A DNA stretch of 64,000 nucleotides from a bacterium. GTDB lineage: Bacteria > Bacillota > Sulfobacillia > UBA995. The position numbers and the translations under genes are program-made. This document shows positions 1-64,000 of this stretch, piece by piece. The notes beneath the pieces are model-generated. The model made no database searches and was not told the origin of the DNA. It saw nothing but the letters and a program-made list of their open reading frames with translations. Within the stretch, counting starts at the first letter, position 1. Each line of letters begins with the position of its first letter. Location of the stretch: positions 8,818 through 72,817 of the forward strand of contig JAVHLP010000008.1 of the NCBI GenBank assembly GCA_031082145.1. Direction: 5' to 3'.

Positions 1-1171
1 TTTCCTGGAGGGCAAGGCCGAGACTGATCGAGACGGCGTCGAGGTCCTGCTCAACATCGGACAAGGGCTGCTGGTGCTGGGAGAGCCGGAAGAAGCCCTG
101 GCCCACTTGAGGGACGCCATGAGACTCGCCCACGATCTGGGGGACAGCCGGCGAATGGCCGGGGTCAGGCACCAGATGGGACTGGTCTACGCCCGCGGCG
201 GGGACCGGCAGCGGGCCCGGGAAGAACTTGAGGCCGCCCGGGAGGCGTTCCGGCAGGCAGACGATCCCGCAGGCCTGGCGGCGGTTGACTTTCAGCTCGG
301 ACTACTCCACCAGCAGGGAGGCAACCTGAAGCGGGCGATCCAGGCCTACCAGCAGGCATTGGAGGCCCTGGAGCAGGTTGACGATCCGGTGCTGGCGATC
401 AAGGTGCGGGGCAATCTGGGAGCTGCCCACTTCGCTCTGGAGGAGTACGAGCAGGGTGCGACCCTCGTCTCTGAGGCCGCCGGTCTGGCGGAAGGGGTGG
501 CCGATCTGGCGTCGCTGGGACGGGATTGCCTCCGCCGGGCTTTGGCCCTGTGGACCGGTGGCGAACTGGAGCGCGCCTTACCGGAATCGCGCCGGGCCTC
601 GCAGATTCTCGAGGCTCTGGACCTCGCCCGGACGGGAGCCGCCCTGCAGGCCAACATGGGGATGGTGGCGGCCGAACAAGGACGCTGGCAGGAGGCGGGC
701 GGTCACTTTGCCCGCTCGCTGGACCTGAACCGGGGTATCGGTGACCGCTGGGGCGAGGCCCAGGCCCTGACCGAGCTGGCCCGGTACCACCAGCAACGAG
801 GCGAACCTGGGCTGGCGATGGAACAAGGTCAGAAGGCGCTGGCGATCGCCTCCGAACTGGAGTCTCGGGCCGATCAGGCCCGGGCCCACTTCGTCCTCGG
901 TGGCGTCTGCCGCCACAACGGGGCCGGCGCGGACGCTCTCACCCACCTTCTGGCCAGCGTCGAGGTTTACGCGAGTCTGGACCGGCCCCGGGAGTTGGCC
1001 AACTGCTACTACGAGCTGGGCGAGCTGCTGGTCGTGCAGGACCGGAAAGAGGAGGCGCTTGAGTACTTCCAGAAATCGGCGTCCCTCCTCCGCCAGAACG
1101 GCGGGCAACTGGCCGAATCCGGTCCGGGGGCCGGCCCCCGCCGGGGGACCACCCTGAACCTCGTCTCATAG
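1..1171 (+). CDS. TPR-repeat protein, 5' end outside window
   Basis: Frame 2 stays open to the window edge upstream of the listed M at 74. The product is made of repeated ~34-aa A/L/E/R-rich helical units (for example AIQAYQQALEALEQVDDPVLAIKVRGNLGAAHFALEEYEQG), typical of tetratricopeptide repeats. The stop at 1171 lies 9 nt before the next gene. Confidence 0.65.
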   Translation, partial: FLEGKAETDRDGVEVLLNIGQGLLVLGEPEEALAHLRDAMRLAHDLGDSRRMAGVRHQMGLVYARGGDRQRAREELEAAREAFRQADDPAGLAAVDFQLGLLHQQGGNLKRAIQAYQQALEALEQVDDPVLAIKVRGNLGAAHFALEEYEQGATLVSEAAGLAEGVADLASLGRDCLRRALALWTGGELERALPESRRASQILEALDLARTGAALQANMGMVAAEQGRWQEAGGHFARSLDLNRGIGDRWGEAQALTELARYHQQRGEPGLAMEQGQKALAIASELESRADQARAHFVLGGVCRHNGAGADALTHLLASVEVYASLDRPRELANCYYELGELLVVQDRKEEALEYFQKSASLLRQNGGQLAESGPGAGPRRGTTLNLVS

Positions 1172-1180
1172 CCTGGTAGC

Positions 1181-2464
1181 GTGGCCAGACGCTGGCGCCT
1201 CCCTTATGGCCCGGGGCAGGTGGAGTTCACGCTGCCACCAGGCGCTGAGGTTAGCCTGTTGGAGCCACCACGGCTTCCCAGGCTTCCCGAGCCGGCCGCG
1301 GCCGTGCGCCAGGCGCTCCAGAGGCCATTGGGTTCACCCCCCCTGGTTGAGATCGTGCGGCCGGGCGGCCGGGTCTGCATCGTCCTCAGTGACCGGACGC
1401 GGGTGACGGGCCACCAGGTATTCCTCCCCGTCCTGCTAGGAGAACTGACACGTGCCGGCTCGGCCGTGCCCGAGGTGATCTTCGCATCCGGCGCCCACCG
1501 GCCGATGCCCGCCCCCGAGATGAGAGCCGCGCTTGGCCGTGTAGCAGGCCGGGTTCGTTTTCAGGCTCACACCGCGACCGGGGCCTGCGAGTGGCTGGGG
1601 GACACCGCCCGGGGAACGCCGGTCCTCATCAACCGGCGGGCCCTGGAGGCCGATCACCTCATCCTGACCGGCAGCGTGGTACACCATTCCTTCGCGGGAT
1701 TCGGGGGGGGCCCCAAGGCGGTCTTTCCCGGCCTGGCAGCTGTGGCTTCTATCGAGGCCAACCACCGCCTGCTCCTGGAGCCAGGAGCCGCCGGCGGCGC
1801 TCTGGAAGGCAACCCGGTGCACGAGGACCTGGCCGAAGCGGCAGCCCTTGCCAGACCCAGCTTCCTGCTGAACACGGTTACGGACCCAGGGGGCAGGCTG
1901 GCCGGGGTCTTCGCCGGCGGGATGGTGGCGGCACACCGGGCAGCCTGCGTGATGGCCCGAACCCGAGAGATGCCGCTGGCCGGCCTGGCCGACCTGGTGG
2001 TGGCCAGCGCCGGTGGGCACCCCCGGGACATCGACTTCTACCAGAGCCAGAAGGCACTTGAGAACGCGGCGCGGGCCGTGCGACCGGGCGGGGTCGTGGT
2101 CCTGGTGGCGGCGTGCCGGGATGGCGTCGGTAGCGCTGCCTTTCGGCGCTGGGCCGGCGATCACCGGTCGCTCCCCGAACTCTCGGCCGCCCTGGCCCGC
2201 CGGTTCGAGTTGGGCGGCCACAAGGCATGGAGCCTGGCCCGGATCGCCTCGCAGGTGTCCGTGATCCTGCTATCCGGACTCGACCCGGCCGTCGTCCGCG
2301 AGTTCGGCCTGCGGCCGGCGGTCTCTCCCCGGGACGCGATCGATCAGGCCCGGGAACTCTCCGGTGATCGGCCCCTGACCTACCTGATGCGGGCTGCTGC
2401 CCTCACCGTCCCCGTGGTTCCGGATCCCGCGTGTGCGGGTGAGCCCGGTCTCGCTCCGCGCTGA
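1181..2464 (+). CDS. LarA-like (lactate racemase / DUF2088 family) nickel-pincer-type isomerase
   Basis: The N-terminus reads LPYGPGQVEFTLP. HSFAGFGGGPKAVFPGLAA matches the LarA HFFAGFSGGRKSVLPGIAS region including the conserved Lys, and VCIVLSDRTR..ASGAHRP matches the SDHTRP..ATGFHRP block. Length is 427 aa. Confidence 0.6.
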   Translation: MARRWRLPYGPGQVEFTLPPGAEVSLLEPPRLPRLPEPAAAVRQALQRPLGSPPLVEIVRPGGRVCIVLSDRTRVTGHQVFLPVLLGELTRAGSAVPEVIFASGAHRPMPAPEMRAALGRVAGRVRFQAHTATGACEWLGDTARGTPVLINRRALEADHLILTGSVVHHSFAGFGGGPKAVFPGLAAVASIEANHRLLLEPGAAGGALEGNPVHEDLAEAAALARPSFLLNTVTDPGGRLAGVFAGGMVAAHRAACVMARTREMPLAGLADLVVASAGGHPRDIDFYQSQKALENAARAVRPGGVVVLVAACRDGVGSAAFRRWAGDHRSLPELSAALARRFELGGHKAWSLARIASQVSVILLSGLDPAVVREFGLRPAVSPRDAIDQARELSGDRPLTYLMRAAALTVPVVPDPACAGEPGLAPR

Positions 2465-2816
2465 GGGGTGTGATCCCCTCGCCTCCGGCCGGATCCAGGA
2501 CCACCTCCGTCCCGTCATCCAGCACCAGCATGAGTTCCTTCCCGTCACTGTGCACCTCGCGGACGGCTTCCTCGCCCAAACCGAAGGTGTTGGCCGCACG
2601 GGTGGAAGACAGGATGAAGGTGGTCAGAGAGTCGGTCGCCCCGCCGGGCCCGCTCGTGATCCGGTCCACCTCCATGCTGAACCGTGCTTCGAGGTTACCG
2701 GCCATCCGGCCGCGCACCTGCACGGTGCCGTGTTCGCGCACGAAGTCTCTGACCTTCGCATAGGTCTCGCCCAAGGTCCTCACCTTCCCCGGGGAATAGT
2801 GTCCCCCGCGCGAGTT
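2403..2816 (-). CDS. hypothetical protein, 138 aa
   Basis: Only the distal part of the 2403..3290 ORF has protein-like composition (MNSRGGHYSPGKVRTLGETYAKVRDFVREHGTVQVRG...). Its ATG is divergent from, and 1 nt away from, the SDR gene. I recognise no family. Confidence 0.35.
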   Translation of the reverse strand, partial: NSRGGHYSPGKVRTLGETYAKVRDFVREHGTVQVRGRMAGNLEARFSMEVDRITSGPGGATDSLTTFILSSTRAANTFGLGEEAVREVHSDGKELMLVLDDGTEVVLDPAGGEGITPLSAERDRAHPHTRDPEPRGR

Positions 2817-2817
2817 C

Positions 2818-3618
2818 ATGCTTTGCAGAGGAGGGGGTTGGACCGTGGAGATCAACGACCGGCTGTTCCGGCTGGACGGCAAGGTAGCAGTGGTGACCGG
2901 CGGTAGCCGGGGCATCGGCAAGGCGATCTGCCTGGGGCTGGCGGCTTTCGGGGCCGATGTCGGCATCCTGGGCATCAGCCCGGAGACGACGGAAACGGTC
3001 CGGGCGATCGAAGAGCTCGGGCGCCGGAGCTTGTTCCTGAAGGTCGACGTGGCGGACGTGGAGCAGGTCAAGCAGGGGATGGCGGAGGCGGAGCGGATCT
3101 TGGGCGGTCCAGACATCCTGGTTAACAACGCCGGCGTGGGTGTGACCGATCCGGCGGAGGACGTCACCATGGATCTATGGCACCGGGTGCTGGGGGTCAA
3201 CCTCCGAGGGACTTTCTTCGCCAGCCAGGCTGCCGGTCGGAGCATGATCCGGCGCGGCCGGGGCGGCCGGATTATCAACATCACCAGCATTTTCGGGATC
3301 GTGGGCAGCGAACTGGGGGCCAGCGTCTACCATGCCTCGAAGGGAGCGGTGATCAACCTCACCCGGGCTCTGGCTTGCGAGTGGGCGAAGCACCGGATCC
3401 TCGTCAACAGCATCGGCCCCGGTTTCATCGTCACCGACATGACCGCACCCATCCACGAGCAGCCCAAACTGGAGGAACTCCTGGAGCGGCGGCACGCGCT
3501 GGGCCGCTTCGGCCGGCCGGAGGAGATCGTGGGCGCCGTCATCTTCCTGGCCTCCGACGCCTCCACCTTCGTGACCGGGGAGAACCTGTTCGTCGACGGC
3601 GGTTACACCGCCTGGTGA
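2818..3618 (+). CDS. short-chain dehydrogenase/reductase (SDR)
   Basis: It carries the classic Rossmann motif KVAVVTGGSRGIGKAI, an NNAG motif and the catalytic Y..K segment (YHASKGAV). Length is about 266 aa. The true start may be the GTG at 2844. Confidence 0.85.
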   Translation: MLCRGGGWTVEINDRLFRLDGKVAVVTGGSRGIGKAICLGLAAFGADVGILGISPETTETVRAIEELGRRSLFLKVDVADVEQVKQGMAEAERILGGPDILVNNAGVGVTDPAEDVTMDLWHRVLGVNLRGTFFASQAAGRSMIRRGRGGRIINITSIFGIVGSELGASVYHASKGAVINLTRALACEWAKHRILVNSIGPGFIVTDMTAPIHEQPKLEELLERRHALGRFGRPEEIVGAVIFLASDASTFVTGENLFVDGGYTAW

Positions 3619-3621
3619 CGG

Positions 3622-4428
3622 TCAGCGGCGCCTGCCCGTCTCCCGTCCCAGGAGTACCATCTGGTCATAACCGTCCTCGAGGACGATCGGACCCAGGCTG
3701 GCGAGTTCCCGGAACCCATGGCGGATAAAGAAGGCTGCCGGTCCGTTGGGGTGGGGGGCAGTCCGTCCAGCCACCACCTGCACCTCGCCGTAGCCGTGGC
3801 GATGAGCCTGCCGGAGAAAGGTCTCCATCACCTGTGGACGGTAGTCGAGACCGTTGCCGCGCGAGTAGACGCAGGTGATGAAGCCGAGGGACGGTTCTTT
3901 CCGGGGCAGCGGGTAGGGGACCAGCCCGGAGGGCAGGTGTTCCAGGGCCGCCACCGGCCGGCCACCGTCGAAGAGCAGGAGACCCAGGTCACCCCCCTTG
4001 ACCCGCAGGGCCATCGCTTCCGCCCACGCCTGCTTCAGGCGCTGGCCGTCGGGGGGGAAGCCGGCCGGCACGCAGACACTGCAGGCCTGGGCCACGGCCC
4101 GAGGTGTCAAGCGCCGCAGGCGATCGCCCTGAACGGCCCGGGACATGCGCTCCGGTAGTTGCACGCAGTGGGAGACGCCGTCGCGGGCCAGTTCAACCAG
4201 GCGCCTGGCGGTGGCCGGAGCGGGAAAGCGGAGGAGTCCGTTGATGACGGTGAGAAAAGGGAAGAACATGTTGTGACGCGCGGCCAGTTCAGGGCGTCCG
4301 GTGACGTCGACTGTCTCGAAGTCCGCACCCAGCAGGCCGGCCGCCTCGCGAGCCTGTTCCTTCATCCATGCCTGCCAGGGACACTGGGCCCCGAAGTGCA
4401 GGAACTGAACCCGCTTGACCTCAAGCAT
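3622..4428 (-). CDS. GNAT-type acetyltransferase-like protein with an N-terminal Cys-containing domain
   Basis: The C-terminal half ends ...HGYGEVQVVAGRTAPHPNGPAAFFIRHGFRE, which resembles a GNAT acetyl-CoA binding fold. The N-terminal FLHFGAQCPWQAW segment is reminiscent of YoaP-like domains. The call is weak. Confidence 0.4.
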   Translation of the reverse strand: MLEVKRVQFLHFGAQCPWQAWMKEQAREAAGLLGADFETVDVTGRPELAARHNMFFPFLTVINGLLRFPAPATARRLVELARDGVSHCVQLPERMSRAVQGDRLRRLTPRAVAQACSVCVPAGFPPDGQRLKQAWAEAMALRVKGGDLGLLLFDGGRPVAALEHLPSGLVPYPLPRKEPSLGFITCVYSRGNGLDYRPQVMETFLRQAHRHGYGEVQVVAGRTAPHPNGPAAFFIRHGFRELASLGPIVLEDGYDQMVLLGRETGRRR

Positions 4429-4508
4429 CTGGCCACCTCCCGGGGGCCCCTGCCGCTCAAGCCCTAAGACGAGCCTGTGCCCCGAGAAGTTCTGTTGCGA
4501 CCATCGGT

Positions 4509-5309
4509 TTACCGCGGATCCCGGCGGGGATGTTGGAATCCCCGGTGGTCAATGTAGAAGTCCTCCCTGCGCACGAGTTCGGAGATGGGGACAACGCGGT
4601 ACCCCCGGGTCTGGAGGGTCTCGATGATGGCCGGCAGGGCGACCGGGGTGTTCTCGGCGTTGTTGTGAAAGAGGATGATGGCGCCGGGGTGAGCCCGATC
4701 CAGCACCCGGGCCGCGATCTGCCGGGCGGTCACGTCTTTCCAGTCCAGGGAGTCCACGCTCCACTGGATGGTCAGGTAGCCCAGTTCCTCCGCCACCTCG
4801 ATGACCTTGTTCGAGTACTCGCCGAAGGGGGGCCGGAACAGGTAGGGCGCCTTGCCGGTGGCCTCCTCCAACTGGCGGTGAACGATCTCCAGTTCGCGTG
4901 CGATCTGCTCCCGGGACAGGGAGTTCAGGTGGGGATGACTGGCCGTGTGGTTGCCCACCTCATGGCCGGCATCCACTATCTGCCGCAAGACCTCCGGGTA
5001 ACGGTCGATCCAGAACCCAACCAGGAAGAACGTGGTCCTTACGTCGTACCTTGCCAGCACCTCGAGTATCTCCGGGGTGCGTTCGGAGCCCCAGGCGGCG
5101 TCGAAGGAGATGGCCAGCACCTGCTCGTCGGTGGCCACGGCGTAGATGGGCAGCCGGCGGTTCACCCCGGCACTGGCGGCGAGGGCGTGCTGCATTCCGG
5201 CCCGGGTGCCGGCGTCGGCGAGGGAGAAGGCGAGGGCGAGCAGGGCCAGCCCCGTCATGACCACCGACCGGCGGCGGAGAACCCGCACCAATGGGGTCAC
5301 CCCCACCAC
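4509..5309 (-). CDS. polysaccharide deacetylase (NodB homology, PdaA/PdaB-like), secreted
   Basis: A signal-peptide-like N-terminus precedes the NodB motifs FDAAWGSERTPEILEVLARYDVRTTFFLVGFWIDRYPEVLRQIVDAGHEVGNHTASHPHL. Confidence 0.85.
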   Translation of the reverse strand: MVGVTPLVRVLRRRSVVMTGLALLALAFSLADAGTRAGMQHALAASAGVNRRLPIYAVATDEQVLAISFDAAWGSERTPEILEVLARYDVRTTFFLVGFWIDRYPEVLRQIVDAGHEVGNHTASHPHLNSLSREQIARELEIVHRQLEEATGKAPYLFRPPFGEYSNKVIEVAEELGYLTIQWSVDSLDWKDVTARQIAARVLDRAHPGAIILFHNNAENTPVALPAIIETLQTRGYRVVPISELVRREDFYIDHRGFQHPRRDPR

Positions 5310-5342
5310 CGAGCCTACGGTGGCCGGGGACGAGTTAGAACC

Positions 5343-6680
5343 TCAGGCGCTGCGAGCCCGGATCGCCTTTCCGGCGTGGAGTTCCTCCACCTCCCGCTTG
5401 ACCTGGGCCAGCCGCTCGCCGTGCAGGGGGTATAGCCACAAGCAAGCATAGGCGATCCCCAGCGCGGCCAGTGGCACTGCCGTCAGCAGCAGCCGGAACA
5501 CGGCGATGGCGCTTCCCGGCTGGACGGCCAGACCGGCGTCATATCTTCCCAGGGTCAACAGCCCCGTCATGACCAGGGCCTGTAGCGATATGGCCAGGCG
5601 GATGAAAAAGCCGTTCACCCCGAAGTACATGCCCTCGCGGCGGGTCCCCGTGCGGAGTTCGTCCTCGTCGCAGACGTCGGCCAGCAAGATGTTGACCAGG
5701 ACGATCAACCCGGCCAGGCCGATCCCGATGAGGCCGGTGGTGACCACCCCGGCGAGGAAGGTGCGGATGAAGCCGAAGGGGAACAGGGCCAGCGAGAACA
5801 GGACCGTCGAAACCATCAGGGCCCACCGCGCACCCCGGCGGACGGCCACCGCCGCCCAACCGTAGACCATGGGCAGGGCGACGACGAAGGTAACCCCCAG
5901 CATCACCGTGGTATGGAGCTCGGTACCGCCCAGAACGTATTTCACGTAGAAGGGTACGGTGGCCGTCAGTATCACAAAGGTGAACTGGATGAAGGTGTTG
6001 GCCAGGACCAGGGTGAGAAAAGAACGATTGCGGAAAGTGTGCCCGAGCGCCTCCCGGAGTCCCAGCGGTTGATCCAGCGAGAACTCCCGGCGTTCGCGAC
6101 CTCCCCAGACCGCCACCGCCAGCGACAAGGCGGTCAGGATCCCGAACAGCGCCCCCAGCGCCCGCCAACCCCAAGCTCCGTAGATGATGGGCGGCAGGGC
6201 GATGCCCAGGATCAGGCCGACGATGGAGAAGGCTTCACGCCAGGCTGCGACCTCGGCCCGTTCGGGCAGGGTGGGGGCGATCTCCGGGAAGAGGGCCGTC
6301 CAGTTGAGGATCACCAGCGTGAACAGGGTGTCGAACAGGAAGATGCTCCCCAGACAGTAGGCAAACAGGAGCATCATCCGCTCCGGGCCCACCGGCGGCG
6401 ACCACACCAGGAAGAAGGAGACGGCCAGGGGCACTGCGCCCAACGCAATGTAAGGCGTCCGGCGGCCCCAGCGGGTACGGGTACGGTCGGAGATCTGCCC
6501 AAACAGGGGGTCGTTGACGGCATTCCATATCCCGTACAAGAAGAAGCCCAGGCCGAACAGAGTGGTGCTTAGCCTCATGACGTCCACGTAGAAGAACATC
6601 ACGTAGGTGCCGAAAGCCTGGTAGGAGAGGGCGGCTGCCAGCGAACCGGCACTGTAGGCGATCTTCTGTACCCGTTTCAC
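5343..6680 (-). CDS. MFS / glycoside-pentoside-hexuronide (MelB-like) cation symporter
   Basis: The product has 12 predicted TM helices and GPH-family motifs (YSAGSLAAALSYQAFGTYVMFFYVDVMRL...GQISDRTRTRWGRRTPY). I chose the GTG start at 6680, 8 nt after a GGAGGG RBS. The upstream extension to 6863 is low-complexity and looks non-coding. Confidence 0.8.
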   Translation of the reverse strand: MKRVQKIAYSAGSLAAALSYQAFGTYVMFFYVDVMRLSTTLFGLGFFLYGIWNAVNDPLFGQISDRTRTRWGRRTPYIALGAVPLAVSFFLVWSPPVGPERMMLLFAYCLGSIFLFDTLFTLVILNWTALFPEIAPTLPERAEVAAWREAFSIVGLILGIALPPIIYGAWGWRALGALFGILTALSLAVAVWGGRERREFSLDQPLGLREALGHTFRNRSFLTLVLANTFIQFTFVILTATVPFYVKYVLGGTELHTTVMLGVTFVVALPMVYGWAAVAVRRGARWALMVSTVLFSLALFPFGFIRTFLAGVVTTGLIGIGLAGLIVLVNILLADVCDEDELRTGTRREGMYFGVNGFFIRLAISLQALVMTGLLTLGRYDAGLAVQPGSAIAVFRLLLTAVPLAALGIAYACLWLYPLHGERLAQVKREVEELHAGKAIRARSA

Positions 6681-6790
6681 TCCAATCCCTCCTCGGTGGG
6701 GCCCCTTTCGGCCCCCGCAGTTGCCATTCCTGCCATGGCAGGGTTTTGCCGGGGGCCGGGGAAAACTTGGCTCGAGGAGGGATCTCCCCC

Positions 6791-7324
6791 ATGGAACGCG
6801 AGACCTACCCCCTGGCGGCTGCCATCGCCAACCGCCGCAGCGTCCGGCAGTTCGAGTCCACACCGGTGCCTGACGAGCACCTCCGTATCCTGCTGGAAGC
6901 AGCCATCTCTGCCCCCAGCGCCGGCAATCGCCAGCCCTGGCGCTTCATCGTGGTCAGGAACCCGGGGCTGCGGCTTCAGCTGGCCCAGGCCGCCGGCGGC
7001 CAGAGCTCAGTGGCCACCGCTCCGGTGGCGATCGTGGTATTGGCCGATCTCGCGAGGACCGAGAGCCGCTACGGCCAGCGGGGCACCGAGCTCTACGCCC
7101 TCCAGGACACGGCCGCCGCCATCGAGAACCTGCTGCTCACAGCTGTGTCCCTGGGCTACGCCACCTGCTGGGTGGGTGCGTTCGACGAAGGCCAGGCGGC
7201 CCGGTCCCTGGAACTGCCGCCGGGACTGCGCCCGGTCGCCATCGTGCCGGTCGGAGTGCCCGCCGGCCAGCCTCGTTCCCCCGATCGGCGACCACTGGCG
7301 GAAGTCGTGGATTACCGCGACTAA
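6791..7324 (+). CDS. nitroreductase family protein
   Basis: A GGAGGG RBS precedes the ATG at 6791. The product has the nitroreductase FMN-binding motifs RRSVRQFESTPV..APSAGNRQPWRFIVV. Confidence 0.8.
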   Translation: MERETYPLAAAIANRRSVRQFESTPVPDEHLRILLEAAISAPSAGNRQPWRFIVVRNPGLRLQLAQAAGGQSSVATAPVAIVVLADLARTESRYGQRGTELYALQDTAAAIENLLLTAVSLGYATCWVGAFDEGQAARSLELPPGLRPVAIVPVGVPAGQPRSPDRRPLAEVVDYRD

Positions 7325-7932
7325 CTGCGGCGTATTCGCCGGCCCAGGGACAGCAGACCGGTCTGGCGGAGGCGCCGGGTGAGCCCGGGCCCGCCCCGCG
7401 CGGGGTAGGTTTCCGCGAAGACCACTTCGTCCAGATCCAGTCGGGGCGGGGGCGCGGGCCGCTCAGCGGGATAACCCAGAGTCACCAGCCCCACGACCGC
7501 CAACCGTTCGGGTATCGCCAGGACTTGCCGGACTCCCCGGGGATCGAAGGCCCCGATCCAGCAGGTCCCTAACCCGAGGGCATGGGCGGCTAGCATCAGG
7601 TTCTGCCCCGCCATAGCGCAATCTACGAGGTGCCACCGGTTCGCCGCCGGGTTGCCCAGGATGACCACCACCACCGGTGCTTGCGCCACGTGCCGCCAGC
7701 GGATGAAGTGCCAGCGGGCATGCCGGCCGAGGGCGCGGCGTAGATCCGGCCGGGTGACCACCAGGAACTGCCATGGCTGGTTGTTGGCGGCACTCGGAGC
7801 CCACCTGGCGGCGTCCAGCGCCTCGCGGAGGATCGCCTGGGGAACGGCCTGATCCTGGTAGCACCTGACGCTGCGCCGCTCCCGGATCGCCCCGAGGACG
7901 GTGGCCTGCTTTTCTGTCAGCTGCTCGGTCAT
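7321..7932 (-). CDS. nitroreductase family protein (paralog, convergent)
   Basis: RRSVRCYQDQAV..APSAANNQPWQFLVV. The start is at MTEQLTEKQ. Its 3' end overlaps the previous gene by 4 nt. Confidence 0.8.
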   Translation of the reverse strand: MTEQLTEKQATVLGAIRERRSVRCYQDQAVPQAILREALDAARWAPSAANNQPWQFLVVTRPDLRRALGRHARWHFIRWRHVAQAPVVVVILGNPAANRWHLVDCAMAGQNLMLAAHALGLGTCWIGAFDPRGVRQVLAIPERLAVVGLVTLGYPAERPAPPPRLDLDEVVFAETYPARGGPGLTRRLRQTGLLSLGRRIRRS

Positions 7933-8046
7933 CTCCTGCTCCCTTCCCGGCACCACCGGGCCTGTTGCCTATGGCTCTTGCCCGTCATCTCACTGTGTGT
8001 CCTTGGAGTGATGATACCACGTGCCAGGCCACCTGGTAACCATCCG

Positions 8047-8102
8047 GGACAATTGTCCTGCTAGAGAGGCGCGCCCGCTGTGTCCAACATAATGTGTGGA
8101 CA
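8047..8102. promoter_or_regulatory. two palindromic candidate operator sites upstream of the ATP-grasp operon
   Basis: A perfect 12-bp palindrome GGACAATTGTCC lies at 8047-8058. An inverted repeat TGTCCA-N10-TGGACA lies at 8081-8102 and shares the GGACA/TGTCC half-site. Both sit in the 175-nt divergent intergenic region. Confidence 0.3.
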
Positions 8103-8131
8103 GAATCCTTCCCCGGCGGGGGTGCCCTCAG

Positions 8132-9478
8132 GTGATCTTCGAGTTCGAGCCGGCGCCCGGCGCAAGTGAGATCTGCCTGCCCTCTACGGTGGGGGTGTCC
8201 CCCGGCAAAACGCTGATCTTGAGGCTGGGCACGGCGCGGGTGACGGCTCGAACCACCGCCGGGCCGGCCACCGGCGCTGCCATGGGGACTGGAGCCGCCC
8301 GCCGGTTGGGGCTATCCCTTCCCGCCCGCCTCCGTGCTCGCTGGCACCCGGACCGGCGTACATTGCGGATCGGGCCGGTAGTCGGCATCCTAGTGCGCAA
8401 GGCCCGGAGCCAGTACGGGCCTTTCGGCCCTCAGGCCGGTTTCATCCGGGAACTAATGGACGCCGCCGGCCAGCTGGGAGTCTTCCTGTACGCTTTCGGT
8501 CCGGGTGACGTCAGCTGGGGCCGCCGTCGGGTCAGAGGTTACCGTTATCGCGGCCAAGGCGTCTGGACGCGCGGCCTGTACCCTTACCCGGACGTCCTGT
8601 GGGACCGTGGCTTTTTCCGGGGAGCCGCCCAGCGCCGCTACTGGGGGACCCGCATGGGCCTGGCCCGGGCCCACCGCCGTATGAGGTTTATCAACGCCAT
8701 CTACGGTAACAAGTGGCGCGTCCATCGCGTCCTGCTCCGCAGCCCCGAGGTGCGGCCCCACCTCCCCGAAACGCGACGGGCCAGCAGCGGGCGAGTCGTC
8801 GCCGCCATGGCTCGCCGCCACGGCACAGTCTACCTGAAACCGGCCGGCGGTCTGAAGGGCCGCGGGATCATGCGCCTGGAACGCGTGGGGCAGGGCCGTT
8901 TCCGGCTGCGGGCCGGCACCCGCTCGCGCGGCGGGAGTCTATCCCGCCTGGCCGCCATCGCCCGTCGCCGCGGCTACCTGGTCCAACAGGGCATCGACCT
9001 CGCGCGGCCTTTCGGCCCAATCGGCGATCTTCGCCTGGTGGTCCAAAAGGATGGCGCCGGCAACTGGAGCGTGACCGGGGGGGCAATGCGAGTGGCGGCC
9101 ACCGGTCACATTACCTCCAATATCCACCGCGGTGGCCATGCCGAACCGCTGGACGCCGCCGTCCGGGCGGTGGTGGGTGAAGGAGGCTACGCCGCCACCG
9201 CCGACCTCATCTCCCGGGTGGCCACCGGAGTTGCCCGGGCGGTGGAACGGGCCAGCGGACCATCGGGTGAGATGGGGGTCGACCTGGCCCTGGACCGCGA
9301 AGGCCGGGTGTGGTTCCTCGAGACCAATTCCAAGCTGGCTAGGAGCATCTTCCTGCAGCTAGGAGAGACCGAGACCCGCCGCCGGTCGATCGAACGCCCC
9401 TTGCTGTGGGCGGCCCGACGCAGCGGGTTCGCCGTACCCGAGGACGAACGGGAGGCGAGCTTCAGATGGCCCGGTTGA
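8132..9478 (+). CDS. YheC/YheD-family ATP-grasp protein
   Basis: ATP-grasp motifs VYLKPAGGLKGRGI, QQGIDL and the HITSNIHRGG block are present, together with the VWFLETNSKLA motif typical of YheC/YheD (the E-x-N of ATP-grasp enzymes). A GTG start at 8132 after a G-rich RBS is more likely than the listed 8096. Confidence 0.7.
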   Translation: MIFEFEPAPGASEICLPSTVGVSPGKTLILRLGTARVTARTTAGPATGAAMGTGAARRLGLSLPARLRARWHPDRRTLRIGPVVGILVRKARSQYGPFGPQAGFIRELMDAAGQLGVFLYAFGPGDVSWGRRRVRGYRYRGQGVWTRGLYPYPDVLWDRGFFRGAAQRRYWGTRMGLARAHRRMRFINAIYGNKWRVHRVLLRSPEVRPHLPETRRASSGRVVAAMARRHGTVYLKPAGGLKGRGIMRLERVGQGRFRLRAGTRSRGGSLSRLAAIARRRGYLVQQGIDLARPFGPIGDLRLVVQKDGAGNWSVTGGAMRVAATGHITSNIHRGGHAEPLDAAVRAVVGEGGYAATADLISRVATGVARAVERASGPSGEMGVDLALDREGRVWFLETNSKLARSIFLQLGETETRRRSIERPLLWAARRSGFAVPEDEREASFRWPG

Positions 9479-10761
9479 GGGTGGGCTTGCTCCGCGGCGC
9501 GGAAGGCGAGATCTCGCTCTCCCGGTTGGCCTGCCGGCGGCTCGACTTCTCCCCCGGCTCTCCGGTGCGCCTGCGGGCAGGCGTGAAGACGACCGAAGCC
9601 CGGATCCGGGCCGGCGCCCGGCCGGGGCATATTTTGCTCGCCCCCGACGTCCGGCAGGCACTCGCGCTGCCGGTGGGTCTTCGCCTGAACCTCTGGCGGA
9701 ACCGGGAAGGCGTCCTGCGCCTGGGCCCGCTGGTAGCAGTCCTGACCTTCCGCGGCACCAGCGGGTGGCGCTGGGGGCCCCAGACCCCATTCGTCCTGGC
9801 GGTGACTAGGCGGGGCGGTTCCGCCGGGGTGGTGGCTTATCTTCTCATGCCAGGGCGGATCGACTGGGAGAACCTCACCGCGCGGGGTACCTACCGGCAG
9901 CGGGGCCGCTGGCGGGGGGCCGTTCTACCCCTGCCCGACGTGGTCTACGACCGCGTATCCAGTCGCCGTCACGAAGGCCTGCCGGAGGTGGCGGAGGCCC
10001 GGCGCCGGCTGGCCGAGGTCGTGCCGGCGGGTTATTTCCCCCCATCTTTCCTGGGCAAGCTCGAAGCCCATAACCTGCTTGCGAGCAGCCCCCGGTTGGC
10101 TCCCTACTTGCCGGCCACCGAGCCGTTCAGTGTCGATAACCTGGAACGGATGCTCAGCCAGTACCGGGTGGTCTACCTGAAGCCGGATGGCGGCAGCCTG
10201 GGACGAGGTATCATCCGGGTGCGGCGGTTGCCCGGCGGGCGGGTGGCCTTCCGCTTCGCCCGGAGAGGCGGGGGGAGGGCCCGGTCGCCCCAGGCCCTGG
10301 CCAACCGCTTGAAAACCCTCGGCCAGCGGCCTTACCTCATCCAACAAGGTGTCCCGGTGGCCACCTGTGGCGGCCGCGTCTACGATGTCCGGGTCTTGGC
10401 CCAGAAGAATAGCCAGGGGCGCTGGCGCGTCACCCGCCACTACGCCCGGGTCGCGCGCCGGGGAAGGGTGGTCTCCAATATCTCGCGAGGAGGGACCGGG
10501 CTGGGAACCTGGCGAGTAGTTCGAGACGCGGGCGCCCGGCAGACCATCCTGCAACTCGGCCAGGATGTCCCCCCGGCGCTGGAGGCGGCTCTGGGCCAAC
10601 CCCTGGGAGAACTGGGCGTCGACCTGGGAGTAACCCGGGATGGGCGGGTCTTCATCATCGAGGTTAACGCCAAGCCCTACCGCGAGACCTGGGGCTGGGG
10701 TTCCGGGCCGACCTTCCGCTATCCCCTGGCCTACGCCCGGCACCTGGCCCGGCAGACCTGA
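9466..10761 (+). CDS. YheC/YheD-family ATP-grasp protein (second copy)
   Basis: The ATG at 9466 follows a GGAGG and overlaps the previous stop by 13 nt. The same motif set is present (VYLKPDGGSLGRGI, VVSNISRGG, VFIIEVNAKP). Confidence 0.7.
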   Translation: MARLRVGLLRGAEGEISLSRLACRRLDFSPGSPVRLRAGVKTTEARIRAGARPGHILLAPDVRQALALPVGLRLNLWRNREGVLRLGPLVAVLTFRGTSGWRWGPQTPFVLAVTRRGGSAGVVAYLLMPGRIDWENLTARGTYRQRGRWRGAVLPLPDVVYDRVSSRRHEGLPEVAEARRRLAEVVPAGYFPPSFLGKLEAHNLLASSPRLAPYLPATEPFSVDNLERMLSQYRVVYLKPDGGSLGRGIIRVRRLPGGRVAFRFARRGGGRARSPQALANRLKTLGQRPYLIQQGVPVATCGGRVYDVRVLAQKNSQGRWRVTRHYARVARRGRVVSNISRGGTGLGTWRVVRDAGARQTILQLGQDVPPALEAALGQPLGELGVDLGVTRDGRVFIIEVNAKPYRETWGWGSGPTFRYPLAYARHLARQT

Positions 10762-10770
10762 GGGGGGACC

Positions 10771-12150
10771 ATGGGCAAGCTCTTCTTACATGCCGAAGAC
10801 GACCCGGGTGGCGAGGAACTCGCCGGCCGGCTCAGCCAGCTGGGCTTCGCCACCGGCACCCGGCCCGGAGACGCCCGGTGGGACGTCCTCGTACGCTGGG
10901 GCCACCTGGGAGGCGAGGACAACTACCCCCTGGTGCTGAACGAGCGCCAGGCTCTCGAGGACCTCTCCTCCCGTGTCCCGGCCTGCCTACGAGCAAACCG
11001 GGTGCGAGTCACTTCGGCGATGGGCGGGAGGGGCCGCTACCGGGTATTTGCCTGTAACCTCCGATCCCTGGCCGTGTACCGGCGCACGGCTCGGGGCTAT
11101 GCCCGGCTGCGCCGCCGGCTCGCGCGCATACGCCGCCGCGCCGTCCGGTCCCTGCACTTCCTGGGACTTGACTTCGGGGCCGTGGATCTTACCGCCGGGG
11201 GCTACGTCTGCGGCGTGGATCCCTCCCCCTCGCTTCCATCCGACCTGGCTGGCCCCTTTGCCCGGGCCCTGGCCGACATGGCGAACGAACTGGAGAAACT
11301 GGCCCAGGCTCGCCGGGCGGGTGACCACCGCCGGTCGGCCGTGCTGGGGGCCGACCCCGAGTTCATGCTGATCAGCCGGCGGACAGGGCGCATGGTCCCG
11401 GCCTCGATCTTCTTCCCACGTTTCGGCTTCGTGGGTTGCGACGAGCGGGCGGTCTGGACCCCTCGTATGCGCCGCGCCCTGGCCGAGATCCGGCCGCGGC
11501 CGCGGGCTGATCCGCGGGAACTGGCGGGAGCCATCCGGGATGGTCTTCGCCGGGCCCTGCGCCGGACCGCCCGGCGGCGGGTCATGGGAGTGGCGGGGAA
11601 CATGCCCGTCCGGGGGTTCCCAACCGGCGGCCACATTCACTTCTCCCGCTGCCGTCTGGGCAGCCGGTTCCTCCGAGCCCTGGACAACTACCTGGCGCTC
11701 TTACTCCTGATGGTGGAGAACGCGCATACCGCTCGCCGCCGGCGGCGCCGCTACGGTTACCTGGCCGATCTGCGGTCCAAGCGGCACGGCTTCGAGTACC
11801 GGACCCCCGGCAGCTGGCTGGTGTCCCAGGACGTTGCCAACGGGGCACTCTGCCTGGCCAAGGTGATCGCCGACGACCACGACTGCCTGAAGGCGGCTCC
11901 CTTGCGTGACCCCGCCCTGGTAAGGGCCTTCTACCAGTGCGACAAGGCAATCCTGGGCCGGGTTGTGCCCTCGCTGTGGCGGGACCTCACCCTGGCCCCC
12001 TCCTACCCCCTGTATCGCCAGGAACTGGAGACCTTCCGAACCCTTATCGAGAGCGGCTGGGAGTGGGGGGAGCGGAGCGACCTTCGCCGCACCTGGGGCC
12101 TGATGCCGGCCGCCTCCACCCGCTCCCGCCGCCGTCGTCGCCGTCGCTAG
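10771..12150 (+). CDS. amidoligase fusion: degenerate ATP-grasp C-lobe plus glutamine-synthetase/GCS2-like (Amidoligase_2-like) domain
   Basis: The N-terminal half has RimK-like C-lobe motifs (RYRVFACNLRSL...LHFLGLDFGAVDL) but no ATP-binding N-lobe. The C-terminal half has LGADPEFMLI (a GS/GCS2-type beta-strand) and GGHIHFS, which resembles the GQHVHVG motif of YbdK-type carboxylate-amine ligases. A paralog lies at 48282. Both domain assignments are from memory and need an HMM check. Confidence 0.5.
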   Translation: MGKLFLHAEDDPGGEELAGRLSQLGFATGTRPGDARWDVLVRWGHLGGEDNYPLVLNERQALEDLSSRVPACLRANRVRVTSAMGGRGRYRVFACNLRSLAVYRRTARGYARLRRRLARIRRRAVRSLHFLGLDFGAVDLTAGGYVCGVDPSPSLPSDLAGPFARALADMANELEKLAQARRAGDHRRSAVLGADPEFMLISRRTGRMVPASIFFPRFGFVGCDERAVWTPRMRRALAEIRPRPRADPRELAGAIRDGLRRALRRTARRRVMGVAGNMPVRGFPTGGHIHFSRCRLGSRFLRALDNYLALLLLMVENAHTARRRRRRYGYLADLRSKRHGFEYRTPGSWLVSQDVANGALCLAKVIADDHDCLKAAPLRDPALVRAFYQCDKAILGRVVPSLWRDLTLAPSYPLYRQELETFRTLIESGWEWGERSDLRRTWGLMPAASTRSRRRRRRR

Positions 12151-15100
12151 CGAAGCCCCGCGTGCCGCCCCAGCGAGTCGGCGGCCCGCAGGGCCCAGTT
12201 CACCCGCTCGGCAAGAGCCTCCTTGGCCGATACCTCCACCAGAAAAGCGTGGACGCCCAGGAACTCCCCGGCGGCCCGGGCCAGGCTCCCCCGCACCGGC
12301 GGGCGAAGCGCCGTCCAGCCGGCCAGAGGCTTGCTGGCCCAGCCGTTGAGATCGGTGACCATGGCGTTGGCGAGCTGGGCCGTACCCGTGTTGGCGTGGT
12401 AGATCACGGTCTGGCCGAACTCGCCCTTCCCCGCCTTGTAGTAGTCGGCTCCCTCGATGAATGTGATGAGATGGGTCACCTTGTGCCTCCCGAGACTCTG
12501 CCAGATAGCTGTGGCCAGGGCTTCGCTGGGAGTCTCCCCCTTGGCCTGCGGGAAGGCCCGGTTGAGGTCACCTTCGCCGGGGGCGGTACGGCTCCCGAGC
12601 TCTACCGCCAAGCGGTTGGCCTGGGGCAGCAGCAAGATGACCCCCTTGGCCGGTAGCTGAGCGGCTTCCAGTAGTGACCCGACAGCCGTAGGGCTCCATT
12701 TCTCATCCCCCCGGATGCCGCCGGCCAGCATCAGCACCGGACCCGGCTTGCCACTGTCCAGCCGGTAAAGCGGAGTGGCGTCCTTGGTCCCGGCGGCCAG
12801 CCATTCGACGGTGACTCCGGGGGGCAAAGACGGCGGAGGGGGAGCCGGGTAGGCGGGCGCGGCCATGCCCAGGGCAACCAGCAAGCCGTCCACCGCCCGG
12901 GCTCCCTGCTCGGCCCGGCCGGCCAAACTCTCTTTCCGGCAGAGTTCCACCAGGAAGGCGGGAATCCCCGCCACCTCCCCCGCGGCCCGCGCCAGGCTGG
13001 TCGGGACGGGATTGCGCAGGGTGGTGAAGCGGGGCAAGGACTTCTCGATGATCTGGTTGGCTGCGACGACCATGGCACCGGCCAGGGGTTCGGCCTTGGT
13101 TACGGGGAAGTAGATCAGAGTCTGGCCGAACTCACCGGTCCGGGCCAGGTAGTAGTCGTTCCCTTCCACAAAGCTGACCACGACGTCCGCCGCCCGGGCC
13201 AGGTCCCAGATGGCCCGGGCCAGGGCGGTGGAAGGAGTCTCGCCGGCCGCCCGGGGGAAAGCCCGGTTGAGGTCGGATCCCCCCGGCGCCGACCGGGTGC
13301 CGGCCGCCAGCGCCGGGCGGTTAGCCTCCGGCAGCACCAACAGCCGGCCCTTGCTTACCTCGCAGTCGGCAATCAGGCGGGCAGCTTCCACCCCGCCCGG
13401 CTCATCACCTCGTAAGCCGCCCACCACCAGCACGGTGGGGCCGGGCTGGCTCCCATTGTACACGTGGAGGGGGGTGGCCTGCGAAGTACCCGGTAGCAGG
13501 GTGTGGGTCTCCCGGGGAGACGGGCCTGAGCTCTTCGGCTTCATGCCCAACTGGACGAGAAGAGAGTCGGCGGCCCGCAGGGCCAGGTCAACCCGGGTCT
13601 CCACCGGCTCCCGGGAGCACAGATCCATCAGTATGGCCTGGGCCCCCAAGAAGTCCCCCGCCGCCCGGGCCAGGCTCCCCGGCGCCGGGTTCCGCAAGGT
13701 GGTGAAACGGGCCACCTCGGCCAGGATGACGGAGTTGAGGTCGGCCGCCATGCCGGCAGCCAGCCCGGCCACTCCGGACGGACCGGCATGGATCAGGGTG
13801 TGCCCGAAGTGTCCGGTCTTCCTCAGGTAGTAGTCGGGGTCTTCGGTGAAAGTGAGCACGTACTGGACCGCCTGGTCCTGCATGGCCCCCCAGATCGCCC
13901 CGGCCAGTTCGTCGGCCGGGCGTCCGGGCTCGCGGGGGAACAAGCGGTTCAGGTCTTCGCCACCGGGAAACGCCCGCTGACCCAGGTCCAGGGCCAGCCG
14001 GTTGGCTCCCGGCAGCACCAGCAGCCGTCCCTTGTCCACTCGCAGGTCACGAGTTGCCAGGGCGGCCAGCACGGTCGCCGGCGCGTCTCCCCGGAGCCCA
14101 CCGGCGATCATGACCGTGGGACCGGGCTGCCCGCTGTCCTGGATGTACAGGGGCGTCGCCAGAGGGGTCCCGGCCAGCAGAACCTGGCGGGTCATCCCCG
14201 GGCCAAGGTCGGGGGGTGGTGGCGGCAGGTAGACCCTTTCCCTCATACCCAGCCGGGCCAGCAGCGAGTCGACCGCCCGGGCCCCGTCGACGGCCCGGCC
14301 GTCCAGTGGCTCCCGGGCCGACAGCTCGATCAGGAAAGCCCGTATGCCGAGGAGTTCACCGGCGGCGCGGGCCAGGCTGGTCGGCACCGGGTTCAGCAGC
14401 ACACTGAAGGCCGCCAGGTTGCGGTCATAGCCCAGGTTCAGGTCAAGCGCCATCCCGTCGGCCAGCACGCTGGCCCCGGGGACGGGGTAGTAGATCACAG
14501 TCTGTCCGCACTCACCGGTCCGCGCCAGGTAGTAGTCGGCTCCCTCCACGAAGGTGACCAGGTGGTTCACCTGGTAGCGCCGGACAACCTGCCAGATGAC
14601 AGTCGCCAGGGCCCCTTCGGGCCGGTTGGCGGTAGTCCGGGGGAAAGCCCGGTTCAGGTCCGCCTCGCCGGGCGCGGTGTGGCTGGCAGCCGCGATGGCC
14701 TGGGGATTAGCCTCCGGCAACACCAGCAGCGTCCCCGAGGTGACCGCGAACTGCCGCACGAGTCCGGCCGCCGCCACCCCGCCGGGTTCGTTGCCCCGCA
14801 GGCCGCCGACCACCATCACCACGGGACCCTCCACCCCGCTATCGTAGGCGAAAAGGGTGGTCTGATCAGGGTGCTCCTCGAGCAGGGTGACCAGGTTCAA
14901 ACCCGGTCCCAGGTCGGGGAAATCGGCCCCCCAGTCATCGTCGTCGTCCCATGCGGGTGGGTCGTCACCGGGAGGAACAGACGTCGGCGGCCCTCCCGCG
15001 CCCGCCATGCCGAGCTCGCGGAGGTAGATCTCTACCATCTGTATCTGGTAGCCGATGCGGGTGGACAGGGCCAGCCGCTGCGATGTCTCGAAGATGGCGG

Positions 15101-15779
15101 AGTTCACGCCGAGATACGCCCCTGTGGCCCGGGCGATGCTGCCCGGCACCGGATAACTGATCAGGGTGAACTTGTGCAGGTTGACGCTTATGCCCTGGTT
15201 GATCTCGCGCACGGCCAAGCGACCCAGCTCGGTGTTCACCGTCCGGGGATAGTGAATGAGGGTCTGCCCCACTGAACTGGTCTTGGGGTTCTTGTAGAAG
15301 TCCGCGGCCTCGTGCAGGTCGAGGTACCAATCCACGTTGAACTCCTTGAAGACGTTCCAGATCTCGAGGGCGATGGGCCGGGTGGGATCGGTGTTGGCGC
15401 TCTGGGGGAACTGCCGGTTCAGATCGAAACCCAGGACCGGGCAGGTACGCTTCCGGGCGGCCACCGCCGGCCGGTTGGCCTCCGGGATGACGATGAAGGT
15501 CCCAGCCCTGATATCGCGGTCGACAAACGTCCAAGCTGCCCTCCAGCCCGCAGTCTCGTTGCCATGCACTCCCCCGGTGACCATGAAGACGGGGCCGGGG
15601 TCGGGGCCCCGGATGATGTACAGGGGGGTCTCGTAGCGGGTACCTTTGGCCAGGTACCTGATTTCTACCGTGCTCTCTGCCCGGGTCGGCGATGGCAGGC
15701 ACACGGACACCAGAGGAGCGAGTACCAGCAGGCAAACCAGTAACTGGCTTAGCCTGCGCCGGAGGATGGAGTTGGGCAC
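12147..15779 (-). CDS. secreted multi-domain M14 carboxypeptidase-like protein: five tandem domains, only the first with intact zinc ligands
   Basis: A signal peptide (MPNSILRRRLSQLLVCLLVLAPLVSVCLPSPTRA) follows a GTG start at 15779 after a GAGGTGGA RBS. Domain 1 has GGVHGNETAG, DLNRQFP and DLHEAAD (the M14 HxxE, N-R and His elements). Domains 2-5 have GGLRGNE, GGLRGDA, GGLRGDE or GGIRGDE, and FVEGADYY in place of the second His. Each domain carries its own DLNRAFP/DLNRLFP motif. Confidence 0.75.
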   Translation of the reverse strand: MPNSILRRRLSQLLVCLLVLAPLVSVCLPSPTRAESTVEIRYLAKGTRYETPLYIIRGPDPGPVFMVTGGVHGNETAGWRAAWTFVDRDIRAGTFIVIPEANRPAVAARKRTCPVLGFDLNRQFPQSANTDPTRPIALEIWNVFKEFNVDWYLDLHEAADFYKNPKTSSVGQTLIHYPRTVNTELGRLAVREINQGISVNLHKFTLISYPVPGSIARATGAYLGVNSAIFETSQRLALSTRIGYQIQMVEIYLRELGMAGAGGPPTSVPPGDDPPAWDDDDDWGADFPDLGPGLNLVTLLEEHPDQTTLFAYDSGVEGPVVMVVGGLRGNEPGGVAAAGLVRQFAVTSGTLLVLPEANPQAIAAASHTAPGEADLNRAFPRTTANRPEGALATVIWQVVRRYQVNHLVTFVEGADYYLARTGECGQTVIYYPVPGASVLADGMALDLNLGYDRNLAAFSVLLNPVPTSLARAAGELLGIRAFLIELSAREPLDGRAVDGARAVDSLLARLGMRERVYLPPPPPDLGPGMTRQVLLAGTPLATPLYIQDSGQPGPTVMIAGGLRGDAPATVLAALATRDLRVDKGRLLVLPGANRLALDLGQRAFPGGEDLNRLFPREPGRPADELAGAIWGAMQDQAVQYVLTFTEDPDYYLRKTGHFGHTLIHAGPSGVAGLAAGMAADLNSVILAEVARFTTLRNPAPGSLARAAGDFLGAQAILMDLCSREPVETRVDLALRAADSLLVQLGMKPKSSGPSPRETHTLLPGTSQATPLHVYNGSQPGPTVLVVGGLRGDEPGGVEAARLIADCEVSKGRLLVLPEANRPALAAGTRSAPGGSDLNRAFPRAAGETPSTALARAIWDLARAADVVVSFVEGNDYYLARTGEFGQTLIYFPVTKAEPLAGAMVVAANQIIEKSLPRFTTLRNPVPTSLARAAGEVAGIPAFLVELCRKESLAGRAEQGARAVDGLLVALGMAAPAYPAPPPPSLPPGVTVEWLAAGTKDATPLYRLDSGKPGPVLMLAGGIRGDEKWSPTAVGSLLEAAQLPAKGVILLLPQANRLAVELGSRTAPGEGDLNRAFPQAKGETPSEALATAIWQSLGRHKVTHLITFIEGADYYKAGKGEFGQTVIYHANTGTAQLANAMVTDLNGWASKPLAGWTALRPPVRGSLARAAGEFLGVHAFLVEVSAKEALAERVNWALRAADSLGRHAGLR

Positions 15780-15828
15780 GGGTCCACCTCTTTCTTCTCG
15801 CCCCAAGACAAGGCGTTATGAGGTCAAA

Positions 15829-15915
15829 CGCCCAGCTCGGGATGATTATGGTGGACCGCCCATTCGCCGGCAGGCTTGGCATCTCCTGCCTGCTCTAGCA
15901 GGTATTTTGTGGCAC
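15829..15915 (-). promoter_or_regulatory. conserved ~87-nt upstream element, copy 1 (before the 5-domain M14 gene)
   Basis: The shared core with the 16848-16935 copy is CGCCCAGCT.GGG...TGGTG.A.CGCCCATTCG.CGGCA.GGCTTGGCATCTCCTG.CT...CAGGTA. It lies 43-49 nt upstream of the start codons of both M14 genes and contains a small hairpin, CCTGC-TCTA-GCAGG. Confidence 0.35.
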
Positions 15916-15960
15916 TTATGGCAGCATAGCTGCGGATCCGCTTGCCAGAAGGGGTTGCAC

Positions 15961-15996
15961 CGACTCAAAGAAGAAGCCGCGCCTTAAGGGCGCGGC
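15961..15996 (-). terminator. rho-independent terminator after the single-domain M14 gene
   Basis: On the minus strand a stem (arms GCCGCGCC and GGCGCGGC, TTAA loop) is followed by TTCTTCTTT. Confidence 0.4.
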
Positions 15997-16024
15997 CGGA
16001 GAGGAAAAGGGCAGGTGCGGGGGG

Positions 16025-16804
16025 TTAGCGGCCCGACATGCCCAGTTCGCGCAAGAAGATCTCCACCACCTGCACCTGGTAGTTAATGCGGGTGGCCAGG
16101 GGCAGTTCGCGCGAGGTCTCCATGATGTAGGAGTTCACCCCGAGATAGTCGCCTGCGGCCCGGGCAATGCTGCCCGGAACCGGGTAGTTCAGCAGGGTGA
16201 ACTTGTGTAGCCGGCGGCTGATCCCCTGGTTCAGCTCCTGAACGGCCAGGTTGCCCATCCGGGTGGCGGTGGGGCCGGGGTAATGGATCAGGGTCTGGCC
16301 GATGGAATCCCGCTTCGGATCGTTGTAGAAGTACACCGCCTCGTGCAGGTCCACGAACCACTCGACCCGGTAGTCGGTGAACACGCTCCAGATCTCGCGG
16401 GCGATGAGGCGGGTGGGGCTGGCGTTAGGACGGGTGGGAAAAGCCCGGTTCAGATCAAAGCGTCCGTCCGGGCACAGTCGAGTCCGAGCTCCCACCGCCG
16501 GCCGGTTCGCCTCGGGAATGACGATGAAGGTGCCAGCCTGGATCTCGCGGTCAGCGAATCGCCCGGCCGCCATCCAGCCGGCGAGCTCGCTGCCGTGCAC
16601 TCCTCCGGTGATCAGGAACACGGGACCGGGGGCGAGGCCCCGGATGATGTACATGGGAGTCTCGTAGATGGAGCCAGCGGCCAGGTACCTGACTTCCACC
16701 GTGCTCCCCGCCCGAGCGGCCGACGGGACCGGCAGGAGCAGGGTCAACGCCAGCAGGGAGACCACCATCAGGCTGGCCCTGGGGCTGACTACTGGGCTGG
16801 ACAC
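16025..16804 (-). CDS. secreted single-domain M14 carboxypeptidase-like protein (intact HxxE and His)
   Basis: A GTG start after GGAGGTGGA gives the signal peptide MSSPVVSPRASLMVVSLLALTLLLPVPSAARA. The product has GGVHGSELAG, DLNRAFP and FVDLHEAVYFY, and is co-linear with domain 1 of the 5-domain protein. Confidence 0.75.
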   Translation of the reverse strand: MSSPVVSPRASLMVVSLLALTLLLPVPSAARAGSTVEVRYLAAGSIYETPMYIIRGLAPGPVFLITGGVHGSELAGWMAAGRFADREIQAGTFIVIPEANRPAVGARTRLCPDGRFDLNRAFPTRPNASPTRLIAREIWSVFTDYRVEWFVDLHEAVYFYNDPKRDSIGQTLIHYPGPTATRMGNLAVQELNQGISRRLHKFTLLNYPVPGSIARAAGDYLGVNSYIMETSRELPLATRINYQVQVVEIFLRELGMSGR

Positions 16805-16847
16805 AAATCCACCTCCGCCTCGACTCGCCCCCGGCGGGCGTACATAC

Positions 16848-16935
16848 GCCCAGCTTGGGGCTGTTTTGGTGAATCGCCCATTCGGCGGCAAGGCTGGCAT
16901 CTCCTGTCTCCGAAGGCAGGTAGATTATGCAAGAC
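16848..16935 (-). promoter_or_regulatory. conserved ~87-nt upstream element, copy 2 (before the single-domain M14 gene)
   Basis: See copy 1. The copies are about 75% identical over ~87 nt, while the flanking non-coding sequence is unrelated. Confidence 0.35.
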
Positions 16936-17023
16936 AGCTAGGCATCGCCGTATGCGGAACCCGGGCAAGGGAAACCGCGGGCGAGCGCAGAAGCGAGACT
17001 GGCTCCTGGAGGCGGGTGAACCC

Positions 17024-18532
17024 ATGAAGGCCAAACGTCCTCGCACCCTCCCGGCGGCGACGGCCCAAGCGGCCGCGCCGGACCCGCCCGTGCTCGTCCT
17101 CGACCTGGGTACCGCCAGCTTACGGGCAGTGCTGGTGGACTCCAGGGGGCGGGCGGGCCACCCCGTGTCACGGCCCTGGGCCGGCAGCCTCCCCGGATCA
17201 TCGCCCGGGCTCATCTGGCGCTACCTGTGCTCGGCCACCCGCGAGGTACTGGACCGGGCAGGTGTCGATCGAGTCGCGGCGATCACCGTCACCGGCCGTC
17301 CGGACGGCCACGTCCTGCTGGACGGGCGGGGCCGGGAGATCCCGCAGGTACCCGACCCGGGCTCACCCCGTGTTCCCCCGGAGGTGAGCGCCCGAGCTTA
17401 CCGGCTCACCGGGCACCGGTCCAGCGCCGCCAGGGAGCGGCTATGGTGGCTGGGACGGGAGCGTCCTGATGTCCTGAAGCGAGCCGCCTGTTTTCTAACT
17501 CTCCCCTCTTGGGTGGTGTTCCGGCTGGCCGGCGAGCCACTGGAAGAGCCCTCGCTGGCTTCGTCCTCGGGTCTCGTGGAGCTCTCCCGTCCCGCCTGGT
17601 CCACCGGCATGTTCGACGAACTGGGGCTCCCGCCCCGGATCGCCCCCCCGCTGGTGCGTGCGGGCCACCGCCTCGCCCTCAGGCCGGGTGCTGCCCGTCA
17701 CCTGGGGATCGCCGCAGGCACGCCGGTGGTGGTGGCCGGAGCCGGATCCCGGTGCGCGGCCGCGGGGTGCGGCGGGCCGCCGGAGAACGAGGCGGCTGCC
17801 ATCCTGGGAGCCACCGCCGTCGTTCAGGTGGCTCTGGATCACCCGGTCACCGCACCCCGCCGGCACCTCCCCGCCGGCCACCACCTGGAGCCGGGACGCT
17901 GGGCTCTGGATAGCCCGGCGGGTCCGGCCGGCCTGGTCTGGGAGTGGTTCAACGAGGCCTTCGGCCCTTCCAGCGGCGACCTGGCCTGGCGATCGGGGCT
18001 CTCGGACCACCAGTGGCTGGAACGCGAGGCCGGCCAGAGCCCCCCCGGTAAGGCCCTCGCTCACCTGGGGCCGACCGTCTGGGGCGAGAGGCGGTCGGAT
18101 CGCCTGGCTCTGGTCTTCCCCGATGGCCCGCCCCCGCCGGTGAGCCGCGGGGCCTTCGCCCGGGCCATCCTGGAGAGCATCGCCTGCGCCGTCCGGGGAA
18201 ACCTGGAGCAGTTGGAGGAGGCGACCGGCGAGGTGGTGAAAACCGTGCGGGTTGGCGGGGGGATGCTCCGCAGCCGGCTGCTCGTCAGCATCGTGGCAGG
18301 GATCACCGGCCGGTCCGTGATCCCCGCCCCCACCCCGGAGACAGCGGCCGTGGGGGCCGCCGCCTGCGCGGCGACGGGCCTGGGGTGGCACTGCTCGGTG
18401 GCTGCGGCCATCGGGGTTATGACCGCCCCGGGTCCACCGATCCCCCCCGACCACGAATCAGGTGCGTACGAAGACCTCTACCGGCGCTGGCGGGAGTTTG
18501 GTGGCCGGCGGCGGCGGGAGGGGAGGGGTTGA
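17024..18532 (+). CDS. FGGY-family carbohydrate kinase
   Basis: GGAGG precedes the ATG at 17024. The product has the N-terminal VLVLDLGTASLRAVLVD motif, C-terminal GGG motifs and is 502 aa. The listed 749-aa ORF is a composite with antisense sequence of the M14 gene. Confidence 0.8.
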   Translation: MKAKRPRTLPAATAQAAAPDPPVLVLDLGTASLRAVLVDSRGRAGHPVSRPWAGSLPGSSPGLIWRYLCSATREVLDRAGVDRVAAITVTGRPDGHVLLDGRGREIPQVPDPGSPRVPPEVSARAYRLTGHRSSAARERLWWLGRERPDVLKRAACFLTLPSWVVFRLAGEPLEEPSLASSSGLVELSRPAWSTGMFDELGLPPRIAPPLVRAGHRLALRPGAARHLGIAAGTPVVVAGAGSRCAAAGCGGPPENEAAAILGATAVVQVALDHPVTAPRRHLPAGHHLEPGRWALDSPAGPAGLVWEWFNEAFGPSSGDLAWRSGLSDHQWLEREAGQSPPGKALAHLGPTVWGERRSDRLALVFPDGPPPPVSRGAFARAILESIACAVRGNLEQLEEATGEVVKTVRVGGGMLRSRLLVSIVAGITGRSVIPAPTPETAAVGAAACAATGLGWHCSVAAAIGVMTAPGPPIPPDHESGAYEDLYRRWREFGGRRRREGRG

Positions 18533-19179
18533 GCTTGAAGCTTGAGCCGGCTACGGCCAGGAAGGCGCTGCTGGAGACTGCGGCTGAGCTCTACCAGGCC
18601 CGGCTACTGACGCCCACCGGCGGCAACATCAGCCTGCGGGCGGAACCCGACGTGATCTGGATAACGCCCCGGGGTCTCTTCAAGGGCGGCCTGCGGGAGG
18701 AGGACCTCATCCTGGTAGATGGTGACGGGCGGGTCCGGCAGGGCCGCCATCCGCCCTCGCGGGAGACCCCCTTGCACATGTCCATCTATGCCGCCCGGCC
18801 GGACGTGGGCGCCATCATCCACTCCCACCCGCCCCTGGCCATCACCTTCGGCCTTTTTGACCTGCCGGTGAAGCCGGTAACAGCCGGCGCGGTTCTGTTC
18901 CGGAACCTGCCCGTCGTGGAGTTCCTGCTCCCCGGCACGCCGGCACTGGCCCGCCGGGCAACGGAGGCCCTGGGGGACGAACCGGCCGCCCTGTTGCGTA
19001 ACCACGGTGCCGTGGTGGTCGGGGCGGATCTCAGGCAGGCTGCCGACCGCACCCACGCCCTGGAGGAAACTTGCCTCACCTTATTGCTGGCCCGTCTGAT
19101 AGCTGCGGAACCGGCGGTCATCCCTGCCGCCCTGGTAGGGAAGCTACTCTCGCCGGGCTACCCCTCCATCGGAGGATAA
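18529..19179 (+). CDS. class II aldolase/adducin-family protein (FucA/AraD-like)
   Basis: A TTG start overlaps the kinase stop after a GGGAGGGGAGGG RBS. Motifs are TPTGGNISLR and HSHPP (zinc His). Confidence 0.75.
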   Translation: MSLKLEPATARKALLETAAELYQARLLTPTGGNISLRAEPDVIWITPRGLFKGGLREEDLILVDGDGRVRQGRHPPSRETPLHMSIYAARPDVGAIIHSHPPLAITFGLFDLPVKPVTAGAVLFRNLPVVEFLLPGTPALARRATEALGDEPAALLRNHGAVVVGADLRQAADRTHALEETCLTLLLARLIAAEPAVIPAALVGKLLSPGYPSIGG

Positions 19180-19241
19180 CGGGTGGAGCCGGGCGAAACA
19201 GGCGTCTCGGCAGGGCGAGCATCGGAGCGGGGGTTGGGGCA

Positions 19242-21101
19242 TTGAGTGATGCGAGCAAGGTACTGCTCTCGGGCAACGAGGCCGTGGCCCTCGGGGCCTT
19301 CGAGGCGGGAGTCCGGGTGGCGGCGGCCTACCCGGGCACGCCCAGTACGGAGATACTGGAGAATCTGGCCGCTTACCCCGGTGTTGATTGCGAGTGGTCC
19401 AGCAACGAGAAAGTGGCCCTGGACGTGGCCATCGGGGCCGCCTACGCCGGGCGGCGGGCCCTGGCCGTCATGAAGCATGTGGGGCTCAACGTGGCTGCCG
19501 ATTCCCTGTTCTACGCGGCCTACACCGGCCTGGGGGGAGGCGGGCTGGTGGTGGCGGTGGCCGACGACCCGGGTATGCATAGCTCTCAGAACGAGCAGGA
19601 CACCCGCCAGTACGCCCGGTTCGCCCGGGTACCGCTTCTGGAGCCCGCCGATAGCGCCGAGGCCCGCGGCTACGTGGAGGAAGCCTTCCGCCTCGGCGAG
19701 CGGTTTGACACCCCGGTACTCCTGCGTCTCACCACTCGCATCGCCCACTCCCGGGGACCGGTGCGGGTAGAAGACCCATCACCGCTGGGCGGGCGAGGGC
19801 GTCCCGCCGTGCGCGACCCCCGGCCGGTGCCCGATCCCCACCACCGTTCGGCCCGGGAGGCCCTGGCAGCACTGGCGAACGATCCCGGCAAGTACGTGAT
19901 GATACCCGGCAACGCCCGCGGCCGCCACCCGGTAGTGGAGAACAGGTTGGCCCGGATAGCCGAGTGGGCGGAGACGTGTTCCCTGAATCGGGTGGAATCC
20001 GGCGGCGGGTCCCTGGGCGTGGTCTCGGCGGGAGTGGCCTACCAGTACGCCCGGGAAGTCCTGGACGACGCGTCCTTCCTGAAGCTGGGCGTTGTGTGGC
20101 CCCTGGCCACGGGTCTGCTGCGGGCATTTGCCGCCGGTGTGGACCGGTTGCTGGTAGTCGAAGAACTCGACCCCTTCCTGGAAGAAGCCCTGTCCCTGAT
20201 GGGATTGAAGGTGGAGGGGAAACGCTATTTCCCGCTCGCCGGCGAGCTCGACCCGGCGACCGTGCGCCGCGGCGCCGCTCAGGCAGGTCTGCTGACTTCC
20301 GAGGGAGAGCCAGAAGCGGTCCCCGGCTTACCTCCCCGTCCCCCCGTGCTGTGCCCCGGCTGCGGCCACCGCCCGGTCTTCTATGCCCTGCGCCGCCTGG
20401 GAGCGGTGGTCTTCGGCGACATCGGCTGCTACACCCTGGGCGCCCTGCCCCCCCTGTCGGCGTTGCATACCTGCGGGTGCATGGGGGCCGGCCTGGGTAA
20501 CCTTCAGGGGGCGCTGAAAGCGCTGGCCGGGGAGGAAGAGGGGGAGATGGAGGGTACCCGCGGCCGGCCGGTGGCCGTGATCGGCGACTCCACGTTCTTC
20601 CACGCCGGACTCCCCGCCCTGGCCAACCTGGCTTACAATCAGGGCGGGGGGCTGGTGGTGATCCTGGACAACCGGACGACGGCCATGACCGGCCACCAGG
20701 ATCACCCGGGGACCGGTCGGACCCTGGCCGGAGAGCCGGGGCCGGCCCTGGATGCCGCCAGTGTAGCCCGCAGCCTGGGAGTAGAACAGGTGACCACGCT
20801 GGACCCCTATGACCTGGAGGGCTTCGTCGCCGTGGCCCGGGGGTACATGACCTCCGGCCGGCCGGCGGTCATCGTGGCTCGCCACCGCTGTGTCCTCCAG
20901 GCCCGGGAGCGCCGGCCGGCGGTCACCGCGGTCGCCGAAGCCTGCAACGGTTGCGGCGTCTGCCTGCGATTGGGCTGCCCCCCACTGGTCCGGGAGGGCA
21001 GTGTGGTGCGGGTTGAGGCGGCGCTATGCACCGGCTGTGGCGTCTGCGCAGCCGTGTGCCCCCGGAGCGCCCTGCTGGCGGAAGGAGCGATCCCCTCGTG
21101 A
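19242..21101 (+). CDS. iorA: indolepyruvate:ferredoxin oxidoreductase alpha subunit
   Basis: GNEAVALGAFEAGVRVAAAYPGTPSTEIL..HSSQNEQDTRQYARFARVPLLEP is followed by two C-terminal 4Fe-4S motifs, CNGCGVCLRLGCP and CTGCGVCAAVCP. I estimate the start at TTG 19242. Confidence 0.8.
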   Translation: MSDASKVLLSGNEAVALGAFEAGVRVAAAYPGTPSTEILENLAAYPGVDCEWSSNEKVALDVAIGAAYAGRRALAVMKHVGLNVAADSLFYAAYTGLGGGGLVVAVADDPGMHSSQNEQDTRQYARFARVPLLEPADSAEARGYVEEAFRLGERFDTPVLLRLTTRIAHSRGPVRVEDPSPLGGRGRPAVRDPRPVPDPHHRSAREALAALANDPGKYVMIPGNARGRHPVVENRLARIAEWAETCSLNRVESGGGSLGVVSAGVAYQYAREVLDDASFLKLGVVWPLATGLLRAFAAGVDRLLVVEELDPFLEEALSLMGLKVEGKRYFPLAGELDPATVRRGAAQAGLLTSEGEPEAVPGLPPRPPVLCPGCGHRPVFYALRRLGAVVFGDIGCYTLGALPPLSALHTCGCMGAGLGNLQGALKALAGEEEGEMEGTRGRPVAVIGDSTFFHAGLPALANLAYNQGGGLVVILDNRTTAMTGHQDHPGTGRTLAGEPGPALDAASVARSLGVEQVTTLDPYDLEGFVAVARGYMTSGRPAVIVARHRCVLQARERRPAVTAVAEACNGCGVCLRLGCPPLVREGSVVRVEAALCTGCGVCAAVCPRSALLAEGAIPS

Positions 21102-21697
21102 TGGAAGCCGACTTCATCCTGGCGGGAGTGGGAGGCCAGGGGATCATCCTGGCCGGCGACATCCTGGCCGGAGTGGGCCTGCAAGCCGGGTCCGACGTCA
21201 AGAAGTCCGAGGTCCACGGTATGGCCCAGCGTGGCGGTGTGGTCACCAGCCACGTCCGCTGGGGGCGGCGAGTCCGCTCGCCGCTAGCCGAGCCAGGCAG
21301 AGTGGGTTTCCTGGTCGGCTTCGAGGCCCTGGAAGCGGCCCGTGCCGCCTCCTACCTGCGACCGGGAGGGCTGGCAGTCGTAAACCGCTACCGGCTGCCG
21401 CCACCGGCCGTAACCGCCGGGGAGGCCGTCTATCCCGCCGACGACCAGGTGGCCGCTGCCATTCAGTCCCGCGGGGCCGCCCTGGAGTGGGTGCCGGCCC
21501 AGGAGGAGGCGCTGCGGCTGGGAAATCCCGCCGTGGCCGGCGTCTACCTGTTGGGGTGGCTCTCGGGGGCCGGTGTCCTGGGCCAGGCGGTGGCCGAAGA
21601 GACCTGGGTCGATGTGCTGGAAGGGCTGGTGCCTCCAGCCCACCGTGACCTCAACCGCCTGGCCTTCCGCCAGGCACGGGCGGCGCGAACGGCCTGA
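21101..21697 (+). CDS. iorB: indolepyruvate oxidoreductase beta subunit
   Basis: The ATG overlaps the iorA stop by 1 nt. The N-terminus MEADFILAGVGGQGIILAGDILA is typical of 2-oxoacid:Fd oxidoreductase gamma-type subunits. Confidence 0.8.
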   Translation: MEADFILAGVGGQGIILAGDILAGVGLQAGSDVKKSEVHGMAQRGGVVTSHVRWGRRVRSPLAEPGRVGFLVGFEALEAARAASYLRPGGLAVVNRYRLPPPAVTAGEAVYPADDQVAAAIQSRGAALEWVPAQEEALRLGNPAVAGVYLLGWLSGAGVLGQAVAEETWVDVLEGLVPPAHRDLNRLAFRQARAARTA

Positions 21698-22358
21698 ACC
21701 CCCGCGCAGCGGGGGGGCTGAGCAGGCGGCCACCGAGCCGGGTGCGGGCAACCGGGCCGAGGAGAGCCAGCCAGAACTGCAGCGCCGGCCCCCCCAGCAG
21801 GGCGCTGATCACCGTGCCGGCCCCCACCGGGCCACCCAGGAGGTAGCCGGTCCCCAGCGCGGCGAGCTCGAGGCCTGTCCTCACTCCCCCCACCGGCCGG
21901 CCGGTGATGCGGGTTAACCCCAGCATCAACGAATCGCGGGGGCCGGCCCCGAAGCCGGCCGACAGGTAGCCGGCCACGCCTAGACCCATGACCACGCTAC
22001 CCAGGAACAGGTAGAGCCAACTCCGGGCCGGTCCCGATGCAGGCGGGAGCAACCCGGCGGCCATCACCAGGTCCAGGAAGTAGCCCACCAGGATCATGTT
22101 AAGCCAGGTGCCGATCCGGGGGCGGACCCCCAGGGCCAGAGCCAGCAGGATCACGGCCAGGCCCACCAACTGGGTAGCCCGGCCCACGGTGAGCGGGAGG
22201 TGGTTGGTCAGCCCGATGTGCAGGGTTACCCAGGGAGCCACGCCCAGCCGGGCTTCGATGATCAAAGCATAGCCATAAGCCAACACGAAGAAGAAGCCAA
22301 TCAGAATGAGGCCCCTGACCAGGATGGTCGCCAGGTCGGACCCGCGGCTCGAACGCAC
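21651..22358 (-). CDS. integral membrane protein (YczE/YitT-like)
   Basis: The product has about 6 TM segments and a GFGAGPRD motif. Upstream of 22358 the listed ORF is low-complexity and not protein-like. The GTG start is an estimate. Confidence 0.4.
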   Translation of the reverse strand: MRSSRGSDLATILVRGLILIGFFFVLAYGYALIIEARLGVAPWVTLHIGLTNHLPLTVGRATQLVGLAVILLALALGVRPRIGTWLNMILVGYFLDLVMAAGLLPPASGPARSWLYLFLGSVVMGLGVAGYLSAGFGAGPRDSLMLGLTRITGRPVGGVRTGLELAALGTGYLLGGPVGAGTVISALLGGPALQFWLALLGPVARTRLGGRLLSPPAARGFRPFAPPVPGGRPGG

Positions 22359-22429
22359 GCTTGCACCTTCTTCCCTGGCAGACGACTTCGTGCCCGCGCC
22401 GCCTTCTCCTCCCCCGGCCCGGCGGCGTC

Positions 22430-22438
22430 TGCTATAAT
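22430..22438 (+). promoter_or_regulatory. extended -10 promoter element (TGCTATAAT) upstream of kbl
   Basis: An exact TGnTATAAT lies about 55 nt upstream of the kbl start. No clear -35 is visible. Confidence 0.3.
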
Positions 22439-22491
22439 GGAAGCAGCTATGAGCCGACCATGGGAGGTGAGGGGCGATCGCTCTTGAGTTC

Positions 22492-23658
22492 TTGCGGGAC
22501 GAACTCGACCGGCTAGGCGACGAGGGGCTCTTGACCACCATTCGTACCATCTCCAGCCCCCAGGGAGCCCACTTCGTGGTAGACGGCCGGCAGGTGCTCA
22601 ACCTCTGTTCCAACAACTACCTGGGTCTTGCCAACCACCCGGCCCTGATCCGGGCGGCCAAGGACGCCGTTGACCGGTTGGGGGTGGGTCCGGGGGCCGT
22701 ACGCAGCATCGCCGGCACCATGTCGCTGCACGTGGAACTGGAAGAACGCCTGGCCGCCTTCAAAGGGGCCGAGGCCACGGTCAGCCTGCAGTCCGGGTTC
22801 ACCGCCAACCTTGCGGTGATACCGGTCTTGGCGGGCGAGGGCGACCTCATCTTCAGCGACGAGCTGAACCACGCCAGCATAATCGACGGCTGCCGGCTGA
22901 GCCGGGCGCGGGTTTTCCGCTACCCGCACTGCGACCCGGCGGGCCTGGACTCTGCCCTGGTCCGGGAATCAGCCCAGGCCCCGGCGGCCCGCCGGCTGGT
23001 GATAACCGACGGCGTCTTCAGCATGGACGGCGATCTGGCCCCGCTCCCCGACATCGTGGCGGTGGCCCGGCGGCACGGCGCAGCCGTGATGGTCGATGAC
23101 GCCCACGGCGAGGGTGTCTTGGGCGACCACGGGCGGGGTATTGTCCACCACTTCGGGCTCACCGGCCAGGTCGAGGTCGAGGTTGGCACCTTGTCCAAGG
23201 CCTTTGGCGTGATGGGTGGGTTCATCGCCGGCCCCCGGGCCTTGATCGACTTCATCCGCCAGCGGGGCCGGCCCTTCATCTTCTCCAGCGCCCTCACGCC
23301 CGCCGATACGGCAGCCGCCATCGCCGCCGTAGACCTCCTGGACGGAGATGACAGCCTGGTCCGGCAACTGTGGGAGAACACGGACTACTTCAAGGCCGGA
23401 CTCCGGCGGCTGGGTTTTGACACCGGCAGGAGCCAGACCCCGATCACCCCGGTGATGATCGGCGAGGCCGGCAAGGCACAAGGATTCTCCCGGTCGCTCT
23501 TCGCGCGGGGCGTCTTCGCCCAGGCCATCGGCTTCCCCACCGTGCCCCGGGGGATGGCCAGGATCCGGGCCATGATCTCCGCCGTCCACTCCCGCCAGGA
23601 TCTCGACTCGGCCCTGGAGGCGTTCCAGGAGGTGGGGCGGGAACTGGCCGTGATCTAG
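22492..23658 (+). CDS. kbl: 2-amino-3-ketobutyrate CoA ligase (glycine C-acetyltransferase)
   Basis: The product is a class-II aminotransferase with the Kbl signature [24 protein letters not shown], and [15 protein letters not shown]. The start is TTG after GGGAGGTGAGGGG. Confidence 0.8.
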
Positions 23659-23727
23659 TCCCGGCAGGCAAGCGACACCGGGCGTCGAATTGAGCCTCCA
23701 AACTCGTCCCCGGGGAGGTCGGATCGC

Positions 23728-24609
23728 TTGGAGTTCATCCTCTGGCTCCAGTCTTTCAGCACACCCCTGCTCGACCGCATTTTTGCCACCATCACGGCCT
23801 TCGGTGATGAAGAGTTCTTCATGGTGGCGGGAGCCCTGGTCCTGTGGCTGGTCGACAAGCGGACCGGATTCTGGGCAGTCTTCATGGTCATCGTATCCGC
23901 CTGGCTGAACGGTTGGCTCAAGGACGTCTTCGGCGTGCCCCGTCCCGATCCGGCCATCGTACGGATCATCCGTCCTGAGCCGGGTCTGTCCTTCCCCAGC
24001 GGTCACGCCCAGAACACGACCGTCTTCTGGGGCTGCCTGGCGCTGGGATTCCGCCGCCCCCGGTTCGCCGGACTGGCGGCGGGGGTGGTCCTCCTCGTGG
24101 CTCTGTCCCGGCCTTACCTGGGGGTTCACTACCCCGTCGACGTGGTGGGGGGCATCTTCGTGGGTCTCCTGCTGCTGGCCGCCTTTCTCACCGTCGGCCG
24201 CCGGGCGGACCTTCAGGGACTTCCCGGCAAGCTCGGCTTCGCCGGTCAACTGGCCTGCGCCGTCGTTCTTCCCTTGGTTCTCCTGCTGATCTTCGTGGGA
24301 CCGGACGGGATCAAGCTGACCGGGTTCCTGGTGGGCGCGGCGGTCGGCCGGGTGCTCGAACTGCACCTGGTGCGCCAGAGCGTCCGGGGGACCATCCCCC
24401 AGCAAGTAGCGCGGGCGATACTCGGCCTGGTGGTCCTCTTTGCCTTGCGTACGGCCTTGAAGGCGATCTTCCCCGACCTTGCCTTCTTCCACTTCCTGCG
24501 TTACTCCGCCATGGCCCTCTGGGGCGTCTTTTTGGCGCCCTGGTGCTTCGTGGCTTTGCGGCTGGCCGGGAGGGAGGACCGGCGTGTCCCTCCGGCCATC
24601 ACGGCCTGA
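23728..24609 (+). CDS. PAP2-family phosphatase (undecaprenyl-PP / PA phosphatase type 2), membrane
   Basis: The PAP2 motifs SFPSGHA and SRPYLGVHYPVDV are present across multiple TM helices. Confidence 0.8.
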   Translation: MEFILWLQSFSTPLLDRIFATITAFGDEEFFMVAGALVLWLVDKRTGFWAVFMVIVSAWLNGWLKDVFGVPRPDPAIVRIIRPEPGLSFPSGHAQNTTVFWGCLALGFRRPRFAGLAAGVVLLVALSRPYLGVHYPVDVVGGIFVGLLLLAAFLTVGRRADLQGLPGKLGFAGQLACAVVLPLVLLLIFVGPDGIKLTGFLVGAAVGRVLELHLVRQSVRGTIPQQVARAILGLVVLFALRTALKAIFPDLAFFHFLRYSAMALWGVFLAPWCFVALRLAGREDRRVPPAITA

Positions 24610-24649
24610 CGGCGGCGGGAGAACCGGCTCTTCCCGCCGGCTCTCCCGC

Positions 24650-24997
24650 TCATGGCCACAGGCGATGCAGCAGGACCCAACTCCCCCCCGGGCTGCCGCT
24701 GCTGGGACGCCGGTCGTAGTAAATGAGGAAGATCTCGCCCGCGGCCCGAACCAGGTAGTAGCAGCGGCCCATGCCGTAAGAACCTCGTCGCGACGCCGTC
24801 CGCTGGTACTCCTCGCCGTAGGACTGCTGCCGGCGGGACTGGCGGTCGAAGTCCCACCACTGCTGGAACACGGCCTCAACCCGGTAGACCCGCCGGCGCC
24901 AGTGGAACTCCTCCGGCGCCGGGGGACTGCGAGCAGGGTGGGCCTCGGGCGGCAGGACCACCTCGATCGGCTCGCCTATGAACTCCCTCCGTTTCAT
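24650..24997 (-). CDS. hypothetical small protein
   Basis: The composition is protein-like (WWDFDRQ..YYLVRAAGEIFLIYYD), the GC bias is moderate and the product is 115 aa. I recognise no family. Confidence 0.35.
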   Translation of the reverse strand: MKRREFIGEPIEVVLPPEAHPARSPPAPEEFHWRRRVYRVEAVFQQWWDFDRQSRRQQSYGEEYQRTASRRGSYGMGRCYYLVRAAGEIFLIYYDRRPSSGSPGGSWVLLHRLWP

Positions 24998-25044
24998 GTC
25001 CGTCGCCTCCGAGCGATGGGTCCGGTGGGGGAGGGGGCCACGAG

Positions 25045-25602
25045 ATGAACTGGGGTGAACTCCTCCCCGGAAGCCAGCTTCCCTTCATCATAGCCAAGCC
25101 GGGGCCGTCCTTCCGTTTCCTGCACGATGTCTACGGTGTCTACCCGTCCCCCACCGGGCCTGCCCTGGTCACTGGGGACATCGTGCAAGGCCTGGCCCAC
25201 CCGGTCCGCATAGACGGCCGGGTCGTCCTCGACCAGGGGCACTACGTTCTTCGCCACGACTTCCTTGACCAGTGGTACAACCTGTGCCTGTTCTTCGCCC
25301 CTCGGGGGCGCCTCGCCGGCTACTACTGCGACCTGCAGACCCCGCTCCGCCTGGAGGGCGGCGCCGCCCATTGCACCGATCTGCTCCTGGATCTCTGGGT
25401 GTTTCCCGGGGAAGTCCAGGCCCGAGTCCTTGACCGCGACGAGTACGGGGAGGCGGTACGCGGGGGCTGGATCCCGGCAGACCGGCGCCGCATGGCGGCT
25501 TGCGCCCTCCGCCATCTCCTGGCCGCCGTGCGGGGGCGCCGCTTCCCCACGGCCCTCACGGGGACCCGGGTGCCCGGGTCCTTCCTGCGGCCCCGGCCCT
25601 AG
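25045..25602 (+). CDS. DUF402-like protein (YgaC / nucleoside di- or triphosphatase-like)
   Basis: YYCDLQTP...DLLLDLWVFPGEVQARVLDRDEY matches the DUF402 pattern. The call is from memory. Confidence 0.4.
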   Translation: MNWGELLPGSQLPFIIAKPGPSFRFLHDVYGVYPSPTGPALVTGDIVQGLAHPVRIDGRVVLDQGHYVLRHDFLDQWYNLCLFFAPRGRLAGYYCDLQTPLRLEGGAAHCTDLLLDLWVFPGEVQARVLDRDEYGEAVRGGWIPADRRRMAACALRHLLAAVRGRRFPTALTGTRVPGSFLRPRP

Positions 25603-26306
25603 AGCGACAGCGACCCGCCCGGGCGGAGGACGACAACCTCCACCCCCGGAGCCTTCTCCCGGGCCAGCCGGACGAACCCGTCCGCCGCCGGCACCAGCGT
25701 GGGAAAAGTCCCATAGTGCATGGGGATGACCTTGGCCGGCCGGAGGAGAGTCAGGGCCACCGCCGCCTGCAGGGGGTCCATGGTGAAGACGCTACCGATC
25801 GGAAGCAGCGCCAGGTCCAAGTGGTAGATCTCACCCACCAGGGTCATGCTCTCGAACAGCCCAGTATCGCCGGCGTGGTAGATCGTCTTGCCGTCCTCCA
25901 GGGTGAGCACAAAACCACAGGGCGATCCGGCCGCCGCCGAGTGGGCGGCTTGGGTCATGGTCACCTTGAGGTCACCGATGGCCACCGTGCCCCCGATGTT
26001 CATGTTGACGATGTTGCGGTCCTCCACCCCGGACCGCTTTAACACGGTGGCAACCTCGGGCTGAACGGCGACGATGGTGCCCTCCCCCTTGACCAGGGTC
26101 GGAATGTCGGTTCCGAGGTGGTCACCGTGGTCGTGGGTGACCAGGATGGCATCAGGCCCCTTGAGTTCGGCTGCCACCACGGGGCAACTGGGGTTGCCGG
26201 TGAGCCAGGGGTCGATGAGGACCGTCTTGCCGGCCGCGGTGCTGATCGCAAAGGACGCGTGACCCAGCCAGCGCACTTGGTGCGGCAAGTACTTCACTCC
26301 CTCCAT
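25599..26306 (-). CDS. UPF0173-family metallo-beta-lactamase-fold hydrolase
   Basis: VRWLGHASFAISTAAGKTVLIDPWLTGNP...ILVTHDHGDHLG...HAGDTG. Length is 235 aa. Confidence 0.8.
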   Translation of the reverse strand: MEGVKYLPHQVRWLGHASFAISTAAGKTVLIDPWLTGNPSCPVVAAELKGPDAILVTHDHGDHLGTDIPTLVKGEGTIVAVQPEVATVLKRSGVEDRNIVNMNIGGTVAIGDLKVTMTQAAHSAAAGSPCGFVLTLEDGKTIYHAGDTGLFESMTLVGEIYHLDLALLPIGSVFTMDPLQAAVALTLLRPAKVIPMHYGTFPTLVPAADGFVRLAREKAPGVEVVVLRPGGSLSL

Positions 26307-26408
26307 CGGCGTCTCCTCGCTTCCTGATTACTCCACCCGGGCCCGGTTCGCCTGCCGGCGGCGGGGAAGGGGAGTCAGCGCCTCCTGCCGGATCCGGCCG
26401 GGGACGGC

Positions 26409-27395
26409 CTAGCCCGGCGAGACGCGACGCGCGGACGCCGTCCCGCCGGGAACGGCCCCTGCCCCTCCTCCCCTCCCCTGCCCCAGCGCCCGCAGGGCGT
26501 AGAAGGTGGCCCACTTGCTTGGCCGGCCTCGCCGGCCCGGGTTGACCGGCGGGCGCCGGGGGACGCGGTCCAGAATCCAGCGGCCGTCGGCCCGCCGACG
26601 CCCGGCCAGACGATCGATGGCCTGCCGCAGGCGGTGGTCGCCGGCCGGCTCCCCTGCCGCCAGCAGGGCCTCTACCGCCATGCCGGCGTCGTAGGCGTAA
26701 CGGGGGTAGGTGAAGACGTCCCACAGGGTCTCCATGTGGTAGCCCGCGGCCGGCAGGCCGAGCCGGCCGAGGACGAAGCCGGCCGCCCGCCGGTGGGCGG
26801 AACCGCCGCGAAAGGCCGGGATCTCCCCCAGGGCGGCCAGGCTCCAGATGGCGCAACCCAGGCACCCCCTGGCGCTCCGGTAGCCGGGCGGTCCGGCAAC
26901 CCCCTCGCAGGACCAGGCGCCATCCGGCCGCTGCAAGCTCTCCAGCCAGCCGGCCGAGCCGAGGACCCGGGAGTCCCCGGCGTAGCCCAGCCGGGCCAGG
27001 GCCCAGGCGGAACGCGCGGTGACACAGGGCACCGGCCAGCGTCCGGGGCGGCGGCGGCCGGCGGGGCGCCGCATCTGGTAGAACTCCCCCTCCGGTCCCT
27101 GGAAGGCCAACGCGAACTCCGCCGCCCGCTCCACCCAAGACTGGGTCCGGTCCAGCCCCCAGTCGGCCAGCAGCAGCAACACGAAGAAGGTGGCTCTATG
27201 TTTGGGTACGTAATATCCTGGCCCGTGCCAGGATCCGTCCGCCGCCTGGCTGTGCCGCAGTCTGGTCACGGCCAGCGAACGGAGCAGGTCGTCCCGTGCC
27301 CCAGCGGCATTTGGATCGCCCAGCAGGTCGGCCAGGGTGCGGTAGCGCACGGCGGGGTCGGCCGGCTCGGCCAGCCAGGCCAGAACCTCGTTCAT
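26409..27395 (-). CDS. prenyltransferase / squalene-oxidase-repeat (alpha/alpha-toroid) family protein
   Basis: Repeated DG[SAR]W segments are present (AADGSWHGPGYY, RPDGAWSCEG, RADGRWILD). The ATG at 27395 overlaps the stop of the upstream HAD-like ORF in an ATGA arrangement. The listed 473-aa ORF is a composite. Confidence 0.5.
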   Translation of the reverse strand: MNEVLAWLAEPADPAVRYRTLADLLGDPNAAGARDDLLRSLAVTRLRHSQAADGSWHGPGYYVPKHRATFFVLLLLADWGLDRTQSWVERAAEFALAFQGPEGEFYQMRRPAGRRRPGRWPVPCVTARSAWALARLGYAGDSRVLGSAGWLESLQRPDGAWSCEGVAGPPGYRSARGCLGCAIWSLAALGEIPAFRGGSAHRRAAGFVLGRLGLPAAGYHMETLWDVFTYPRYAYDAGMAVEALLAAGEPAGDHRLRQAIDRLAGRRRADGRWILDRVPRRPPVNPGRRGRPSKWATFYALRALGQGRGGGAGAVPGGTASARRVSPG

Positions 27396-27676
27396 GGCTC
27401 TCCCCCTTCGAGCTGGCGCAGCACCCGGGGCAGTTCCGCTAGCGAGGCGATCTCCCGGGGGCCGCCCCCTCCTCCTGGCCGCAGCCATATCGCCTTCAGG
27501 CCGGCCCGCCGCGCCCCGGCCACGTCGGCCCGGTAGTCGTCCCCCACACTGACCGTCGCTTCCGCCGGCGCCCCAATGGCGGTCACCGGCCGTTGGAAGA
27601 CGGGCAGGACCGCGGCTGCTCCCTCCATCGCCTCTACCCGCGGCCCCCAGTCGAAGACGACCGCCCGGATGGTCAA
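27392..27676 (-). pseudogene. HAD-like hydrolase remnant (motif I-like and motif IV only, 94 aa)
   Basis: MTIRAVVFDWGP is a degenerate HAD motif I (it lacks the second Asp). GDDYRADVAGARRAGLKAIWL is HAD motif IV. The roughly 130 aa that normally separate these motifs are missing. Confidence 0.3.
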
Positions 27677-27730
27677 GGTCGCCCCCCTTGCGTCCCGGAA
27701 AAGGAGTCTGGAGCCGGTCCGGCGAGAGTC

Positions 27731-28936
27731 TCAGCCGCCCGTGCCCGGGAGCTCCACCCGGCGAAAGCGCCAGCCGCTCTCCGCCCACTCCAGGTAGTAG
27801 ACCTCGCGGCCCACCAGGCCAAGCAGGCACAGCGGGCGCTCCGAGACCGCCACCTCGGTCAGGCTACCGGTCTCCACCTGGCAGCAGACCAGGCGGCAGT
27901 TGCCCTCGTCGCCTCGCAAGGCCAGGATCAGGCATCCCGGCGGGCCGGCCATGGCGGTCGCGGCCCACACTCCTTCGGCAATGATGCGGGCGGAACCGGA
28001 GAAGAGATCCCTCACCAGAATCCGCCGCCCCTCGCCGGTGAAGGCGTGCGCTACCTGGCCGAGTACAAGGCTGGTGCCCGGCAAGAGGGACAGCAGACGC
28101 CAACCCTGTAGAGGATCGGTCTCCAGGATGGTCACCGTCCCGGTGCCGGCGTCCAGCACCCCGAAGCCGTGGGTGTGCCCCCCGCCGGTCCCGATGGCGC
28201 CCAACTCGACCACCAGCCGGTCGGGAGTCCACCAGCCCCAGGGGTAGTAGCCCCGTCCATCGGCGGTCAGCCGCTCGAGTCCCCCCGCCCGCCAGTCCCA
28301 GACCCAAAGGTCTTCTTCCAGGTCGTCATCAAACAGCGTGAAGTACACCCGCCCCCCGTCGGGCGAGAACAGCGGGCTTCTCACCTCCGCCGTCTCGGCC
28401 AGGGGGGCGATCCAGGTCTCGCCGGTCAGGGGATTGAGCGTGGCCAGCGGGCGGCCGAGGACCAGCCAGACCCCGTCATCCGACCAGGCCAGGGGGCCGA
28501 CCCGGCCTTCGGCCAGGCGTACCAGGCTCCCGTCGATACCGCCCCGGTAGACGCCGGGGGGGTCCTCCATCACCACCGCGAAAGCGTCTCCCCGGGGGCT
28601 CCAGAGCAACTCCCAGGGCCCGGCTGCACCGGTGTCGAAGCAGGCCCGCTCCTCCAGTCCGGGCAGTCCCAGCAGCCGGAGGCGATCCCCGGCCACTCCC
28701 AGCAGGAACCCGCCGCCGGGCGAGATGGCCGGTGGCGGCCGGTCGGCCAACTCCAGGTCTCCGGCCGGAGACAGCGCCGGCGGGGGGCCCGGTGGCCGGG
28801 GAGCAGGAGTGACGGTCGGGCTGCCGCAGCCGGACAAGGCCAGCACCAGCATGAGCGGGAACACAAGCGGCCGGAGGTCGGGCAAGCGCGTTCCTCCCTC
28901 TGAAAAGAGTTTAGTGCGCCGGGCGGGAAAGCTCAA
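27731..28936 (-). CDS. lipoprotein with TolB-like beta-propeller repeats
   Basis: The signal peptide ends LVLALSGCGS (lipobox). Several SPDGGRVYF / WSDDGVWLV-type repeats follow. Confidence 0.6.
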   Translation of the reverse strand: MSFPARRTKLFSEGGTRLPDLRPLVFPLMLVLALSGCGSPTVTPAPRPPGPPPALSPAGDLELADRPPPAISPGGGFLLGVAGDRLRLLGLPGLEERACFDTGAAGPWELLWSPRGDAFAVVMEDPPGVYRGGIDGSLVRLAEGRVGPLAWSDDGVWLVLGRPLATLNPLTGETWIAPLAETAEVRSPLFSPDGGRVYFTLFDDDLEEDLWVWDWRAGGLERLTADGRGYYPWGWWTPDRLVVELGAIGTGGGHTHGFGVLDAGTGTVTILETDPLQGWRLLSLLPGTSLVLGQVAHAFTGEGRRILVRDLFSGSARIIAEGVWAATAMAGPPGCLILALRGDEGNCRLVCCQVETGSLTEVAVSERPLCLLGLVGREVYYLEWAESGWRFRRVELPGTGG

Positions 28937-29084
28937 GGGGTGCTCCCCGGCGCCGGCAGGACCGCCGGGCCGGGGCCGGACTCCCGTCCTGTGGTCACTG
29001 GGGGACCGCGATCACCCACCAGACCTTCGTGGGGCGGTCACGCTCATGGTTGCCCGGCGGGCGATGAAAGAGCCTGGAACGGCG

Positions 29085-29118
29085 GGCGGACCCGGCAACC
29101 TTGCCGGATCCGCCCTCG
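29085..29118 (-). terminator. stem-loop immediately 3' of rnpB
   Basis: GGGCGGAUCCGGCAA-GG-UUGCCGGGUCCGCCC (15-bp stem, one mismatch) directly follows the P1 3' strand. Confidence 0.35.
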
Positions 29119-29120
29119 TG

Positions 29121-29489
29121 GCGACCAGATCGATAAGCCGAGTTCAGTCGAGGATGGTCATCTCTCTGGGACCAGGGTTGCCCCATGGCCTCATGCGACC
29201 AACCCGAGGGGTCGGCGGGCCGCGTCATTCCCCTCCTATTTGGTCTTGCTCCGGGTGGGGTTTGCCTAGCCGGCCCGTCACCGGACCGCTGGTGAGCTCT
29301 TACCTCACCGTTGCACCCTTGCCCGTCAGGGACGGGCGGTACGTTTTCTGTGGCACTTTCCTTGGGGTCGCCCCCACTGGGTGTTACCCAGCACCCTGCC
29401 CTGCGGAGCTCGGACTTTCCTCGGGCACGGCCTCGCGGCGCTTGTGCCCGCGACCACCTGATCTGGTCAGCCGATCGGCTTATACTCGC
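29121..29489 (-). ncRNA. rnpB: RNase P RNA (bacterial type A)
   Basis: The minus strand carries the universally conserved GAGGAAAGUCCGAGCUCC...CAGGGUGCUGGGUAACACCCAGUGGGGGCGACCCCAAGGAAAGUGCCACAGAAAACGUACCGCC P4 region, ...GGUAAGAGCUCACCAG..., ...ACCCGGAGCAAGACCAAAUAGG... and the 3' ...GAACUCGGCUUAUCGAUCUGGUCGCC, which pairs with the 5' GCCGAUCGGCUGACCAG as helix P1. This is nearly colinear with E. coli M1 RNA. The 5' end sits ~7 nt downstream of a -10 box. Confidence 0.9.
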
Positions 29490-29495
29490 CCCTTC

Positions 29496-29524
29496 ATGTT
29501 AGCATGGCTAAAGCGACCCGTCAA
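29496..29524 (-). promoter_or_regulatory. sigma-A-type promoter of rnpB
   Basis: On the minus strand, TTGACG (-35), a 17-nt spacer and TAACAT (-10) lie 7 nt upstream of the predicted RNA 5' end. Confidence 0.45.
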
Positions 29525-29630
29525 CAAATCGCCTTGGTCGCAACTCGGCCGGCCGTGGGGAGGCATCAACTTGACCCCGGCGGGTCCTTTGGGTCAGCTC
29601 GGCCCGGGGAACGTTGCCCCGGGGAAGAGC

Positions 29631-31031
29631 TCAGAAGATGATCGTGAAGACGGCTCCCTTTCCGGTGTTGCCGGCCTCAATCTTGCCGTTGTGCTGCTCA
29701 ATGATGGACTCCACAATGGAAAGCCCGATGCCGTGCTTGCCCCCGCTGCCTTTGTAGAAGCGATCAAAAATGCGGGGAAGGTCTTCGCCTGCTATGCCGT
29801 CACCGTCGTCGATCACCGAGACGGTTGTCCTGCCGTTCTCCTGACGGCAGGCAAGGGTGATGGTGCTTCTTGCGTACCTGAGCGCGTTTGAGATGAGGTT
29901 TGAGAAGGCACGGGACATGCGCTTTTCATCGCATAGCAGGTTTACCGGCTCGCCATCAAACTCGAAGATGAACTGGAGATTCCGCTCCGCCGCCAGGCTT
30001 CTCTGACGCTCGGCGCAGTTTGAGAGGAGTTCGCGCAGGTCATGCTGTTCAGTTCTGCCGCTCGGGGTTATGCTATCAATCCGCGAGAGGTAAAGCAAGT
30101 CCTCAACCATCTCGCTGAGCCGATCGGTTTCGCCCATTATCACCCGGCTCGATCGCCTGGGGTCCAGAATCCCGTGTGCGATGCCTTCGGCGTTGCACCT
30201 GATAGTCTGCAGCGGAGTCCTGAGCTCATGGGACACGTTTTGGAAGAAGGTCTTCTGCTCCTTGTCGTAGGCATCAAGCTGAGCGGCCGCTTTGTTCATG
30301 CTCTCGGCAAGCTCTGCGAGTTCCCTATCCCTGTAGTTCAAGGCGCTGGTCGCGAAGTCTCCCTTCCCTATTCTCACTGCAAGCCGTTTGAGCTCTCTGA
30401 CCGGTGCCGCGATCCTGTCCGACAGAAACATGGCGATGCCGAAGGCCAGAACCCCGGCCACACCCATGACCACCGAGAGCACGGTGTTTAGGCGATCGGA
30501 GAAGGAGGTGATGGCCGTCATGTCGATGTAGTATACCAGGTAGGACAGCCCCCCCGGCATCGGCACCGAGACCAGGTAATACTCCCTGTCGGAGACCTTG
30601 AGCCGCAGGATCTCGGCCTTCCGCAGATCCACCCCCTCGGCCTCCAACTGCGCCACGACGGCGCTTATCTCATCATGATTGGGGATGAAGTTCAGGCCGG
30701 GATCGGGGAACAGGAGTTCGTAGTCTTCGGACACGATTACCGCCTCGGCCCTGCCGATCGGGCCCCTCGGCAGCCTTCTCATGTCGGGGATGAACTCCGG
30801 CCTGTGGTCCGGCGGAGGCTGGCTCACGGGTGGGGGGCCTTGGACGTTCCCCATGTCACTTAGCACTTGGAGGGCCTCTCTCAGCTGTTCGTTCACGCTG
30901 GCCTTGATGTACTCGCCGACCAGCAGGTTGAAGACCGCCAGGACAACCAGGAAGATGGCGGCGATCAGAGACAGCACCATGACCAGAATCCGGGTGCGGA
31001 TGCTGATCTTAAGCGTGCGGGTCTTACTCAC
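29631..31031 (-). CDS. sensor histidine kinase (HAMP-HisKA-HATPase)
   Basis: Two TM helices, a HisKA H-box (NVSHELRTPLQTI) and N/G1/G2 ATPase motifs (SNALRYA, DDGDGIAGEDLPRIFDRFYKG, GIGLSIV). GC is lower than the surroundings. Confidence 0.8.
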   Translation of the reverse strand: MSKTRTLKISIRTRILVMVLSLIAAIFLVVLAVFNLLVGEYIKASVNEQLREALQVLSDMGNVQGPPPVSQPPPDHRPEFIPDMRRLPRGPIGRAEAVIVSEDYELLFPDPGLNFIPNHDEISAVVAQLEAEGVDLRKAEILRLKVSDREYYLVSVPMPGGLSYLVYYIDMTAITSFSDRLNTVLSVVMGVAGVLAFGIAMFLSDRIAAPVRELKRLAVRIGKGDFATSALNYRDRELAELAESMNKAAAQLDAYDKEQKTFFQNVSHELRTPLQTIRCNAEGIAHGILDPRRSSRVIMGETDRLSEMVEDLLYLSRIDSITPSGRTEQHDLRELLSNCAERQRSLAAERNLQFIFEFDGEPVNLLCDEKRMSRAFSNLISNALRYARSTITLACRQENGRTTVSVIDDGDGIAGEDLPRIFDRFYKGSGGKHGIGLSIVESIIEQHNGKIEAGNTGKGAVFTIIF

Positions 31032-31725
31032 CGGCCGGGCGTTCCTTAAGGCGAAAACCAAAGCCCCACACCGTCTCAATGAGAGTCCTGCTGCCCGATA
31101 GTTTCTTCCGCAGCCGCCGCACGGTGTCGTCGGCGGCTCGCGTTTCCACTTCGCTATTGTACCCCCATATCTTGTTCAACAGTTCCTCCCGGGATATGGC
31201 TCTGTCTTTGTGCTGGATGAGATAACACAAGAGATTGTACTCATTCGGCGTGAGCTCCAAGGGAGCGCCCTCAAGCACTGCGGTCTTGTTGTTAAGGTCC
31301 ACTCGAACACCGGCATGCTCAAGAACAAGCGGCAGCGGAGTCTTCTTCTCCTTCGTATCGAATTCCATCCGGCGGAATATCGCCTTCACTCTCATGACAA
31401 GCGATATGGCCGAGAATGGCTTGGTGAAGTAGTCGTCGCTGCCGAGGTTTATCCCGGTGGCATATTCCAGCTCACCCTCACGAGCCGTGAGCATGATGAT
31501 GGGAACGGTGCTGATCTTGCGCAATTCCGAGCATACGGCAAACCCACTGGACCCCGGCATCATCACGTCGAGGATCACCAGGTCGCTTGGCCTCTCCCGG
31601 AAGGCGGCGAGCAACTGGTCGCCGTCCTCGAAGGCGCTGACGCAATACCCCTCACTCTCCAAGAAAGACTTGACCACCTCGCGTATGTTCTGCTCGTCGT
31701 CGGCAATGTAGATGCGCTCGTTCAT
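31024..31725 (-). CDS. OmpR-family response regulator
   Basis: The receiver domain has the phospho-acceptor context (DLVILDVMMPG). The winged-helix region reads TPNEYNLLCYL...WGFGFRL. The start is at MNERIYIADDE. Confidence 0.85.
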   Translation of the reverse strand: MNERIYIADDEQNIREVVKSFLESEGYCVSAFEDGDQLLAAFRERPSDLVILDVMMPGSSGFAVCSELRKISTVPIIMLTAREGELEYATGINLGSDDYFTKPFSAISLVMRVKAIFRRMEFDTKEKKTPLPLVLEHAGVRVDLNNKTAVLEGAPLELTPNEYNLLCYLIQHKDRAISREELLNKIWGYNSEVETRAADDTVRRLRKKLSGSRTLIETVWGFGFRLKERPAGE

Positions 31726-31798
31726 GCCCTTGTCCACCTCCCCTTCTATCGTTGCCCAGCCGGCAGCCAGCTTCACCCCGGGGAAGGCAGGGCTCTCC

Positions 31799-33535
31799 TC
31801 AGGGACCACCGGCTGCCACGTGTCTCCGGCCCTTGAAAGACGCGGCCAGGATGACGCCGGCAGTCATGACAAGGCCCCATGCCAGCAAGGGAGCCGCCGA
31901 GTTGCCTTCGCCGGTCGCCGTGAGGCCGGGCTCTTCTCCCGGCCGGATGCCGGGTGCGGGCTCACCGCGGCCACCCGGGAGAGGTCCCGGCGGCAGCACG
32001 GCCCCGGGTTGGCGGCCGGCACCCTCCCCGGGAGGCCTCACCGCGTCGCCACGGGGAAGCTGCGGCGCGAGGGGCCCACCCCCACCCAGGTTCGGCACTC
32101 TACCTCCGGCCATTCCCATGCCGCTACCGGCGTTGGTGGAGGGCAATTCCCCGCTGAGCTGCCGGTGAATTGACGTGGACATTGCGGCAGCGAGTTCAAG
32201 CAGCCCGGGGACGTTTCCGCCCAGGCCCGGCACTCCGCCTATCTGGAAGCCCTGGCGGCCCGGTTGGGCGGCCACCCCTGGCAGCTGCGGCAACACTCCT
32301 GCTTGATCTGCGTCACCCATGGCGCCGCCGGCAACGGTGCCGGAGATGCTCATCACAAACTGCTCGTAGGTGTAGAAGGCGGTGGGATCGGTCCTGACGT
32401 ATTCCGAGATGAGTTCAAAGAGCCGCGCGGTTTCCGCTTCCAGATAGCCCCCGCTCAGGTACTCGGTGGCGACCCATTCGAGGTAGGCATGATAGGTCTC
32501 AAGACGTCGCTCATCCTTTAGGAGTTCGGCGATGAGGGGTCTATCGGCCAGTGGCCCCTGGGTCGGCTCGTCGATGTACACGCTCTGAGCATCGCCGTTG
32601 AAGCCGAAACCACCGAAGGCCATGTTCAGGTCCCATGGCAGGATGGTGAACACCCCGCTTCGCTCGTACAAGTAGTAGTTGTGGGCAAAGTTGCCCTGGT
32701 AGCTGTCGAAGTTGACGAGGGCCGTGCTGACGGCAATGTACCTCAGGGCCGCGTCGACGTCCAGGTACCTCTCGATGTCGCCACCGTTGTTCAGCGCGTC
32801 CAGCATCCTCGTGAGCTTGGACCAGTCGGCCTTCTTCAGCGTACTCTTCACCTCGAGGCTCGAATAGCCTGCCGGATCGGTGCCGTTGTACTTCAAGGTA
32901 TTCCCCACCGACTTGTACAGATCTCCGGTAAGGTCCCCGAAGTTCCGCTCGAGATAGGGCTCAAGTATGCTCTCAACCGCGAGGTAGAGCCCGAAGTACT
33001 CGCCGTTCACATATACGGCGGCAGGGGCGAAGGCCGGCACGGCCACCCCCATCTCCTCGAATATCTGGTAGGAGAGATACTCCCGCATGTAGGAGGGATC
33101 GGAGAAGCCGTTGTTCAGGTTCAACTGGGTCAACCCCGCCAGGGTCTGGTTCTCTATTAGGCCGTTGAAGTTGAGCTTGAAGCTGTAGCGGTTGCCGCCG
33201 CTGCGGGCGACCGTCATGAGGCTGGAATTGCCCTTGGGCCGGATCTTCACGAACGGGTAGACGTCGCCGTTGACGGTAACCGTCGCGATCCGGAACTCCT
33301 CCTGGCGAGCATTTTCTATCATGTACGCCCAATCGGCTTCGCTCATCTCAATGCGGATGTCCATGACCTCGTCGCGCTGGAAATACCGGGTCACGTACTC
33401 GTCACCGTAAACGGTGACGACACCGGTGCCGAACATCCTGAAGCCGGCGATGAAGAGGGTCACCAGCCCGGCCATCACCAGGGACAGGGCCGCGATCTTC
33501 ACGTCGACCGTTCGCTCAGGATGCATATTCACCAC
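31799..33535 (-). CDS. CotH-family protein (spore-coat-protein-H-like atypical kinase), membrane-anchored
   Basis: An N-terminal TM anchor precedes the CotH domain (NGDVYPFVKIRPKGNSS...NLNNGFSDPSYMREYLSYQIFEEMG...NFDSYQGNFAHNYYLYE) and a Gly/Pro-rich tail with a C-terminal TM. GC is lower. Confidence 0.75.
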   Translation of the reverse strand: MVNMHPERTVDVKIAALSLVMAGLVTLFIAGFRMFGTGVVTVYGDEYVTRYFQRDEVMDIRIEMSEADWAYMIENARQEEFRIATVTVNGDVYPFVKIRPKGNSSLMTVARSGGNRYSFKLNFNGLIENQTLAGLTQLNLNNGFSDPSYMREYLSYQIFEEMGVAVPAFAPAAVYVNGEYFGLYLAVESILEPYLERNFGDLTGDLYKSVGNTLKYNGTDPAGYSSLEVKSTLKKADWSKLTRMLDALNNGGDIERYLDVDAALRYIAVSTALVNFDSYQGNFAHNYYLYERSGVFTILPWDLNMAFGGFGFNGDAQSVYIDEPTQGPLADRPLIAELLKDERRLETYHAYLEWVATEYLSGGYLEAETARLFELISEYVRTDPTAFYTYEQFVMSISGTVAGGAMGDADQAGVLPQLPGVAAQPGRQGFQIGGVPGLGGNVPGLLELAAAMSTSIHRQLSGELPSTNAGSGMGMAGGRVPNLGGGGPLAPQLPRGDAVRPPGEGAGRQPGAVLPPGPLPGGRGEPAPGIRPGEEPGLTATGEGNSAAPLLAWGLVMTAGVILAASFKGRRHVAAGGP

Positions 33536-34196
33536 TGAAGCTCATCAGGGCCGCGTTGGTGACCCCCGGGATTATCGACAGCTCGTTCACAAACCTGGTC
33601 TCACCGGTTTTCAGGCGTATCTCGAAGACGAGTTCAATGCCTCTCGCCGCCGAGACCGTCTTGGACTTGACGCGGTACCGGGAGACGTTCCTCCTCATCA
33701 GATCCACGGCATCGCCTTCCGCCCCCTCGTCCGCGCAGTTGATGATCACGATGTAGGGAGTCTCGATCACGTTCTGGCTGACAAAGGCGATGAGGATAAT
33801 GCCGATGATCACCGAACCCAGCACGGCCAGCGGGATCAGCCCCGCGCCCAGGACGATTCCCGCGCCGATGGACCAGAAGAGGAACACCAGGTCCATGGGG
33901 TCTCTTATGGCGGTGCGGAAGCGGATGATGGACAACGCGCCCACCATCCCCAGAGAGAGAACGACGTTGGAGGTCACGGCCAGGATGATGAGCGTCGTGA
34001 GCATGGTCAGAGCCACCAGCGAGACGTTGAAGGGACGCGAGTACATGACGCCCGAGAAAGTCTTCTTGTAGATCAGATAGACAAACATGCCCACGAGGAA
34101 CGCGGCCACCAGGGCCAGCACGGCGTCGGTGAAGGAGAACCCGGTCACCTTCTCCAGGAAGCTGGACTTGAAGATGTCGTTGAACGTGAACCGCAT
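33516..34196 (-). CDS. DUF4956-like membrane protein
   Basis: A polytopic N-terminal half is followed by a soluble C-terminal domain, the architecture that typically accompanies CotH and VTC proteins. The call is from memory. Confidence 0.55.
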   Translation of the reverse strand: MRFTFNDIFKSSFLEKVTGFSFTDAVLALVAAFLVGMFVYLIYKKTFSGVMYSRPFNVSLVALTMLTTLIILAVTSNVVLSLGMVGALSIIRFRTAIRDPMDLVFLFWSIGAGIVLGAGLIPLAVLGSVIIGIILIAFVSQNVIETPYIVIINCADEGAEGDAVDLMRRNVSRYRVKSKTVSAARGIELVFEIRLKTGETRFVNELSIIPGVTNAALMSFSGEYAS

Positions 34197-34217
34197 TGGA
34201 TCGGCTCCTCTCGCAGA

Positions 34218-34904
34218 CTACGTGTAGACTCGGCAGGCGGCGTACTTCGAGACTGCCACCGGCGAGCATTTTCCCAGCTGGATGATGTCCTGGACCACTT
34301 CCGGCAGGAACCCGTCGAACTTCACCTCCAGGATGCAGATGCCGGGTTCCAGGGCCGGTGCGGTTGGGAGATCGGCATCAAACAGGTCGGTGGCGTTTAT
34401 CGACGCCCTGACGTCACTGTCCAGGGTCACCCGCACGTTGCCGGGGCGGTGGAGGTAGGCCTCCCGCAAGTAATCCACAACCGTTCTGGGGAGCCAGCGT
34501 TCCGTCCTGACCTTCAGGTAGAACTCCCTCAATAGCACCTGATCCGAGTCTCTCAGGAAGGCGACCTCACCCCTGCAGATGTCCTGCACCTCTTCCCTGG
34601 TCACTCTGGCTCCGAGCTTCGCGGCCTTGCCGTAGTGCTTGACCTTCTTCTCCAGCCGGATGAAGCTATGGTCGTGATTGTACAAGCGGATGCGGAATTT
34701 CTCCTTCATGGGCGCCCCGTCGATCTTGTCCCGGAGTGCACGGTCCTCGGGGGTGTCGAAATACAGGCTCCGGACATGATAGCTGCCTTCCGGCCGGGCA
34801 TGGGGGTCCAGGCGCAGGACGCAGGACAGCCTGCTCCTGAGAACTGCCGCGTCGGCCACGGTGATGATGTGTTTGAACTCGTTCCGATACGCCAGGTTGG
34901 TCAC
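34218..34904 (-). CDS. VTC-domain (CYTH-like, polyphosphate-polymerase-type) protein
   Basis: The product has the EFKHII, RSLYFDT and LEVKFDG elements of the CYTH/VTC triphosphate-tunnel fold and is 228 aa. Confidence 0.6.
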   Translation of the reverse strand: MTNLAYRNEFKHIITVADAAVLRSRLSCVLRLDPHARPEGSYHVRSLYFDTPEDRALRDKIDGAPMKEKFRIRLYNHDHSFIRLEKKVKHYGKAAKLGARVTREEVQDICRGEVAFLRDSDQVLLREFYLKVRTERWLPRTVVDYLREAYLHRPGNVRVTLDSDVRASINATDLFDADLPTAPALEPGICILEVKFDGFLPEVVQDIIQLGKCSPVAVSKYAACRVYT

Positions 34905-35117
34905 TCGGCGCCACCTCGCTTCCTCGCCCTGGCGGCCTTCTCACCTTGATTCTAACCGGGAACGGGGGTGGGAAGCTCCGAAAAGCAGCGGCGGTAATGC
35001 CGCGGAACTGCCGCAACCCCGCCCCCGCCCGGGAGGACCCTGGCGAAGCAGGATGGGAGAGCCGATCCGGCGAAAGGGAGGCCGCGTACGGTGGCCGGGA
35101 AAGGCCCACAATAGGCA

Positions 35118-36911
35118 ATGGGCCCGCGGCCGTCTAAACGAACCCAGGGGTCAGGAGGCAGGCCGGTGGAAGATGTAGGTTGCGGCAGCGCGATCAACTT
35201 CATCCAGAGCATCATTGACAAGGACCGGGCCGAGGGCTGGAATGACGGCCGGGTGCATACCCGGTTCCCTCCTGAACCAAATGGGTACCTGCATATCGGT
35301 CATGCCAAGGCCGTCATCCTCAATTACGGGCTGGCCGTAAGGAACAACGGTCTGTTCAACCTGCGCTTTGACGATACCAACCCTGCAACCGAGAACGAGG
35401 AGTTCGTGGAGTCGATCATCCGCGATGTCAAGTGGCTGGGAGCGGACTGGGGCGATCGGTTGTTCTTCGCCTCCGACTACTTCGATCAGTTCTATGACTT
35501 TGCCGTTCAGCTGATTGAGAAAGGGAAAGCCTACGTCTGTGACCTGAGCCAGGACGAGATGCGCGAGCACCGGGGGACTCTCACCCGGCCGGGGCGGGAG
35601 AGCCCTCACCGCGATCGCCCGATTGAGGAGAACCTCGACCTGTTCAAACGGATGCGAGCCGGTGAGTTCGCAGCCGGCTCACGAACCTTGAGGGCGAAGA
35701 TCGACATGGCCTCGGCCAACATGAACCTGCGGGACCCCGTGCTCTACCGCATCCTGCACGCGCGTCACCACCGGACCGGGGACCGCTGGTGCATCTACCC
35801 GATGTATGACTACGCCCATCCCCTGGGCGATGCCCTGGAGAGCATCACCCATTCCATCTGTACCCTGGAATACTGCGACCACCGGCCGCTCTATGACTGG
35901 GTGCTCGACAACGTGGATTATCAGCTGGTGCCGGGCGTTCGAGGACGGCCCAAGCAAATCGAGTTCGCCCGGCTGAACACCAACTACACCGTCATGAGCA
36001 AACGCAAGCTCCGGCGGCTGGTTGAGGAGGGCCACGTGAGCGGGTGGGACGACCCCCGCATGCCCACCATTGCCGGTATCCGCCGGCGAGGGTATACTCC
36101 CGAGGCCATCCGCTCCTTCTGCGATCAGATCGGGGTGGCCAAGAGCGATAGCGTGGTGGACCTGGCCTTCCTGGAGCACTGCGTCCGGGAGGACCTGAAC
36201 CGAAAGGCCCCGCGGGTGATGGCCGTCCTCCGGCCCCTGAAGCTGACCATCGTCAACTACCCCGAGGGCCAGACGGAGTGGTTGGAGGTCGAGAACAACC
36301 CGGAGGATCCCGCCGGCGGCAGCCGCCGGGTACCGCTGGCCCGGGAGTTGTACGTCGAGCAGGATGACTTCCGGGAGGATCCGCCTCCCAAATTCTTCCG
36401 CCTGGCGCCCGGCCGCGAGGTTCGCCTCAAGGGCGCGTACATCATCAAATGCGAGCGCGCCCTGAAGGATCCGTCCACCGGGGCGATCATCGAGTTGCAG
36501 TGTACCCATGACCCGGAGACCAGGAGCGGGGGGCCCGGCAGCGACCGAAAGGTCAAAGCCACCATCCACTGGGTGTCGGCGACGCACAGCCTTCCCGCCA
36601 CGGTCCGCCTCTATGACAAGCTGTTTCTGACCGCGGACGCCGAGGCGGGCCCGGAGGACCAGGACTTCACGGCCAACCTCAACCCGGAATCGATCGAGGT
36701 CCTCAACCAGTGCCGGGTGGAACCCGCGGTGGCCCACGCCACCGCCGGGAGCCGCTACCAGTTCCTACGGCAGGCCTACTTCCATGCCGATCCTGAGGAC
36801 TCCCGGGAAGGCCACCCCGTCTTCAACCGCATAGTCAGCCTGCGCGACGACTGGGCCCGGGCACAGAAGGCGCGGTCACCCGATGGACCCGGCGACGGGA
36901 CGGCAAGGTAG
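35118..36911 (+). CDS. glnS: glutaminyl-tRNA synthetase
   Basis: [35 protein letters not shown] is near-identical to the E. coli GlnRS block. KMSKS (VMSKRK) and the C-terminal anticodon-binding domain are present. Confidence 0.9.
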
Positions 36912-37318
36912 TCCCTCGTCGCGACTTCAGCGGCCGGCCTCCCTGGCTTCCAGCCGCCAGACCGTACCCCGCTTGGAGGGACAGGAGATCAACCAGACCC
37001 GCTTGTCAGTCTCCCAGGATGGCGCTCCTAACGAGCACAGGATGGCAGGGACCATGATGGATTGGATCAGGGCCCCGCACATCCCCGGCGGAGGTCTCCC
37101 CGTCCACTCGAAGGTCTGCCCCAGTTCATACTCACACTCTCCCCGCTTCTCCACCATATGACGATGTCCACCGGCACCCTTACTCCCCTGGCGACGCTCA
37201 CCGGCCATCACCCCGGTCTCGCGTTCGCCGGGCCTGGCCGCGTTACCTCCCGCGTCCGACCGGGCCGGCATGCCGTTGGCAAAGGTGAACTCCCCTGCCG
37301 TGGCCAATCCCCCCCGGG

Positions 37319-37987
37319 GTGATGGCGGTGAGCAGTGGCGAGGTCTTCCCCCGGGCCGGCACCGACGAGTCGGGCAAGGGCGACTACTTCGGGCCCCTGG
37401 TGGTCGCCGCAGTGGCGATCGACGAGCCGTCGGCGGAATCCCTCCGGCAGGCAGGAGTGCGGGATTCCAAGCGCCTCTCCGACCGCTCGGCCCGGGATCT
37501 GGCCGGCCGGATACGTAGTTCTTGCCCCAGCGAGGTCGTGGCCATCGGGCCGGTGAAGTACAACGAGCTGTACGAACGCCTGGGCAACCTCAACCGGCTG
37601 CTGGCGTGGGCCCACGCCCGGGCCATTGAGAACTTGCTGGCCAGGACCCAGTGCCACCTGGTGGTGACCGATCAGTTCGGGGATGAGCGCTACGTCCGGG
37701 CGGCCTTGATGGCCCGCGGCCGGCAGGTAGAGCTCAGGCAGTTCCCGGGAGCGGAGGCCGACCTGGCGGTGGCGGCCGCGTCGGTGGTCGCCCGGGCCGG
37801 TTTCCTGGACCGCCTGGAGAGGTTGGCCGGGCGGGCGGGAACGGTCCTGCCCAAAGGGGCCGGCCCCGCGGTGGAAGCCGCGGCCCTGCTAATAGCCAGG
37901 GAAAGAGGGCGCGAGGGGCTCGAACAAGTCGCGAAGCTCCACTTCCGCACGACAGTACGGATCCTGCGACGGGCCGGGATGGCCTAG
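37319..37987 (+). CDS. rnhC: RNase HIII-type ribonuclease H, catalytic domain only
   Basis: GTDESGKGDYFGPLVVAAV is the RNase HIII signature GSDESGKGDxFGP. The C-terminal LPKGAGPAVEAAALLIARE...KLHFRTT matches B. subtilis RnhC LPKGAGPHVDEAAAKLI...KLHFANT. No N-terminal TBP-like domain lies in frame. Confidence 0.7.
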   Translation: MMAVSSGEVFPRAGTDESGKGDYFGPLVVAAVAIDEPSAESLRQAGVRDSKRLSDRSARDLAGRIRSSCPSEVVAIGPVKYNELYERLGNLNRLLAWAHARAIENLLARTQCHLVVTDQFGDERYVRAALMARGRQVELRQFPGAEADLAVAAASVVARAGFLDRLERLAGRAGTVLPKGAGPAVEAAALLIARERGREGLEQVAKLHFRTTVRILRRAGMA

Positions 37988-38709
37988 CCTTCGACCCAGC
38001 AGAGTATGCGCCCGCAACTCTCGCACTTCACAAGCCGGCCTTGCCGTGCCTGGCCCAGGAGGACTGGGGGCACTGCCACCCGGCAGCCCTCGCAGATGCC
38101 CCGGGCCAGCCGTACCGCCGCCACACCCCCGCGGCGAGGGCGGATTCGCTCATACTCCGCCAGCAACGGGGGGGCGATCGAGCCGGCCAGGGCCTGGCGC
38201 CGCTCGGGGATGGTTTCCAGGGCCTCTTCGACGGCCGCCCGCCGCTCGGCGTTGGCCTGCTCCGCCAGTCGCAGGGCGGCGCGCTCCTCCTCCAGGGTCC
38301 GGTTCGCCTCCGCCAGAGCGGGCTTGAGCGTCTCCAGCTCTTCCATGGCCGTCAGGGCCTGGTCGTCCAGGGATCCAATGGTGCCGGCGACTGACTCCAG
38401 CTTCCGGCGCATCTGATCCAGTTCCTTGGGGTTGCCGATCTCGCCGCTGTACAACTTCCGGTCCAATTCGCCCTGCTTGCGTTTGAGTTCGGCCGCCTCT
38501 TTCTCGGCCCAACCGAGTTCGCGGGTGAGTACGACCTGTCGCTCAAGGAGCTGTCTCACTCTCTCCTGCCGGGACTCGACGCGGCGGCGGGGCTCGTCTA
38601 CTTCAGGAGCTTCCCGCAGGGACGCCAGCTCCCGCTCCAGGGCCGCCTGTTCCGAGTCCACTTCCTGCAGCCGCAGGAGAACGTCGCAGCCCCCGTTGCC
38701 TTGGGTCAA
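37984..38709 (-). CDS. COG1579-type zinc-ribbon / coiled-coil protein
   Basis: A long coiled-coil is followed by a C-terminal C4 ribbon (CEGCRVAVP...CESCGRILC). It is translationally coupled to the upstream Nif3 gene, the conserved yqfO-type gene pair. Confidence 0.6.
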   Translation of the reverse strand: MTQGNGGCDVLLRLQEVDSEQAALERELASLREAPEVDEPRRRVESRQERVRQLLERQVVLTRELGWAEKEAAELKRKQGELDRKLYSGEIGNPKELDQMRRKLESVAGTIGSLDDQALTAMEELETLKPALAEANRTLEEERAALRLAEQANAERRAAVEEALETIPERRQALAGSIAPPLLAEYERIRPRRGGVAAVRLARGICEGCRVAVPPVLLGQARQGRLVKCESCGRILCWVEG

Positions 38710-39821
38710 CAGCCTACCCCCCTCGTCACGAACAGCTTCGCCGGGGGAACCTCTTCTACCTCCAGCCTCCCGCCCAAGCGGCTGCGCAGGGCGGCGGCGA
38801 CCCGGGGGACAAAGCCGGCCTCGCTGGCGGCATGGCCCGGGTCCACCACGGACAGCCCCGCCTCGACGGCCGCGAGGGCCCGGTGATGGTCTACGTCCCC
38901 GGTCACCAGGACCTCGGCTCCCGCGGCCAGAGCCTCAGGCCAGAAGCGGCCGCCGGACCCGGGCACTGCGGCCACCCGGGTCAGACTGCCGGTCGACCCC
39001 GCCGCGACCCGAACCTCGGTTCCAAGAGCCTGGGCCACTGCCCCGGCGAAGGACTCCAGTGACCGGGGGCCACTGAGCCGGCCCAGCCGGCCCGGTCCAG
39101 CCCAGGGCGCGGGTGGGTTGGCCAGGGGATACAGATCGTAGGCGACCTCCTCGTAGGGATGCACCCGCAGCATGGCGCTGACAGCCCTGCCCGCCAGGTC
39201 CTCGGGCACAACGGTCTCCAGCCGGAGCTCGCGGGCGCGTTCCAACTCCCCCACCCTGCCGGCATAGGGCTGGGCGCCCTCTCGGGGCAGAAAAGTGCCG
39301 GTACCCGCCACTTGGAAGGTACAGTGGCTGTAGCGGCCGATGCAGCCCGCGCCGGCGGCCGCCCAGGCATCACGGATGGCCTCCTCGTGTCCCCGGGGCA
39401 CGAACACCACCAGTTTCAGTAAGTGGCGAGGGCGGCCGGGGCCCAACACCTCTACCTCTTCCAACCCCAGGGTCCCGGCCAGCCAGTCGGCCAGGCCGCC
39501 GCGAGCCACGTCATAGTTGGTGTGGCAAGCGAACACGGCCGCGCCCGTGCGGGCCAGAGCGGCGATCGCCCGGCCGGGAGGAGAATCCGCCCGCAAGGAG
39601 GCAAGCGGCCGGTAGATCGGGGGATGATGGACCACCAGGAGCACGCCTTCCGCAGCCCGGTCAAGCACCCGGCGGTCGACCTCCAGGGCCACCACAAGCC
39701 GCAGGACCTCACCCTCGGGGTGGCCGAGCTGCAACCCCACGTTATCCTCCGGATCGGCCAGGGCCGGTGGGGCAAGTTCGTCCAGCACGGTGACGATCTC
39801 TCTCACCCGCATTCCTTCCAT
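38706..39821 (-). CDS. Nif3-family (YqfO/YbgI-like) dinuclear-metal-centre protein
   Basis: GGAGG precedes the ATG at 39821. The product has DNVGLQLG, LLVVHHP and FACHTNYD motifs and is about 372 aa. The listed ORF is over-extended upstream. Confidence 0.75.
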   Translation of the reverse strand: MEGMRVREIVTVLDELAPPALADPEDNVGLQLGHPEGEVLRLVVALEVDRRVLDRAAEGVLLVVHHPPIYRPLASLRADSPPGRAIAALARTGAAVFACHTNYDVARGGLADWLAGTLGLEEVEVLGPGRPRHLLKLVVFVPRGHEEAIRDAWAAAGAGCIGRYSHCTFQVAGTGTFLPREGAQPYAGRVGELERARELRLETVVPEDLAGRAVSAMLRVHPYEEVAYDLYPLANPPAPWAGPGRLGRLSGPRSLESFAGAVAQALGTEVRVAAGSTGSLTRVAAVPGSGGRFWPEALAAGAEVLVTGDVDHHRALAAVEAGLSVVDPGHAASEAGFVPRVAAALRSRLGGRLEVEEVPPAKLFVTRGVGC

Positions 39822-40016
39822 CTCTCCTCCAGCGGCCGGAGCAGCCGCACCTCCCGCCTGGCCAAGTCCATGGGCTCCACCTCCGGTGCGGGTAGCTTCG
39901 GCGGGGCGGAAAGGGCTTCCTCCGTCGCCTCTGTTGTGCCACTCGGGACTGACGGCTATCCCCACGGCAGGAATCGGAGCCGGGAGGACAAAGCATGCAG
40001 GCGGGAGGTGGAGTCC

Positions 40017-40688
40017 GTGGTTTCCTATAGCAGCGACGTCACTCCTTTCGCGCAGGCCCGGCAGCGTTACCTCGCCGCCCGGGGCAAGGCGGCGGTGAAA
40101 GCCCTGGCGGAGAACGCGTTCGATGCCCGCTTCCTGGCCACCGCCGAGCACGCCGTGGCTGCCGTGCTGGAGTTGATCCCCGCCGGCGCCCGAGTCGGGC
40201 TCGGCGGCAGCCTTACCCTGCGCCAGTTGGATCTACCGGCAGCGCTTGAGCGGCGGGGGGACCGGATCGTCCAGCATTGGCAGACCGGCCTTTCCTCGGA
40301 GGAGAGCTTGCGCCTCCGGCGCGAGCAGCTACTGGCCGACGTCTTCTTGACCAGTGCCAATGCCATCACCCTGGAGGGCGAACTGGTCAACGTGGACGCG
40401 GCGGGCAACCGGGTGGGCGCCATGATCTTCGGCCCTGGCAAGGTGATAGTGGTCGCCGGCGCTAACAAGGTGGTCAAGGATGTCCAGGAGGGGCTGGCCC
40501 GGACCCGCAACCTGGCCGCGCCCATAAACGCTTTGAGGCTGGGCGTGGCCACTCCCTGCGCGGAGCTTGGCTACTGCGTGGACTGCGCCCGGCCGGAACG
40601 GATCTGTCGCGTTGTCACCATAGTCGAGCGCCGTCCCACGCTCACCGACCTGACGGTCCTGGTGGTGGGGGAGGAGCTGGGTCTCTAG
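40017..40688 (+). CDS. LUD-domain (LutC/YkgG-like) protein
   Basis: The product is about 224 aa. GGSLTLRQL..ITLEGELVNVDAAGNRVGA..GPGKVIVVAGANKVV fits DUF162/LUD. The GTG start follows GGGAGG. Confidence 0.55.
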   Translation: MVSYSSDVTPFAQARQRYLAARGKAAVKALAENAFDARFLATAEHAVAAVLELIPAGARVGLGGSLTLRQLDLPAALERRGDRIVQHWQTGLSSEESLRLRREQLLADVFLTSANAITLEGELVNVDAAGNRVGAMIFGPGKVIVVAGANKVVKDVQEGLARTRNLAAPINALRLGVATPCAELGYCVDCARPERICRVVTIVERRPTLTDLTVLVVGEELGL

Positions 40689-40764
40689 GGCTGGCTGAAC
40701 CTGGCAGGGGGCTCTTGGCAGGACTGGCAGCTAGAGGGGTGAATCTCCCTTTCCCGAGGGGGAG

Positions 40765-42525
40765 ATGGACTCGCGCCGCACCGTCGCCCTGCTGGTTCTC
40801 TGCCTGGCGCTGACCCTTGCCTTGCGGGCAGCCGGTCCCGATGCTCATCCCCCGGCCTGCCCGGTGGCGGGCGGGGCGGCCGCTCCCGTCCCGCCGGATC
40901 CCCTCGAGCTGTATGCCCGGCTGGGACTGGCCGATCCCGCCGCCCCCGAGGACCGGGCCTGGCTGGAGGAGTTGGCGGGGGGACTGGACGGTCTGGCTTA
41001 CCATGCCTGCGTCCTTCTGGCCCGTTCGGGAGCAGAGGCCACTTACTTCCAACGCGCTCTGGACCTCCGCTACACTCCCGCGATCCAGCTTGAGTATGCT
41101 CGAGCCCTGGAGTCCGAGGGGCGGTCGGAGGAAGCCCTCATGGCCTGGCTGCGCATCCTGGCCCCGGGCGAGGCGCTTGAAGCCCTCCGCCGCCTGGAGC
41201 CGGATCCCGTGAAGCGGGCCGGCCACCTGAACCAGCGCCGGCTGGCGACGCAGGCCCTGGCAGAGTTGGGCGGCGAACAAGGGGCCACCGCGGCCCGCGA
41301 GCGAGCCCTGGCCCTGGCCCGGCTGGGCCGGCACGTCGAGGCTCTCCCCCACTTCCGGGCTTGGCTGGCGGGGAGCCCGGAGGACGCGGCGGTACTCCTC
41401 GCCCATGCCGCCTCCTTGGAGGCAGCAGGCCGCCTTACGGACGCCGCGAGGGAGTACCGGGCGTCAGGACCGGCGGGAGGCCTGGGGCTGGGGCGGATGC
41501 TGGAGCGCTCCGGGCGGCCGGCGGAAGCGGCCGAGGCCTACCTGTCCTCGTCCGATGTCAATGCCCACTGGCAGGCAGCCTTGATCCTGGAGCGCCGCGG
41601 GAGGGCAGCGGAAGCCCTCATCATCTACGGGGATCTGGCGTCCGGTAGCAGCCGGCTCGCTGGGGACGCCGCCTTCCGGGGAGTCGTGGTCGCCCGCCGT
41701 CTTGGGCAACCCGAAGGACCTTTTCGGGCGCTGATCGCCCCCACCTCGCACTGGGCCTGGCGGCTGGGATGGCGCGAGGACCCGGCCCCCCCGCCCCCGG
41801 TGGAGCCGGTGGAACCGGCCGCCCTGACCCTGGCCTCCCAGTTGGCGGCCGGCGCCCCGGGGCCGGGGACACCCCTGGAGTTAGCCCACCTGGAACTGGA
41901 GATAGCCCTGCCCCGGCTTGAAGACCCCGAAGCACTGGCCGTAGGCAACTGGTACCTGGAGAGGGGCGACTACCGCCGGGCCGCCCGGATCGGGATGGCC
42001 CTCCTTCCCCGCTTGCCGACCCGCGACGTGTACTTGCTGGCCTATCCCCTTGCCTACCGCGACCTGGTGGTGGACGCGGGGGTCGCCTTCGGCGTCGAGC
42101 CCTACCTGCTGTGGGCGGTCATGCGGGAGGAGAGCCACTACTCACCCTCCGCCCTCTCGGTAGCGGGAGCCCGGGGCCTCATGCAGGTTATGCCGGCTAC
42201 CGGGAGTTGGCTGGCGGGGCGGATGGGGATCGCCTACGTGGGGCCCGAGGATCTCTACCAGCCCGCCGTCAGCGTGCGCATGGGCGCCTGGTACCTTGGG
42301 TACCTCCTGAGCCGCTTCGAGGGGTCGCTAGATCTGACCCTGGCCGCTTACAACGGGGGGGAAGGCAGTGTGCTCGGCTGGCTCGAGAGCCCTCTCTACC
42401 GGGATCCCCACGATTTTCCGGCCGTCATCACCTTCACCGAGACGCGTGAGTACCTGACCAAGGTGCTGGACACGTTGCTCGTTTACCGGTGGCTATACCC
42501 GGAGCTCACTGGGCCAGCGAGTTGA
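40765..42525 (+). CDS. soluble lytic murein transglycosylase (Slt family 1) with N-terminal superhelical domain, secreted
   Basis: A signal peptide and a TPR-like alpha-superhelix precede the catalytic motifs MREESHYSPSALSVAGARGLMQVMP and AAYNGGEG. Confidence 0.8.
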   Translation: MDSRRTVALLVLCLALTLALRAAGPDAHPPACPVAGGAAAPVPPDPLELYARLGLADPAAPEDRAWLEELAGGLDGLAYHACVLLARSGAEATYFQRALDLRYTPAIQLEYARALESEGRSEEALMAWLRILAPGEALEALRRLEPDPVKRAGHLNQRRLATQALAELGGEQGATAARERALALARLGRHVEALPHFRAWLAGSPEDAAVLLAHAASLEAAGRLTDAAREYRASGPAGGLGLGRMLERSGRPAEAAEAYLSSSDVNAHWQAALILERRGRAAEALIIYGDLASGSSRLAGDAAFRGVVVARRLGQPEGPFRALIAPTSHWAWRLGWREDPAPPPPVEPVEPAALTLASQLAAGAPGPGTPLELAHLELEIALPRLEDPEALAVGNWYLERGDYRRAARIGMALLPRLPTRDVYLLAYPLAYRDLVVDAGVAFGVEPYLLWAVMREESHYSPSALSVAGARGLMQVMPATGSWLAGRMGIAYVGPEDLYQPAVSVRMGAWYLGYLLSRFEGSLDLTLAAYNGGEGSVLGWLESPLYRDPHDFPAVITFTETREYLTKVLDTLLVYRWLYPELTGPAS

Positions 42526-43651
42526 CCAAGGCTTCGAGGTCGCCTGGGGTATTGTAGAAGTGCGGCGAGACCCTCAGGCAAGGTCCCCGGGCGTCGACCA
42601 CGATGCCGTCCTCTAACAGCCGCTGGGCCAGGGCGGCGGGGCGGTCGGACTGGATGAAGACCGCCCCTCCCCTTTCGGCGCGATCCAGTGGCGACCGCAA
42701 GATCCAGCCCCGGTCCAGGCACTCCGCCGTCAAGTAGTCGGTCAGGTCGGCCACCCGGTCCCGGATGGCGGCGACCCCAGCTTCCAGGATGATCTCCAGC
42801 CCGGCGTGGGCCGCGTAGATGGAGCCCACCGCCGGTGATCCGGAGTGGAAGCGGGCGGCATCGGGGGCATAGTCCAACTCGGTTGAGAAGGCAAAGGGAT
42901 CCGCGTGGGCCAACCAGCCGGTCACGGTGGGGAACAGCGCCTGCACCAGATCTCGCCGCACGTACAGGAAGGCCGTTCCCGGGCCCCCGCAGAGCCACTT
43001 CAGGGAGCCGCCGACGGCGAAGTCTGCGCCCATGGCAATGAGATCCACCGGCACCACCCCGGCCGAGTGGTATACGTCCACGAGCAGGTAGGCCCCTCGG
43101 GCATGGGCCATGCGGGCCAGGGCGGAGATATCCTGCAGCCAATGGGACGAGTAGAGCACGTGGGAAACGGCTACCAGGGCCGTGCGGTCATCGATCAACT
43201 GCTCGTACTCCTCCAGCGGGATCCGCACGCCGTCGGGAGTGGCCGCCCGCACCAGTTGCACCGCCGGGGCCTTGGCTTGCCACTGGTAGAGCAGTGTCGG
43301 GAAATCGAGGTCGGAGCTGACCACCCGGGGCCGGGCCCGGTAGTCCAGGCAGGAGGCAATCGCCGACAGGGCCCCGGACACGCTGGGGACAATGGCGATC
43401 TCCGGCGGCGTGACGCCCAGAAGCTTGGCGTAGAACTCGCGGAGCCGGGTGAGCTTCTTCAGCCAGCGTTCCCAGGCGGCGGCGCCGTCCATAGCCCACT
43501 CGTCCAGAAAGGCCTGGACGGCGGCCATCCCGGCCCGCGGCAACGCCCCCAGCGAACAGCTGTTAAGGTACACCTTCCGCTCCAGGATAGGGAACTCACT
43601 CCGGTATGAGACCAACCGCTGCACCTGAACCGCCTCCCCCCGCACAGGCAA
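42506..43651 (-). CDS. class-V aminotransferase-fold PLP enzyme (kynureninase / cysteine-desulfurase-like)
   Basis: DFAVGGSLKWLCGGPG is a Lys-containing PLP motif resembling the kynureninase DFAxWCSYKYLNAG block. The product is 381 aa and its 3' end overlaps slt by 20 nt. Confidence 0.65.
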   Translation of the reverse strand: MPVRGEAVQVQRLVSYRSEFPILERKVYLNSCSLGALPRAGMAAVQAFLDEWAMDGAAAWERWLKKLTRLREFYAKLLGVTPPEIAIVPSVSGALSAIASCLDYRARPRVVSSDLDFPTLLYQWQAKAPAVQLVRAATPDGVRIPLEEYEQLIDDRTALVAVSHVLYSSHWLQDISALARMAHARGAYLLVDVYHSAGVVPVDLIAMGADFAVGGSLKWLCGGPGTAFLYVRRDLVQALFPTVTGWLAHADPFAFSTELDYAPDAARFHSGSPAVGSIYAAHAGLEIILEAGVAAIRDRVADLTDYLTAECLDRGWILRSPLDRAERGGAVFIQSDRPAALAQRLLEDGIVVDARGPCLRVSPHFYNTPGDLEALVNSLAQ

Positions 43652-43703
43652 CGGGGCCTGGAAGCCCTTCCAGGCCCCGGGGATCCCCGATCCCGCTCCC
43701 TAT

Positions 43704-44906
43704 TCAGCCCTTCCTGGCCTGCTTGACGGCCTCGGACAGCGCGGGGAGCACCTGGAAGAGATCACCCACCACGCCGTAGGTGCAGATCTTGAAGATGGGC
43801 GCATCGGGGTCCTTGTTGATGGCCACTATGATGTCGGACGAACTCATGCCGGCCAGGTGCTGGATGGCGCCCGAGATCCCGCAGGCCACGTACACCTTGG
43901 GGGATACCGTCTTCCCGGTCTGCCCCACCTGGTGGGAGTAAGGTATCCAGCCGGCGTCCACCGCGGCCCGGGACGCTCCGACGGCCGCTCCCATCGCCTT
44001 GGCCAGGTCGGACACGTACTTGAAGTTCTTGGGATCGCCCAGGCCACGGCCGCCCGAGACGATGATGTCCGCGTCCTCCAGGTTCACCGTCTCAACGTCC
44101 TCCCGGACGAACTCCAGGACCCGGGTGCGGAACACCATCCGGGAAGGATCCACCGTATGGCGGACCAGTTCGCCCGTCCGGCCGGGTTGGGGCTCCGCCT
44201 TCTTCATCACCCGGGGCCGCACGGTGGCCATCTGCGGCTTGCCGTGGCGGCAGTAGATGGTGGCCATGATGTTGCCGCCGAAGGCGGGCCGGGTCTGAAC
44301 CAGCAGGCGCTCCTCCTTCAGGATGTCCAGCCCGGTGCAGTCGGCAGTGAGACCGGTGCGCAGCCTGGCCGCAATCCGGGGAGCAAGTGAGCGTCCGGTT
44401 GACGTCGCCCCGAACAAGCAGACTTCAGGCCGGTAGCTGGCCACGAGTTCGACAAACACCTGGGTATAGGGATCGTCCCGGAAATCGGCCAACTGGGGGT
44501 GGTCGGCCAGGTACACGATGTCCGCCCCGTGCTCGAAGAGGACGCCAACCTTCTCCTCCAGGTCGCGCCCTATCGCCACCACCGCCAGCGGGTCACCCAG
44601 AGTGTCGGCCAGCTTGCGGCCTTCTCCCAGCAACTCATAGACGACGGTGGCGAACTCTGCCTCCCGTTGTTCCCCGAAGACCCAGACACCACGGGCTGGA
44701 GCTCCCGCCTGCTCGGGGCGCTTCTCCTCTTTCTCCAGCAGGATAGCCTCGTACGGGCACTCGCCGACACACGCCCCGCAGAAGTTGCAGCTATCGAGGT
44801 CTATGACGGCCAGGCCGGCTTCCATGCGGATGGCGCCGAAGGGACACGCCGCGACGCAAGCTTCACAGCCCAGGCAATCATCTTGGTTGACCCGTATCTC
44901 AGCCAC
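43704..44906 (-). CDS. etfA: electron-transfer flavoprotein alpha subunit with N-terminal 2x[4Fe-4S] ferredoxin domain (FixB-type)
   Basis: [12 protein letters not shown] and [12 protein letters not shown] are followed by the ETF alpha FAD-binding region ([15 protein letters not shown]). Confidence 0.85.
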
Positions 44907-44920
44907 CGGCGTCCCCTCCC

Positions 44921-45715
44921 TCAGAGCACTCCGGCTCGCAAGAGCCGGTCCACCAAGGCATCCACCTGTTCGGCAACCTCACCGGACAAGATCTCCCCGC
45001 CGGCCCTCACCTCCGGGGTGAACACGCGGATGACCTCGGTGGGCGATCCGGTCAGGCCAATGCGGTCGGGGTCGACGTTGAGATCGGCGGCGGTCCAGAC
45101 GGTTATCTCCTGCCGCCTGGCCCGCATCAGACCTTTCATGGATGGCAGCCGCGGCTCGTTGATCTCCTTGACCACGGTGATCAGGACCGGCAAGGTGGTC
45201 TCCACGACCTCGTAGCCACCCTCGACCATGCGTTCCACGCGGATGTGGCCGGGGCCCAACTCCGCGACCTTGCGCACGTACGTGATGTGGGGAATATCCA
45301 GCTGCTCGGCGATGCCGGGACCGACCTGGGCGGTGTCGCCGTCGATCGCCTGCTTGCCGCAGATGATCAGGTCCACCTCGCCGATCTTGCGGATCCCCTC
45401 GGCCAGGGTGTACGACGTGGCCAGGGTGTCCGAACCGGCGAAAGCTCTATCGGAGAGCAAGATCGCATCGTCCGCCCCCATGGCGATGGCCTCCTTGAGC
45501 GCCTCCTTGACCTGGGGCGGGCCCATACTGAGGATGGTTACCTTGCCCTCCAGCCGTTCCTTGATGCGGATGCCTTCCTCGATGGCGTAGGCGTCAAACG
45601 GGTTGATGATGCTGGGTACTCCCTCGCGAATCAGGGTCTTGGTCTCGGGATGGATCTTGACTTCGGTGGTATCGGGAACTTGCTTCATGCACACGACGAC
45701 GTTGAGTCCAGCCAA
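44921..45715 (-). CDS. etfB: electron-transfer flavoprotein beta subunit (FixA-type)
   Basis: NVVVCMKQVPDT..INPFDAYAIEEGIRIKE..LSMGPPQ. Confidence 0.85.
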   Translation of the reverse strand: MAGLNVVVCMKQVPDTTEVKIHPETKTLIREGVPSIINPFDAYAIEEGIRIKERLEGKVTILSMGPPQVKEALKEAIAMGADDAILLSDRAFAGSDTLATSYTLAEGIRKIGEVDLIICGKQAIDGDTAQVGPGIAEQLDIPHITYVRKVAELGPGHIRVERMVEGGYEVVETTLPVLITVVKEINEPRLPSMKGLMRARRQEITVWTAADLNVDPDRIGLTGSPTEVIRVFTPEVRAGGEILSGEVAEQVDALVDRLLRAGVL

Positions 45716-45915
45716 TACGCGCCCTCCTCAACCGGCATGGTCCACCCCGCGGCGCCTTGACCCGCGGAGGTCTTGCGGGATCTCGCTGGACCGGCACCTG
45801 TACTTTCAACGACCAGGCGTCTACTCCTCCTTCAGTGCCGGCAACCGCGCTGCACCATGCGCCCCGGCTTTACATAAACATGAAGAAAGCTCCCGCCACG
45901 TCTGGGGGAAGGGAT

Positions 45916-48285
45916 ATGGGTTTTCCCTGGGCGGAGGTGACCGAACTCCTCTCCCGGCAACCATCTGGGACCCTGGACCGGCCAGTCGCCGTACCCGTCT
46001 TGCCCGGGAGCTGCGGGGAGAAGCCGCTGGCGCTGATCGGGCAGGCCATCCGGGCGGGCCGCTACCAGGCGGCCCTTGGCCTCCTGGCCCGGGAAGGGGA
46101 GCGGTCGGGAGCCGCCGGTCCCGCCCTTGACCACGCTCAGTTTCAACTCCGGCTGGCAATGGCCCTCGCGTATGGGAGCCGGCCCGGCCGGCGTTGGCAG
46201 GCGCGAGCCCTGGCCCAACTCCAAGAGGCGACGCGGCTAGAACCAGCAGGCGAACCCGGCCGTCGCCTGAGGGCCGTGGTCGCACTCTACGGCGGTAACG
46301 CCGGCGAGGCACTCGCCCTGTACCCGGAACGGCCGCCGCCGGGGCTGGATCGGGCCCGGTGGGCGGTCGAGCATACCCTGATCGCGCTGGCGGCCGGCCG
46401 GCCGGAGGAGGTGAGACCCCGGCTGGAGAGTGCGGAACGGCCGGCGGGCTGGCCCTTGGAGCAGAATCTGGCCGAATGCCTGGGTGCCTGCTACTGGCAC
46501 CGGGGGGACTGGGCGGCCGCCCTCACCTGGTGGGAGAAGGCCGTTGCCCTGGGCGTCCGCCGCCTGGTCGGTCCCCTGGGCCTGTGCTATCACCGGGCGG
46601 CGGCCGCCTGCCAGGATAGCGATCCCGAGCAGGCCCTGGCCTGGTGGGAAGCTGCGGCGCGGCTGCGGCCGATCCGGCCCCCGGGGAGGGCTGCCAGGCG
46701 ATGGGCCCTGCGTCTGCGCTTGTTTCTTGCCTGGCGGGCCTGGGAGGCGAGCGACACCCGGACCGCCCTCTTGCACTGGCAGCGGGCCCGGGAGCTCATC
46801 CCCGGCCACCGGGGTGCCCGCCGGGGCGTGACCCTGGCCCACCTGGCCTTGGGCGACGGCAAGGCCGCGGCCAGGGTGGCAGGGGCGGGAAAGGCAACTG
46901 CCGGCGGGCGGAGTGGCGTCTACCTGCACCTCCTCCGGGCCAGCGCCCTGATCCTGTCCGGAGAGGTTGAGCCGGCCGCCGCCGACACCCTCCGGCTGGC
47001 CCGGGAGGGTGCGGCAGACGTCCGGGTGGACACCATGTGCGTGCTCTTGTTGCTCGCAACGGGCTGGGCGACCGATGCCGTCCGGCGCCTGGCGCCCTTG
47101 CTGGAACGCGATCCCGCCCCACCCTTGGCCGTCAAGGCCGCTGTCCTGGCCGCCCGCGCAACCGGAGACGTTAACCAGGCCGTTAACCTTCTGGGAGGGC
47201 TGCTGACGGCCGATCCCGCCGACCCCTGGGCCCTCTGTCAGTGGCGGGAACTCATGTTGGAGCAGGGCATCCGGGCGGCGGAGGAAGGCCGGCCGGGCGA
47301 CGCTCGCAAGTACTTTGCCAGCGTTCTGCTTCAGAACCATGATGACCCTGAGGCGTGGTTCCAGACCGGGGTCTCCCACCTGGTGGAAGGAGACCCCGAG
47401 GCGGCCGAGGATTGCTTCTCGGAGGCGGTGCGCCACTCGCCTCGGCCGGCCCGCGTGCTCCTGGCGGTCTGTGACCGGCTCCTGCGGGCGGGCGAGACCG
47501 GCGCCGCCCGTCGTTACCTCCGACAGGCCCGCCGGTGCGAGACTTCGTCTTCCTTCGCCGTCGACGCCGCCCATCTCTGCCTGGCCGCCGGCGCCGACGA
47601 CTGGGCGCTGGAAGTGCTCCGCGAGGCGGTGGCCGGCGGGGCAGAACCTGTGGGAACGGTTCACCAGATCCTGGCCAGCCTTCACGACAACGGCTGTCTG
47701 GACCGGGCCGTTCCCTTCCTGGAGGCGGCTCCCCGGTCCGTCTTCTCGGCCCGTACCTGGCTGCTGCTGACCCTTCTCTATATTGAGAAGCACAACTGGG
47801 CGGCGGCTGAGCGGGCACTGGACCGGGCCAGAACGGGGCCGAGGGAGGCGGCGTCCCAGCTGGCCGAAATCCATGCCTTCCTATCCCAGGCGGTGATCCT
47901 GGGCCGTGCCGTGGGCAGTCCGGATCGGGCGAACCTCGCCCGCAGCAAGGCCATCCTGCTCGAGGGTGTCCCTCGCGACAGTGCCGCCACCATCCCGTCC
48001 GGACAGGCGGTGAGCCTGGCCGCCCTGGGGATCCTCCGCGAACAGGCCCGGTGCGGCTGGGGTGTACCTCCCCCGGAACCCGGCCCCGAGCCTCCTCCGC
48101 AACCCCCGGCCGGGGATTACCGGGGGCCACGGCGGCCCCTGCTGGCCTGGTGGCTACAGGTGGAAGGGCGGACCGCGACCAGCAACCACGGAGACTGCCT
48201 AAAGGCCCTGGCCGCCCTGGGATCCGTCCCCGCATCGACCGTGACCGATGGGGAGGCGAGCCCGTCACGGGAGACCTTGCCATGA
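45916..48285 (+). CDS. large TPR-like alpha-helical repeat protein
   Basis: The ATG at 45916 follows GGGGGAAGGG (the listed 45757 start is less likely). The product is about 790 aa of W/A/L/R-rich helical repeats. Its stop overlaps the next start (ATGA). Confidence 0.55.
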   Translation: MGFPWAEVTELLSRQPSGTLDRPVAVPVLPGSCGEKPLALIGQAIRAGRYQAALGLLAREGERSGAAGPALDHAQFQLRLAMALAYGSRPGRRWQARALAQLQEATRLEPAGEPGRRLRAVVALYGGNAGEALALYPERPPPGLDRARWAVEHTLIALAAGRPEEVRPRLESAERPAGWPLEQNLAECLGACYWHRGDWAAALTWWEKAVALGVRRLVGPLGLCYHRAAAACQDSDPEQALAWWEAAARLRPIRPPGRAARRWALRLRLFLAWRAWEASDTRTALLHWQRARELIPGHRGARRGVTLAHLALGDGKAAARVAGAGKATAGGRSGVYLHLLRASALILSGEVEPAAADTLRLAREGAADVRVDTMCVLLLLATGWATDAVRRLAPLLERDPAPPLAVKAAVLAARATGDVNQAVNLLGGLLTADPADPWALCQWRELMLEQGIRAAEEGRPGDARKYFASVLLQNHDDPEAWFQTGVSHLVEGDPEAAEDCFSEAVRHSPRPARVLLAVCDRLLRAGETGAARRYLRQARRCETSSSFAVDAAHLCLAAGADDWALEVLREAVAGGAEPVGTVHQILASLHDNGCLDRAVPFLEAAPRSVFSARTWLLLTLLYIEKHNWAAAERALDRARTGPREAASQLAEIHAFLSQAVILGRAVGSPDRANLARSKAILLEGVPRDSAATIPSGQAVSLAALGILREQARCGWGVPPPEPGPEPPPQPPAGDYRGPRRPLLAWWLQVEGRTATSNHGDCLKALAALGSVPASTVTDGEASPSRETLP

Positions 48286-49676
48286 CCTCGGTGGTCATCT
48301 GCCGTGACCGCGCCTTCGCCGACCAGCTGTCGCCGCTCCTGCCCGGGGTAACGGTGACGACCGCACCCGACCCGGCCGTCAAGTGGGACGTCGCCGTCCA
48401 CTGGACTCCAGGCTTCGCGCCCGTCAACGCTCTCCGCCATCTCAACCCACCGGCAGCTCTTGAGCGGCTGGCCTCGTTGCCGACGGCCCGGAAAGTGCTC
48501 CGGCTAAACGGGTTGCGAACCCTACCCGGCTTCGGGCAAGCCTCCACCCCTTCCCTCGGGGGGGGCTTCTGCCGGGTACACCTCTTCGACGGCGCGGCCA
48601 TCTCCGTCAGGGCCCCTGGGGGCCGGTACCACCGGCAGAATCTGGTGTCAATGGCGCTCCGGGCCCTGTACTGCCTGGGCCTGGATTTCGGCGCCGTCGA
48701 CCTGCGCCCCCGCCGGTTGACGGCGACCGTCCTGCGCATCGACCCCGCCCCGGCTGTCGATGCTCCCCTGGCCGAAGCCTATGCCAGGGCGATGCTGCCG
48801 CGGCTGGCCGGCGAAACCGGCGACGGGGGGCCGGTCAAGATCGGGGCCGATCCGGAGTTCATCGTGTTCCGCCGGCGGGATGGCAGGCGCGTTCCGGCAT
48901 CCCGCTTCTTCCGCCGTCACGCGGGGATCGGTTGCGACTGGGCCCCGGGGTTCCGTGGCTTCCCCCTAGGCGAACTCCGGCCCTCGCCGTCCGAGTGCCC
49001 TCTCCGGCTCACGGAAACCCTGGCCGTCCAGATCGAGAGGGCGAGGCGCCATGTCGGCGGCGATTTCGGTCTGGTCGCCGGAAGCCGTCCTTACCCGTCC
49101 TTGTACATCGGCGGCCACGTTCACTTCTCCGGCGTGGTTCTGACCGCCGACCTCCTGCGGGCCCTGGATACGTACGTCGCCCTGCCTGTGCTGCTGCTGG
49201 AAGCGGCCTCGCCGGCCAGCAGCCGCCGGAGGCGCTACGGATTCCTGGGCGATTGCCGCCGCAAGCGGCACGGCGGCTTCGAGTACCGCACCCTACCCAG
49301 TTGGCTGGTGTCCCCGGAGGTGACCGCCGCCGTCCTCTGCCTGGCCTACCTGGTAGTCCTGGAGCACCGGCGGCTCAGGGGGCGACTGCTGGTAGACCCT
49401 GAACGGCAGGAAGCGTTCTACCAGGCGGACAAGGAGACCCTCCGCCCGCTCTGGCCCAGGCTCTGGGCCGATCTCAGGGCGACGCCATCGTATTCTCGCT
49501 TCCGCAGTCCCCTCCGGATCCTCCCCGACCTGATCGAGCGGCGGGTGACCTGGGATGAACGGCTTGAACTGGGAGCAGCGTGGTCCCAGTACAAGCCCGA
49601 CCAGGTGAAGGCCGAGCCGGCCATCACGGCTCTGGCCATGGCCCTCCGGCTCTTCACCCGCCGCGCCACAAAGTAG
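48282..49676 (+). CDS. amidoligase fusion paralog (ATP-grasp C-lobe remnant plus GS/GCS2-like domain)
   Basis: It is the paralog of 10771..12150. Shared motifs are LYCLGLDFGAVDL, KIGADPEFIVF, YIGGHVHFSG and RRYGFLGDCRRKRHGGFEYRT. Confidence 0.5.
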   Translation: MTSVVICRDRAFADQLSPLLPGVTVTTAPDPAVKWDVAVHWTPGFAPVNALRHLNPPAALERLASLPTARKVLRLNGLRTLPGFGQASTPSLGGGFCRVHLFDGAAISVRAPGGRYHRQNLVSMALRALYCLGLDFGAVDLRPRRLTATVLRIDPAPAVDAPLAEAYARAMLPRLAGETGDGGPVKIGADPEFIVFRRRDGRRVPASRFFRRHAGIGCDWAPGFRGFPLGELRPSPSECPLRLTETLAVQIERARRHVGGDFGLVAGSRPYPSLYIGGHVHFSGVVLTADLLRALDTYVALPVLLLEAASPASSRRRRYGFLGDCRRKRHGGFEYRTLPSWLVSPEVTAAVLCLAYLVVLEHRRLRGRLLVDPERQEAFYQADKETLRPLWPRLWADLRATPSYSRFRSPLRILPDLIERRVTWDERLELGAAWSQYKPDQVKAEPAITALAMALRLFTRRATK

Positions 49677-49685
49677 GAATCGGGT

Positions 49686-52130
49686 TCAGGCCGAGGCCAG
49701 GCGGCCTCGAGCCAGCCACTCCTCAACATCCAGGGGTTGACCGAACCGGATCGCCTCCGCCTGCAGGCGCGGGGACGGCAGTTCGGCGCCCGCCGGAGAC
49801 ACTTCGGTGGCCGCTATCCCTTGCAGGATGGCCTCCAATTCCTCCCGTGCCCAGGCTTGCCATTTCCTGGCCGGTTCGGGCTCGGGCGGCGACTTCTCCA
49901 GCATCCAGCTGTCCAGGATACTCCCAACGGCGCCCTCGAACTGGCGTTGATCGGTTGACCCCACCGTTCGCAGGAGGATCAGGGCCTGCGAGAGCTGGAC
50001 AGCCGCCGTCGCCAGGATCTGATCTCCCCCTCCGTCGGCTGGAATGCGATCGAGGGCCTCCTGGGCCCTACGCCAGGCGCCGGCACGGATATGCTGGACG
50101 GCCACCAGGAGGTGGACCCGGGGGCTACCGGAAGTCACCTCCAGGGCATCATCGAGGACGGTCAAGGTCTTGCCGACATCGCCAATCCGGATGACCAACC
50201 GCAAGATGAGGGGAAGCTCCCGGGCGCCGGCGTCGCATTGACGCAGGCCGGCCTGAAGGCGTTCAAAGGCCAGTTCCGGCCATTTGTTCTCCAGACAGGT
50301 CTCGGCTATCAGCAGTTCCGTGGCCGCGGTGGGATCCAGTTCCAGGGCGCGGTCGAAGTAGGCGCGGGCCTCCTCCCGCCGGCCGACCAGGAGCTGGCAG
50401 CCGCCGACTTTCACCAGTGTCTCAGCAGAACCCGGCCGCACCCGGACCGCTTCGTCGAGGCAGTCCTTGGCGGCGGCCTCATTGCCCTGTTGGAGGTGTA
50501 GTAGCCCGCACCATATCCAACCATCGGCATCCTCCCGGTCCTGAAGCAGCAGCGCGGCGAAGGTCTGCATGGCCTCCTTCCAGTTGCCGGCCTTCCAGGC
50601 ATTGATGCCGACTTCGAGGGAGTGCTGCCGCCACCGGGCGGCGGTCTCCGGGTCCGGCCGCAGCACCATTGCCCGCTTCCAGCCTTCGGCCTTCTCGCCG
50701 GGGGGCCGGCCGCCCAGGTCCACGGCCAAGGCCCAGCCCAGCGCGAGCTGGGGATCTCCGGGATGCTGGCCGTGCGCGGCTTCAAAGGCCGCCCGAGCCC
50801 CCTCGAGGTCTCCCCCCAACAGGCAGATGAAACCCTGGATCCGGCCCAAGGTGGCATCGGCCGGCAGTTCTCTCACCTGCCGGAGGGCGTTGACAGCCTC
50901 GCCAGCCTTGCCCTGGCGGGCCAGAGCTATCCCCCGGTGAACAGCGCTCAGCGCCCTCACGTGGCCATCTCCCGCCGCCCGCGCCAGTTCACCGGCCTGG
51001 CGCCACCACTCACCCGCCTCCCGCCACTCTTCCGCGGACTCGTGAACCAGCGCGAGATTGCCGGCGGCGGCGGCGGATTTCCGGGTCTCGAAGGAACGCC
51101 TCCAGGTATCCCCCGCCTCCTGCCGCCGCCCCTCCTGCCACTGCGCGTTGCCGGCCAGGAGCTCGGCGGTGGCCAGGAGATCGGTCATCACCGGCTCTCC
51201 GGGCTTGAGTTCCAACGCTTGCCGGCAAGCCCGGACGGCTGGCGCGTGATCACCACCGGCGAGGGCGGCCAAAGCCTGCTCTTCGTAGGCAGCCAGCAGT
51301 TTGACAACACTGGCGCCACCGGCTGCCCGGCGGTACTGGTCCGCTTCTTCCATCCGGCCAAGGGCCTCGCAGACATCGCCCAGCAGGCCCGCAACCTTGG
51401 TGGCCTCTCCGGGGAAGCCGTTCTCGGCCAGGACCTGGTACTGCTCAGCCAGCCAGTCCCGGAGCCAGGCGGCCGGCTCAACCGACCGGCTCAGATCGAG
51501 GACGTCGGCCCACCAGATCTCGGGGGGAGTTGTGGCCGGATCGAGAGGCTCTAGCGCCTCTTCCGGCCGGCCCAGGGCGGCCAGGGCCAGGGCCCGCAGG
51601 CGGGCCCAACCCCACCGGGGAATGGAGTTCTCCGCCGCCGCTTCGGGGGCCGTTAGCAGGTCCAGGGCACCGGAAGGGTCTCCCTGCCGGAGGCGAGCAA
51701 GGACGCAGTAGTAGCGCGTCTCCGGGGCGGCTCCATCCAGGTCTAACCCCCGGGCCAGGTCGGCCGCGGCGCCCGCCAGGTCCCCCATGCGGTAGCGGCA
51801 CATCCCGAGCTCGTGAGCGTAGCGAGCGCTCGCGGCGTCCCACTGCACCGCCTCTTGGAGCGCAGCCAGGGCTCTCGCCATGGCCTGGGCAGTGGGCTTT
51901 CCCCGCAGGAAGGCTCGGCTTCTCTGGTAGTAGGCCCTACCCATGCGCTGCTTGACCGCGTCCACCAGTGGGGACTCGAGGTCCTGATTATTCGCCAGGA
52001 AGCCGCGCCAGACCTTGATCGCCGCGGCGGGACTGCCCTTTGCCATAAGCCTGTCGCCCCTGGCTACGAGTTGGGGAAGCTGCCCGGTAGACACGGAGGA
52101 GTGGCCCCCTTTTTCATTGGGTTGGACCAC
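49686..52130 (-). CDS. large TPR-repeat protein
   Basis: The product is 814 aa of tandem TPR-like units and is convergent with the amidoligase paralog. Confidence 0.6.
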   Translation of the reverse strand: MVQPNEKGGHSSVSTGQLPQLVARGDRLMAKGSPAAAIKVWRGFLANNQDLESPLVDAVKQRMGRAYYQRSRAFLRGKPTAQAMARALAALQEAVQWDAASARYAHELGMCRYRMGDLAGAAADLARGLDLDGAAPETRYYCVLARLRQGDPSGALDLLTAPEAAAENSIPRWGWARLRALALAALGRPEEALEPLDPATTPPEIWWADVLDLSRSVEPAAWLRDWLAEQYQVLAENGFPGEATKVAGLLGDVCEALGRMEEADQYRRAAGGASVVKLLAAYEEQALAALAGGDHAPAVRACRQALELKPGEPVMTDLLATAELLAGNAQWQEGRRQEAGDTWRRSFETRKSAAAAGNLALVHESAEEWREAGEWWRQAGELARAAGDGHVRALSAVHRGIALARQGKAGEAVNALRQVRELPADATLGRIQGFICLLGGDLEGARAAFEAAHGQHPGDPQLALGWALAVDLGGRPPGEKAEGWKRAMVLRPDPETAARWRQHSLEVGINAWKAGNWKEAMQTFAALLLQDREDADGWIWCGLLHLQQGNEAAAKDCLDEAVRVRPGSAETLVKVGGCQLLVGRREEARAYFDRALELDPTAATELLIAETCLENKWPELAFERLQAGLRQCDAGARELPLILRLVIRIGDVGKTLTVLDDALEVTSGSPRVHLLVAVQHIRAGAWRRAQEALDRIPADGGGDQILATAAVQLSQALILLRTVGSTDQRQFEGAVGSILDSWMLEKSPPEPEPARKWQAWAREELEAILQGIAATEVSPAGAELPSPRLQAEAIRFGQPLDVEEWLARGRLASA

Positions 52131-52278
52131 TATATTCCGCTAGCGGCCAACGGGTGACGAGAGTCCCGGGTCGCCCGGCCCAGAGCGCCGGGGCCCGAAC
52201 AATGGCCGCTTACCCAGTCTCTCCACGGCGCCACCATCGATTGACCACATCTCCCCGCTAAACTCTCTCGGGAGGGGG

Positions 52279-53655
52279 ATGCTGGTGAAGCCGAGGCCAC
52301 TGCCCTGGCAGCCGATCGCCCGAAACCTCACCCAGCTCGGCTTCTTAATCGCGGTCCTCTACGCGGGGATTGGCCGCCACTTGGGCTGGCGGCTGCCCAC
52401 GGTGGACGCCATCTGCCCCTTCGGCGCCCTGGAAGGGGCCTGGCACCTGATCGCCCATGGCCGGTACCTGGGCAAGCTCTTCCCTTCTAACCTCGTCGTG
52501 GCCGGAGCCGTCGCCGCCTCCGTCTTGCTGGCCGGGGCGGCCTTCTGCGGCTGGATCTGCCCCCTGGGGACGCTCCAGGATTGGCTGTCCCGGCTGGGGC
52601 GACGCCTCCGGCTGCCTGTTCTCCGGGTGGCACCGGCGGTTGAGCGCCGCCTGGCCCACCTTCGCTTCCTCACCCTGGCCGTGATCCTCGGGCTCACGAT
52701 CCACGCCACCGAACTGGTCTTCAGCGAGGTCTGCCCTTACCGGGCCATCTTCAGCGCCACCTGGCTGTTTTCGCCGGCTTGGCGGGACTGGCCGGCCTAC
52801 GCCCTGGCCGGCGCCATCCTCCTGGCCGCCCTGTTTGTGGGCAGGGCCTGGTGCCGCTTCCTCTGCCCCCTGGGGGCTGTCTTGTCCGTGGTCTCCCGGC
52901 TCAGCCTGGCCCGAGTCAGGTGCAACCCGGAAGCCTGCACCGGTTGCGGGATCTGCCGGCAGGCCTGCCCCATGAACCTCGATCCCCAGGCTGCCCCTGG
53001 CCCCGCTCCTTCCTGCCTGGCGTGCCTGGAGTGCGTCAGGGCTTGCCCGCGACCGGAGGCCCTGGCCCTCTCCTGCCGCAGGCCGTGGCTGTTGCCCCGG
53101 CCTGCCCAGCCGCTGCTGCCGTTGGCTGCCGTTCTCGTCTTCGCCGGGGTGATCGCCCTCGCCAGCACTACCGGGGTCTGGGCCACCTCCGGCATGGGGC
53201 AGGCCTACCACTCCGCCCTGGCCTCGGGCGAACGCCTGGCCCCGGAGGATATCCGGGGCTGGATGACCCTGGCCGACGTCTCGCGGGCCACCGGCGTACC
53301 GCTCGAGCACCTCTACGCGGCGGGACAACTCCCCCCGGACCTCTCCCCTACCACTCCCCTGCGGGAGTTGGAGCAGCGGCTGGGATTTGAAACGCAGGAT
53401 GCCCGGCAGATAGTGGCCGACTACTACCGGGAACACCCCGACACCCGCATCGAGCCTGCCGGCCCCGCCCCGGTCAGGCTCAGGGGCCGTACGACGTTGG
53501 ACGAGATCGCCACCGGGTACGGGATCCCCGGGGACAGACTACTGGGGCTCCTGGGCCTACCCGCCACCACTCCGGGCTCCGCCTCCCTGACATCGCTGGG
53601 GCTCAACCCGTCAAGGGTGCAAAGGATGGTGGAAGCCGGCCTGGGCGACCGGTAG
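52279..53655 (+). CDS. NapH/MauN-like polyferredoxin membrane protein
   Basis: GGGAGGGGG precedes the ATG. The product has TM helices with two CxxCPxG motifs (CGWICPLG, CRFLCPLG) plus two C-terminal 4Fe-4S motifs (CTGCGICRQACP, CLACLECVRACP). Confidence 0.7.
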   Translation: MLVKPRPLPWQPIARNLTQLGFLIAVLYAGIGRHLGWRLPTVDAICPFGALEGAWHLIAHGRYLGKLFPSNLVVAGAVAASVLLAGAAFCGWICPLGTLQDWLSRLGRRLRLPVLRVAPAVERRLAHLRFLTLAVILGLTIHATELVFSEVCPYRAIFSATWLFSPAWRDWPAYALAGAILLAALFVGRAWCRFLCPLGAVLSVVSRLSLARVRCNPEACTGCGICRQACPMNLDPQAAPGPAPSCLACLECVRACPRPEALALSCRRPWLLPRPAQPLLPLAAVLVFAGVIALASTTGVWATSGMGQAYHSALASGERLAPEDIRGWMTLADVSRATGVPLEHLYAAGQLPPDLSPTTPLRELEQRLGFETQDARQIVADYYREHPDTRIEPAGPAPVRLRGRTTLDEIATGYGIPGDRLLGLLGLPATTPGSASLTSLGLNPSRVQRMVEAGLGDR

Positions 53656-53676
53656 GGCGAGGCGAGCCGTCTCTCG

Positions 53677-54558
53677 TCACCCTCCCCCCGCCTGCCACCG
53701 GAAGCGGAACAGGCAGCGTTGATCGCCCCGGGCCAGCAGTTCCGGACGTTCCAGGACCATGTCGGCGTTGAAGGCCCTCACCCGCTCGATGTCGGCCGCG
53801 CAGAAGAGCGGCTCCGTTGCCCCGGGCAGTCCCCGCTGGGCCAAGTGTAGTGCTAGCGGGCAGCGGCTGACCTCCACCTCCACCCCGTCATCGTCCAGCC
53901 TGAGGGTCCGGTAGACGAAGCCCCGCTCCTCATCGGAGGGGTTGAACAGGAAGCGATGGAGAGCCTCCATGTCTCTGGCCTCGCCACGGGCAGCCATCTC
54001 GCCGGCGCGCGTTTCGGCAGCGTCGGCCGCTTGGCGATGGTATATGGCGGCCAGGACTTCCAGCGCGCGGTCGTCGCCCGCCTGCTGGAGCGCGGCCAGG
54101 AGACGGAACAACAGGTCCCGGTAGTAGAAGCCGGCATCCACTTCCCCTCTCTGGCCGCCGGTCGGAAGGGAAAACCCGTCTAACAGATCCTGAAGATCTG
54201 CCGTCCGGTGGTAAAAACGCACCACCCTGGCGATACCCCGCAAGGTGTCGCTGACGTCCGCTCCGGTCACCGCCACAACGAAGACCGGCTTGCCGAGAGC
54301 ATGCCCGTACCCTGCCTCGATGCCTAACCCCACCCCCTTCTCGGAGAGCTCGACCAGGACGACATCCGAGGCCTGGATGAGGTCAACCGTCCTCGCCATC
54401 AGGTCCCGACAGGAGTATCGGCGGCCTCCCCATTCTTCCAGGTCGCGGGCCACGCACACGACCCGGTGCCCGCGAGCCCCCAGGGTAGCGATGATCTCCT
54501 CCACCAGCCCCCGGTTGCGGTGGTCGGCGTGATACTTGATGCTCAGGAAGATCTGCAC
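53677..54558 (-). CDS. two-domain protein: YtoQ / nucleoside-2-deoxyribosyltransferase-like N-domain plus ATC-hydrolase-like C-domain
   Basis: The GTG at 54558 follows GGGGAGGG. The N-domain reads IFLSIKYHADHRNRGLVEEI...VVLVELSEKGVGLGIEAGYGHALGKPVFVV. The C-domain ends ...DQRCLFRFRW, as in L-2-amino-thiazoline-4-carboxylate hydrolase-family proteins. The call is from memory. Confidence 0.45.
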   Translation of the reverse strand: MQIFLSIKYHADHRNRGLVEEIIATLGARGHRVVCVARDLEEWGGRRYSCRDLMARTVDLIQASDVVLVELSEKGVGLGIEAGYGHALGKPVFVVAVTGADVSDTLRGIARVVRFYHRTADLQDLLDGFSLPTGGQRGEVDAGFYYRDLLFRLLAALQQAGDDRALEVLAAIYHRQAADAAETRAGEMAARGEARDMEALHRFLFNPSDEERGFVYRTLRLDDDGVEVEVSRCPLALHLAQRGLPGATEPLFCAADIERVRAFNADMVLERPELLARGDQRCLFRFRWQAGGG

Positions 54559-54855
54559 CCCGATCCCTCCCCCGGCCCCCCCCAAGCCCGGTGCAGGCCG
54601 GCGTCCCTCACTTCGCCGCTCGGATCGCACTGTCCTCGGGCCGGAGGCTGAAGCCGGGCTAGCGGGGTGTCCCACGTTGCCCCTGCCGACGCACAGCCGC
54701 ATTCTTCTGCATTTTTCGCCTTCCCCCGGCAGGAATGGCAGCATCGGGCACGAAGTAACATCGCGGTATGCGGTTTCTTTTTTGGCCTCCCTTCCTCATC
54801 AGAGATGAGTGGTGGTGAGGAGCGGGAACACGGGTGGCCGATGGGAGGGTTGCTC

Positions 54856-55875
54856 ATGCCTGAGCTCTGCAAGGTGTCAGACGTGGTCCTGGCCCTGGAC
54901 CGGATCACCGGTGGCCGCGTCGTGACGGAGACGGCTGATCTGTTCTCGGGTACCAACCGGTTTGTGGTCACCAAGTCGTCCGGAATCCCCGGCAAGGCGG
55001 TCACCGAGACTCCAGGCTTGGTCTTCGGCGACCCCGCACAAGCGGTGAGGCGCCTGGCGGTCAGCATGACGCTGACCGAGTCCCAACTGGAACTGGCCGG
55101 TGCCACCGGCATCGACGCCATCGTGGCCCACCATCCGGTGGCGGACGCCGCCAACTCGGGGGGAGTCCCCCTCAAGAGCTACGTTTCGCTTTACAGCATC
55201 GCCATCCTTGAGCTCCACGAGGCTTTCCACGGGCTGCACCCAGGCCTCCCCTTCATCCACGGTCACCGCAGCTTCCGGGTTGACGTAGCTTACGGCGGCA
55301 TACCGGGCAACGTCATGTATGTGGGTACCGCCCTGGAGGGTGTCAGCACGGCCGGCGATGTCCTGACCCGGCTGGAGTCTTTCGGGGGCTTTGACGTCGA
55401 ACATGCCTTGCTCCAACAGGAGCGGGAACTCAGGGGCAACGACAACATCCAGGAGACCAACGCGGCCACGGGAGCCTGCATCCTGAACGGAAGCCCCGCA
55501 AGCCCCGTGAAGACCATCCTGCACATCTTCCCGCACACTGGGTTCAGCGTGGCCCATCTCGAGCAGGCCCTGCAGGAGCACCCGGAGATCGACACCGTGG
55601 TCGCTTCCATCAGCCGCGTCCGGCCCGGTCACCCCCTTGTCGAGAAGGCAAACGAGCGGGGCCTGACCTTTGTCCTGGGCAACACTCACGCCCTCGAGAT
55701 CCTGGAGAACGGGATGCCCCTGGCGGTGGCCCTGGAAGCCCTGTTGCCGGGAGTAGAAGTGCTGCTCCTCCGGGAGAGAGCGACGCTGGTACCCCTGGTT
55801 GCGGCCGGGACGCCGGCAATTCGCACCTACGCTCGCGATATTGCGGAGCGCTTCCTGATCCCCGACCGATCCTGA
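54856..55875 (+). CDS. Nif3-family protein (second paralog)
   Basis: GGAGGG precedes the ATG at 54856. The product has GIDAIVAHHPV and is about 339 aa. Confidence 0.6.
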   Translation: MPELCKVSDVVLALDRITGGRVVTETADLFSGTNRFVVTKSSGIPGKAVTETPGLVFGDPAQAVRRLAVSMTLTESQLELAGATGIDAIVAHHPVADAANSGGVPLKSYVSLYSIAILELHEAFHGLHPGLPFIHGHRSFRVDVAYGGIPGNVMYVGTALEGVSTAGDVLTRLESFGGFDVEHALLQQERELRGNDNIQETNAATGACILNGSPASPVKTILHIFPHTGFSVAHLEQALQEHPEIDTVVASISRVRPGHPLVEKANERGLTFVLGNTHALEILENGMPLAVALEALLPGVEVLLLRERATLVPLVAAGTPAIRTYARDIAERFLIPDRS

Positions 55876-55949
55876 CGGGAGGTGAGATGCCAAGCGAACC
55901 CGATTCCCCAAAGAGTCACAACACGCCTTCATCAGAGGAGGTAAGGTGC

Positions 55950-57023
55950 GTGAGCAAGCCTGCCAAGCGACCCTTCTCCAACATTGAGATTGTCGGCTTC
56001 TGTGTTCTGGGCCTGGTCCTCCTGGGGCTCTTCTTCAACCCGGGCTTCGTGGGCGGCATCTTCAACGCCATGGTGAACCGGGTGAAGGCGGTCGTGGTGG
56101 ACATCTACCTCATGGGCACGCTGGCCGTAGCCATCATCACTAGCGTGATCATGGGCCGGGTCCTGGAGCGGCTCGGCCTCACCGACGCCTTGCTGCGGGT
56201 GTTCATGCCGGTCGCCTCGTGGCTGAACATCAACCCCACGGTGGTCGTGCCCGGGGTGTACAATATCCTGGGTGACATCAACGCCGCCGGCCGTATCGCG
56301 GCTCCGGTGCTCAAGAAGGCAGGAGCGACCAAGGACGAGCAGAAGATCGCCGTCGCTACCATGGTCAACTCCCAGCAGTCCTTCTCCACTTTCATGCTCG
56401 GCCTGATCGCCCTCACCGCTGCGGGCATCTGGGCCTTCCCGGTCGTCATCATCGCCATCTTTGGTCCTCTCGTCATCGTACCCTTGCTTCTCGGCAAGAC
56501 CATCTACCGCAAGACGAAGCGGGTGGAGCTGGCCGAACTCCCCGCCTTTACCCCGAAGACCGGCGCCCTGCCAACCTTGTTTGGCGCCGGCCGGGAAGGG
56601 GCCGAGCTTGTGTTCCTGCTGATCATCCCCGCGGCCACGGTCGTCTTCGCCATCATCGGCGCCCTGGACTTCATCGGGATCTGGAAGTCCATCGAGGCCG
56701 GGCTGACCAGCGGGCTGCAGGCACTGTCCATTGACCCCCAGACCGGCATTCTGTCCGTGCTGGCCTCGCCCACCCTGGCCATGAGTATCTTGAAGGACAA
56801 CGCCGCCAACCTCGCCCCGGCCATGGTGCTGGGGTCGTTCGTGCTGGCGGCGTCCGGCCTGCCCCTGCAGGTCGTGTTTGGCCAGGTCCCGGCCGTATGG
56901 GCGGCCAACTCCGATCTCAACGAGCGGGAGGCCATGGAGGCCGCCGTCATCGGCAGCGTGTTCCGCGTGATCACTGCCGTGGTGCTGGCCCTGGTCCTGA
57001 CCCCGCTACTCATGATCCGCTAG
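55950..57023 (+). CDS. polytopic membrane protein (nucleoside-recognition / Gate-domain-like transporter)
   Basis: The GTG start follows AGAGGAGGT. The product has about 10 TM helices. The family call is tentative. Confidence 0.45.
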   Translation: MSKPAKRPFSNIEIVGFCVLGLVLLGLFFNPGFVGGIFNAMVNRVKAVVVDIYLMGTLAVAIITSVIMGRVLERLGLTDALLRVFMPVASWLNINPTVVVPGVYNILGDINAAGRIAAPVLKKAGATKDEQKIAVATMVNSQQSFSTFMLGLIALTAAGIWAFPVVIIAIFGPLVIVPLLLGKTIYRKTKRVELAELPAFTPKTGALPTLFGAGREGAELVFLLIIPAATVVFAIIGALDFIGIWKSIEAGLTSGLQALSIDPQTGILSVLASPTLAMSILKDNAANLAPAMVLGSFVLAASGLPLQVVFGQVPAVWAANSDLNEREAMEAAVIGSVFRVITAVVLALVLTPLLMIR

Positions 57024-57035
57024 CCGGATACGCAA

Positions 57036-57073
57036 GAACGCCCCCTCCTTCAAGAGGGGGCGTTCTGTCTTCC
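57036..57073. terminator. bidirectional rho-independent terminator between convergent genes
   Basis: GAACGCCCCCTC-CTTCAA-GAGGGGGCGTTC is a perfect 12-bp stem, followed by TGTCTTCC on the plus strand and flanked by T-containing sequence on the minus strand. Confidence 0.55.
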
Positions 57074-57080
57074 TCCGAAC

Positions 57081-57542
57081 TCAGTGCAGCAGGGGCTCGA
57101 GATCCACCACGAACGCTCCCCGTGACTCCCAGTCTATCCTGACGTCCGGTCGCCCCAAGGGTATGTCCAGCGATCGGCCCTGCTCGGGATCGGTGATCCG
57201 CAACGAGAACTCGCTGCCGAAGAGCCCCACGTCGAGCACGGCGTTGGTGTCGACGTGTAGCTTGAGCCCCCGGTAGTTGTCGCCAATCTCGCTGCTGACG
57301 GCAGGCAACGCTTCCAGCGGCCCCAACCCCAGCCCGGCAGCAGTTGACTCGTGGCCATAGGCCGCCTCCCGCCCACAGGCGGCCACCCGCTTGCCCAGGA
57401 TGACCATTCCGTTTATCAGGTAGCGATCCAACCCCCGGCTGCCCGCCACCGGCTCGCCCGACCGGGTCAGGTGGAGTTCGAACCGGGTAGTGTCGTCCAC
57501 CGACAACGAGGTCTCGGTATAGAGCTCCACGCCCAGCTTCAC
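57081..57542 (-). CDS. hypothetical protein downstream of the MNIO gene
   Basis: The GTG at 57542 follows GGAAGGGGGTGAGG. The product is 154 aa. I recognise no family. It could be an MNIO partner protein. Confidence 0.35.
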   Translation of the reverse strand: MKLGVELYTETSLSVDDTTRFELHLTRSGEPVAGSRGLDRYLINGMVILGKRVAACGREAAYGHESTAAGLGLGPLEALPAVSSEIGDNYRGLKLHVDTNAVLDVGLFGSEFSLRITDPEQGRSLDIPLGRPDVRIDWESRGAFVVDLEPLLH

Positions 57543-57621
57543 CTGCCTCACCCCCTTCCGCTGGCCGCGTTCCAGGCTATGCGGGACATCTGTCAGGGGT
57601 GAGCGGGCGGGCCGATGGGAC

Positions 57622-58422
57622 TCAGTCCAGCAGCTCGCGCAGTCGCCCCATCTGACGCCGGAGTGCCCCGGGATCACTGCGGATCTGATCCTGCTCTCTC
57701 ATGCCGCCGTACTCCAGGGTCAACACCCGCGGCCGGCACCGATGCAGCGCCCACCGCAGCAGTTCGTAGCCTTCGCCGCCGATCTCCTCGTGCCAGTCAT
57801 CCAGCACGCCGTCGACGACCGCCGGCCCGGAGATATGGATCTCCTCCACGCGATCCAGCGGCAGCCAGGAGAGGTAGTCCCCCACGGTTTCGCCCCGGTA
57901 CCACGATGTGACCTGCGCATGAGCCAGGTCCAAGAGGAACTGGCAGCCGGCGGCGTCCACCACCCGGCTGATGAACCGGGGGTCACCGGTGAAGGCGGGG
58001 AATGCGGGTTGCCCCAGGGCGGGCACGCCCACCGGCTCGTTCTCCAGGTGCACGGGCAGGAGGGTGGTCGCCTCCAGGATTCGCACGTCGGCAACGATCC
58101 GCTCTAGGACGATGTCGGCGCCGACGGCTTCGAGATCCATCGCCGGGTAGCCGAGATGTACGGAGAGATAGCGGGAACCGGCCAGCTTAATAGCTTGCAG
58201 CAGGCTATGCGGGTCGAACTCCCCGGCGAAACGGTCATCTCCGGGGCTCGAGGTCTGGACTAGCCCATGAAGCAGTATTCTCCCCGCTTGGTAGAGCCCT
58301 CGAAGAGCGTCCTGGTGGGCGAGCAAGGTCCGGGGGTACATTTTGACCAGGTCAACCAGGTCCGGTTCTCTCTCCAGCAGGGCCAAGAGCGCCGGCGAGC
58401 AGTTTGCGGCAAGCAGGGTCAC
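57622..58422 (-). CDS. DUF692 / MNIO (MbnB/TglH-like multinuclear non-heme iron oxidative enzyme)
   Basis: The product is colinear with MbnB blocks: LENEPVGVPA matches LYLENYPSI, FLLDLAHAQVTSWYRG matches VLFDASNAICAQNNTG, EIHISG matches HFHVAGYG, and TLEYGGMREQD matches TYERDFD. Its start overlaps the stop of the permease fragment (ATGA). Confidence 0.7.
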   Translation of the reverse strand: MTLLAANCSPALLALLEREPDLVDLVKMYPRTLLAHQDALRGLYQAGRILLHGLVQTSSPGDDRFAGEFDPHSLLQAIKLAGSRYLSVHLGYPAMDLEAVGADIVLERIVADVRILEATTLLPVHLENEPVGVPALGQPAFPAFTGDPRFISRVVDAAGCQFLLDLAHAQVTSWYRGETVGDYLSWLPLDRVEEIHISGPAVVDGVLDDWHEEIGGEGYELLRWALHRCRPRVLTLEYGGMREQDQIRSDPGALRRQMGRLRELLD

Positions 58423-58709
58423 GGCATCAACCTCCCGGGACTATATGACGGAATCGGGGGCACAACGGTCTCGACGGTCAGGGAGGCCGGTACTCGACCC
58501 GGCGACTCATACCGCAAGGCCGCCACCGGCTCCATGCGCGCGGCCCGCCGGGCCGGCCACATCCCGAAGAACAGCCCCACCGCCAGTGAGAAGCCGAAGG
58601 CTAGTCCTATCCCCCACCACGATGTGGCCACGGGCAGGTGGCGGATGAGCCGGGCGGCCAGCCTGGCTCCCCCGATCCCCACGGCGATCCCGATCAGCCC
58701 GCCGGCCAC
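58419..58709 (-). pseudogene. displaced 3' fragment of the FtsX-type ABC permease gene
   Basis: The 96-aa ORF is about 95% identical to the C-terminus of the intact permease (62082..63260) but continues ...ALRYESPGRV... into the MNIO start. Confidence 0.7.
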
Positions 58710-58727
58710 GGAGAGAACGGCGGCCTC
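58516..58727. repeat. direct repeat, left copy (~210 bp), flanking the inserted island
   Basis: It matches 62094-62306 at about 96% identity, with about 7 mismatches and one 1-nt indel by eye. Confidence 0.8.
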
Positions 58728-59039
58728 CAGTCTTTGCTGCCGTTACTCCTTCGGCCGTGAGCACGATGGGTCCGACGGCATTACGTACCACCAACCCCGG
58801 GAGAGATGACGATGTCAGCATCTGTCTCCCCTGCGGCGTACGGCGCACGCTGGACGCTGGGCAGGAGGACTACTAGTGCTGACTTCGAGACCAGAACCAT
58901 CTCCCTCCTCTCGCGTGGGAAGGGCTTGGCCCAACCCCTCGGCCTAACGGCACCTGAGGAGCGGGGTATGGCGCGACGCCGCGTCATACCCCTCGCTCTC
59001 CATGCGCTTGTTCGGCACACCGAGATCGCGCCCGGCACC

Positions 59040-59390
59040 TCACTTCTGCTTCTCCGCCGCCCCTTCCATCCGCAGTTTCTGCAAGAGTGGCGCAGCTTCC
59101 ATAATGCTCTTCAGTCCTGCCTGCGGGACACAAGCGAGTCGCGAGAGCATGTCAAGGTCGTCACGATGGGCAAGTTTCCCATCACATGCACAACGGGAGT
59201 TGCATGGGCACTGGCTGCCGTTCCGTGAATCACAAGGGCAGTGACCCTCACAGCATTTCGATGCAGCTGATATGTCGAAGGTGGGTAGCTTCGCCGCTGC
59301 GAGGGCCGGCACCACTGCGAGTGATAGCTGCTCAGCAATGCTCTTCGCCAGCGCGCTCAACTCCTCCGTCCTGAGGACCTCTGACATCAT
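59040..59390 (-). CDS. Cys-rich 117-aa protein (candidate RiPP precursor or metal-binding peptide)
   Basis: An AAAGGAG RBS lies 6 nt before the ATGATG at 59390. The core CCEGHCPCDSRNGSQCPCNSRCACDG has 8 Cys in 26 residues, with predicted helical leader-like N- and C-terminal flanks. The listed ORF start at 59501 is less likely. Confidence 0.5.
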   Translation of the reverse strand: MMSEVLRTEELSALAKSIAEQLSLAVVPALAAAKLPTFDISAASKCCEGHCPCDSRNGSQCPCNSRCACDGKLAHRDDLDMLSRLACVPQAGLKSIMEAAPLLQKLRMEGAAEKQK

Positions 59391-59439
59391 CGCCAGCTCC
59401 TTTCGTTCGAAGGCTCCTCCCTTTCCCGTCACAGCCGCG

Positions 59440-60912
59440 TCACACCAAAGCATCACCTCCTCCCGTCTGGCTGGGGGCAAACAGAGTGCATAGCAGCTCA
59501 TCGGCCGTGATATTGCGGGTGAGGAAGCATCGTTGCAGTGCCTCGGAGCCTATCACAGCCTGCAAGCCGCCCAGCGCCGCTTTGGCGATGCAGTCGCCGC
59601 CGCAGTTCCACTTCACGAAACAGTCTCGACACCGCTCAATCCCTGTGACGTCGAGGCTCCTGAGCCGGCGCACCTTGTTGTTGTCAAGGACGAACGCATT
59701 CAACGATGGGTCGTAGCACCCATAGATGAACATGTCCCCACGAGGATCTGATAGGTCAAGAACTTCGTAACAAGAGGACACGAATCCGTCCGTTGAGACG
59801 CAGAAGTTCAAGTCGGGTCCGTAGGCGCTACAGAAGCTCGATCGGAGACCATCCAACCGGCAACTTGACAGGCCGATCTGCATTCCGTTCTGGCGTCCAA
59901 ACGCACTGGCTTCTCGGAAATGGATCAAGAACTTCGACATGAGATCGGAGTCTGCCAGACCAGCGTCACGAGCACGCCCGGTCTCGCACACCGGCTCGAA
60001 GTTGATGTACCGGCATTTCGTCTTCTCGCGGACAAACACGGCAAAGTCCTTCATGCTCTGTACGCCGATGGAAGTGACCGTGCTGCGGATGCAGTAGTCC
60101 ACATGGTGCTCCTCCAGCAGCCTCAGTGAGCGCATGAGCGTCTCAAAGCTGCTCGCGCCGCTCCGCAATGGCCGCTGGACGTCCATGATCTCTTGTAGGC
60201 CATCCATTGAGATACCGACACGGAAGCCATGCTCTGCGAGGAATGATGCTTTGGCCGTGCTCAGAATGCCATTAGTTACCAACGAGAACCGCGGGGTTAG
60301 CCCCTCTCGATCGCAGAGGTCTTCTGCCAAGAGCACCGATTGGCGGAGAAGGGGCCAATTGGCCGTGGGCTCTCCCTGGCCGTGAAACTCGACCTCAAAC
60401 GTGTCCTTCGATCTGGCAACCGAATTGTCGAAGACAGTGCGCAGGGCCGCTTCTGCCGTCTTCCAAGACATTGCGCGGGGGCTGTCGCCACCGTGAATGT
60501 AGCAGTAGATGCAGGCCATTTGGCAAGCCGATGTAAGCGAGAGCGTAAGCTGTGTGGGGAGAAAATCATCTTCTTGATGCCCATTGCACATGCGAGGGTG
60601 CAGTCTTGCCTTCGTATCGAGGAGACGGATCAAGTCCTCATCGGGCTTGATCTCACATTCCGAGAGGCACGTCGACATTGAGGCGGTCGGATTGAGCAAG
60701 ATGCTGGCGAGACCCGCGCCGGTAATGAGGACCAGCAAACCCTGAAGGGGAGAATACAGCAGATACCCGTCGAGATAAGGTATGGCAAACAGGTCGTCTC
60801 CTACCACGAACCAGGAGTCGCTACCGTGGTACCGAACGCACTCACTCAGCCGTGCTTGGAGTGCAGCCTCGGTTGAGAGTTGTTGCAGCGACAACGGAGC
60901 GCGCTGTGCCAT
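59440..60912 (-). CDS. radical SAM enzyme with C-terminal SPASM domain
   Basis: CQMACIYC is a CxxxCxxC motif about 130 aa from the N-terminus. The C-terminal Cys cluster reads CRLDGLRSSFC...CYE...CRDCFVKWNCGGDC. Length is 490 aa. Confidence 0.8.
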   Translation of the reverse strand: MAQRAPLSLQQLSTEAALQARLSECVRYHGSDSWFVVGDDLFAIPYLDGYLLYSPLQGLLVLITGAGLASILLNPTASMSTCLSECEIKPDEDLIRLLDTKARLHPRMCNGHQEDDFLPTQLTLSLTSACQMACIYCYIHGGDSPRAMSWKTAEAALRTVFDNSVARSKDTFEVEFHGQGEPTANWPLLRQSVLLAEDLCDREGLTPRFSLVTNGILSTAKASFLAEHGFRVGISMDGLQEIMDVQRPLRSGASSFETLMRSLRLLEEHHVDYCIRSTVTSIGVQSMKDFAVFVREKTKCRYINFEPVCETGRARDAGLADSDLMSKFLIHFREASAFGRQNGMQIGLSSCRLDGLRSSFCSAYGPDLNFCVSTDGFVSSCYEVLDLSDPRGDMFIYGCYDPSLNAFVLDNNKVRRLRSLDVTGIERCRDCFVKWNCGGDCIAKAALGGLQAVIGSEALQRCFLTRNITADELLCTLFAPSQTGGGDALV

Positions 60913-61448
60913 TGAGTGTCACTTGCCTTTCTGTCCTGTACCTGCCGGAGGAAACGCTCTGAGCGGCTTGAAAACCACCGAACCCTGGCTCCGCGACGTC
61001 GCAGCCCATGCCTGCTGCCAATATCTGGGTTCACCGTGTACGCGGTGACTCCTCTTTGTAGCCCGCTGGTTGGGTCGACACCGTCAACGCTTCTGCGCGC
61101 TCCCGAGTCCCGCGAAGGACATGGGCCAACAAGGAGGTCGCTTCCTCCAGGTTCATGGGCGGGAGGGGAGACTGGAACCTACCTGGGCATGCCGCCGCGA
61201 CTCCTGCGGTGTTGGCTGTCTGAGTGAACCGAGTCCCCACCGAGAGTGCCCGCCAGTATGTCGGTTCCGAGGGCACGATAGTGGCAGCTGCCCGTGAGCC
61301 CCGTGACATCGAGCGTTCACTGCGGCGGGCCGACGGTTGGCCGCGCTAACCTGCGTCAACCGTAGTGCATCGGACTGGGCACCGACGGCCGGTGTCAGGT
61401 GGAGCGGATGTCAGCCTGTCGTCTTCCCGGCAAGGGACGCTGGTGAGG

Positions 61449-62060
61449 TTACCACGAGTAGCAGCGGAGCTCGACGTTCACCTCATCGAGGCTGAAGTGG
61501 TCAGGGTCCCACGGCCCGCCAAGCCACGCCACCATCTCGTCGTGCTCCTCGCGGGCGGGATCGGCGATGATCTCCAGTAGGCGGTAATAACCCCCGATGC
61601 CGCCGCAGTCCTCGGGCGGGCAGGCTCGCCGCCCGGCCAGGCAGGTCGGGCAGGTCACACTCTCCTGGGCCGGCAGGATCCGCTCCACCTTGACCGAGTG
61701 CCTCCAGCCGTCCCCGTAGTCATACTCGTACAGGAACGTGCTCCCCTCGAAAGGGACCAATCGCTGCAGCACCGCCCTTGTGGCCTCGCGCATGTCGAAC
61801 CAGGGATCGTCCTCGAGTTCCTCACCGTACTCCTCGCCGGCAATCCTGAAACGGTACAGATGGCAGTTCAGCCACCCCATGGCGATCTGAATGGCCATGT
61901 GCAGCCCGGCCAGGGTAATGTTACCCGGCACCTGGAGCCGCCGCCAGATCGGGGGCTTGCTGCCGCCGAGAGTGACTTTGAGCTGGTAGACACGCCTGGG
62001 TGAGGCCCGCCGCGTCCGCTGCGGACCCGCTTGCCGCCCGATCTCCTGTTGCCGTGACAA
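61449..62060 (-). CDS. pRiA4b ORF-3-like family protein
   Basis: VYQLKVTLGGSKPPIWRRLQVPGNITLAGLHMAIQIAMGWLNCHLYRF matches the PF07929-type N-terminal signature, a family often seen on plasmids and transposon-like elements. Confidence 0.6.
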   Translation of the reverse strand: MSRQQEIGRQAGPQRTRRASPRRVYQLKVTLGGSKPPIWRRLQVPGNITLAGLHMAIQIAMGWLNCHLYRFRIAGEEYGEELEDDPWFDMREATRAVLQRLVPFEGSTFLYEYDYGDGWRHSVKVERILPAQESVTCPTCLAGRRACPPEDCGGIGGYYRLLEIIADPAREEHDEMVAWLGGPWDPDHFSLDEVNVELRCYSW

Positions 62061-62081
62061 ATCTATCCCATCCTCTGCCGC

Positions 62082-63260
62082 TTAGTCGTGTCGAAGGGCC
62101 GCCACCGGCTCCATGCGCGCGGCCCGCCGGGCCGGCCACACACCGAAGAACAGCCCCACCGCCAGTGAGAAGCCGAAGGCCAGTCCTATCCCCCACCACG
62201 ATGTGGCGACGGGCAGGTGGCGGATGAGCCGGGCGGCCAGCCTGGCTCCCCCGATCCCCACAGCAATCCCGATCAGGCCGCCGACCACGGAGAGAACGGC
62301 GGCCTCGACCAGGAACTGTAACAGCACGTCCCGGTCGCGAGCGCCGACGGCCTTGCGGATCCCGATCTCGTGGGTGCGCTCGGTGACGGTTGCCAGCATG
62401 ATATTCATGATCCCGATCCCGCCGACGATCAGCGAGATGCTGGCTATCCCGGTCAGGACCCCGGTCAGGATGGTGAGGACGGAGTCGATGGCGTCGATCA
62501 TGGCCTGCTGGTGCAGGACCCCGACCCCCGCGCCGCTGTGGCGTTCCTTCAGGAGGCTCTCGATCTCGTCCGCCAGCGCGGCGACCTTGGCCGTGCTCTC
62601 CGCTCTCACGGCGATGTGGCCTAGCTCGGTCCGCAGGCCCAGCTCATCGGCAGCTTCCAGGCTGATATAACTACGCCGGTCGAAGTTGTACATGAGAACC
62701 GACGGCTGCGGGGCAAGCACGCCGCGGACCGTGAAGGCGGTATCGGCCAGCAGTACCTCCTGGCCGACGGCGCTCCCACCGGGGAACAGGGAGACCGACA
62801 GTCTGGCTCCCAGGACGATCCCCCGGCGGTCACCGGCTGCCAGGAAGCAGCCGTCGGCCAGGGACAGGCGGAAGGCCGCCTCCGCAGCCGGTTCGGTCGC
62901 CACCACGGTGCCGGTCACCCGCAAATCCCCGGCCGCCAGTTCACCTGAGGAATCCGCCACCGAGCAGGCTGCCAGGACACCCTCCAGCCGGGAGATGGCA
63001 GCGGTATCGGCCGGGGTGAGCCGGGCCGGGGGCCGGGAGCCGCGGGGCGCCGGCCCCATGCCCCCGCCGGTCACCATCAGGTGGTCGGGGGACATATCGC
63101 CCAACCGCCCGGTGGCCTCCTCCCTCGCCCCCTGGCCAATGGACACCAATGACACCACGGCGGCCACGCCGATGATGACGCCCAGCATGGTGAGACCCGA
63201 GCGGAGCTTGTTGGCCCCCATTCCATCCAGGGCCAGCCTGGCATAAGCCAGCAAGGTCAT
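62082..63260 (-). CDS. ABC transporter permease, FtsX/MacB-like
   Basis: It has an N-terminal TM segment, a periplasmic domain and three C-terminal TM helices with the ...IGIRKAVGA motif. Its start overlaps the ATPase stop by 4 nt. Confidence 0.85.
62094..62306. repeat. direct repeat, right copy (~210 bp), forming the 3' end of the intact permease gene
   Basis: It matches 58516-58727. The junction with the island falls exactly after the ...AALR codon, and island sequence supplies the last residues HD and the stop. Confidence 0.8.
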
Positions 63261-63955
63261 AGGCCCGCCCTCCTCTCGTCCCGGCTCACGCGGCCATCCC
63301 GGACCTCTATAATCCGGGGGGCGGCGGCGGCGATCTCGGGGTTGTGGGTAACAAGGATCAGCGTCCGGCCCTGCCGGTTGAGTGAGCCGAACAGGTCCAG
63401 GATCTCCCGGCCGGTACGGGTGTCCAGGTTGCCCGTGGGTTCGTCGGCCAGTATGAGACCGGGGTCGTTGACCAGCGCCCGGGCTATGGCCACCCGCTGC
63501 TGCTCGCCCCCGGACAGCTCACCGGGGCGGTGGGTCAGCCGATCCCCCAAGCCGACCTGCTCCAGGACACCCCCGGCCCGCTGCCGGGCCGCCCGCGGCG
63601 CTACCCCGGCATAGGTCAGGGGAAGAACCACGTTGTCCAGCGCGGCCAGGCGGCTCAGCAGGTTGAAGGTCTGGAAGACGAACCCCAGCCGCCGGTTCCT
63701 CAGCCGGGCCAGACCATCACCGGTCAGAGCAGTCACGTCTTGGCCGTCAAAGCGGTACCGGCCCGATGATGGCCGGTCCAAACACCCCAGGATATGCATC
63801 AAAGTTGACTTACCCGAACCCGACGGCCCGATGATGGAGACGAACTCGCCGGCATCAACGGCGAGGTTGACCCCCCGCAGGGCGTCAACGCTACCCCGTC
63901 CCTGGCCGTATACCTTGGTGAGCTCCTCCACTTCCAAGAGAGGCATCAGCCGCAT
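63257..63955 (-). CDS. ABC transporter ATP-binding protein (MacB/LolD-like)
   Basis: Walker A GPSGSGKST, the signature LSGGEQQRVAIARAL, Walker B ILADEPTGNLD and the H-loop are all present. Confidence 0.9.
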   Translation of the reverse strand: MRLMPLLEVEELTKVYGQGRGSVDALRGVNLAVDAGEFVSIIGPSGSGKSTLMHILGCLDRPSSGRYRFDGQDVTALTGDGLARLRNRRLGFVFQTFNLLSRLAALDNVVLPLTYAGVAPRAARQRAGGVLEQVGLGDRLTHRPGELSGGEQQRVAIARALVNDPGLILADEPTGNLDTRTGREILDLFGSLNRQGRTLILVTHNPEIAAAAPRIIEVRDGRVSRDERRAGL

Positions 63956-64000
63956 CCCTCCGTCCAGCCTCGGATTTCCCTCTGGACCGCCGTTATCCTG

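Follow-up and report, generated by a model that had tools for sequence, protein, structure and literature searches.

An integrase-less island bounded by 210-bp direct repeats in the 3' end of a MacB-type permease gene of a Sulfobacillia bacterium

The DNA considered here, referred to as the window, is a stretch of 64,000 nucleotides (positions 8,818 to 72,817 of contig JAVHLP010000008.1, assembly GCA_031082145.1) from a bacterium of the class Sulfobacillia (UBA995). The contig was assembled from a metagenome, a caveat that applies to the whole locus. Towards the end of the window lie an ABC exporter gene pair, a stretch of inserted DNA, a displaced fragment of the exporter's permease gene, and a gene of the DUF692/MNIO family, and all the genes from the ATPase to the MNIO gene are on the minus strand. 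In the direction of transcription, the features are:

63257–63955, minus strand: ABC transporter ATPase of the MacB/LolD type, first of the exporter pair (Pfam ABC_tran, E = 3.4e-32)
62082–63260, minus strand: target gene, coding for an intact 392-aa MacB_PCD + FtsX permease that ends in ...AALRHD-stop (MacB_PCD, E = 1.8e-30; FtsX, E = 8.8e-21)
62097–62306: repeat copy A, within the intact permease gene (202/210 match to copy B)
62082–62096, minus strand: incoming replacement gene end, CTT CGA CAC GAC TAA (L R H D stop)
58728–62096: inserted DNA, 3,369 bp between the repeat copies, bounded by the sharp ends of similarity
61449–62060, minus strand: pRiA4b ORF-3-like protein, first gene past the replacement tail (Pfam PF07929, pRiA4_ORF3, E = 3.4e-67)
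60913–61448: non-coding gap of 536 bp, from the pRiA4 to the radical-SAM gene
59440–60912, minus strand: radical-SAM/SPASM-type peptide maturase of an unnamed subfamily (Pfam Radical_SAM, E = 3.1e-14)
59040–59393, minus strand: Cys-rich 117-aa protein with the core CCEGHCPCDSRNGSQCPCNSRCACDG; AGGAG lies 7 nt before its ATG
58728–59039: non-coding gap of 312 bp, up to the copy B junction
58518–58727: repeat copy B, the displaced permease 3' fragment (202/210 match to copy A)
58419–58709, minus strand: 96-aa FtsX fragment (Pfam FtsX, E = 7.5e-6)
58419–58517, minus strand: native permease end and read-through, L R Y E, then 28 codons to a TGA within the MNIO start (GTGA)
57622–58422, minus strand: DUF692/MNIO-family gene, directly downstream (Pfam PF05114, E = 5.3e-13; 49 bits against a cut-off of 25)
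57081–57677, minus strand: 198-aa ORF, last of the co-directional block, no family match (GC3 0.839)

The closest relative of the permease is 75% identical and ends in ALRYE-stop, and the ATPase adjoining it, in a locus that we call L012, is 77% identical. L012 is the sole close relative, and there a convergent gene begins 6 bp past the permease stop, the whole 5 kb from the permease stop to the convergent genes being missing. At this distance from the nearest relative, no strict empty site was found. The MNIO gene is host-like in composition (GC3 0.805), and its product is 100% identical to one NCBI MAG protein; the nearest homologues (36–44% identical) lie in unrelated contexts, with neither an exporter nor a conserved partner. 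The 198-aa ORF, which has no match in Pfam, NCBIfam or PADLOC, is not conserved beside MNIO homologues elsewhere. The initial annotation had proposed that the island splits a native ABC-exporter/MNIO operon, and this finds no comparative support, as no relative conserves the arrangement: L012 has its convergent gene, and the MNIO homologues lack the exporter.

Regarding the repeats, pairwise alignment of 58518–58727 with 62097–62306 gives 202 identical positions out of 210 (96.2%) without gaps, at an offset of 3579, and similarity between the copies collapses at both edges. Each copy encodes the last transmembrane helix of the MacB/FtsX-type permease, and exact runs shared between them are at most 53 nt long. 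Both properties read from the letters at the outset, namely two segments of ~210 bp with ~96% identity and their coding for the permease C-terminal helix, were borne out. Upstream of copy B, permease similarity ends abruptly and in-frame stops are present. The two copies are equally far from the outgroup, both being 79.0% identical to it. Within the window there is neither a third copy of the repeat nor a further copy of the inserted DNA, which also has no match among phage records and, among plasmid records, only weak matches to pRiA4 genes.

Similarity drops just past the repeat, where 8–9 of the next 18 nt (62079–62096) differ from the tail of copy B (about 50%); the step from 8 mismatches in 210 to 8 in 18 gives p = 2.5e-6 in Fisher's test. 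Over the same 18 nt, copy A differs from L012 at six positions and copy B at three. The native counterpart of the LRHD tail, in copy B, is TTG CGG TAT GAG (LRYE). The terminus ALRx[E/D]-stop is found in 119 of 120 permease homologues and ALRHD-stop conforms to it, so that the tail is a genuine though strongly diverged permease terminus. Because it fits the family terminus, the incoming DNA carried the end of a permease gene, a trait characteristic of elements aimed at the 3' ends of genes. The new tail was therefore correctly recognized at first reading, but not its origin, as it is a diverged homologue of LRYE instead of arbitrary island sequence.

The tail of copy B is nearer the outgroup and has the CCGGG after the stop in common with it, which points to the displaced copy as the ancestral one. 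L012 reads TAC GAG TAG CCGGG and copy B reads TAT GAG TCG CCGGG at the matching site; the displaced fragment has probably lost its stop codon, with TCG for TAG. For this reason the overlap between the end of the fragment and the MNIO start looks secondary, and is most simply a read-through after the loss of the stop. The overlap itself had been noted, as ATGA; its sequence is GTGA. The MNIO ribosome-binding site, GGGAGG, falls inside the read-through stretch. Derived changes are synonymous in all four cases in copy A, and comprise two non-synonymous (V>A, V>M) and two synonymous ones in copy B, a pattern that, together with the lost stop, fits a functional copy A and a decaying copy B.

The composition of the island is mosaic. 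Against a background of 44 genes with a GC3 of 0.830 ± 0.031 (window GC 0.678), the radical-SAM gene stands at 0.690 (z = −4.5) and the Cys-rich gene at 0.644 (z = −6.0). The pRiA4 gene is host-like (GC3 0.848, z = +0.6), and the non-coding gaps are near the window average (GC 0.644 for 60913–61448 and 0.647 for 58728–59039). Hence, the compositionally deviant part is 1.9 kb only, made of the radical-SAM and Cys-rich genes; the lower GC and odd codon usage at first ascribed to all 3.4 kb hold for these two genes, and fail for the pRiA4 gene and both gaps.

These two genes, together with the pRiA4 gene, are the cargo named in the initial annotation, and all three were confirmed, including the strong ribosome-binding site (AGGAG) of the Cys-rich gene. 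The best NCBIfam matches of the radical-SAM enzyme are PapB, nif11-type and SCIFF maturases, all far under the family cut-offs, the top one being the PapB ranthipeptide maturase (103 bits, cut-off 340). Its CxxxCxxC motif and C-terminal Cys cluster are invariant over 20 radical-SAM homologues, and constitute its likeness to the PapB, SCIFF/ScfB and CcpM maturases. As with maturases of Cys-rich RiPPs, the gene for the enzyme invariably has a small Cys-rich gene behind it, and genes homologous to the one described here follow the radical-SAM gene in seven other loci. The pair occurs in at least eight distinct and unrelated contexts, one of them a Rep3/MobA plasmid contig. The Cys-rich protein has no family match in Pfam or NCBIfam, and is probably both the conserved partner and the substrate of the enzyme; unlike typical leader-core precursors, it has a conserved C-terminal region of ~45 aa past its CxC[N/D] repeats. 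In this gene pair the island carries a peptide-modification cargo that is rare and uncharacterised.

The pRiA4 family, in turn, is a recurrent passenger of mobile elements. Its genes are found on at least 196 IMG/VR viral contigs and on plasmids, in an IS21-like element and in the neighbourhood of a site-specific integrase, and they are carried by ISAzba1 transposons (PMC3942029). In 2 of 60 loci the gene lies beside the 3' end of a tmRNA. A perfect 42-bp repeat delimits a tRNA-Gly island in which a pRiA4 fusion gene comes first behind the repeat, none of the five ORFs tested there being an integrase. A permease gene followed by the pRiA4 gene was seen in none of 80 pRiA4 loci. About 30 residues are invariant in the family, among them His, Asp, Glu and Cys, which suggests a putative catalytic or metal site; the sole PDB relative, 2I1S, is listed as a 'hypothetical protein'.

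A Pfam scan of about 50 ORFs of the window found no integrase, excisionase or transposase, as the initial annotation had stated for the integrase, and Pfam searches of six-frame pieces found no recombinase remnant in the non-coding gaps of the island. For the 536-bp gap, the six-frame pieces gave no Pfam match at E ≤ 1 except a chance-level one to DUF3693 (E = 0.18), and there was no Rfam match; the 312-bp gap has no match in either database. A 12-bp hairpin appears in the predicted fold of the latter, at ~58963–58992, and the stability of this region is no greater than that of shuffles (z = −1.6), with no U tract.

Taken together, these data support the view that foreign DNA lies in the 3' end of the permease gene, that the incoming end keeps the gene intact, and that the native end has been displaced. 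How this came about is less certain, and we tentatively favour, at a little under an even chance, a stranded, integrase-less integrative island that arose by one reciprocal crossover with circular DNA bearing a permease end. Circular DNA with a copy of a permease gene's end would have met the chromosomal MacB-type permease gene, and a single reciprocal crossover would have left the 3,369-bp island in its 3' end. The intact permease would now be closed by the incoming family-typical five-codon end, LRHD-stop, and the native end (LRYE...), displaced by 3.4 kb in the downstream direction, would be decaying as a pseudogene that has changed two amino acids and lost its stop. The island would be a composite of the host-like pRiA4 passenger by the junction and the foreign 1.9-kb radical-SAM/Cys-rich module, and the module, a unit in other genomes, was probably a later addition. 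That the intermediate was circular, that the crossover was site-specific and that the events came in this order are inferences. Thus, from the site-specific element first proposed, the foreign insert and the new gene end stand, and the site specificity, suggested by the architecture, is unproven.

This integrative reading draws on the repeat geometry and sharp junctions, on the family-typical replacement tail, on the ancestral state of the displaced copy and the pattern of derived changes, on the radical-SAM and Cys-rich genes as compositional outliers that recur as a pair, on the many mobile elements on which pRiA4 genes ride, and on two known systems. In E. coli K-12, the cryptic prophage e14 (and likewise phage 21) occupies the 3' end of the protein-coding gene icd, keeps that gene whole with a replacement end of its own, and displaces the native end to its far side as the pseudogene icdC. 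There we measured a repeat of 165 bp, in which 12 positions differ (92.7% identical) and the 5' edge is sharp. However, e14 is 15 kb long and has intE and xisE, whereas the island is 3.4 kb and lacks a recombinase; the e14 mismatches are more evenly spread, the last one lying 22 nt before the stop, and both icd copies keep their stop, while here divergence is far higher over the last five codons than in the remainder of the repeat, and the stop of the displaced copy is probably gone. The second system is the CIMEs, decayed ICE or IME remnants that have kept attL and attR and lost the genes for integration and transfer (PMC5704250). Examples are the ICESt1-related elements at the 3' end of fda in Streptococcus thermophilus. 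The island, too, has no integrase and no transfer genes, but this host is not known to have a related functional ICE or IME, the repeats are putative att sites only, and no third repeat copy indicates tandem accretion. Att repeats of ICESt1-type elements and CIMEs are tens of bp long, not 210.

Several observations weigh against the integrative island. The ORFs scanned include no integrase, excisionase or transposase, the gaps of the island contain no remnant of one, and no strict empty site was found. For an att site, 210 bp is long, although the e14/icd repeat, at 165 bp, is not much shorter. In composition, the pRiA4 gene resembles the host and the gaps are near the window average. The step in divergence from 3.8% to ~50% is awkward for a contiguous element-borne end, which would need later gene conversion, and since both copies are equally far from the outgroup, an element-borne copy would need a very close relative as its source.

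A close rival, possible but somewhat less probable, is host homologous plus illegitimate recombination without a dedicated integrase, which would suit the contrast between 3.8% and ~50% about as well. Here, two conspecific alleles, permease-tailX-pRiA4-(radical SAM) and permease-MNIO, would have existed downstream of the conserved exporter, and a circle or linear fragment of one would have recombined with the other, with the ~210 bp of near-identical permease sequence as the RecA anchor (Campbell-type or homology-facilitated illegitimate recombination). The cargoes would have been merged and the anchor duplicated, and the diverged five-codon tail would be an older horizontal-transfer junction. 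This explains both the step from 96% to ~50% identity and the equal outgroup distance of the copies, and it suits the host-like pRiA4 gene, the near-average GC of the gaps and the total lack of a recombinase. Such routes need only one anchor, a few hundred bp in length, and no element-encoded recombinase; 210 bp is ample for RecA, and Campbell integration yields direct repeats of the anchor; moreover, the 5 kb missing in the nearest relative marks a variable spot. Nevertheless, at least two events are needed against one in the integrative model, and a natural circular donor with just the permease end and the cargo must be postulated. Homology-facilitated illegitimate recombination usually inserts DNA with a deletion in the recipient and no duplication of the anchor, whereas here there is a duplication. 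An earlier donor with a distant permease followed by pRiA4 is still required, an adjacency without a case among the 80 loci.

Alternatively, the pRiA4 gene would mark, and possibly drive, compact recombinase-less insertions into gene ends, each duplicating part of the gene and supplying a diverged replacement end, a reading that we consider improbable. A second case of the same anatomy exists in an Acidobacteria MAG (JACQZR010000248.1), where pRiA4 is likewise the first gene past a replacement tail, no recombinase is present, and direct repeats of 49 bp (96% identity) fall within the upstream gene's 3' end and are followed by two differing tails. That insert is only ~0.7 kb with the pRiA4 gene alone, its target is a Laminin_G_3-domain gene, and its pRiA4 GC3 is below that of the neighbours (0.64 vs 0.76). 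Elsewhere, 65 bp from the 5' end of a peroxiredoxin-like gene (so named by its sequence, without Pfam) are duplicated on either side of a 4.6-kb segment led by pRiA4, and the tRNA-Gly island, with no integrase among its five tested ORFs, and the ~30 invariant residues also agree with such a role. On the other hand, a duplicated upstream gene end was found, at the protein level, in only 1 of 49 testable pRiA4 loci, the repeats are of uneven length (42, 49, 65 and 210 bp), and spanning repeats are only modestly enriched (6 observed vs 3.4 expected). In addition, the only solved homologue is unannotated, and pRiA4 genes also occur in ordinary IS elements and beside normal integrases.

An assembly artefact, in which two strain variants were wrongly joined through the permease 3' end that they have in common, is also improbable. 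The source is a MAG contig, the shared exact runs (≤53 nt) are passable for a de Bruijn assembler, and three window proteins looked up, with the identical NCBI MAG protein, have no record in the assembly collection searched, which leaves the arrangement without a cross-check. Yet the upstream flank of copy B is unrelated to the permease and holds in-frame stops, the chimeric join would have to coincide with 58727/58728, a point with no k-mer in common, and the eight differences are patterned as between a functional and a decaying copy. Least probable of all is an origin in situ, in which the permease end would have been duplicated in tandem along with the DNA beyond it, and foreign DNA would then have replaced what followed the permease end in the first copy: it accounts for near-identical repeats equally far from the outgroup, but requires several precise steps and leaves unexplained a diverged yet genuine permease end contiguous with foreign DNA.

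The stranded island in the permease gene is real but fairly ordinary. As a CIME-like, att-flanked remnant, it would move only with a recombinase supplied in trans; alternatively, it may be lost or amplified through host recombination between the 210-bp repeats.

The two repeats that enclose the island, at 58518–58727 and 62097–62306, align without gaps at a constant offset of 3579 bp and share 202 of 210 bases (96.2%), and in the window alignment the similarity drops sharply at both edges. Each encodes the C-terminal helix of the permease, one copy (copy A, 62097–62306) as part of the intact gene and the other (copy B, 58518–58727) as part of a displaced fragment. The initial annotation, which described direct repeats of about 96% identity that both carry this helix, is borne out, and the repeats and the insert between them are real and well delimited. 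A search of the 64-kb window with tblastn and blastn, at the DNA and protein levels, returned no third or degenerate copy of the permease end as a sign of tandem accretion. The gene order is as follows:

63257–63955, minus strand, ABC ATPase
62082–63260, minus strand, MacB_PCD+FtsX permease of 392 aa (Pfam E=1.8e-30 for the MacB core and E=8.8e-21 for FtsX)
61449–62060, minus strand, pRiA4_ORF3 protein
between the pRiA4 and radical-SAM genes, non-coding gap of 536 bp
59440–60912, minus strand, radical-SAM enzyme
59040–59393, minus strand, Cys-rich protein of 117 aa
between the Cys-rich gene and the FtsX fragment, gap of 312 bp
58419–58709, minus strand, FtsX fragment of 96 aa
57622–58422, minus strand, DUF692/MNIO protein
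57081–57677, minus strand, ORF of 198 aa with no family

The strong ribosome-binding site claimed for the Cys-rich gene is present, as AGGAG 7 nt upstream of the ATG. The stop codon of the FtsX fragment does overlap the start of the MNIO gene, its TGA lying inside the GTG start codon, so that the overlap exists as described and only its sequence, given earlier as ATGA, has to be corrected to GTGA.

The intact permease gene ends in CTT CGA CAC GAC TAA (LRHD and stop), while the equivalent place in the fragment reads TTG CGG TAT GAG (LRYE), where the Leu and Arg are the same and their codons differ. Of the 120 permease homologues closest to that of the window, 119 terminate in ALRx[E/D] followed by the stop codon, 85 of them as ALRYE. 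The LRHD tail is thus a genuine, anciently diverged permease terminus and not random island DNA, and the earlier description of it as a new tail taken from island sequence was right only in part. The change in divergence is abrupt, with 8 mismatches in 210 positions within the repeat versus 8 in 18 just past it (Fisher p=2.5e-6; a re-count gave 9 in 18).

Among 5.8 billion proteins, the only permease relative more than 45% identical to that of the window is P0061 (75%), found in L012 and L013, two gene neighbourhoods from other genomes or metagenomes. The ATPase beside P0061 is 77% identical to the window ATPase, so the exporter pair is orthologous in the window and in L012. Copies A and B are each 79.0% identical to the P0061 locus, and with L012 as the outgroup four derived changes fall to each: all four in copy A are synonymous, and two of the four in copy B alter the amino acid (V>A and V>M). 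Three of the 18 nt past the repeat distinguish the fragment from the outgroup, and six distinguish the intact copy from it; TAC GAG TAG CCGGG in the outgroup corresponds to TAT GAG TCG CCGGG in the fragment. On the simplest reading of these sequences, the ancestral end of the permease survives, displaced, as the fragment, which would since have lost its stop codon and now reads on for 28 codons to the TGA in the MNIO start. Given this lost stop, the overlap of the fragment with the MNIO gene is probably secondary and no relic of translational coupling.

The surroundings of the outgroup exporter also bear on the history of the MNIO gene. The permease of L012 stops (after ALRYE) 6 bp short of a convergent gene, and the island and the MNIO gene are both absent there. 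With its permease at 75% identity, L012 is not close enough to serve as a strict empty site. Before the insertion, the permease in the lineage of the window was followed by the MNIO gene at a distance of about 84 nt, and the whole 5 kb from the permease stop to the convergent genes is lineage-specific. Compared with the RiPP-modifying oxidases of the DUF692 family (MbnB/TglH/ChrH), the MNIO protein matches PF05114 with 49.3 bits (cut-off 25), the match being limited to residues 147–238, and all its scores against the NCBIfam MNIO equivalogs are far under their cut-offs. Its nearest homologues are just 36–44% identical and have as neighbours HlyIII and Peptidase_M14, Lactamase_B_2, or a DNA methylase and a restriction enzyme; no ABC exporter or conserved partner was found beside them. 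In addition, no precursor peptide or partner protein for the MNIO protein is recognisable by Pfam or NCBIfam in its neighbourhood in the window. The proposal that the island split a native exporter/MNIO operon does not hold, in that the comparison with L012 and with the loci of the MNIO homologues does not support a conserved operon of this kind. The neighbouring 198-aa ORF overlaps the 3′ end of the MNIO gene by 56 nt as called, and its true start is probably further downstream; it has no Pfam, NCBIfam or PADLOC match and is absent beside MNIO homologues elsewhere.

Regarding composition, the 44 background genes of the window have a GC3 of 0.830 ± 0.031, and two genes stand clearly apart from them, the radical-SAM gene at 0.690 (z=−4.5) and the Cys-rich gene at 0.644 (z=−6.0). 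Host-like values belong to the pRiA4 (0.848) and MNIO (0.805) genes and to the 198-aa ORF (0.839, also coding-like), and the codon-usage score agrees with this pattern for the island genes. Both non-coding gaps, with 64–65% GC, are near the window average of 67.8%. The low GC and different codon usage attributed to the island as a whole therefore apply to the radical-SAM and Cys-rich genes and not to the pRiA4 gene or the gaps. Because only these two genes deviate, the foreign-looking part amounts to just ~1.9 kb of the 3.37-kb insert, and a uniformly foreign island is no longer tenable. This mosaic composition suggests that the low-GC radical-SAM/Cys-rich module would have entered a pre-existing pRiA4 islet at a later time.

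Elsewhere in the window, the genes at 29631–34904, a trio of CotH kinase, DUF4956 and VTC-domain genes adjoining a HAMP/HisKA histidine kinase and an OmpR-type response regulator, have a GC1 below that of the rest of the window. The segment 8096–16900 holds a peptide-ligase-type cluster, with two YheC/D ATP-grasp genes, a phiEco32-like COOH-NH2 ligase, and a 1219-aa protein with four AstE/AspA (M99-like) carboxypeptidase domains accompanied by a separate single-domain copy. A second peptide-ligase-type cluster occupies 45757–52130, where another COOH-NH2 ligase (48051–49676) is located between TPR proteins of 842 and 814 aa.

The radical-SAM enzyme of the island matches PF04055 (E=3.1e-14) and has no match to the Pfam SPASM model, and all of 20 homologues keep C130, C134 and C137 (CxxxCxxC) as well as the C-terminal cluster of C428, C431, C437 and C441. 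Its best NCBIfam matches are the PapB, nif11-type and SCIFF maturases, all far under their cut-offs; assignment to a named equivalog (PapB, ScfB, CcpM and others) was rejected, the top score being 103 bits for PapB against a cut-off of 340. Judged by its sequence, the enzyme belongs to an unnamed subfamily of SPASM-type peptide maturases, and neither its gene nor the Cys-rich gene fits a named family. Weak matches to the viperin models of PADLOC were attributed to the common radical-SAM core. The family is rare, with ~22 close members from the protein search and eight metagenome loci, seven of them new; public data hold ~30 members, and a comparison of the radical-SAM protein with viral contigs gave no match. 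A small Cys-rich homologue is encoded 3′ of the enzyme gene, and sometimes also 5′ of it, in every sufficiently long locus except the frameshifted L105. These proteins, of 110–140 aa, have a helix at the N-terminus, CxC[N/D] repeats as their core and a conserved region at the C-terminus. The module was located at the following positions:

59040–60912, window, radical-SAM/Cys-rich module
8001–9813, L005, the same module
841–3167, L010, the same module
2852–5131, L011, the same module
4704–6517, L101, the same module
1056–2896, L102, the same module
2782–4673, L106, the same module

Host GC spans 39–62% in the loci of the homologues and 39–68% among the public members, and a plasmid contig with Rep3, MobA and T4CP carries one copy. 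The pair is a horizontally mobile two-gene module, and it looks like an uncharacterised RiPP-like system. In two soil metagenome contigs, L101 and L105, identical surroundings enclose the radical-SAM module, but the enzyme ORF of L105 ends early at 415 aa and its Cys-rich ORF is uncalled, with unchanged spacing, a state probably due to frameshift errors or to a decaying copy. Within the 536-bp gap of the island, 60942–61181 (plus strand) has a weak tblastn similarity to a 393-aa protein near the L005 radical-SAM cluster (E=0.004, three stops), and 61165–61359 (minus strand) resembles the upstream Cys-rich paralogue of L011 (E=0.17), again interrupted by stops. Either could be what is left of a larger, decayed module, or could have arisen by chance.

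The pRiA4 protein matches PF07929 over profile positions 2–173 of 173 (E=3.4e-67), and its sole solved relative, PDB 2I1S (E=8.7e-41), is annotated as 'hypothetical protein'. An alignment of 38 homologues has ~30 residues that never vary; His, Asp, Glu and Cys account for many of these, as in the motifs YDFGDxWxH and ACPPEDCGG, and the set looks like a catalytic or metal-binding site. The single-sequence AlphaFold model has a pLDDT of 44.8, too low for use, and neither the pRiA4 nor the Cys-rich protein matches a PADLOC defence system. The family is very widespread, with at least 592 confirmed matches among the 600 stretches listed, and it is present in at least 196 IMG/VR viral contigs, where its genes are near contig ends in 14 cases against 6.8 expected, a modest excess for which the KS test is not significant. 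pRiA4 genes are carried by transposons of the ISAzba1 group (PMC3942029), and in our searches one was found within an IS21-like element of an Azospirillum plasmid and another adjoining a site-specific integrase on a Rhodococcus plasmid. In L050 (6042–11420), tRNA-Gly(CCC) is followed by a 5.3-kb island whose first gene encodes a DUF6933-pRiA4 fusion; a perfect copy of the last 42 nt of the tRNA bounds the island 5.3 kb downstream, an IstB gene is among its contents, and there is no integrase among the five ORFs tested. Moreover, the 3′ end of tmRNA adjoins a pRiA4 gene in two of 60 loci:

3722–4778, L027, pRiA4 gene 130 bp from the tmRNA 3′ end
8001–9270, L023, pRiA4 gene 363 bp from the tmRNA 3′ end

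No FtsX permease gene was found beside the pRiA4 genes of L014–L093 or beside the radical-SAM modules of the lower-numbered loci.

Regarding the origin of the insert, the initial annotation stated that no integrase remains in the window, and the searches agree with it: none of the ~50 ORFs across the window matches a Pfam family of integrases, excisionases, resolvases or transposases, and the six-frame pieces of both island gaps contain no recombinase and nothing above chance level (Pfam, E≤1). Transfer genes were not found in the island either. Rfam (E≤1) gave just two chance-level matches there, a promoter and terminator scan gave nothing exceeding shuffles, and the non-coding parts lack repeated motifs of 10 nt or more that could be arm-type sites. 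Compared with a phage collection the island DNA had no match, and with a plasmid collection it had weak matches, to pRiA4 genes only.

The integration of an element that preserves a gene 3′ end and displaces a pseudo-end is of a known kind. Its classical example is the e14 prophage at icd of E. coli K-12, where by our measurement the duplicated icd end spans 165 bp with 12 mismatches (92.7% identical) and has a sharp 5′ edge, and the displaced pseudogene is icdC. The window island resembles such elements in its 210-bp, 96.2% identical repeats, which duplicate the 3′ part of the target gene, and in a permease kept intact by a replacement end (ALRHD) with the native ALRYE end displaced; it differs from them in having no integrase or recombinase gene inside. 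CIMEs are a described class in which both att repeats are kept and the integration and transfer genes are lost (PMC5704250), and the window island likewise keeps both candidate att repeats and has no recombinase or transfer gene. This arrangement is what one reciprocal crossover would yield between the chromosomal permease gene and a DNA circle that bears a copy of its end. On account of this single-crossover anatomy, the e14/icd precedent and the existence of CIMEs as a class, we tentatively favour a stranded, integrase-less integrative island, without claiming that this origin is probable.

The main rival origin, possible although somewhat unlikely, is host recombination between two conspecific alleles of a variable spot. 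It accounts better for the step in identity from 96% to ~50%, for an outgroup to which the two repeat copies are equally close, for the host-like pRiA4 gene and for the absence of any recombinase; against it, more than one event would be needed.

A further candidate origin involves the pRiA4 loci. In a Laminin_G_3 gene of L030 (7860–8668; JACQZR010000248.1, an Acidobacteria MAG), 49-bp direct repeats (96% identical) within the 3′ end enclose a 0.7-kb insert with a pRiA4 gene as its sole content; the tails after the repeat differ between the intact gene and the displaced fragment, and the GC3 of the pRiA4 gene is 0.64 versus 0.76 in the neighbours. It is the island anatomy in miniature, the one such case among 80 pRiA4 loci from other genomes. 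In L076 (7708–12410, a Betaproteobacteria MAG) a pRiA4-led 4.6-kb segment has at its flanks a 65-bp duplication (83% identical), formed by the 5′ end (signal peptide) of the downstream gene, with the upstream copy a 33-aa stub. By eye, the downstream gene is peroxiredoxin-like, and the segment comprises pRiA4, HlyIII and a large ORF resembling a GGDEF/EAL-type sensor; no recombinase was seen in its ORF list. From the window (210-bp repeat, permease) and L030 (49-bp repeat, Laminin_G_3, pRiA4 as sole cargo), it could be proposed that pRiA4_ORF3-like genes mark a so far unrecognised kind of compact, recombinase-less insertions at gene ends, which duplicate tens to hundreds of bp and add a diverged homologous end, with the pRiA4 protein as a participant. 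We consider this quite unlikely. A screen for duplicated gene ends at the protein level, by composition-corrected tblastn, detected a duplicated upstream gene end in one of 49 testable pRiA4 loci, spanning repeats numbered six against 3.4 expected, and gene-end duplication is not general to pRiA4 loci. Finally, an assembly chimera is unlikely, because copy B is truncated and the DNA upstream of it is unrelated to the permease, and because the eight differences between the repeats fit the pattern of a functional and a decaying copy.

Whichever way the insert arrived, the 210-bp repeats may now mediate deletion or amplification of the island by homologous recombination. The locus offers a clean natural case of gene-end-preserving integration into a transporter gene, and since the displaced native end is still readable, the direction and relative age of the insertion can be deduced from sequence alone. 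To our knowledge, the function of pRiA4-like genes is unknown more than 30 years after IS1096, and their recurrence at island edges provides a concrete set of loci with which to ask about it. The radical-SAM/CxC[N/D]-repeat pair, as an uncharacterised family, is worth expressing. In the window, the island has put this rare radical-SAM/Cys-rich module between an ABC exporter and a DUF692/MNIO gene, all on one strand, and accretion like this could build new peptide-natural-product loci.

Follow-up and report, generated by a model that had tools for sequence, protein, structure and literature searches.

In the window, the whole stretch of 64,000 nucleotides analysed here, the gene of a radical-SAM/SPASM enzyme is directly followed by a short open reading frame (ORF) for a Cys-rich protein. 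A sequence-only reading of this DNA had taken the two for a maturase and its precursor peptide, of ranthipeptide or sactipeptide type. The locus thus raises the question whether the two genes form a unit and, if so, what the enzyme would do to the small protein.

The radical-SAM/SPASM enzyme

The enzyme gene is located on the minus strand (59440-60912), with its ATG at 60912-60910 and its TGA stop codon at 59442-59440, and encodes 490 amino acids. It belongs to the radical SAM superfamily according to Pfam (PF04055, 53.9 bits with a cut-off of 29.5, E 3e-14), and its AF2 model (pLDDT 84, pTM 0.83) superposed on radical-SAM structures in Foldseek, with CteB (5WHY/5WGG) as top match over nearly the full length. 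The CxxxCxxC motif and the SPASM Cys cluster that had been read from the sequence are both present. The former, C130-x3-C134-x2-C137, lies at 60502-60525 and is invariant in alignment A2. In the SPASM region (59527-59832) the seven-Cys pattern CX9-15GX4C ... CX2CX5CX3C ... C is complete, with C361-x14-G376-x4-C381, C428-x2-C431-x5-C437-x3-C441 and C462, and these seven Cys as well as G376 are invariant in 21 aligned homologues. Together with the three of the radical-SAM motif they make up the ten invariant Cys of the family, the only ones found. The Pfam SPASM HMM (PF13186) did not match the enzyme, and the SPASM assignment follows from motif and structure, which also predict the auxiliary 4Fe-4S clusters. 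In an alignment with anSME, the position of its C261 is taken by a Leu, so auxiliary cluster 1 would be held by only three Cys ligands.

A search of the maturase subfamilies, which the sequence-only reading had proposed, gave thioether formers as the best-scoring families, but no curated cut-off of NCBIfam was reached. The top score was obtained with PapB (NF047865, 103 bits with a cut-off of 340). Over all 21 members the leading curated families were PapB (3e-41), the SCIFF maturase (3e-36), the nif11-peptide maturase (1e-33) and QhpD (2e-31); those of PapB, SCIFF and QhpD are thioether formers. PADLOC returned generic similarity at the level of viperin, and a known defence system was not supported.

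Assignment to the anaerobic sulfatase maturases (TIGR03942), named beforehand as the result that would speak against a peptide maturase, was rejected: the score is 89 bits with a cut-off of 349, the C261 equivalent is absent and an N-terminal domain of a beta-sheet plus helices is present.

The N-terminal extension does exist, at a length somewhat below the ~130 residues first estimated: about 115-120 residues precede the radical-SAM core, the first Cys of the motif being residue 130. For residues ~1-105 (60598-60912, minus strand) AF2 predicted a domain with a helix (14-25), five strands (26-63) and further helices (65-98) at a pLDDT of 80-90. The Foldseek alignment with CteB has 454-472 columns on a target of 418-440 residues and, as it exceeds the length of CteB, includes the N-terminal domain of that enzyme. 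Four residues of the domain (W34, A43, P55 and G58) are invariant in the 21-sequence alignment. Pfam PqqD (RRE) did not match the enzyme even at an E value of 10. By its predicted fold, the alignment with CteB and its invariant residues, the domain appears RRE-like and is a putative leader-binding domain.

The small Cys-rich protein

The gene of the putative substrate lies on the same strand (59040-59390) and encodes 116 amino acids followed by a stop codon. The length of 117 amino acids and the spacing of 46 nt noted earlier had to be corrected: the program translation starts with AMMSEV, the triplet 59393-59391 is GCG, the ATGATG opens at 59390 and the distance between the enzyme stop codon and the ATG is 49 nt. 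The near-consensus ribosome-binding site could be located exactly as described, with AAAGGAG at 59403-59397 (minus strand), six nucleotides and the ATG.

The protein consists of a Cys-rich core between helical flanks, an arrangement that had been read from the sequence and agrees with the AF2 helices 9-24, 79-88 and 91-116. The core, CCEGHCPCDSRNGSQCPCNSRCACDGK (59175-59255, minus strand), holds the claimed eight Cys within 27 residues and can be divided into CCEGH, CPCDSR, NGSQ, CPCNSR and CACDGK, repeats of the type C-x-C-[DN]-x-[KR]; a ninth Cys is found in the C-terminal part. Aromatic residues are lacking from the core, which is rich in Lys, Arg, Asn, Gly and Ser. Six of its Cys are invariant in alignment A3 and five in A4. 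Disorder was predicted for the core (pLDDT below 50), and the model of the whole protein is of low confidence (pLDDT 59).

In the family, three to seven tandem units C-[GPS]-C-[ND]-x-[KR] are preceded by an N-terminal helix and followed by a C-terminal helical hairpin. Counted over the 185 CxC motifs of 51 members, CxC is followed by N, D, E or Q in 83%, with K or R at position +3 in 71%. The D/N position does vary, with Ala in CPCAS[KR] and His in CGCHDR.

The N-terminal helix (59322-59369, minus strand; AF2 helix 9-24) is amphipathic and leader-like, and its motif E-[LI]-x-x-L-A-x-x-h-h-x-E-L is kept across the subtypes. It is followed in the family by a hydrophobic-[AG]-G motif, for which the window protein has Ala-Ala-Ala. 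The C-terminal hairpin (59046-59159, minus strand; helices 79-88 and 91-116, pLDDT 75-80) is a conserved follower domain, in which the type-A homologues keep the motif L-P-Q-x-x-[LI]-K-x-[VI]-[LM]-E-A-A-P-h-h-x-K-h-R. The great length and the central position of the Cys cluster, which had been given as caveats, are thus conserved traits of the family.

A separate conserved N-terminal helix, a repeat number of three to seven, a neighbouring maturase and duplicated copies all agree with the logic of a RiPP precursor. Atypical of leader-core precursors are the long conserved follower and a cleavage site that is only hypothetical. Zero matches were obtained for the small protein in Pfam (E values up to 10) and NCBIfam (up to 1), precursor and metallothionein families included.

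Co-occurrence of the two genes and genomic context

The enzyme and the small protein constitute a rare, undescribed family, for which no curated model was passed. The enzyme is represented by about 22 clusters in a set of 5.8 billion proteins, and a profile search of 1.84 billion proteins gave 45 small-protein representatives of 58-161 amino acids, with the exception of one 969-residue repeat protein. Homologues of the small ORF, at E values of 1e-27 to 1e-39, share 48-59% protein identity and invariant Cys positions, and come from unrelated metagenomes. The recurrent pairing that was to be checked is strict: each family member with a readable contig, the 33 distant representatives P0039-P0078 being left out of this count, lies immediately beside a radical-SAM gene of the same family (loci L001, L002, L003, L005-L008, L010-L012, L013/L019, L014-L016, L018 and L020-L025). 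Conservation of the Cys-rich ORF without such a neighbour, the other observation named beforehand as refuting, was thus not seen in these loci. These E values and the adjacency in all readable related loci place the ORF far beyond chance.

In L003/L013/L019 and in L018, two paralogous copies of the small protein flank one enzyme. All-versus-all clustering of the ORFs in the loci showed that only the two families are common to them, and a protease or exporter conserved alongside the pair was not found. Two subtypes of the small protein follow two clades of the enzyme: within a type, enzymes are 44-79% identical and alignments of the small proteins extend from end to end, whereas between types they cover only about 65 amino acids. 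Pairwise identities of the enzymes correlate weakly with those of their partners (rho 0.30, p 0.04), since short local alignments inflate the identity values, and only the qualitative congruence of clade and type was relied on.

The nearest outgroup enzymes, at 25-29% identity (P0026 and P0027 at 25-26%), have no Cys-rich partner. Searching PLSDB with the enzyme revealed a distantly related cassette (32% identity) on pNK81 of the cultured strain Caballeronia sp. NK8, in which the CxC protein is a different one, and a Chlorohelix match (29%) without a Cys-rich partner; the small protein itself found no match there. No relatives were present among the IMG/VR viral contigs. The family is almost wholly derived from uncultured organisms, and no description of it or of the CxC[DN]x[KR] motif was found in the literature.

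In the window, the pair is part of a low-GC block (0.58, against about 0.70 around it) bounded by a 215-nt direct repeat, the copies of which are 95% identical with sharp edges in pairwise alignment. The upstream copy (62092-62306) is the 3' end of an intact MacB/FtsX permease gene (62082-63260). The downstream copy (58513-58727), obtained by repeat search and pairwise alignment and matching PF02687 (FtsX), represents a displaced 3' piece of FtsX; its stop codon overlaps the start of an MNIO gene. A PRiA4_ORF3-family gene (61449-62060, minus strand; PF07929, E 3e-67) lies at the island's upstream end. Mobile contexts recur in the family, in the form of plasmid-like contigs and of transposase and integrase fragments. 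A functional link with the adjacent MNIO gene was considered and rejected, as no MNIO gene accompanies the pair elsewhere and the insertion of the island separates them.

Some of the related loci carry additional genes. Type-B loci have a second precursor upstream of the enzyme, which is absent from the window; as the sequence-only reading had stated, the 536-nt stretch at 61448-60913 holds no convincing small ORF, and an HMM scan of it gave no second precursor and Rfam no match. Scans of the island and this spacer with Rfam and for promoters and terminators gave nothing meaningful, a CRISPR-DR57 hit at E 0.38 being due to chance. A second radical-SAM/SPASM gene with a protein of 155-174 amino acids, present in L002, L005, L009 and L020-23, is likewise absent from the window. 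One locus has a TIR-domain neighbour, and L018 adjoins genes for a TonB-dependent receptor, FecCD and a periplasmic binding protein.

Proposed mechanism, rival readings and relation to known systems

We consider it fairly probable that the two genes are a self-contained, horizontally mobile cassette of a three-cluster radical-SAM/SPASM maturase, of the CteB/PapB/QhpD type, and its substrate, and the interpretation given by the sequence-only reading is thus supported. The RRE-like domain would dock the conserved N-terminal helix of the 116-residue protein, and the disordered C-x-C-[D/N]-x-[K/R] array would be threaded into the active site. There, a substrate Cys thiolate could bind the open iron of auxiliary cluster 1, as the conserved Cys pattern suggests. 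The 5'-deoxyadenosyl radical would take a hydrogen from a side-chain carbon, most plausibly the C-beta of the Asp or Asn behind the Cys pair, and one thioether between Cys sulfur and carbon would be made per unit, giving some three to four rings in the window protein. The product chemistry is probably that of ranthipeptide-like Cys thioethers. Since the pair is unaccompanied by a protease or exporter and the helical regions on either side of the core are conserved, the product may remain a cross-linked mini-protein, comparable to QhpC, and not be turned into a short secreted peptide.

Several observations were weighed for the thioether chemistry. In its favour, N, D, E and Q behind CxC are acceptor residues used by PapB and NxxcB. 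Counted against it were the variable D/N position (NxxcB, though, is reported to tolerate such changes), the presence of two Cys per unit where one thioether would need fewer, and the CxC-rich, aromatic-free core with its Lys, Asn and Gly, which is also metallothionein-like. For sactipeptides and ranthipeptides alike, a central core and a conserved follower of 45 amino acids are atypical.

That the small ORF is fortuitous or non-functional and the enzyme acts elsewhere can practically be dismissed. It lacks a family annotation and NCBI lists it as 'hypothetical' with a different start, but its conservation in unrelated metagenomes with invariant Cys, the 45 representatives found by profile, the ever-present adjacent enzyme and the consensus ribosome-binding site effectively refute this. 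A functional small protein could instead serve chiefly as a metal binder akin to metallothioneins, or in the delivery of Fe-S or metal; the enzyme would modify it only marginally or simply partner it, and the cassette would be a mobile metal-handling module. The density and CxC spacing of the core Cys, the core composition, the predicted disorder, which resembles that of apo-metallothioneins, and the lack of a conserved protease or exporter would suit such a protein, and many metal-resistance determinants are mobile too. The metal-uptake neighbourhood of L018 points the same way, but occurs in one locus only, no metallothionein family of Pfam or NCBIfam was matched, and the Cys-rich core accounts for just 27 of the 116 residues. 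Moreover, the small protein is strictly paired with an enzyme whose N-terminal domain is of the peptide-recognition type and whose auxiliary cluster has an open site, as would be expected of a substrate. The conserved N-terminal helix and several paralogues per enzyme are typical of precursors. We regard the metal-binding role as quite improbable.

It is also unlikely, to a somewhat lesser degree, that the two proteins do act as maturase and substrate but with another chemistry, be it an alpha-carbon sactionine, an anSME-like conversion of Cys to formylglycine or a novel transformation of Cys, Lys or Arg in CxC[DN]x[KR]. The enzyme is about equally distant from anSME and CteB (52 and 47 bits in phmmer; 89 bits for anSME and 88 for SCIFF in NCBIfam), all curated cut-offs are unreached, and the +3 K/R, almost as conserved as D/N, is not explained by a simple Cys-Asp/Asn link. 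The sulfatase motif is C-x-P-x-R, and the +3 K/R of the CxC units loosely recalls its Arg; the C-x3-R spacing nevertheless differs from C-x-C-x2-[KR]. A three-Cys auxiliary cluster 1 and an RRE-like domain are traits of thioether synthases and not of anSME, and over the whole enzyme family the thioether formers PapB and SCIFF maturase rank on top, with QhpD fourth. A further reading, possible but doubtful, is a new RiPP-like class: a metallothionein-like mini-protein of about 100 residues, its hexads stapled by an undescribed ring topology, kept in the cell or released without dedicated protease or exporter, as a plasmid- or island-borne two-gene accessory trait. One such topology would consist of tiny Cys-to-Asp/Asn rings in which a single thiol of each unit stays free, and metal handling or inter-microbial or anti-phage conflict are conceivable roles.

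Much of the new chemistry of peptide cross-linking comes from radical-SAM/SPASM maturases, and the family is a cleanly bounded two-gene minimal system. Its putative substrate is unusual in having a tandem CxC[D/N]x[K/R] core between two conserved helical regions without processing or export genes. The family could provide a cross-link topology not seen before or a stapled mini-protein that binds metal, and its occurrence on plasmids and islands points to an accessory function under selection. Should the favoured maturase-substrate cassette merely yield a Cys-Asp/Asn thioether peptide, the ranthipeptide sequence space would still be widened and a compact scaffold for engineering gained.

Among the known systems, anSMEcpe (4K36-4K39) has a similar radical-SAM and SPASM core (TM 0.72-0.76 on the target) and is the top phmmer PDB match of the single sequence with 52 bits. 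It differs in having no N-terminal RRE domain and a fully Cys-ligated auxiliary cluster 1, and the ORFs inspected near the pair included no sulfatase gene. The Haft-type Cys-rich repeat systems (CXXX-repeat TIGR04115, CefB Cys-every-fifth NF038107, CcpM TIGR04068 and TIGR04463) likewise combine a radical-SAM/SPASM enzyme with a repetitive Cys-rich peptide, but score 52-71 bits with cut-offs of 350-600 and have another Cys periodicity than the CxC pairs in hexads found here; the small proteins did not match the NCBIfam precursor models. QhpD is a radical-SAM/SPASM enzyme that forms several Cys-to-Asp/Glu thioethers in QhpC, a small protein that is kept as a protein. QhpC is the gamma subunit of quinohemoprotein amine dehydrogenase. 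The alignment of the window enzyme with TIGR03906 spans the radical-SAM and SPASM regions at 83 bits (cut-off 453), while qhpA and qhpB neighbours are missing and the core is unrelated.

The streptococcal beta-thioether RaS-RiPP system NxxcB/NxxcA uses the Asn of a repeated N-x-x-C as acceptor and tolerates Ala, Gln and Asp (PMC9389541). Contiguous hexads of the present family give [DN]-x-[KR]-C, a spacing like that of NxxC. The terminal and best conserved unit, CxCDGK, is without a Cys behind it, however, so that the NxxC rule does not account for every unit. PapB, which makes six Cys-to-Asp beta-thioethers in the CX3D repeats of PapA (freyrasin), has the best curated score for all 21 members, and its substrate is likewise built of tandem short units of Cys and an acidic residue. 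The 103 bits stay below the cut-off of NF047865, however, and the unit here, C-x-C-[DN]-x-[KR], contains two Cys and differs from C-x3-D, in a precursor with long conserved flanks. The acceptors of PapB are Asp and Glu (PMC9413430).

The closest structural relative is CteB, the SCIFF maturase of Clostridium thermocellum (5WGG, 5WHY), which synthesizes the Cys-Thr gamma-thioether of a ranthipeptide. It ranked first in Foldseek (E 2e-17; TM 0.73-0.76, taken on the target) and in the PDB profile search (E 1e-29), but the structurally aligned residues are only 16% identical. SCIFF precursors have about 45 amino acids and a C-terminal core of six Cys. The precursors here, of 100-140 amino acids in the family and 116 with eight core Cys in the window, differ in their central CxC-repeat core and conserved follower, and the enzyme scored 88 bits with TIGR03974 (cut-off 425). 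Both enzymes share a 3 + 3 + 4 pattern of Cys ligation and, if the N-terminal domain predicted here is indeed RRE-like, the layout of N-terminal RRE, radical-SAM barrel and SPASM region. In CteB, auxiliary cluster 1 is bound by C344, C362 and C413 and auxiliary cluster 2 by C400, C403, C409 and C432 (PMC10177961). The Cys count and spacing of the enzyme agree with those of CteB, PapB and Tte1186, in which the three-Cys auxiliary cluster 1 binds the substrate Cys or Sec (PMC10177961).

Genes of the pair

The enzyme gene runs on the minus strand from an ATG at 60912 to a TGA at 59440 and encodes a 490-aa radical-SAM (rSAM) protein with a Pfam Radical_SAM match (E 3e-14) and the motif C130-x3-C134-x2-C137. 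The public gene model P0004 (455 aa; 60808-60912 concerned) begins about 35 codons too late, and its start would cut off a conserved W34 and the helix of residues 14-25. Upon alignment with 20 homologues of 42-52% identity (21 sequences with the window protein), the only invariant cysteines were the three of the rSAM motif and seven others, C361-x14-G376-x4-C381, C428-x2-C431-x5-C437-x3-C441 and C462, which form the canonical SPASM pattern. This bears out the CxxxCxxC motif and SPASM cluster recognised in the sequence-only reading; the Pfam SPASM HMM gave no match to the enzyme. Cysteine number and spacing agree with those of CteB, where auxiliary cluster AC1 has three Cys ligands (C344, C362, C413) and AC2 four (C400, C403, C409, C432), a scheme shared by PapB and Tte1186, with substrate Cys/Sec shown bound to an AC1 iron (PMC10177961). 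When aligned to anSME, the window family has a conserved Leu at the position of that enzyme's fourth AC1 ligand, C261.

The AF2 model of the enzyme, made from the 21-sequence alignment, was confident (pLDDT 84, pTM 0.83). Its top Foldseek match was CteB (E 2e-17; 454-472 columns, target 418-440 residues), with the N-terminal RRE of CteB included in the alignment, followed by anSME, TigE, SkfB, ChlB and SuiB. Residues 14-98 are modelled as a helix, a five-stranded sheet and three helices. This N-terminal domain is a putative RRE, a structural assignment kept provisional because the Pfam PqqD HMM did not match the enzyme.

No NCBIfam cut-off was reached by the window enzyme, which scored 103 bits for PapB (cut-off 340), 98 for nif11-maturase, 89 for anSME (349), 88 for SCIFF (425) and 83 for QhpD (453). 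The top families over all 21 members were PapB, SCIFF maturase, nif11-peptide maturase and QhpD. PapB, SCIFF and QhpD enzymes are thioether formers. The rSAM family is rare, with about 22 clusters among 5.8 billion proteins and presence in 2 of 185,579 species-representative genomes.

The small gene extends from ATGATG at 59390 to 59040 (minus strand), with the RBS AAAGGAG (59403-59397) six bases ahead. The ORF, its RBS and its Cys-rich core had been predicted correctly, but the start had been placed at 59393, which is a GCG codon; the product is therefore 116 aa and not 117, and the gap to the enzyme gene 49 nt and not 46. A public annotation, P0001 (137 aa), starts at an upstream ATG inside the end of the rSAM gene instead of the true ATG at 59390. 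The core KCCEGHCPCDSRNGSQCPCNSRCACDGK (59175-59255, minus strand) contains eight cysteines; one more is found in the C-terminal part.

The small-protein family

A word-based search with the small protein returned three proteins, its own entry included, and a profile search 12. Exhaustive hmmsearch of 1.84 billion representatives gave 45 at E up to 1e-3 (16 at E up to 1e-10), all 58-161 aa long except a single 969-aa repeat protein. A chance reading frame is ruled out by this conservation.

Four parts were distinguished in the alignments: an N-terminal helix (E-[LI]-x-x-L-A-x-x-h-h-x-E-L), a linker, the core and a C-terminal region of ~40 residues. Most members carry a hydrophobic-[AG]-G motif in the linker, to our eye reminiscent of a double-glycine leader end; the window protein has Ala-Ala-Ala. 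AF2 predicted a helix at 9-24, disorder at 26-77 (pLDDT below 50) and a helical hairpin at 79-116 (pLDDT 75-80). Across the family, the core consists of 3-7 tandem units. In 185 CxC motifs from 51 members, the middle residue was G, P or S in 71%, the following residue N, D, E or Q in 83% and the +3 residue K or R in 71%, hence the consensus unit C-[GPS]-C-[ND]-x-[KR]. The units of the window protein are CC-E-G-H, CPC-D-S-R, CPC-N-S-R and CAC-D-G-K.

Three subtypes were found, which track the rSAM clades: type A, including the window protein, with three to four units and the conserved C-terminal part (follower) LPQxxLKxVLEAAPxxxKxR; type B, with five units and the follower WVINPDP...; and the more divergent type C. 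P0040-P0042 are intermediates. More distant subfamilies (P0057-P0078) follow the same logic, one with the core C.ENCGCNEACGCK..CCE.KC.CDGK and the follower NP.F..h...FD....KTI.DF, another with up to seven repeats of CSCELKCVCDQK.

Pairing and genomic setting

In loci fetched via the rSAM, an HMM scan located a related Cys-rich ORF directly downstream wherever the sequence could be read. Recurrent pairing was also seen from the other side, every small-protein member on a readable contig adjoining an rSAM of this family. Two paralogous small-protein copies flank a single enzyme in L003/L013/L019 and in L018. All-vs-all clustering of the ORFs from a first set of loci showed the two genes to be the sole families common to that set, and no conserved protease or exporter accompanies them. 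A subset of type-A loci (L002 2281-3884; L005 403-1901; L009 2371-3911; L020-L023) carries, beside the conserved pair, a further rSAM/SPASM gene, shorter at ~300-350 aa, and one for a protein of 155-174 aa without Pfam match; both are absent from the window and may represent a second, optional tailoring step. The rSAMs next in similarity (25-29% identity) lack such a Cys-rich partner.

A distant cassette (rSAM 32% identity) is present in a cultured strain, on plasmid pNK81 of Caballeronia sp. NK8 (L028 4785-6769), and could be an experimental handle. The PLSDB record does not annotate its downstream ORF, whose N-terminus (IDRRTLLK) is twin-arginine-like and is followed by a CSCNKESGCACVGHERCVCIGN core, the linker PTPTPTPTP and a C-terminal domain of ~70 aa. 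In a Candidatus Methanoperedens MAG (L004 7650-7960), two short similar ORF fragments, ending ...LLYAGQIIINSRSFPCPWEN and ...LLHAGQIVINSRTSACGGD and with a leader like that of P0068, lie upstream of an archaeal rSAM homologue (32% identity). They contain no CxC array and may be decayed or a different kind of precursor.

GC content in the window is lowest where the pair sits (0.58 versus ~0.70). The island there is bounded by two direct copies of a 215-nt repeat (58513-58727 and 62092-62306; 95% identity, sharp edges), which enclose a PRiA4_ORF3-family gene (61449-62060), a 536-nt spacer and the two genes. The upstream copy supplies the 3' end of a MacB/FtsX permease gene, which is intact and ends ...RHD*; the downstream one is a displaced 3' fragment of FtsX, and its stop overlaps with the GTG at which an MNIO (DUF692) gene starts (57622-58422, minus strand; PF05114, E 5e-13). 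The 3.4-kb block is therefore apparently an insertion in an ABC-transporter-MNIO operon (57081-58422, minus strand, with 58419-58709 and 62082-63955); it seems to have brought its own permease 3' end, leaving the native end as a fragment. From the overlap, the ancestral operon consisted of ABC ATPase, MacB/FtsX permease, MNIO and partner, and is now split by the island, inside which no integrase was found. The MNIO falls in no curated subfamily, its best NCBIfam match, ApyH, scoring 67 bits against a cut-off of 400. The 198-aa ORF after it matched no family, and no MNIO precursor peptide was found within the window.

Related pairs lie in mobile settings, such as on a plasmid-like contig that encodes Rep3, MobA/MobL and a coupling protein, or close to an integrase fragment. 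In the type-C loci (L024 1081-2733, 5134-5298), a gene for a 550-aa TIR-domain protein lies on one side of the pair and a DNA-binding fragment of a transposase on the other, and the block adjoins housekeeping genes (rpoN, ABC ATPase, LptD_N-domain protein, topoisomerase). This setting has the look of a defence island; the block gave no PADLOC match. A second low-GC block of the window (~29000-36000; 0.60-0.62) is probably another acquired island, with a two-component sensor kinase, a response regulator and three further ORFs, one large (31799-33535) and two smaller, which by eye we take to be CotH-like, VTC-like and DUF4956-like.

Proposed function and relation to known systems

The pair is best explained as a maturase and its substrate, on four grounds. 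The genes are strictly adjacent and co-diverge, and a single enzyme may be flanked by duplicated copies; the small protein has a conserved helix resembling a leader; its core is repetitive and predicted to be disordered; and the enzyme carries a domain of the peptide-recognition type and an open site at an auxiliary cluster. It is quite improbable that the small protein is a metallothionein-like metal binder: its composition and the absence of export genes would fit, but an RRE-type enzyme and multiple small-protein copies would be left without explanation. For the maturase, we favour thioether formation from Cys-S to a side-chain carbon, since most of the enzymes closest to it form thioethers, its AC1 pattern matches that of donor-thiolate-binding enzymes, and Asp/Asn/Glu/Gln comes after each Cys pair. 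That the enzyme matches no curated family leaves some room for another chemistry on the same substrate, a sactionine link, formylglycine or something new, which we regard as unlikely.

Under the thioether proposal, most units would be compatible with a link within the unit (C-x-C-D) and with a [DN]-x-x-C link between units; the terminal, most conserved CxCDGK lacks a downstream Cys, which would favour the within-unit donor. A tolerance like that of NxxcB, reported to accept Ala/Gln/Asp in place of the acceptor Asn (PMC9389541), would by analogy fit the occasional Ala or His after CxC. Thioether formation would leave the conserved K/R and each unit's second Cys unaccounted for.

No curated model covers this pair family, and no description was found in the searchable literature. 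The pair is a good, cheap target for co-expression, though unsurprising in itself to a RiPP specialist. Systems that pair an rSAM/SPASM enzyme with a repetitive Cys-rich precursor are well known. This one departs from the norm in the length of its precursor, the central position of the core, the conserved follower, the hexad motif, its minimal make-up of two genes and its mobility.
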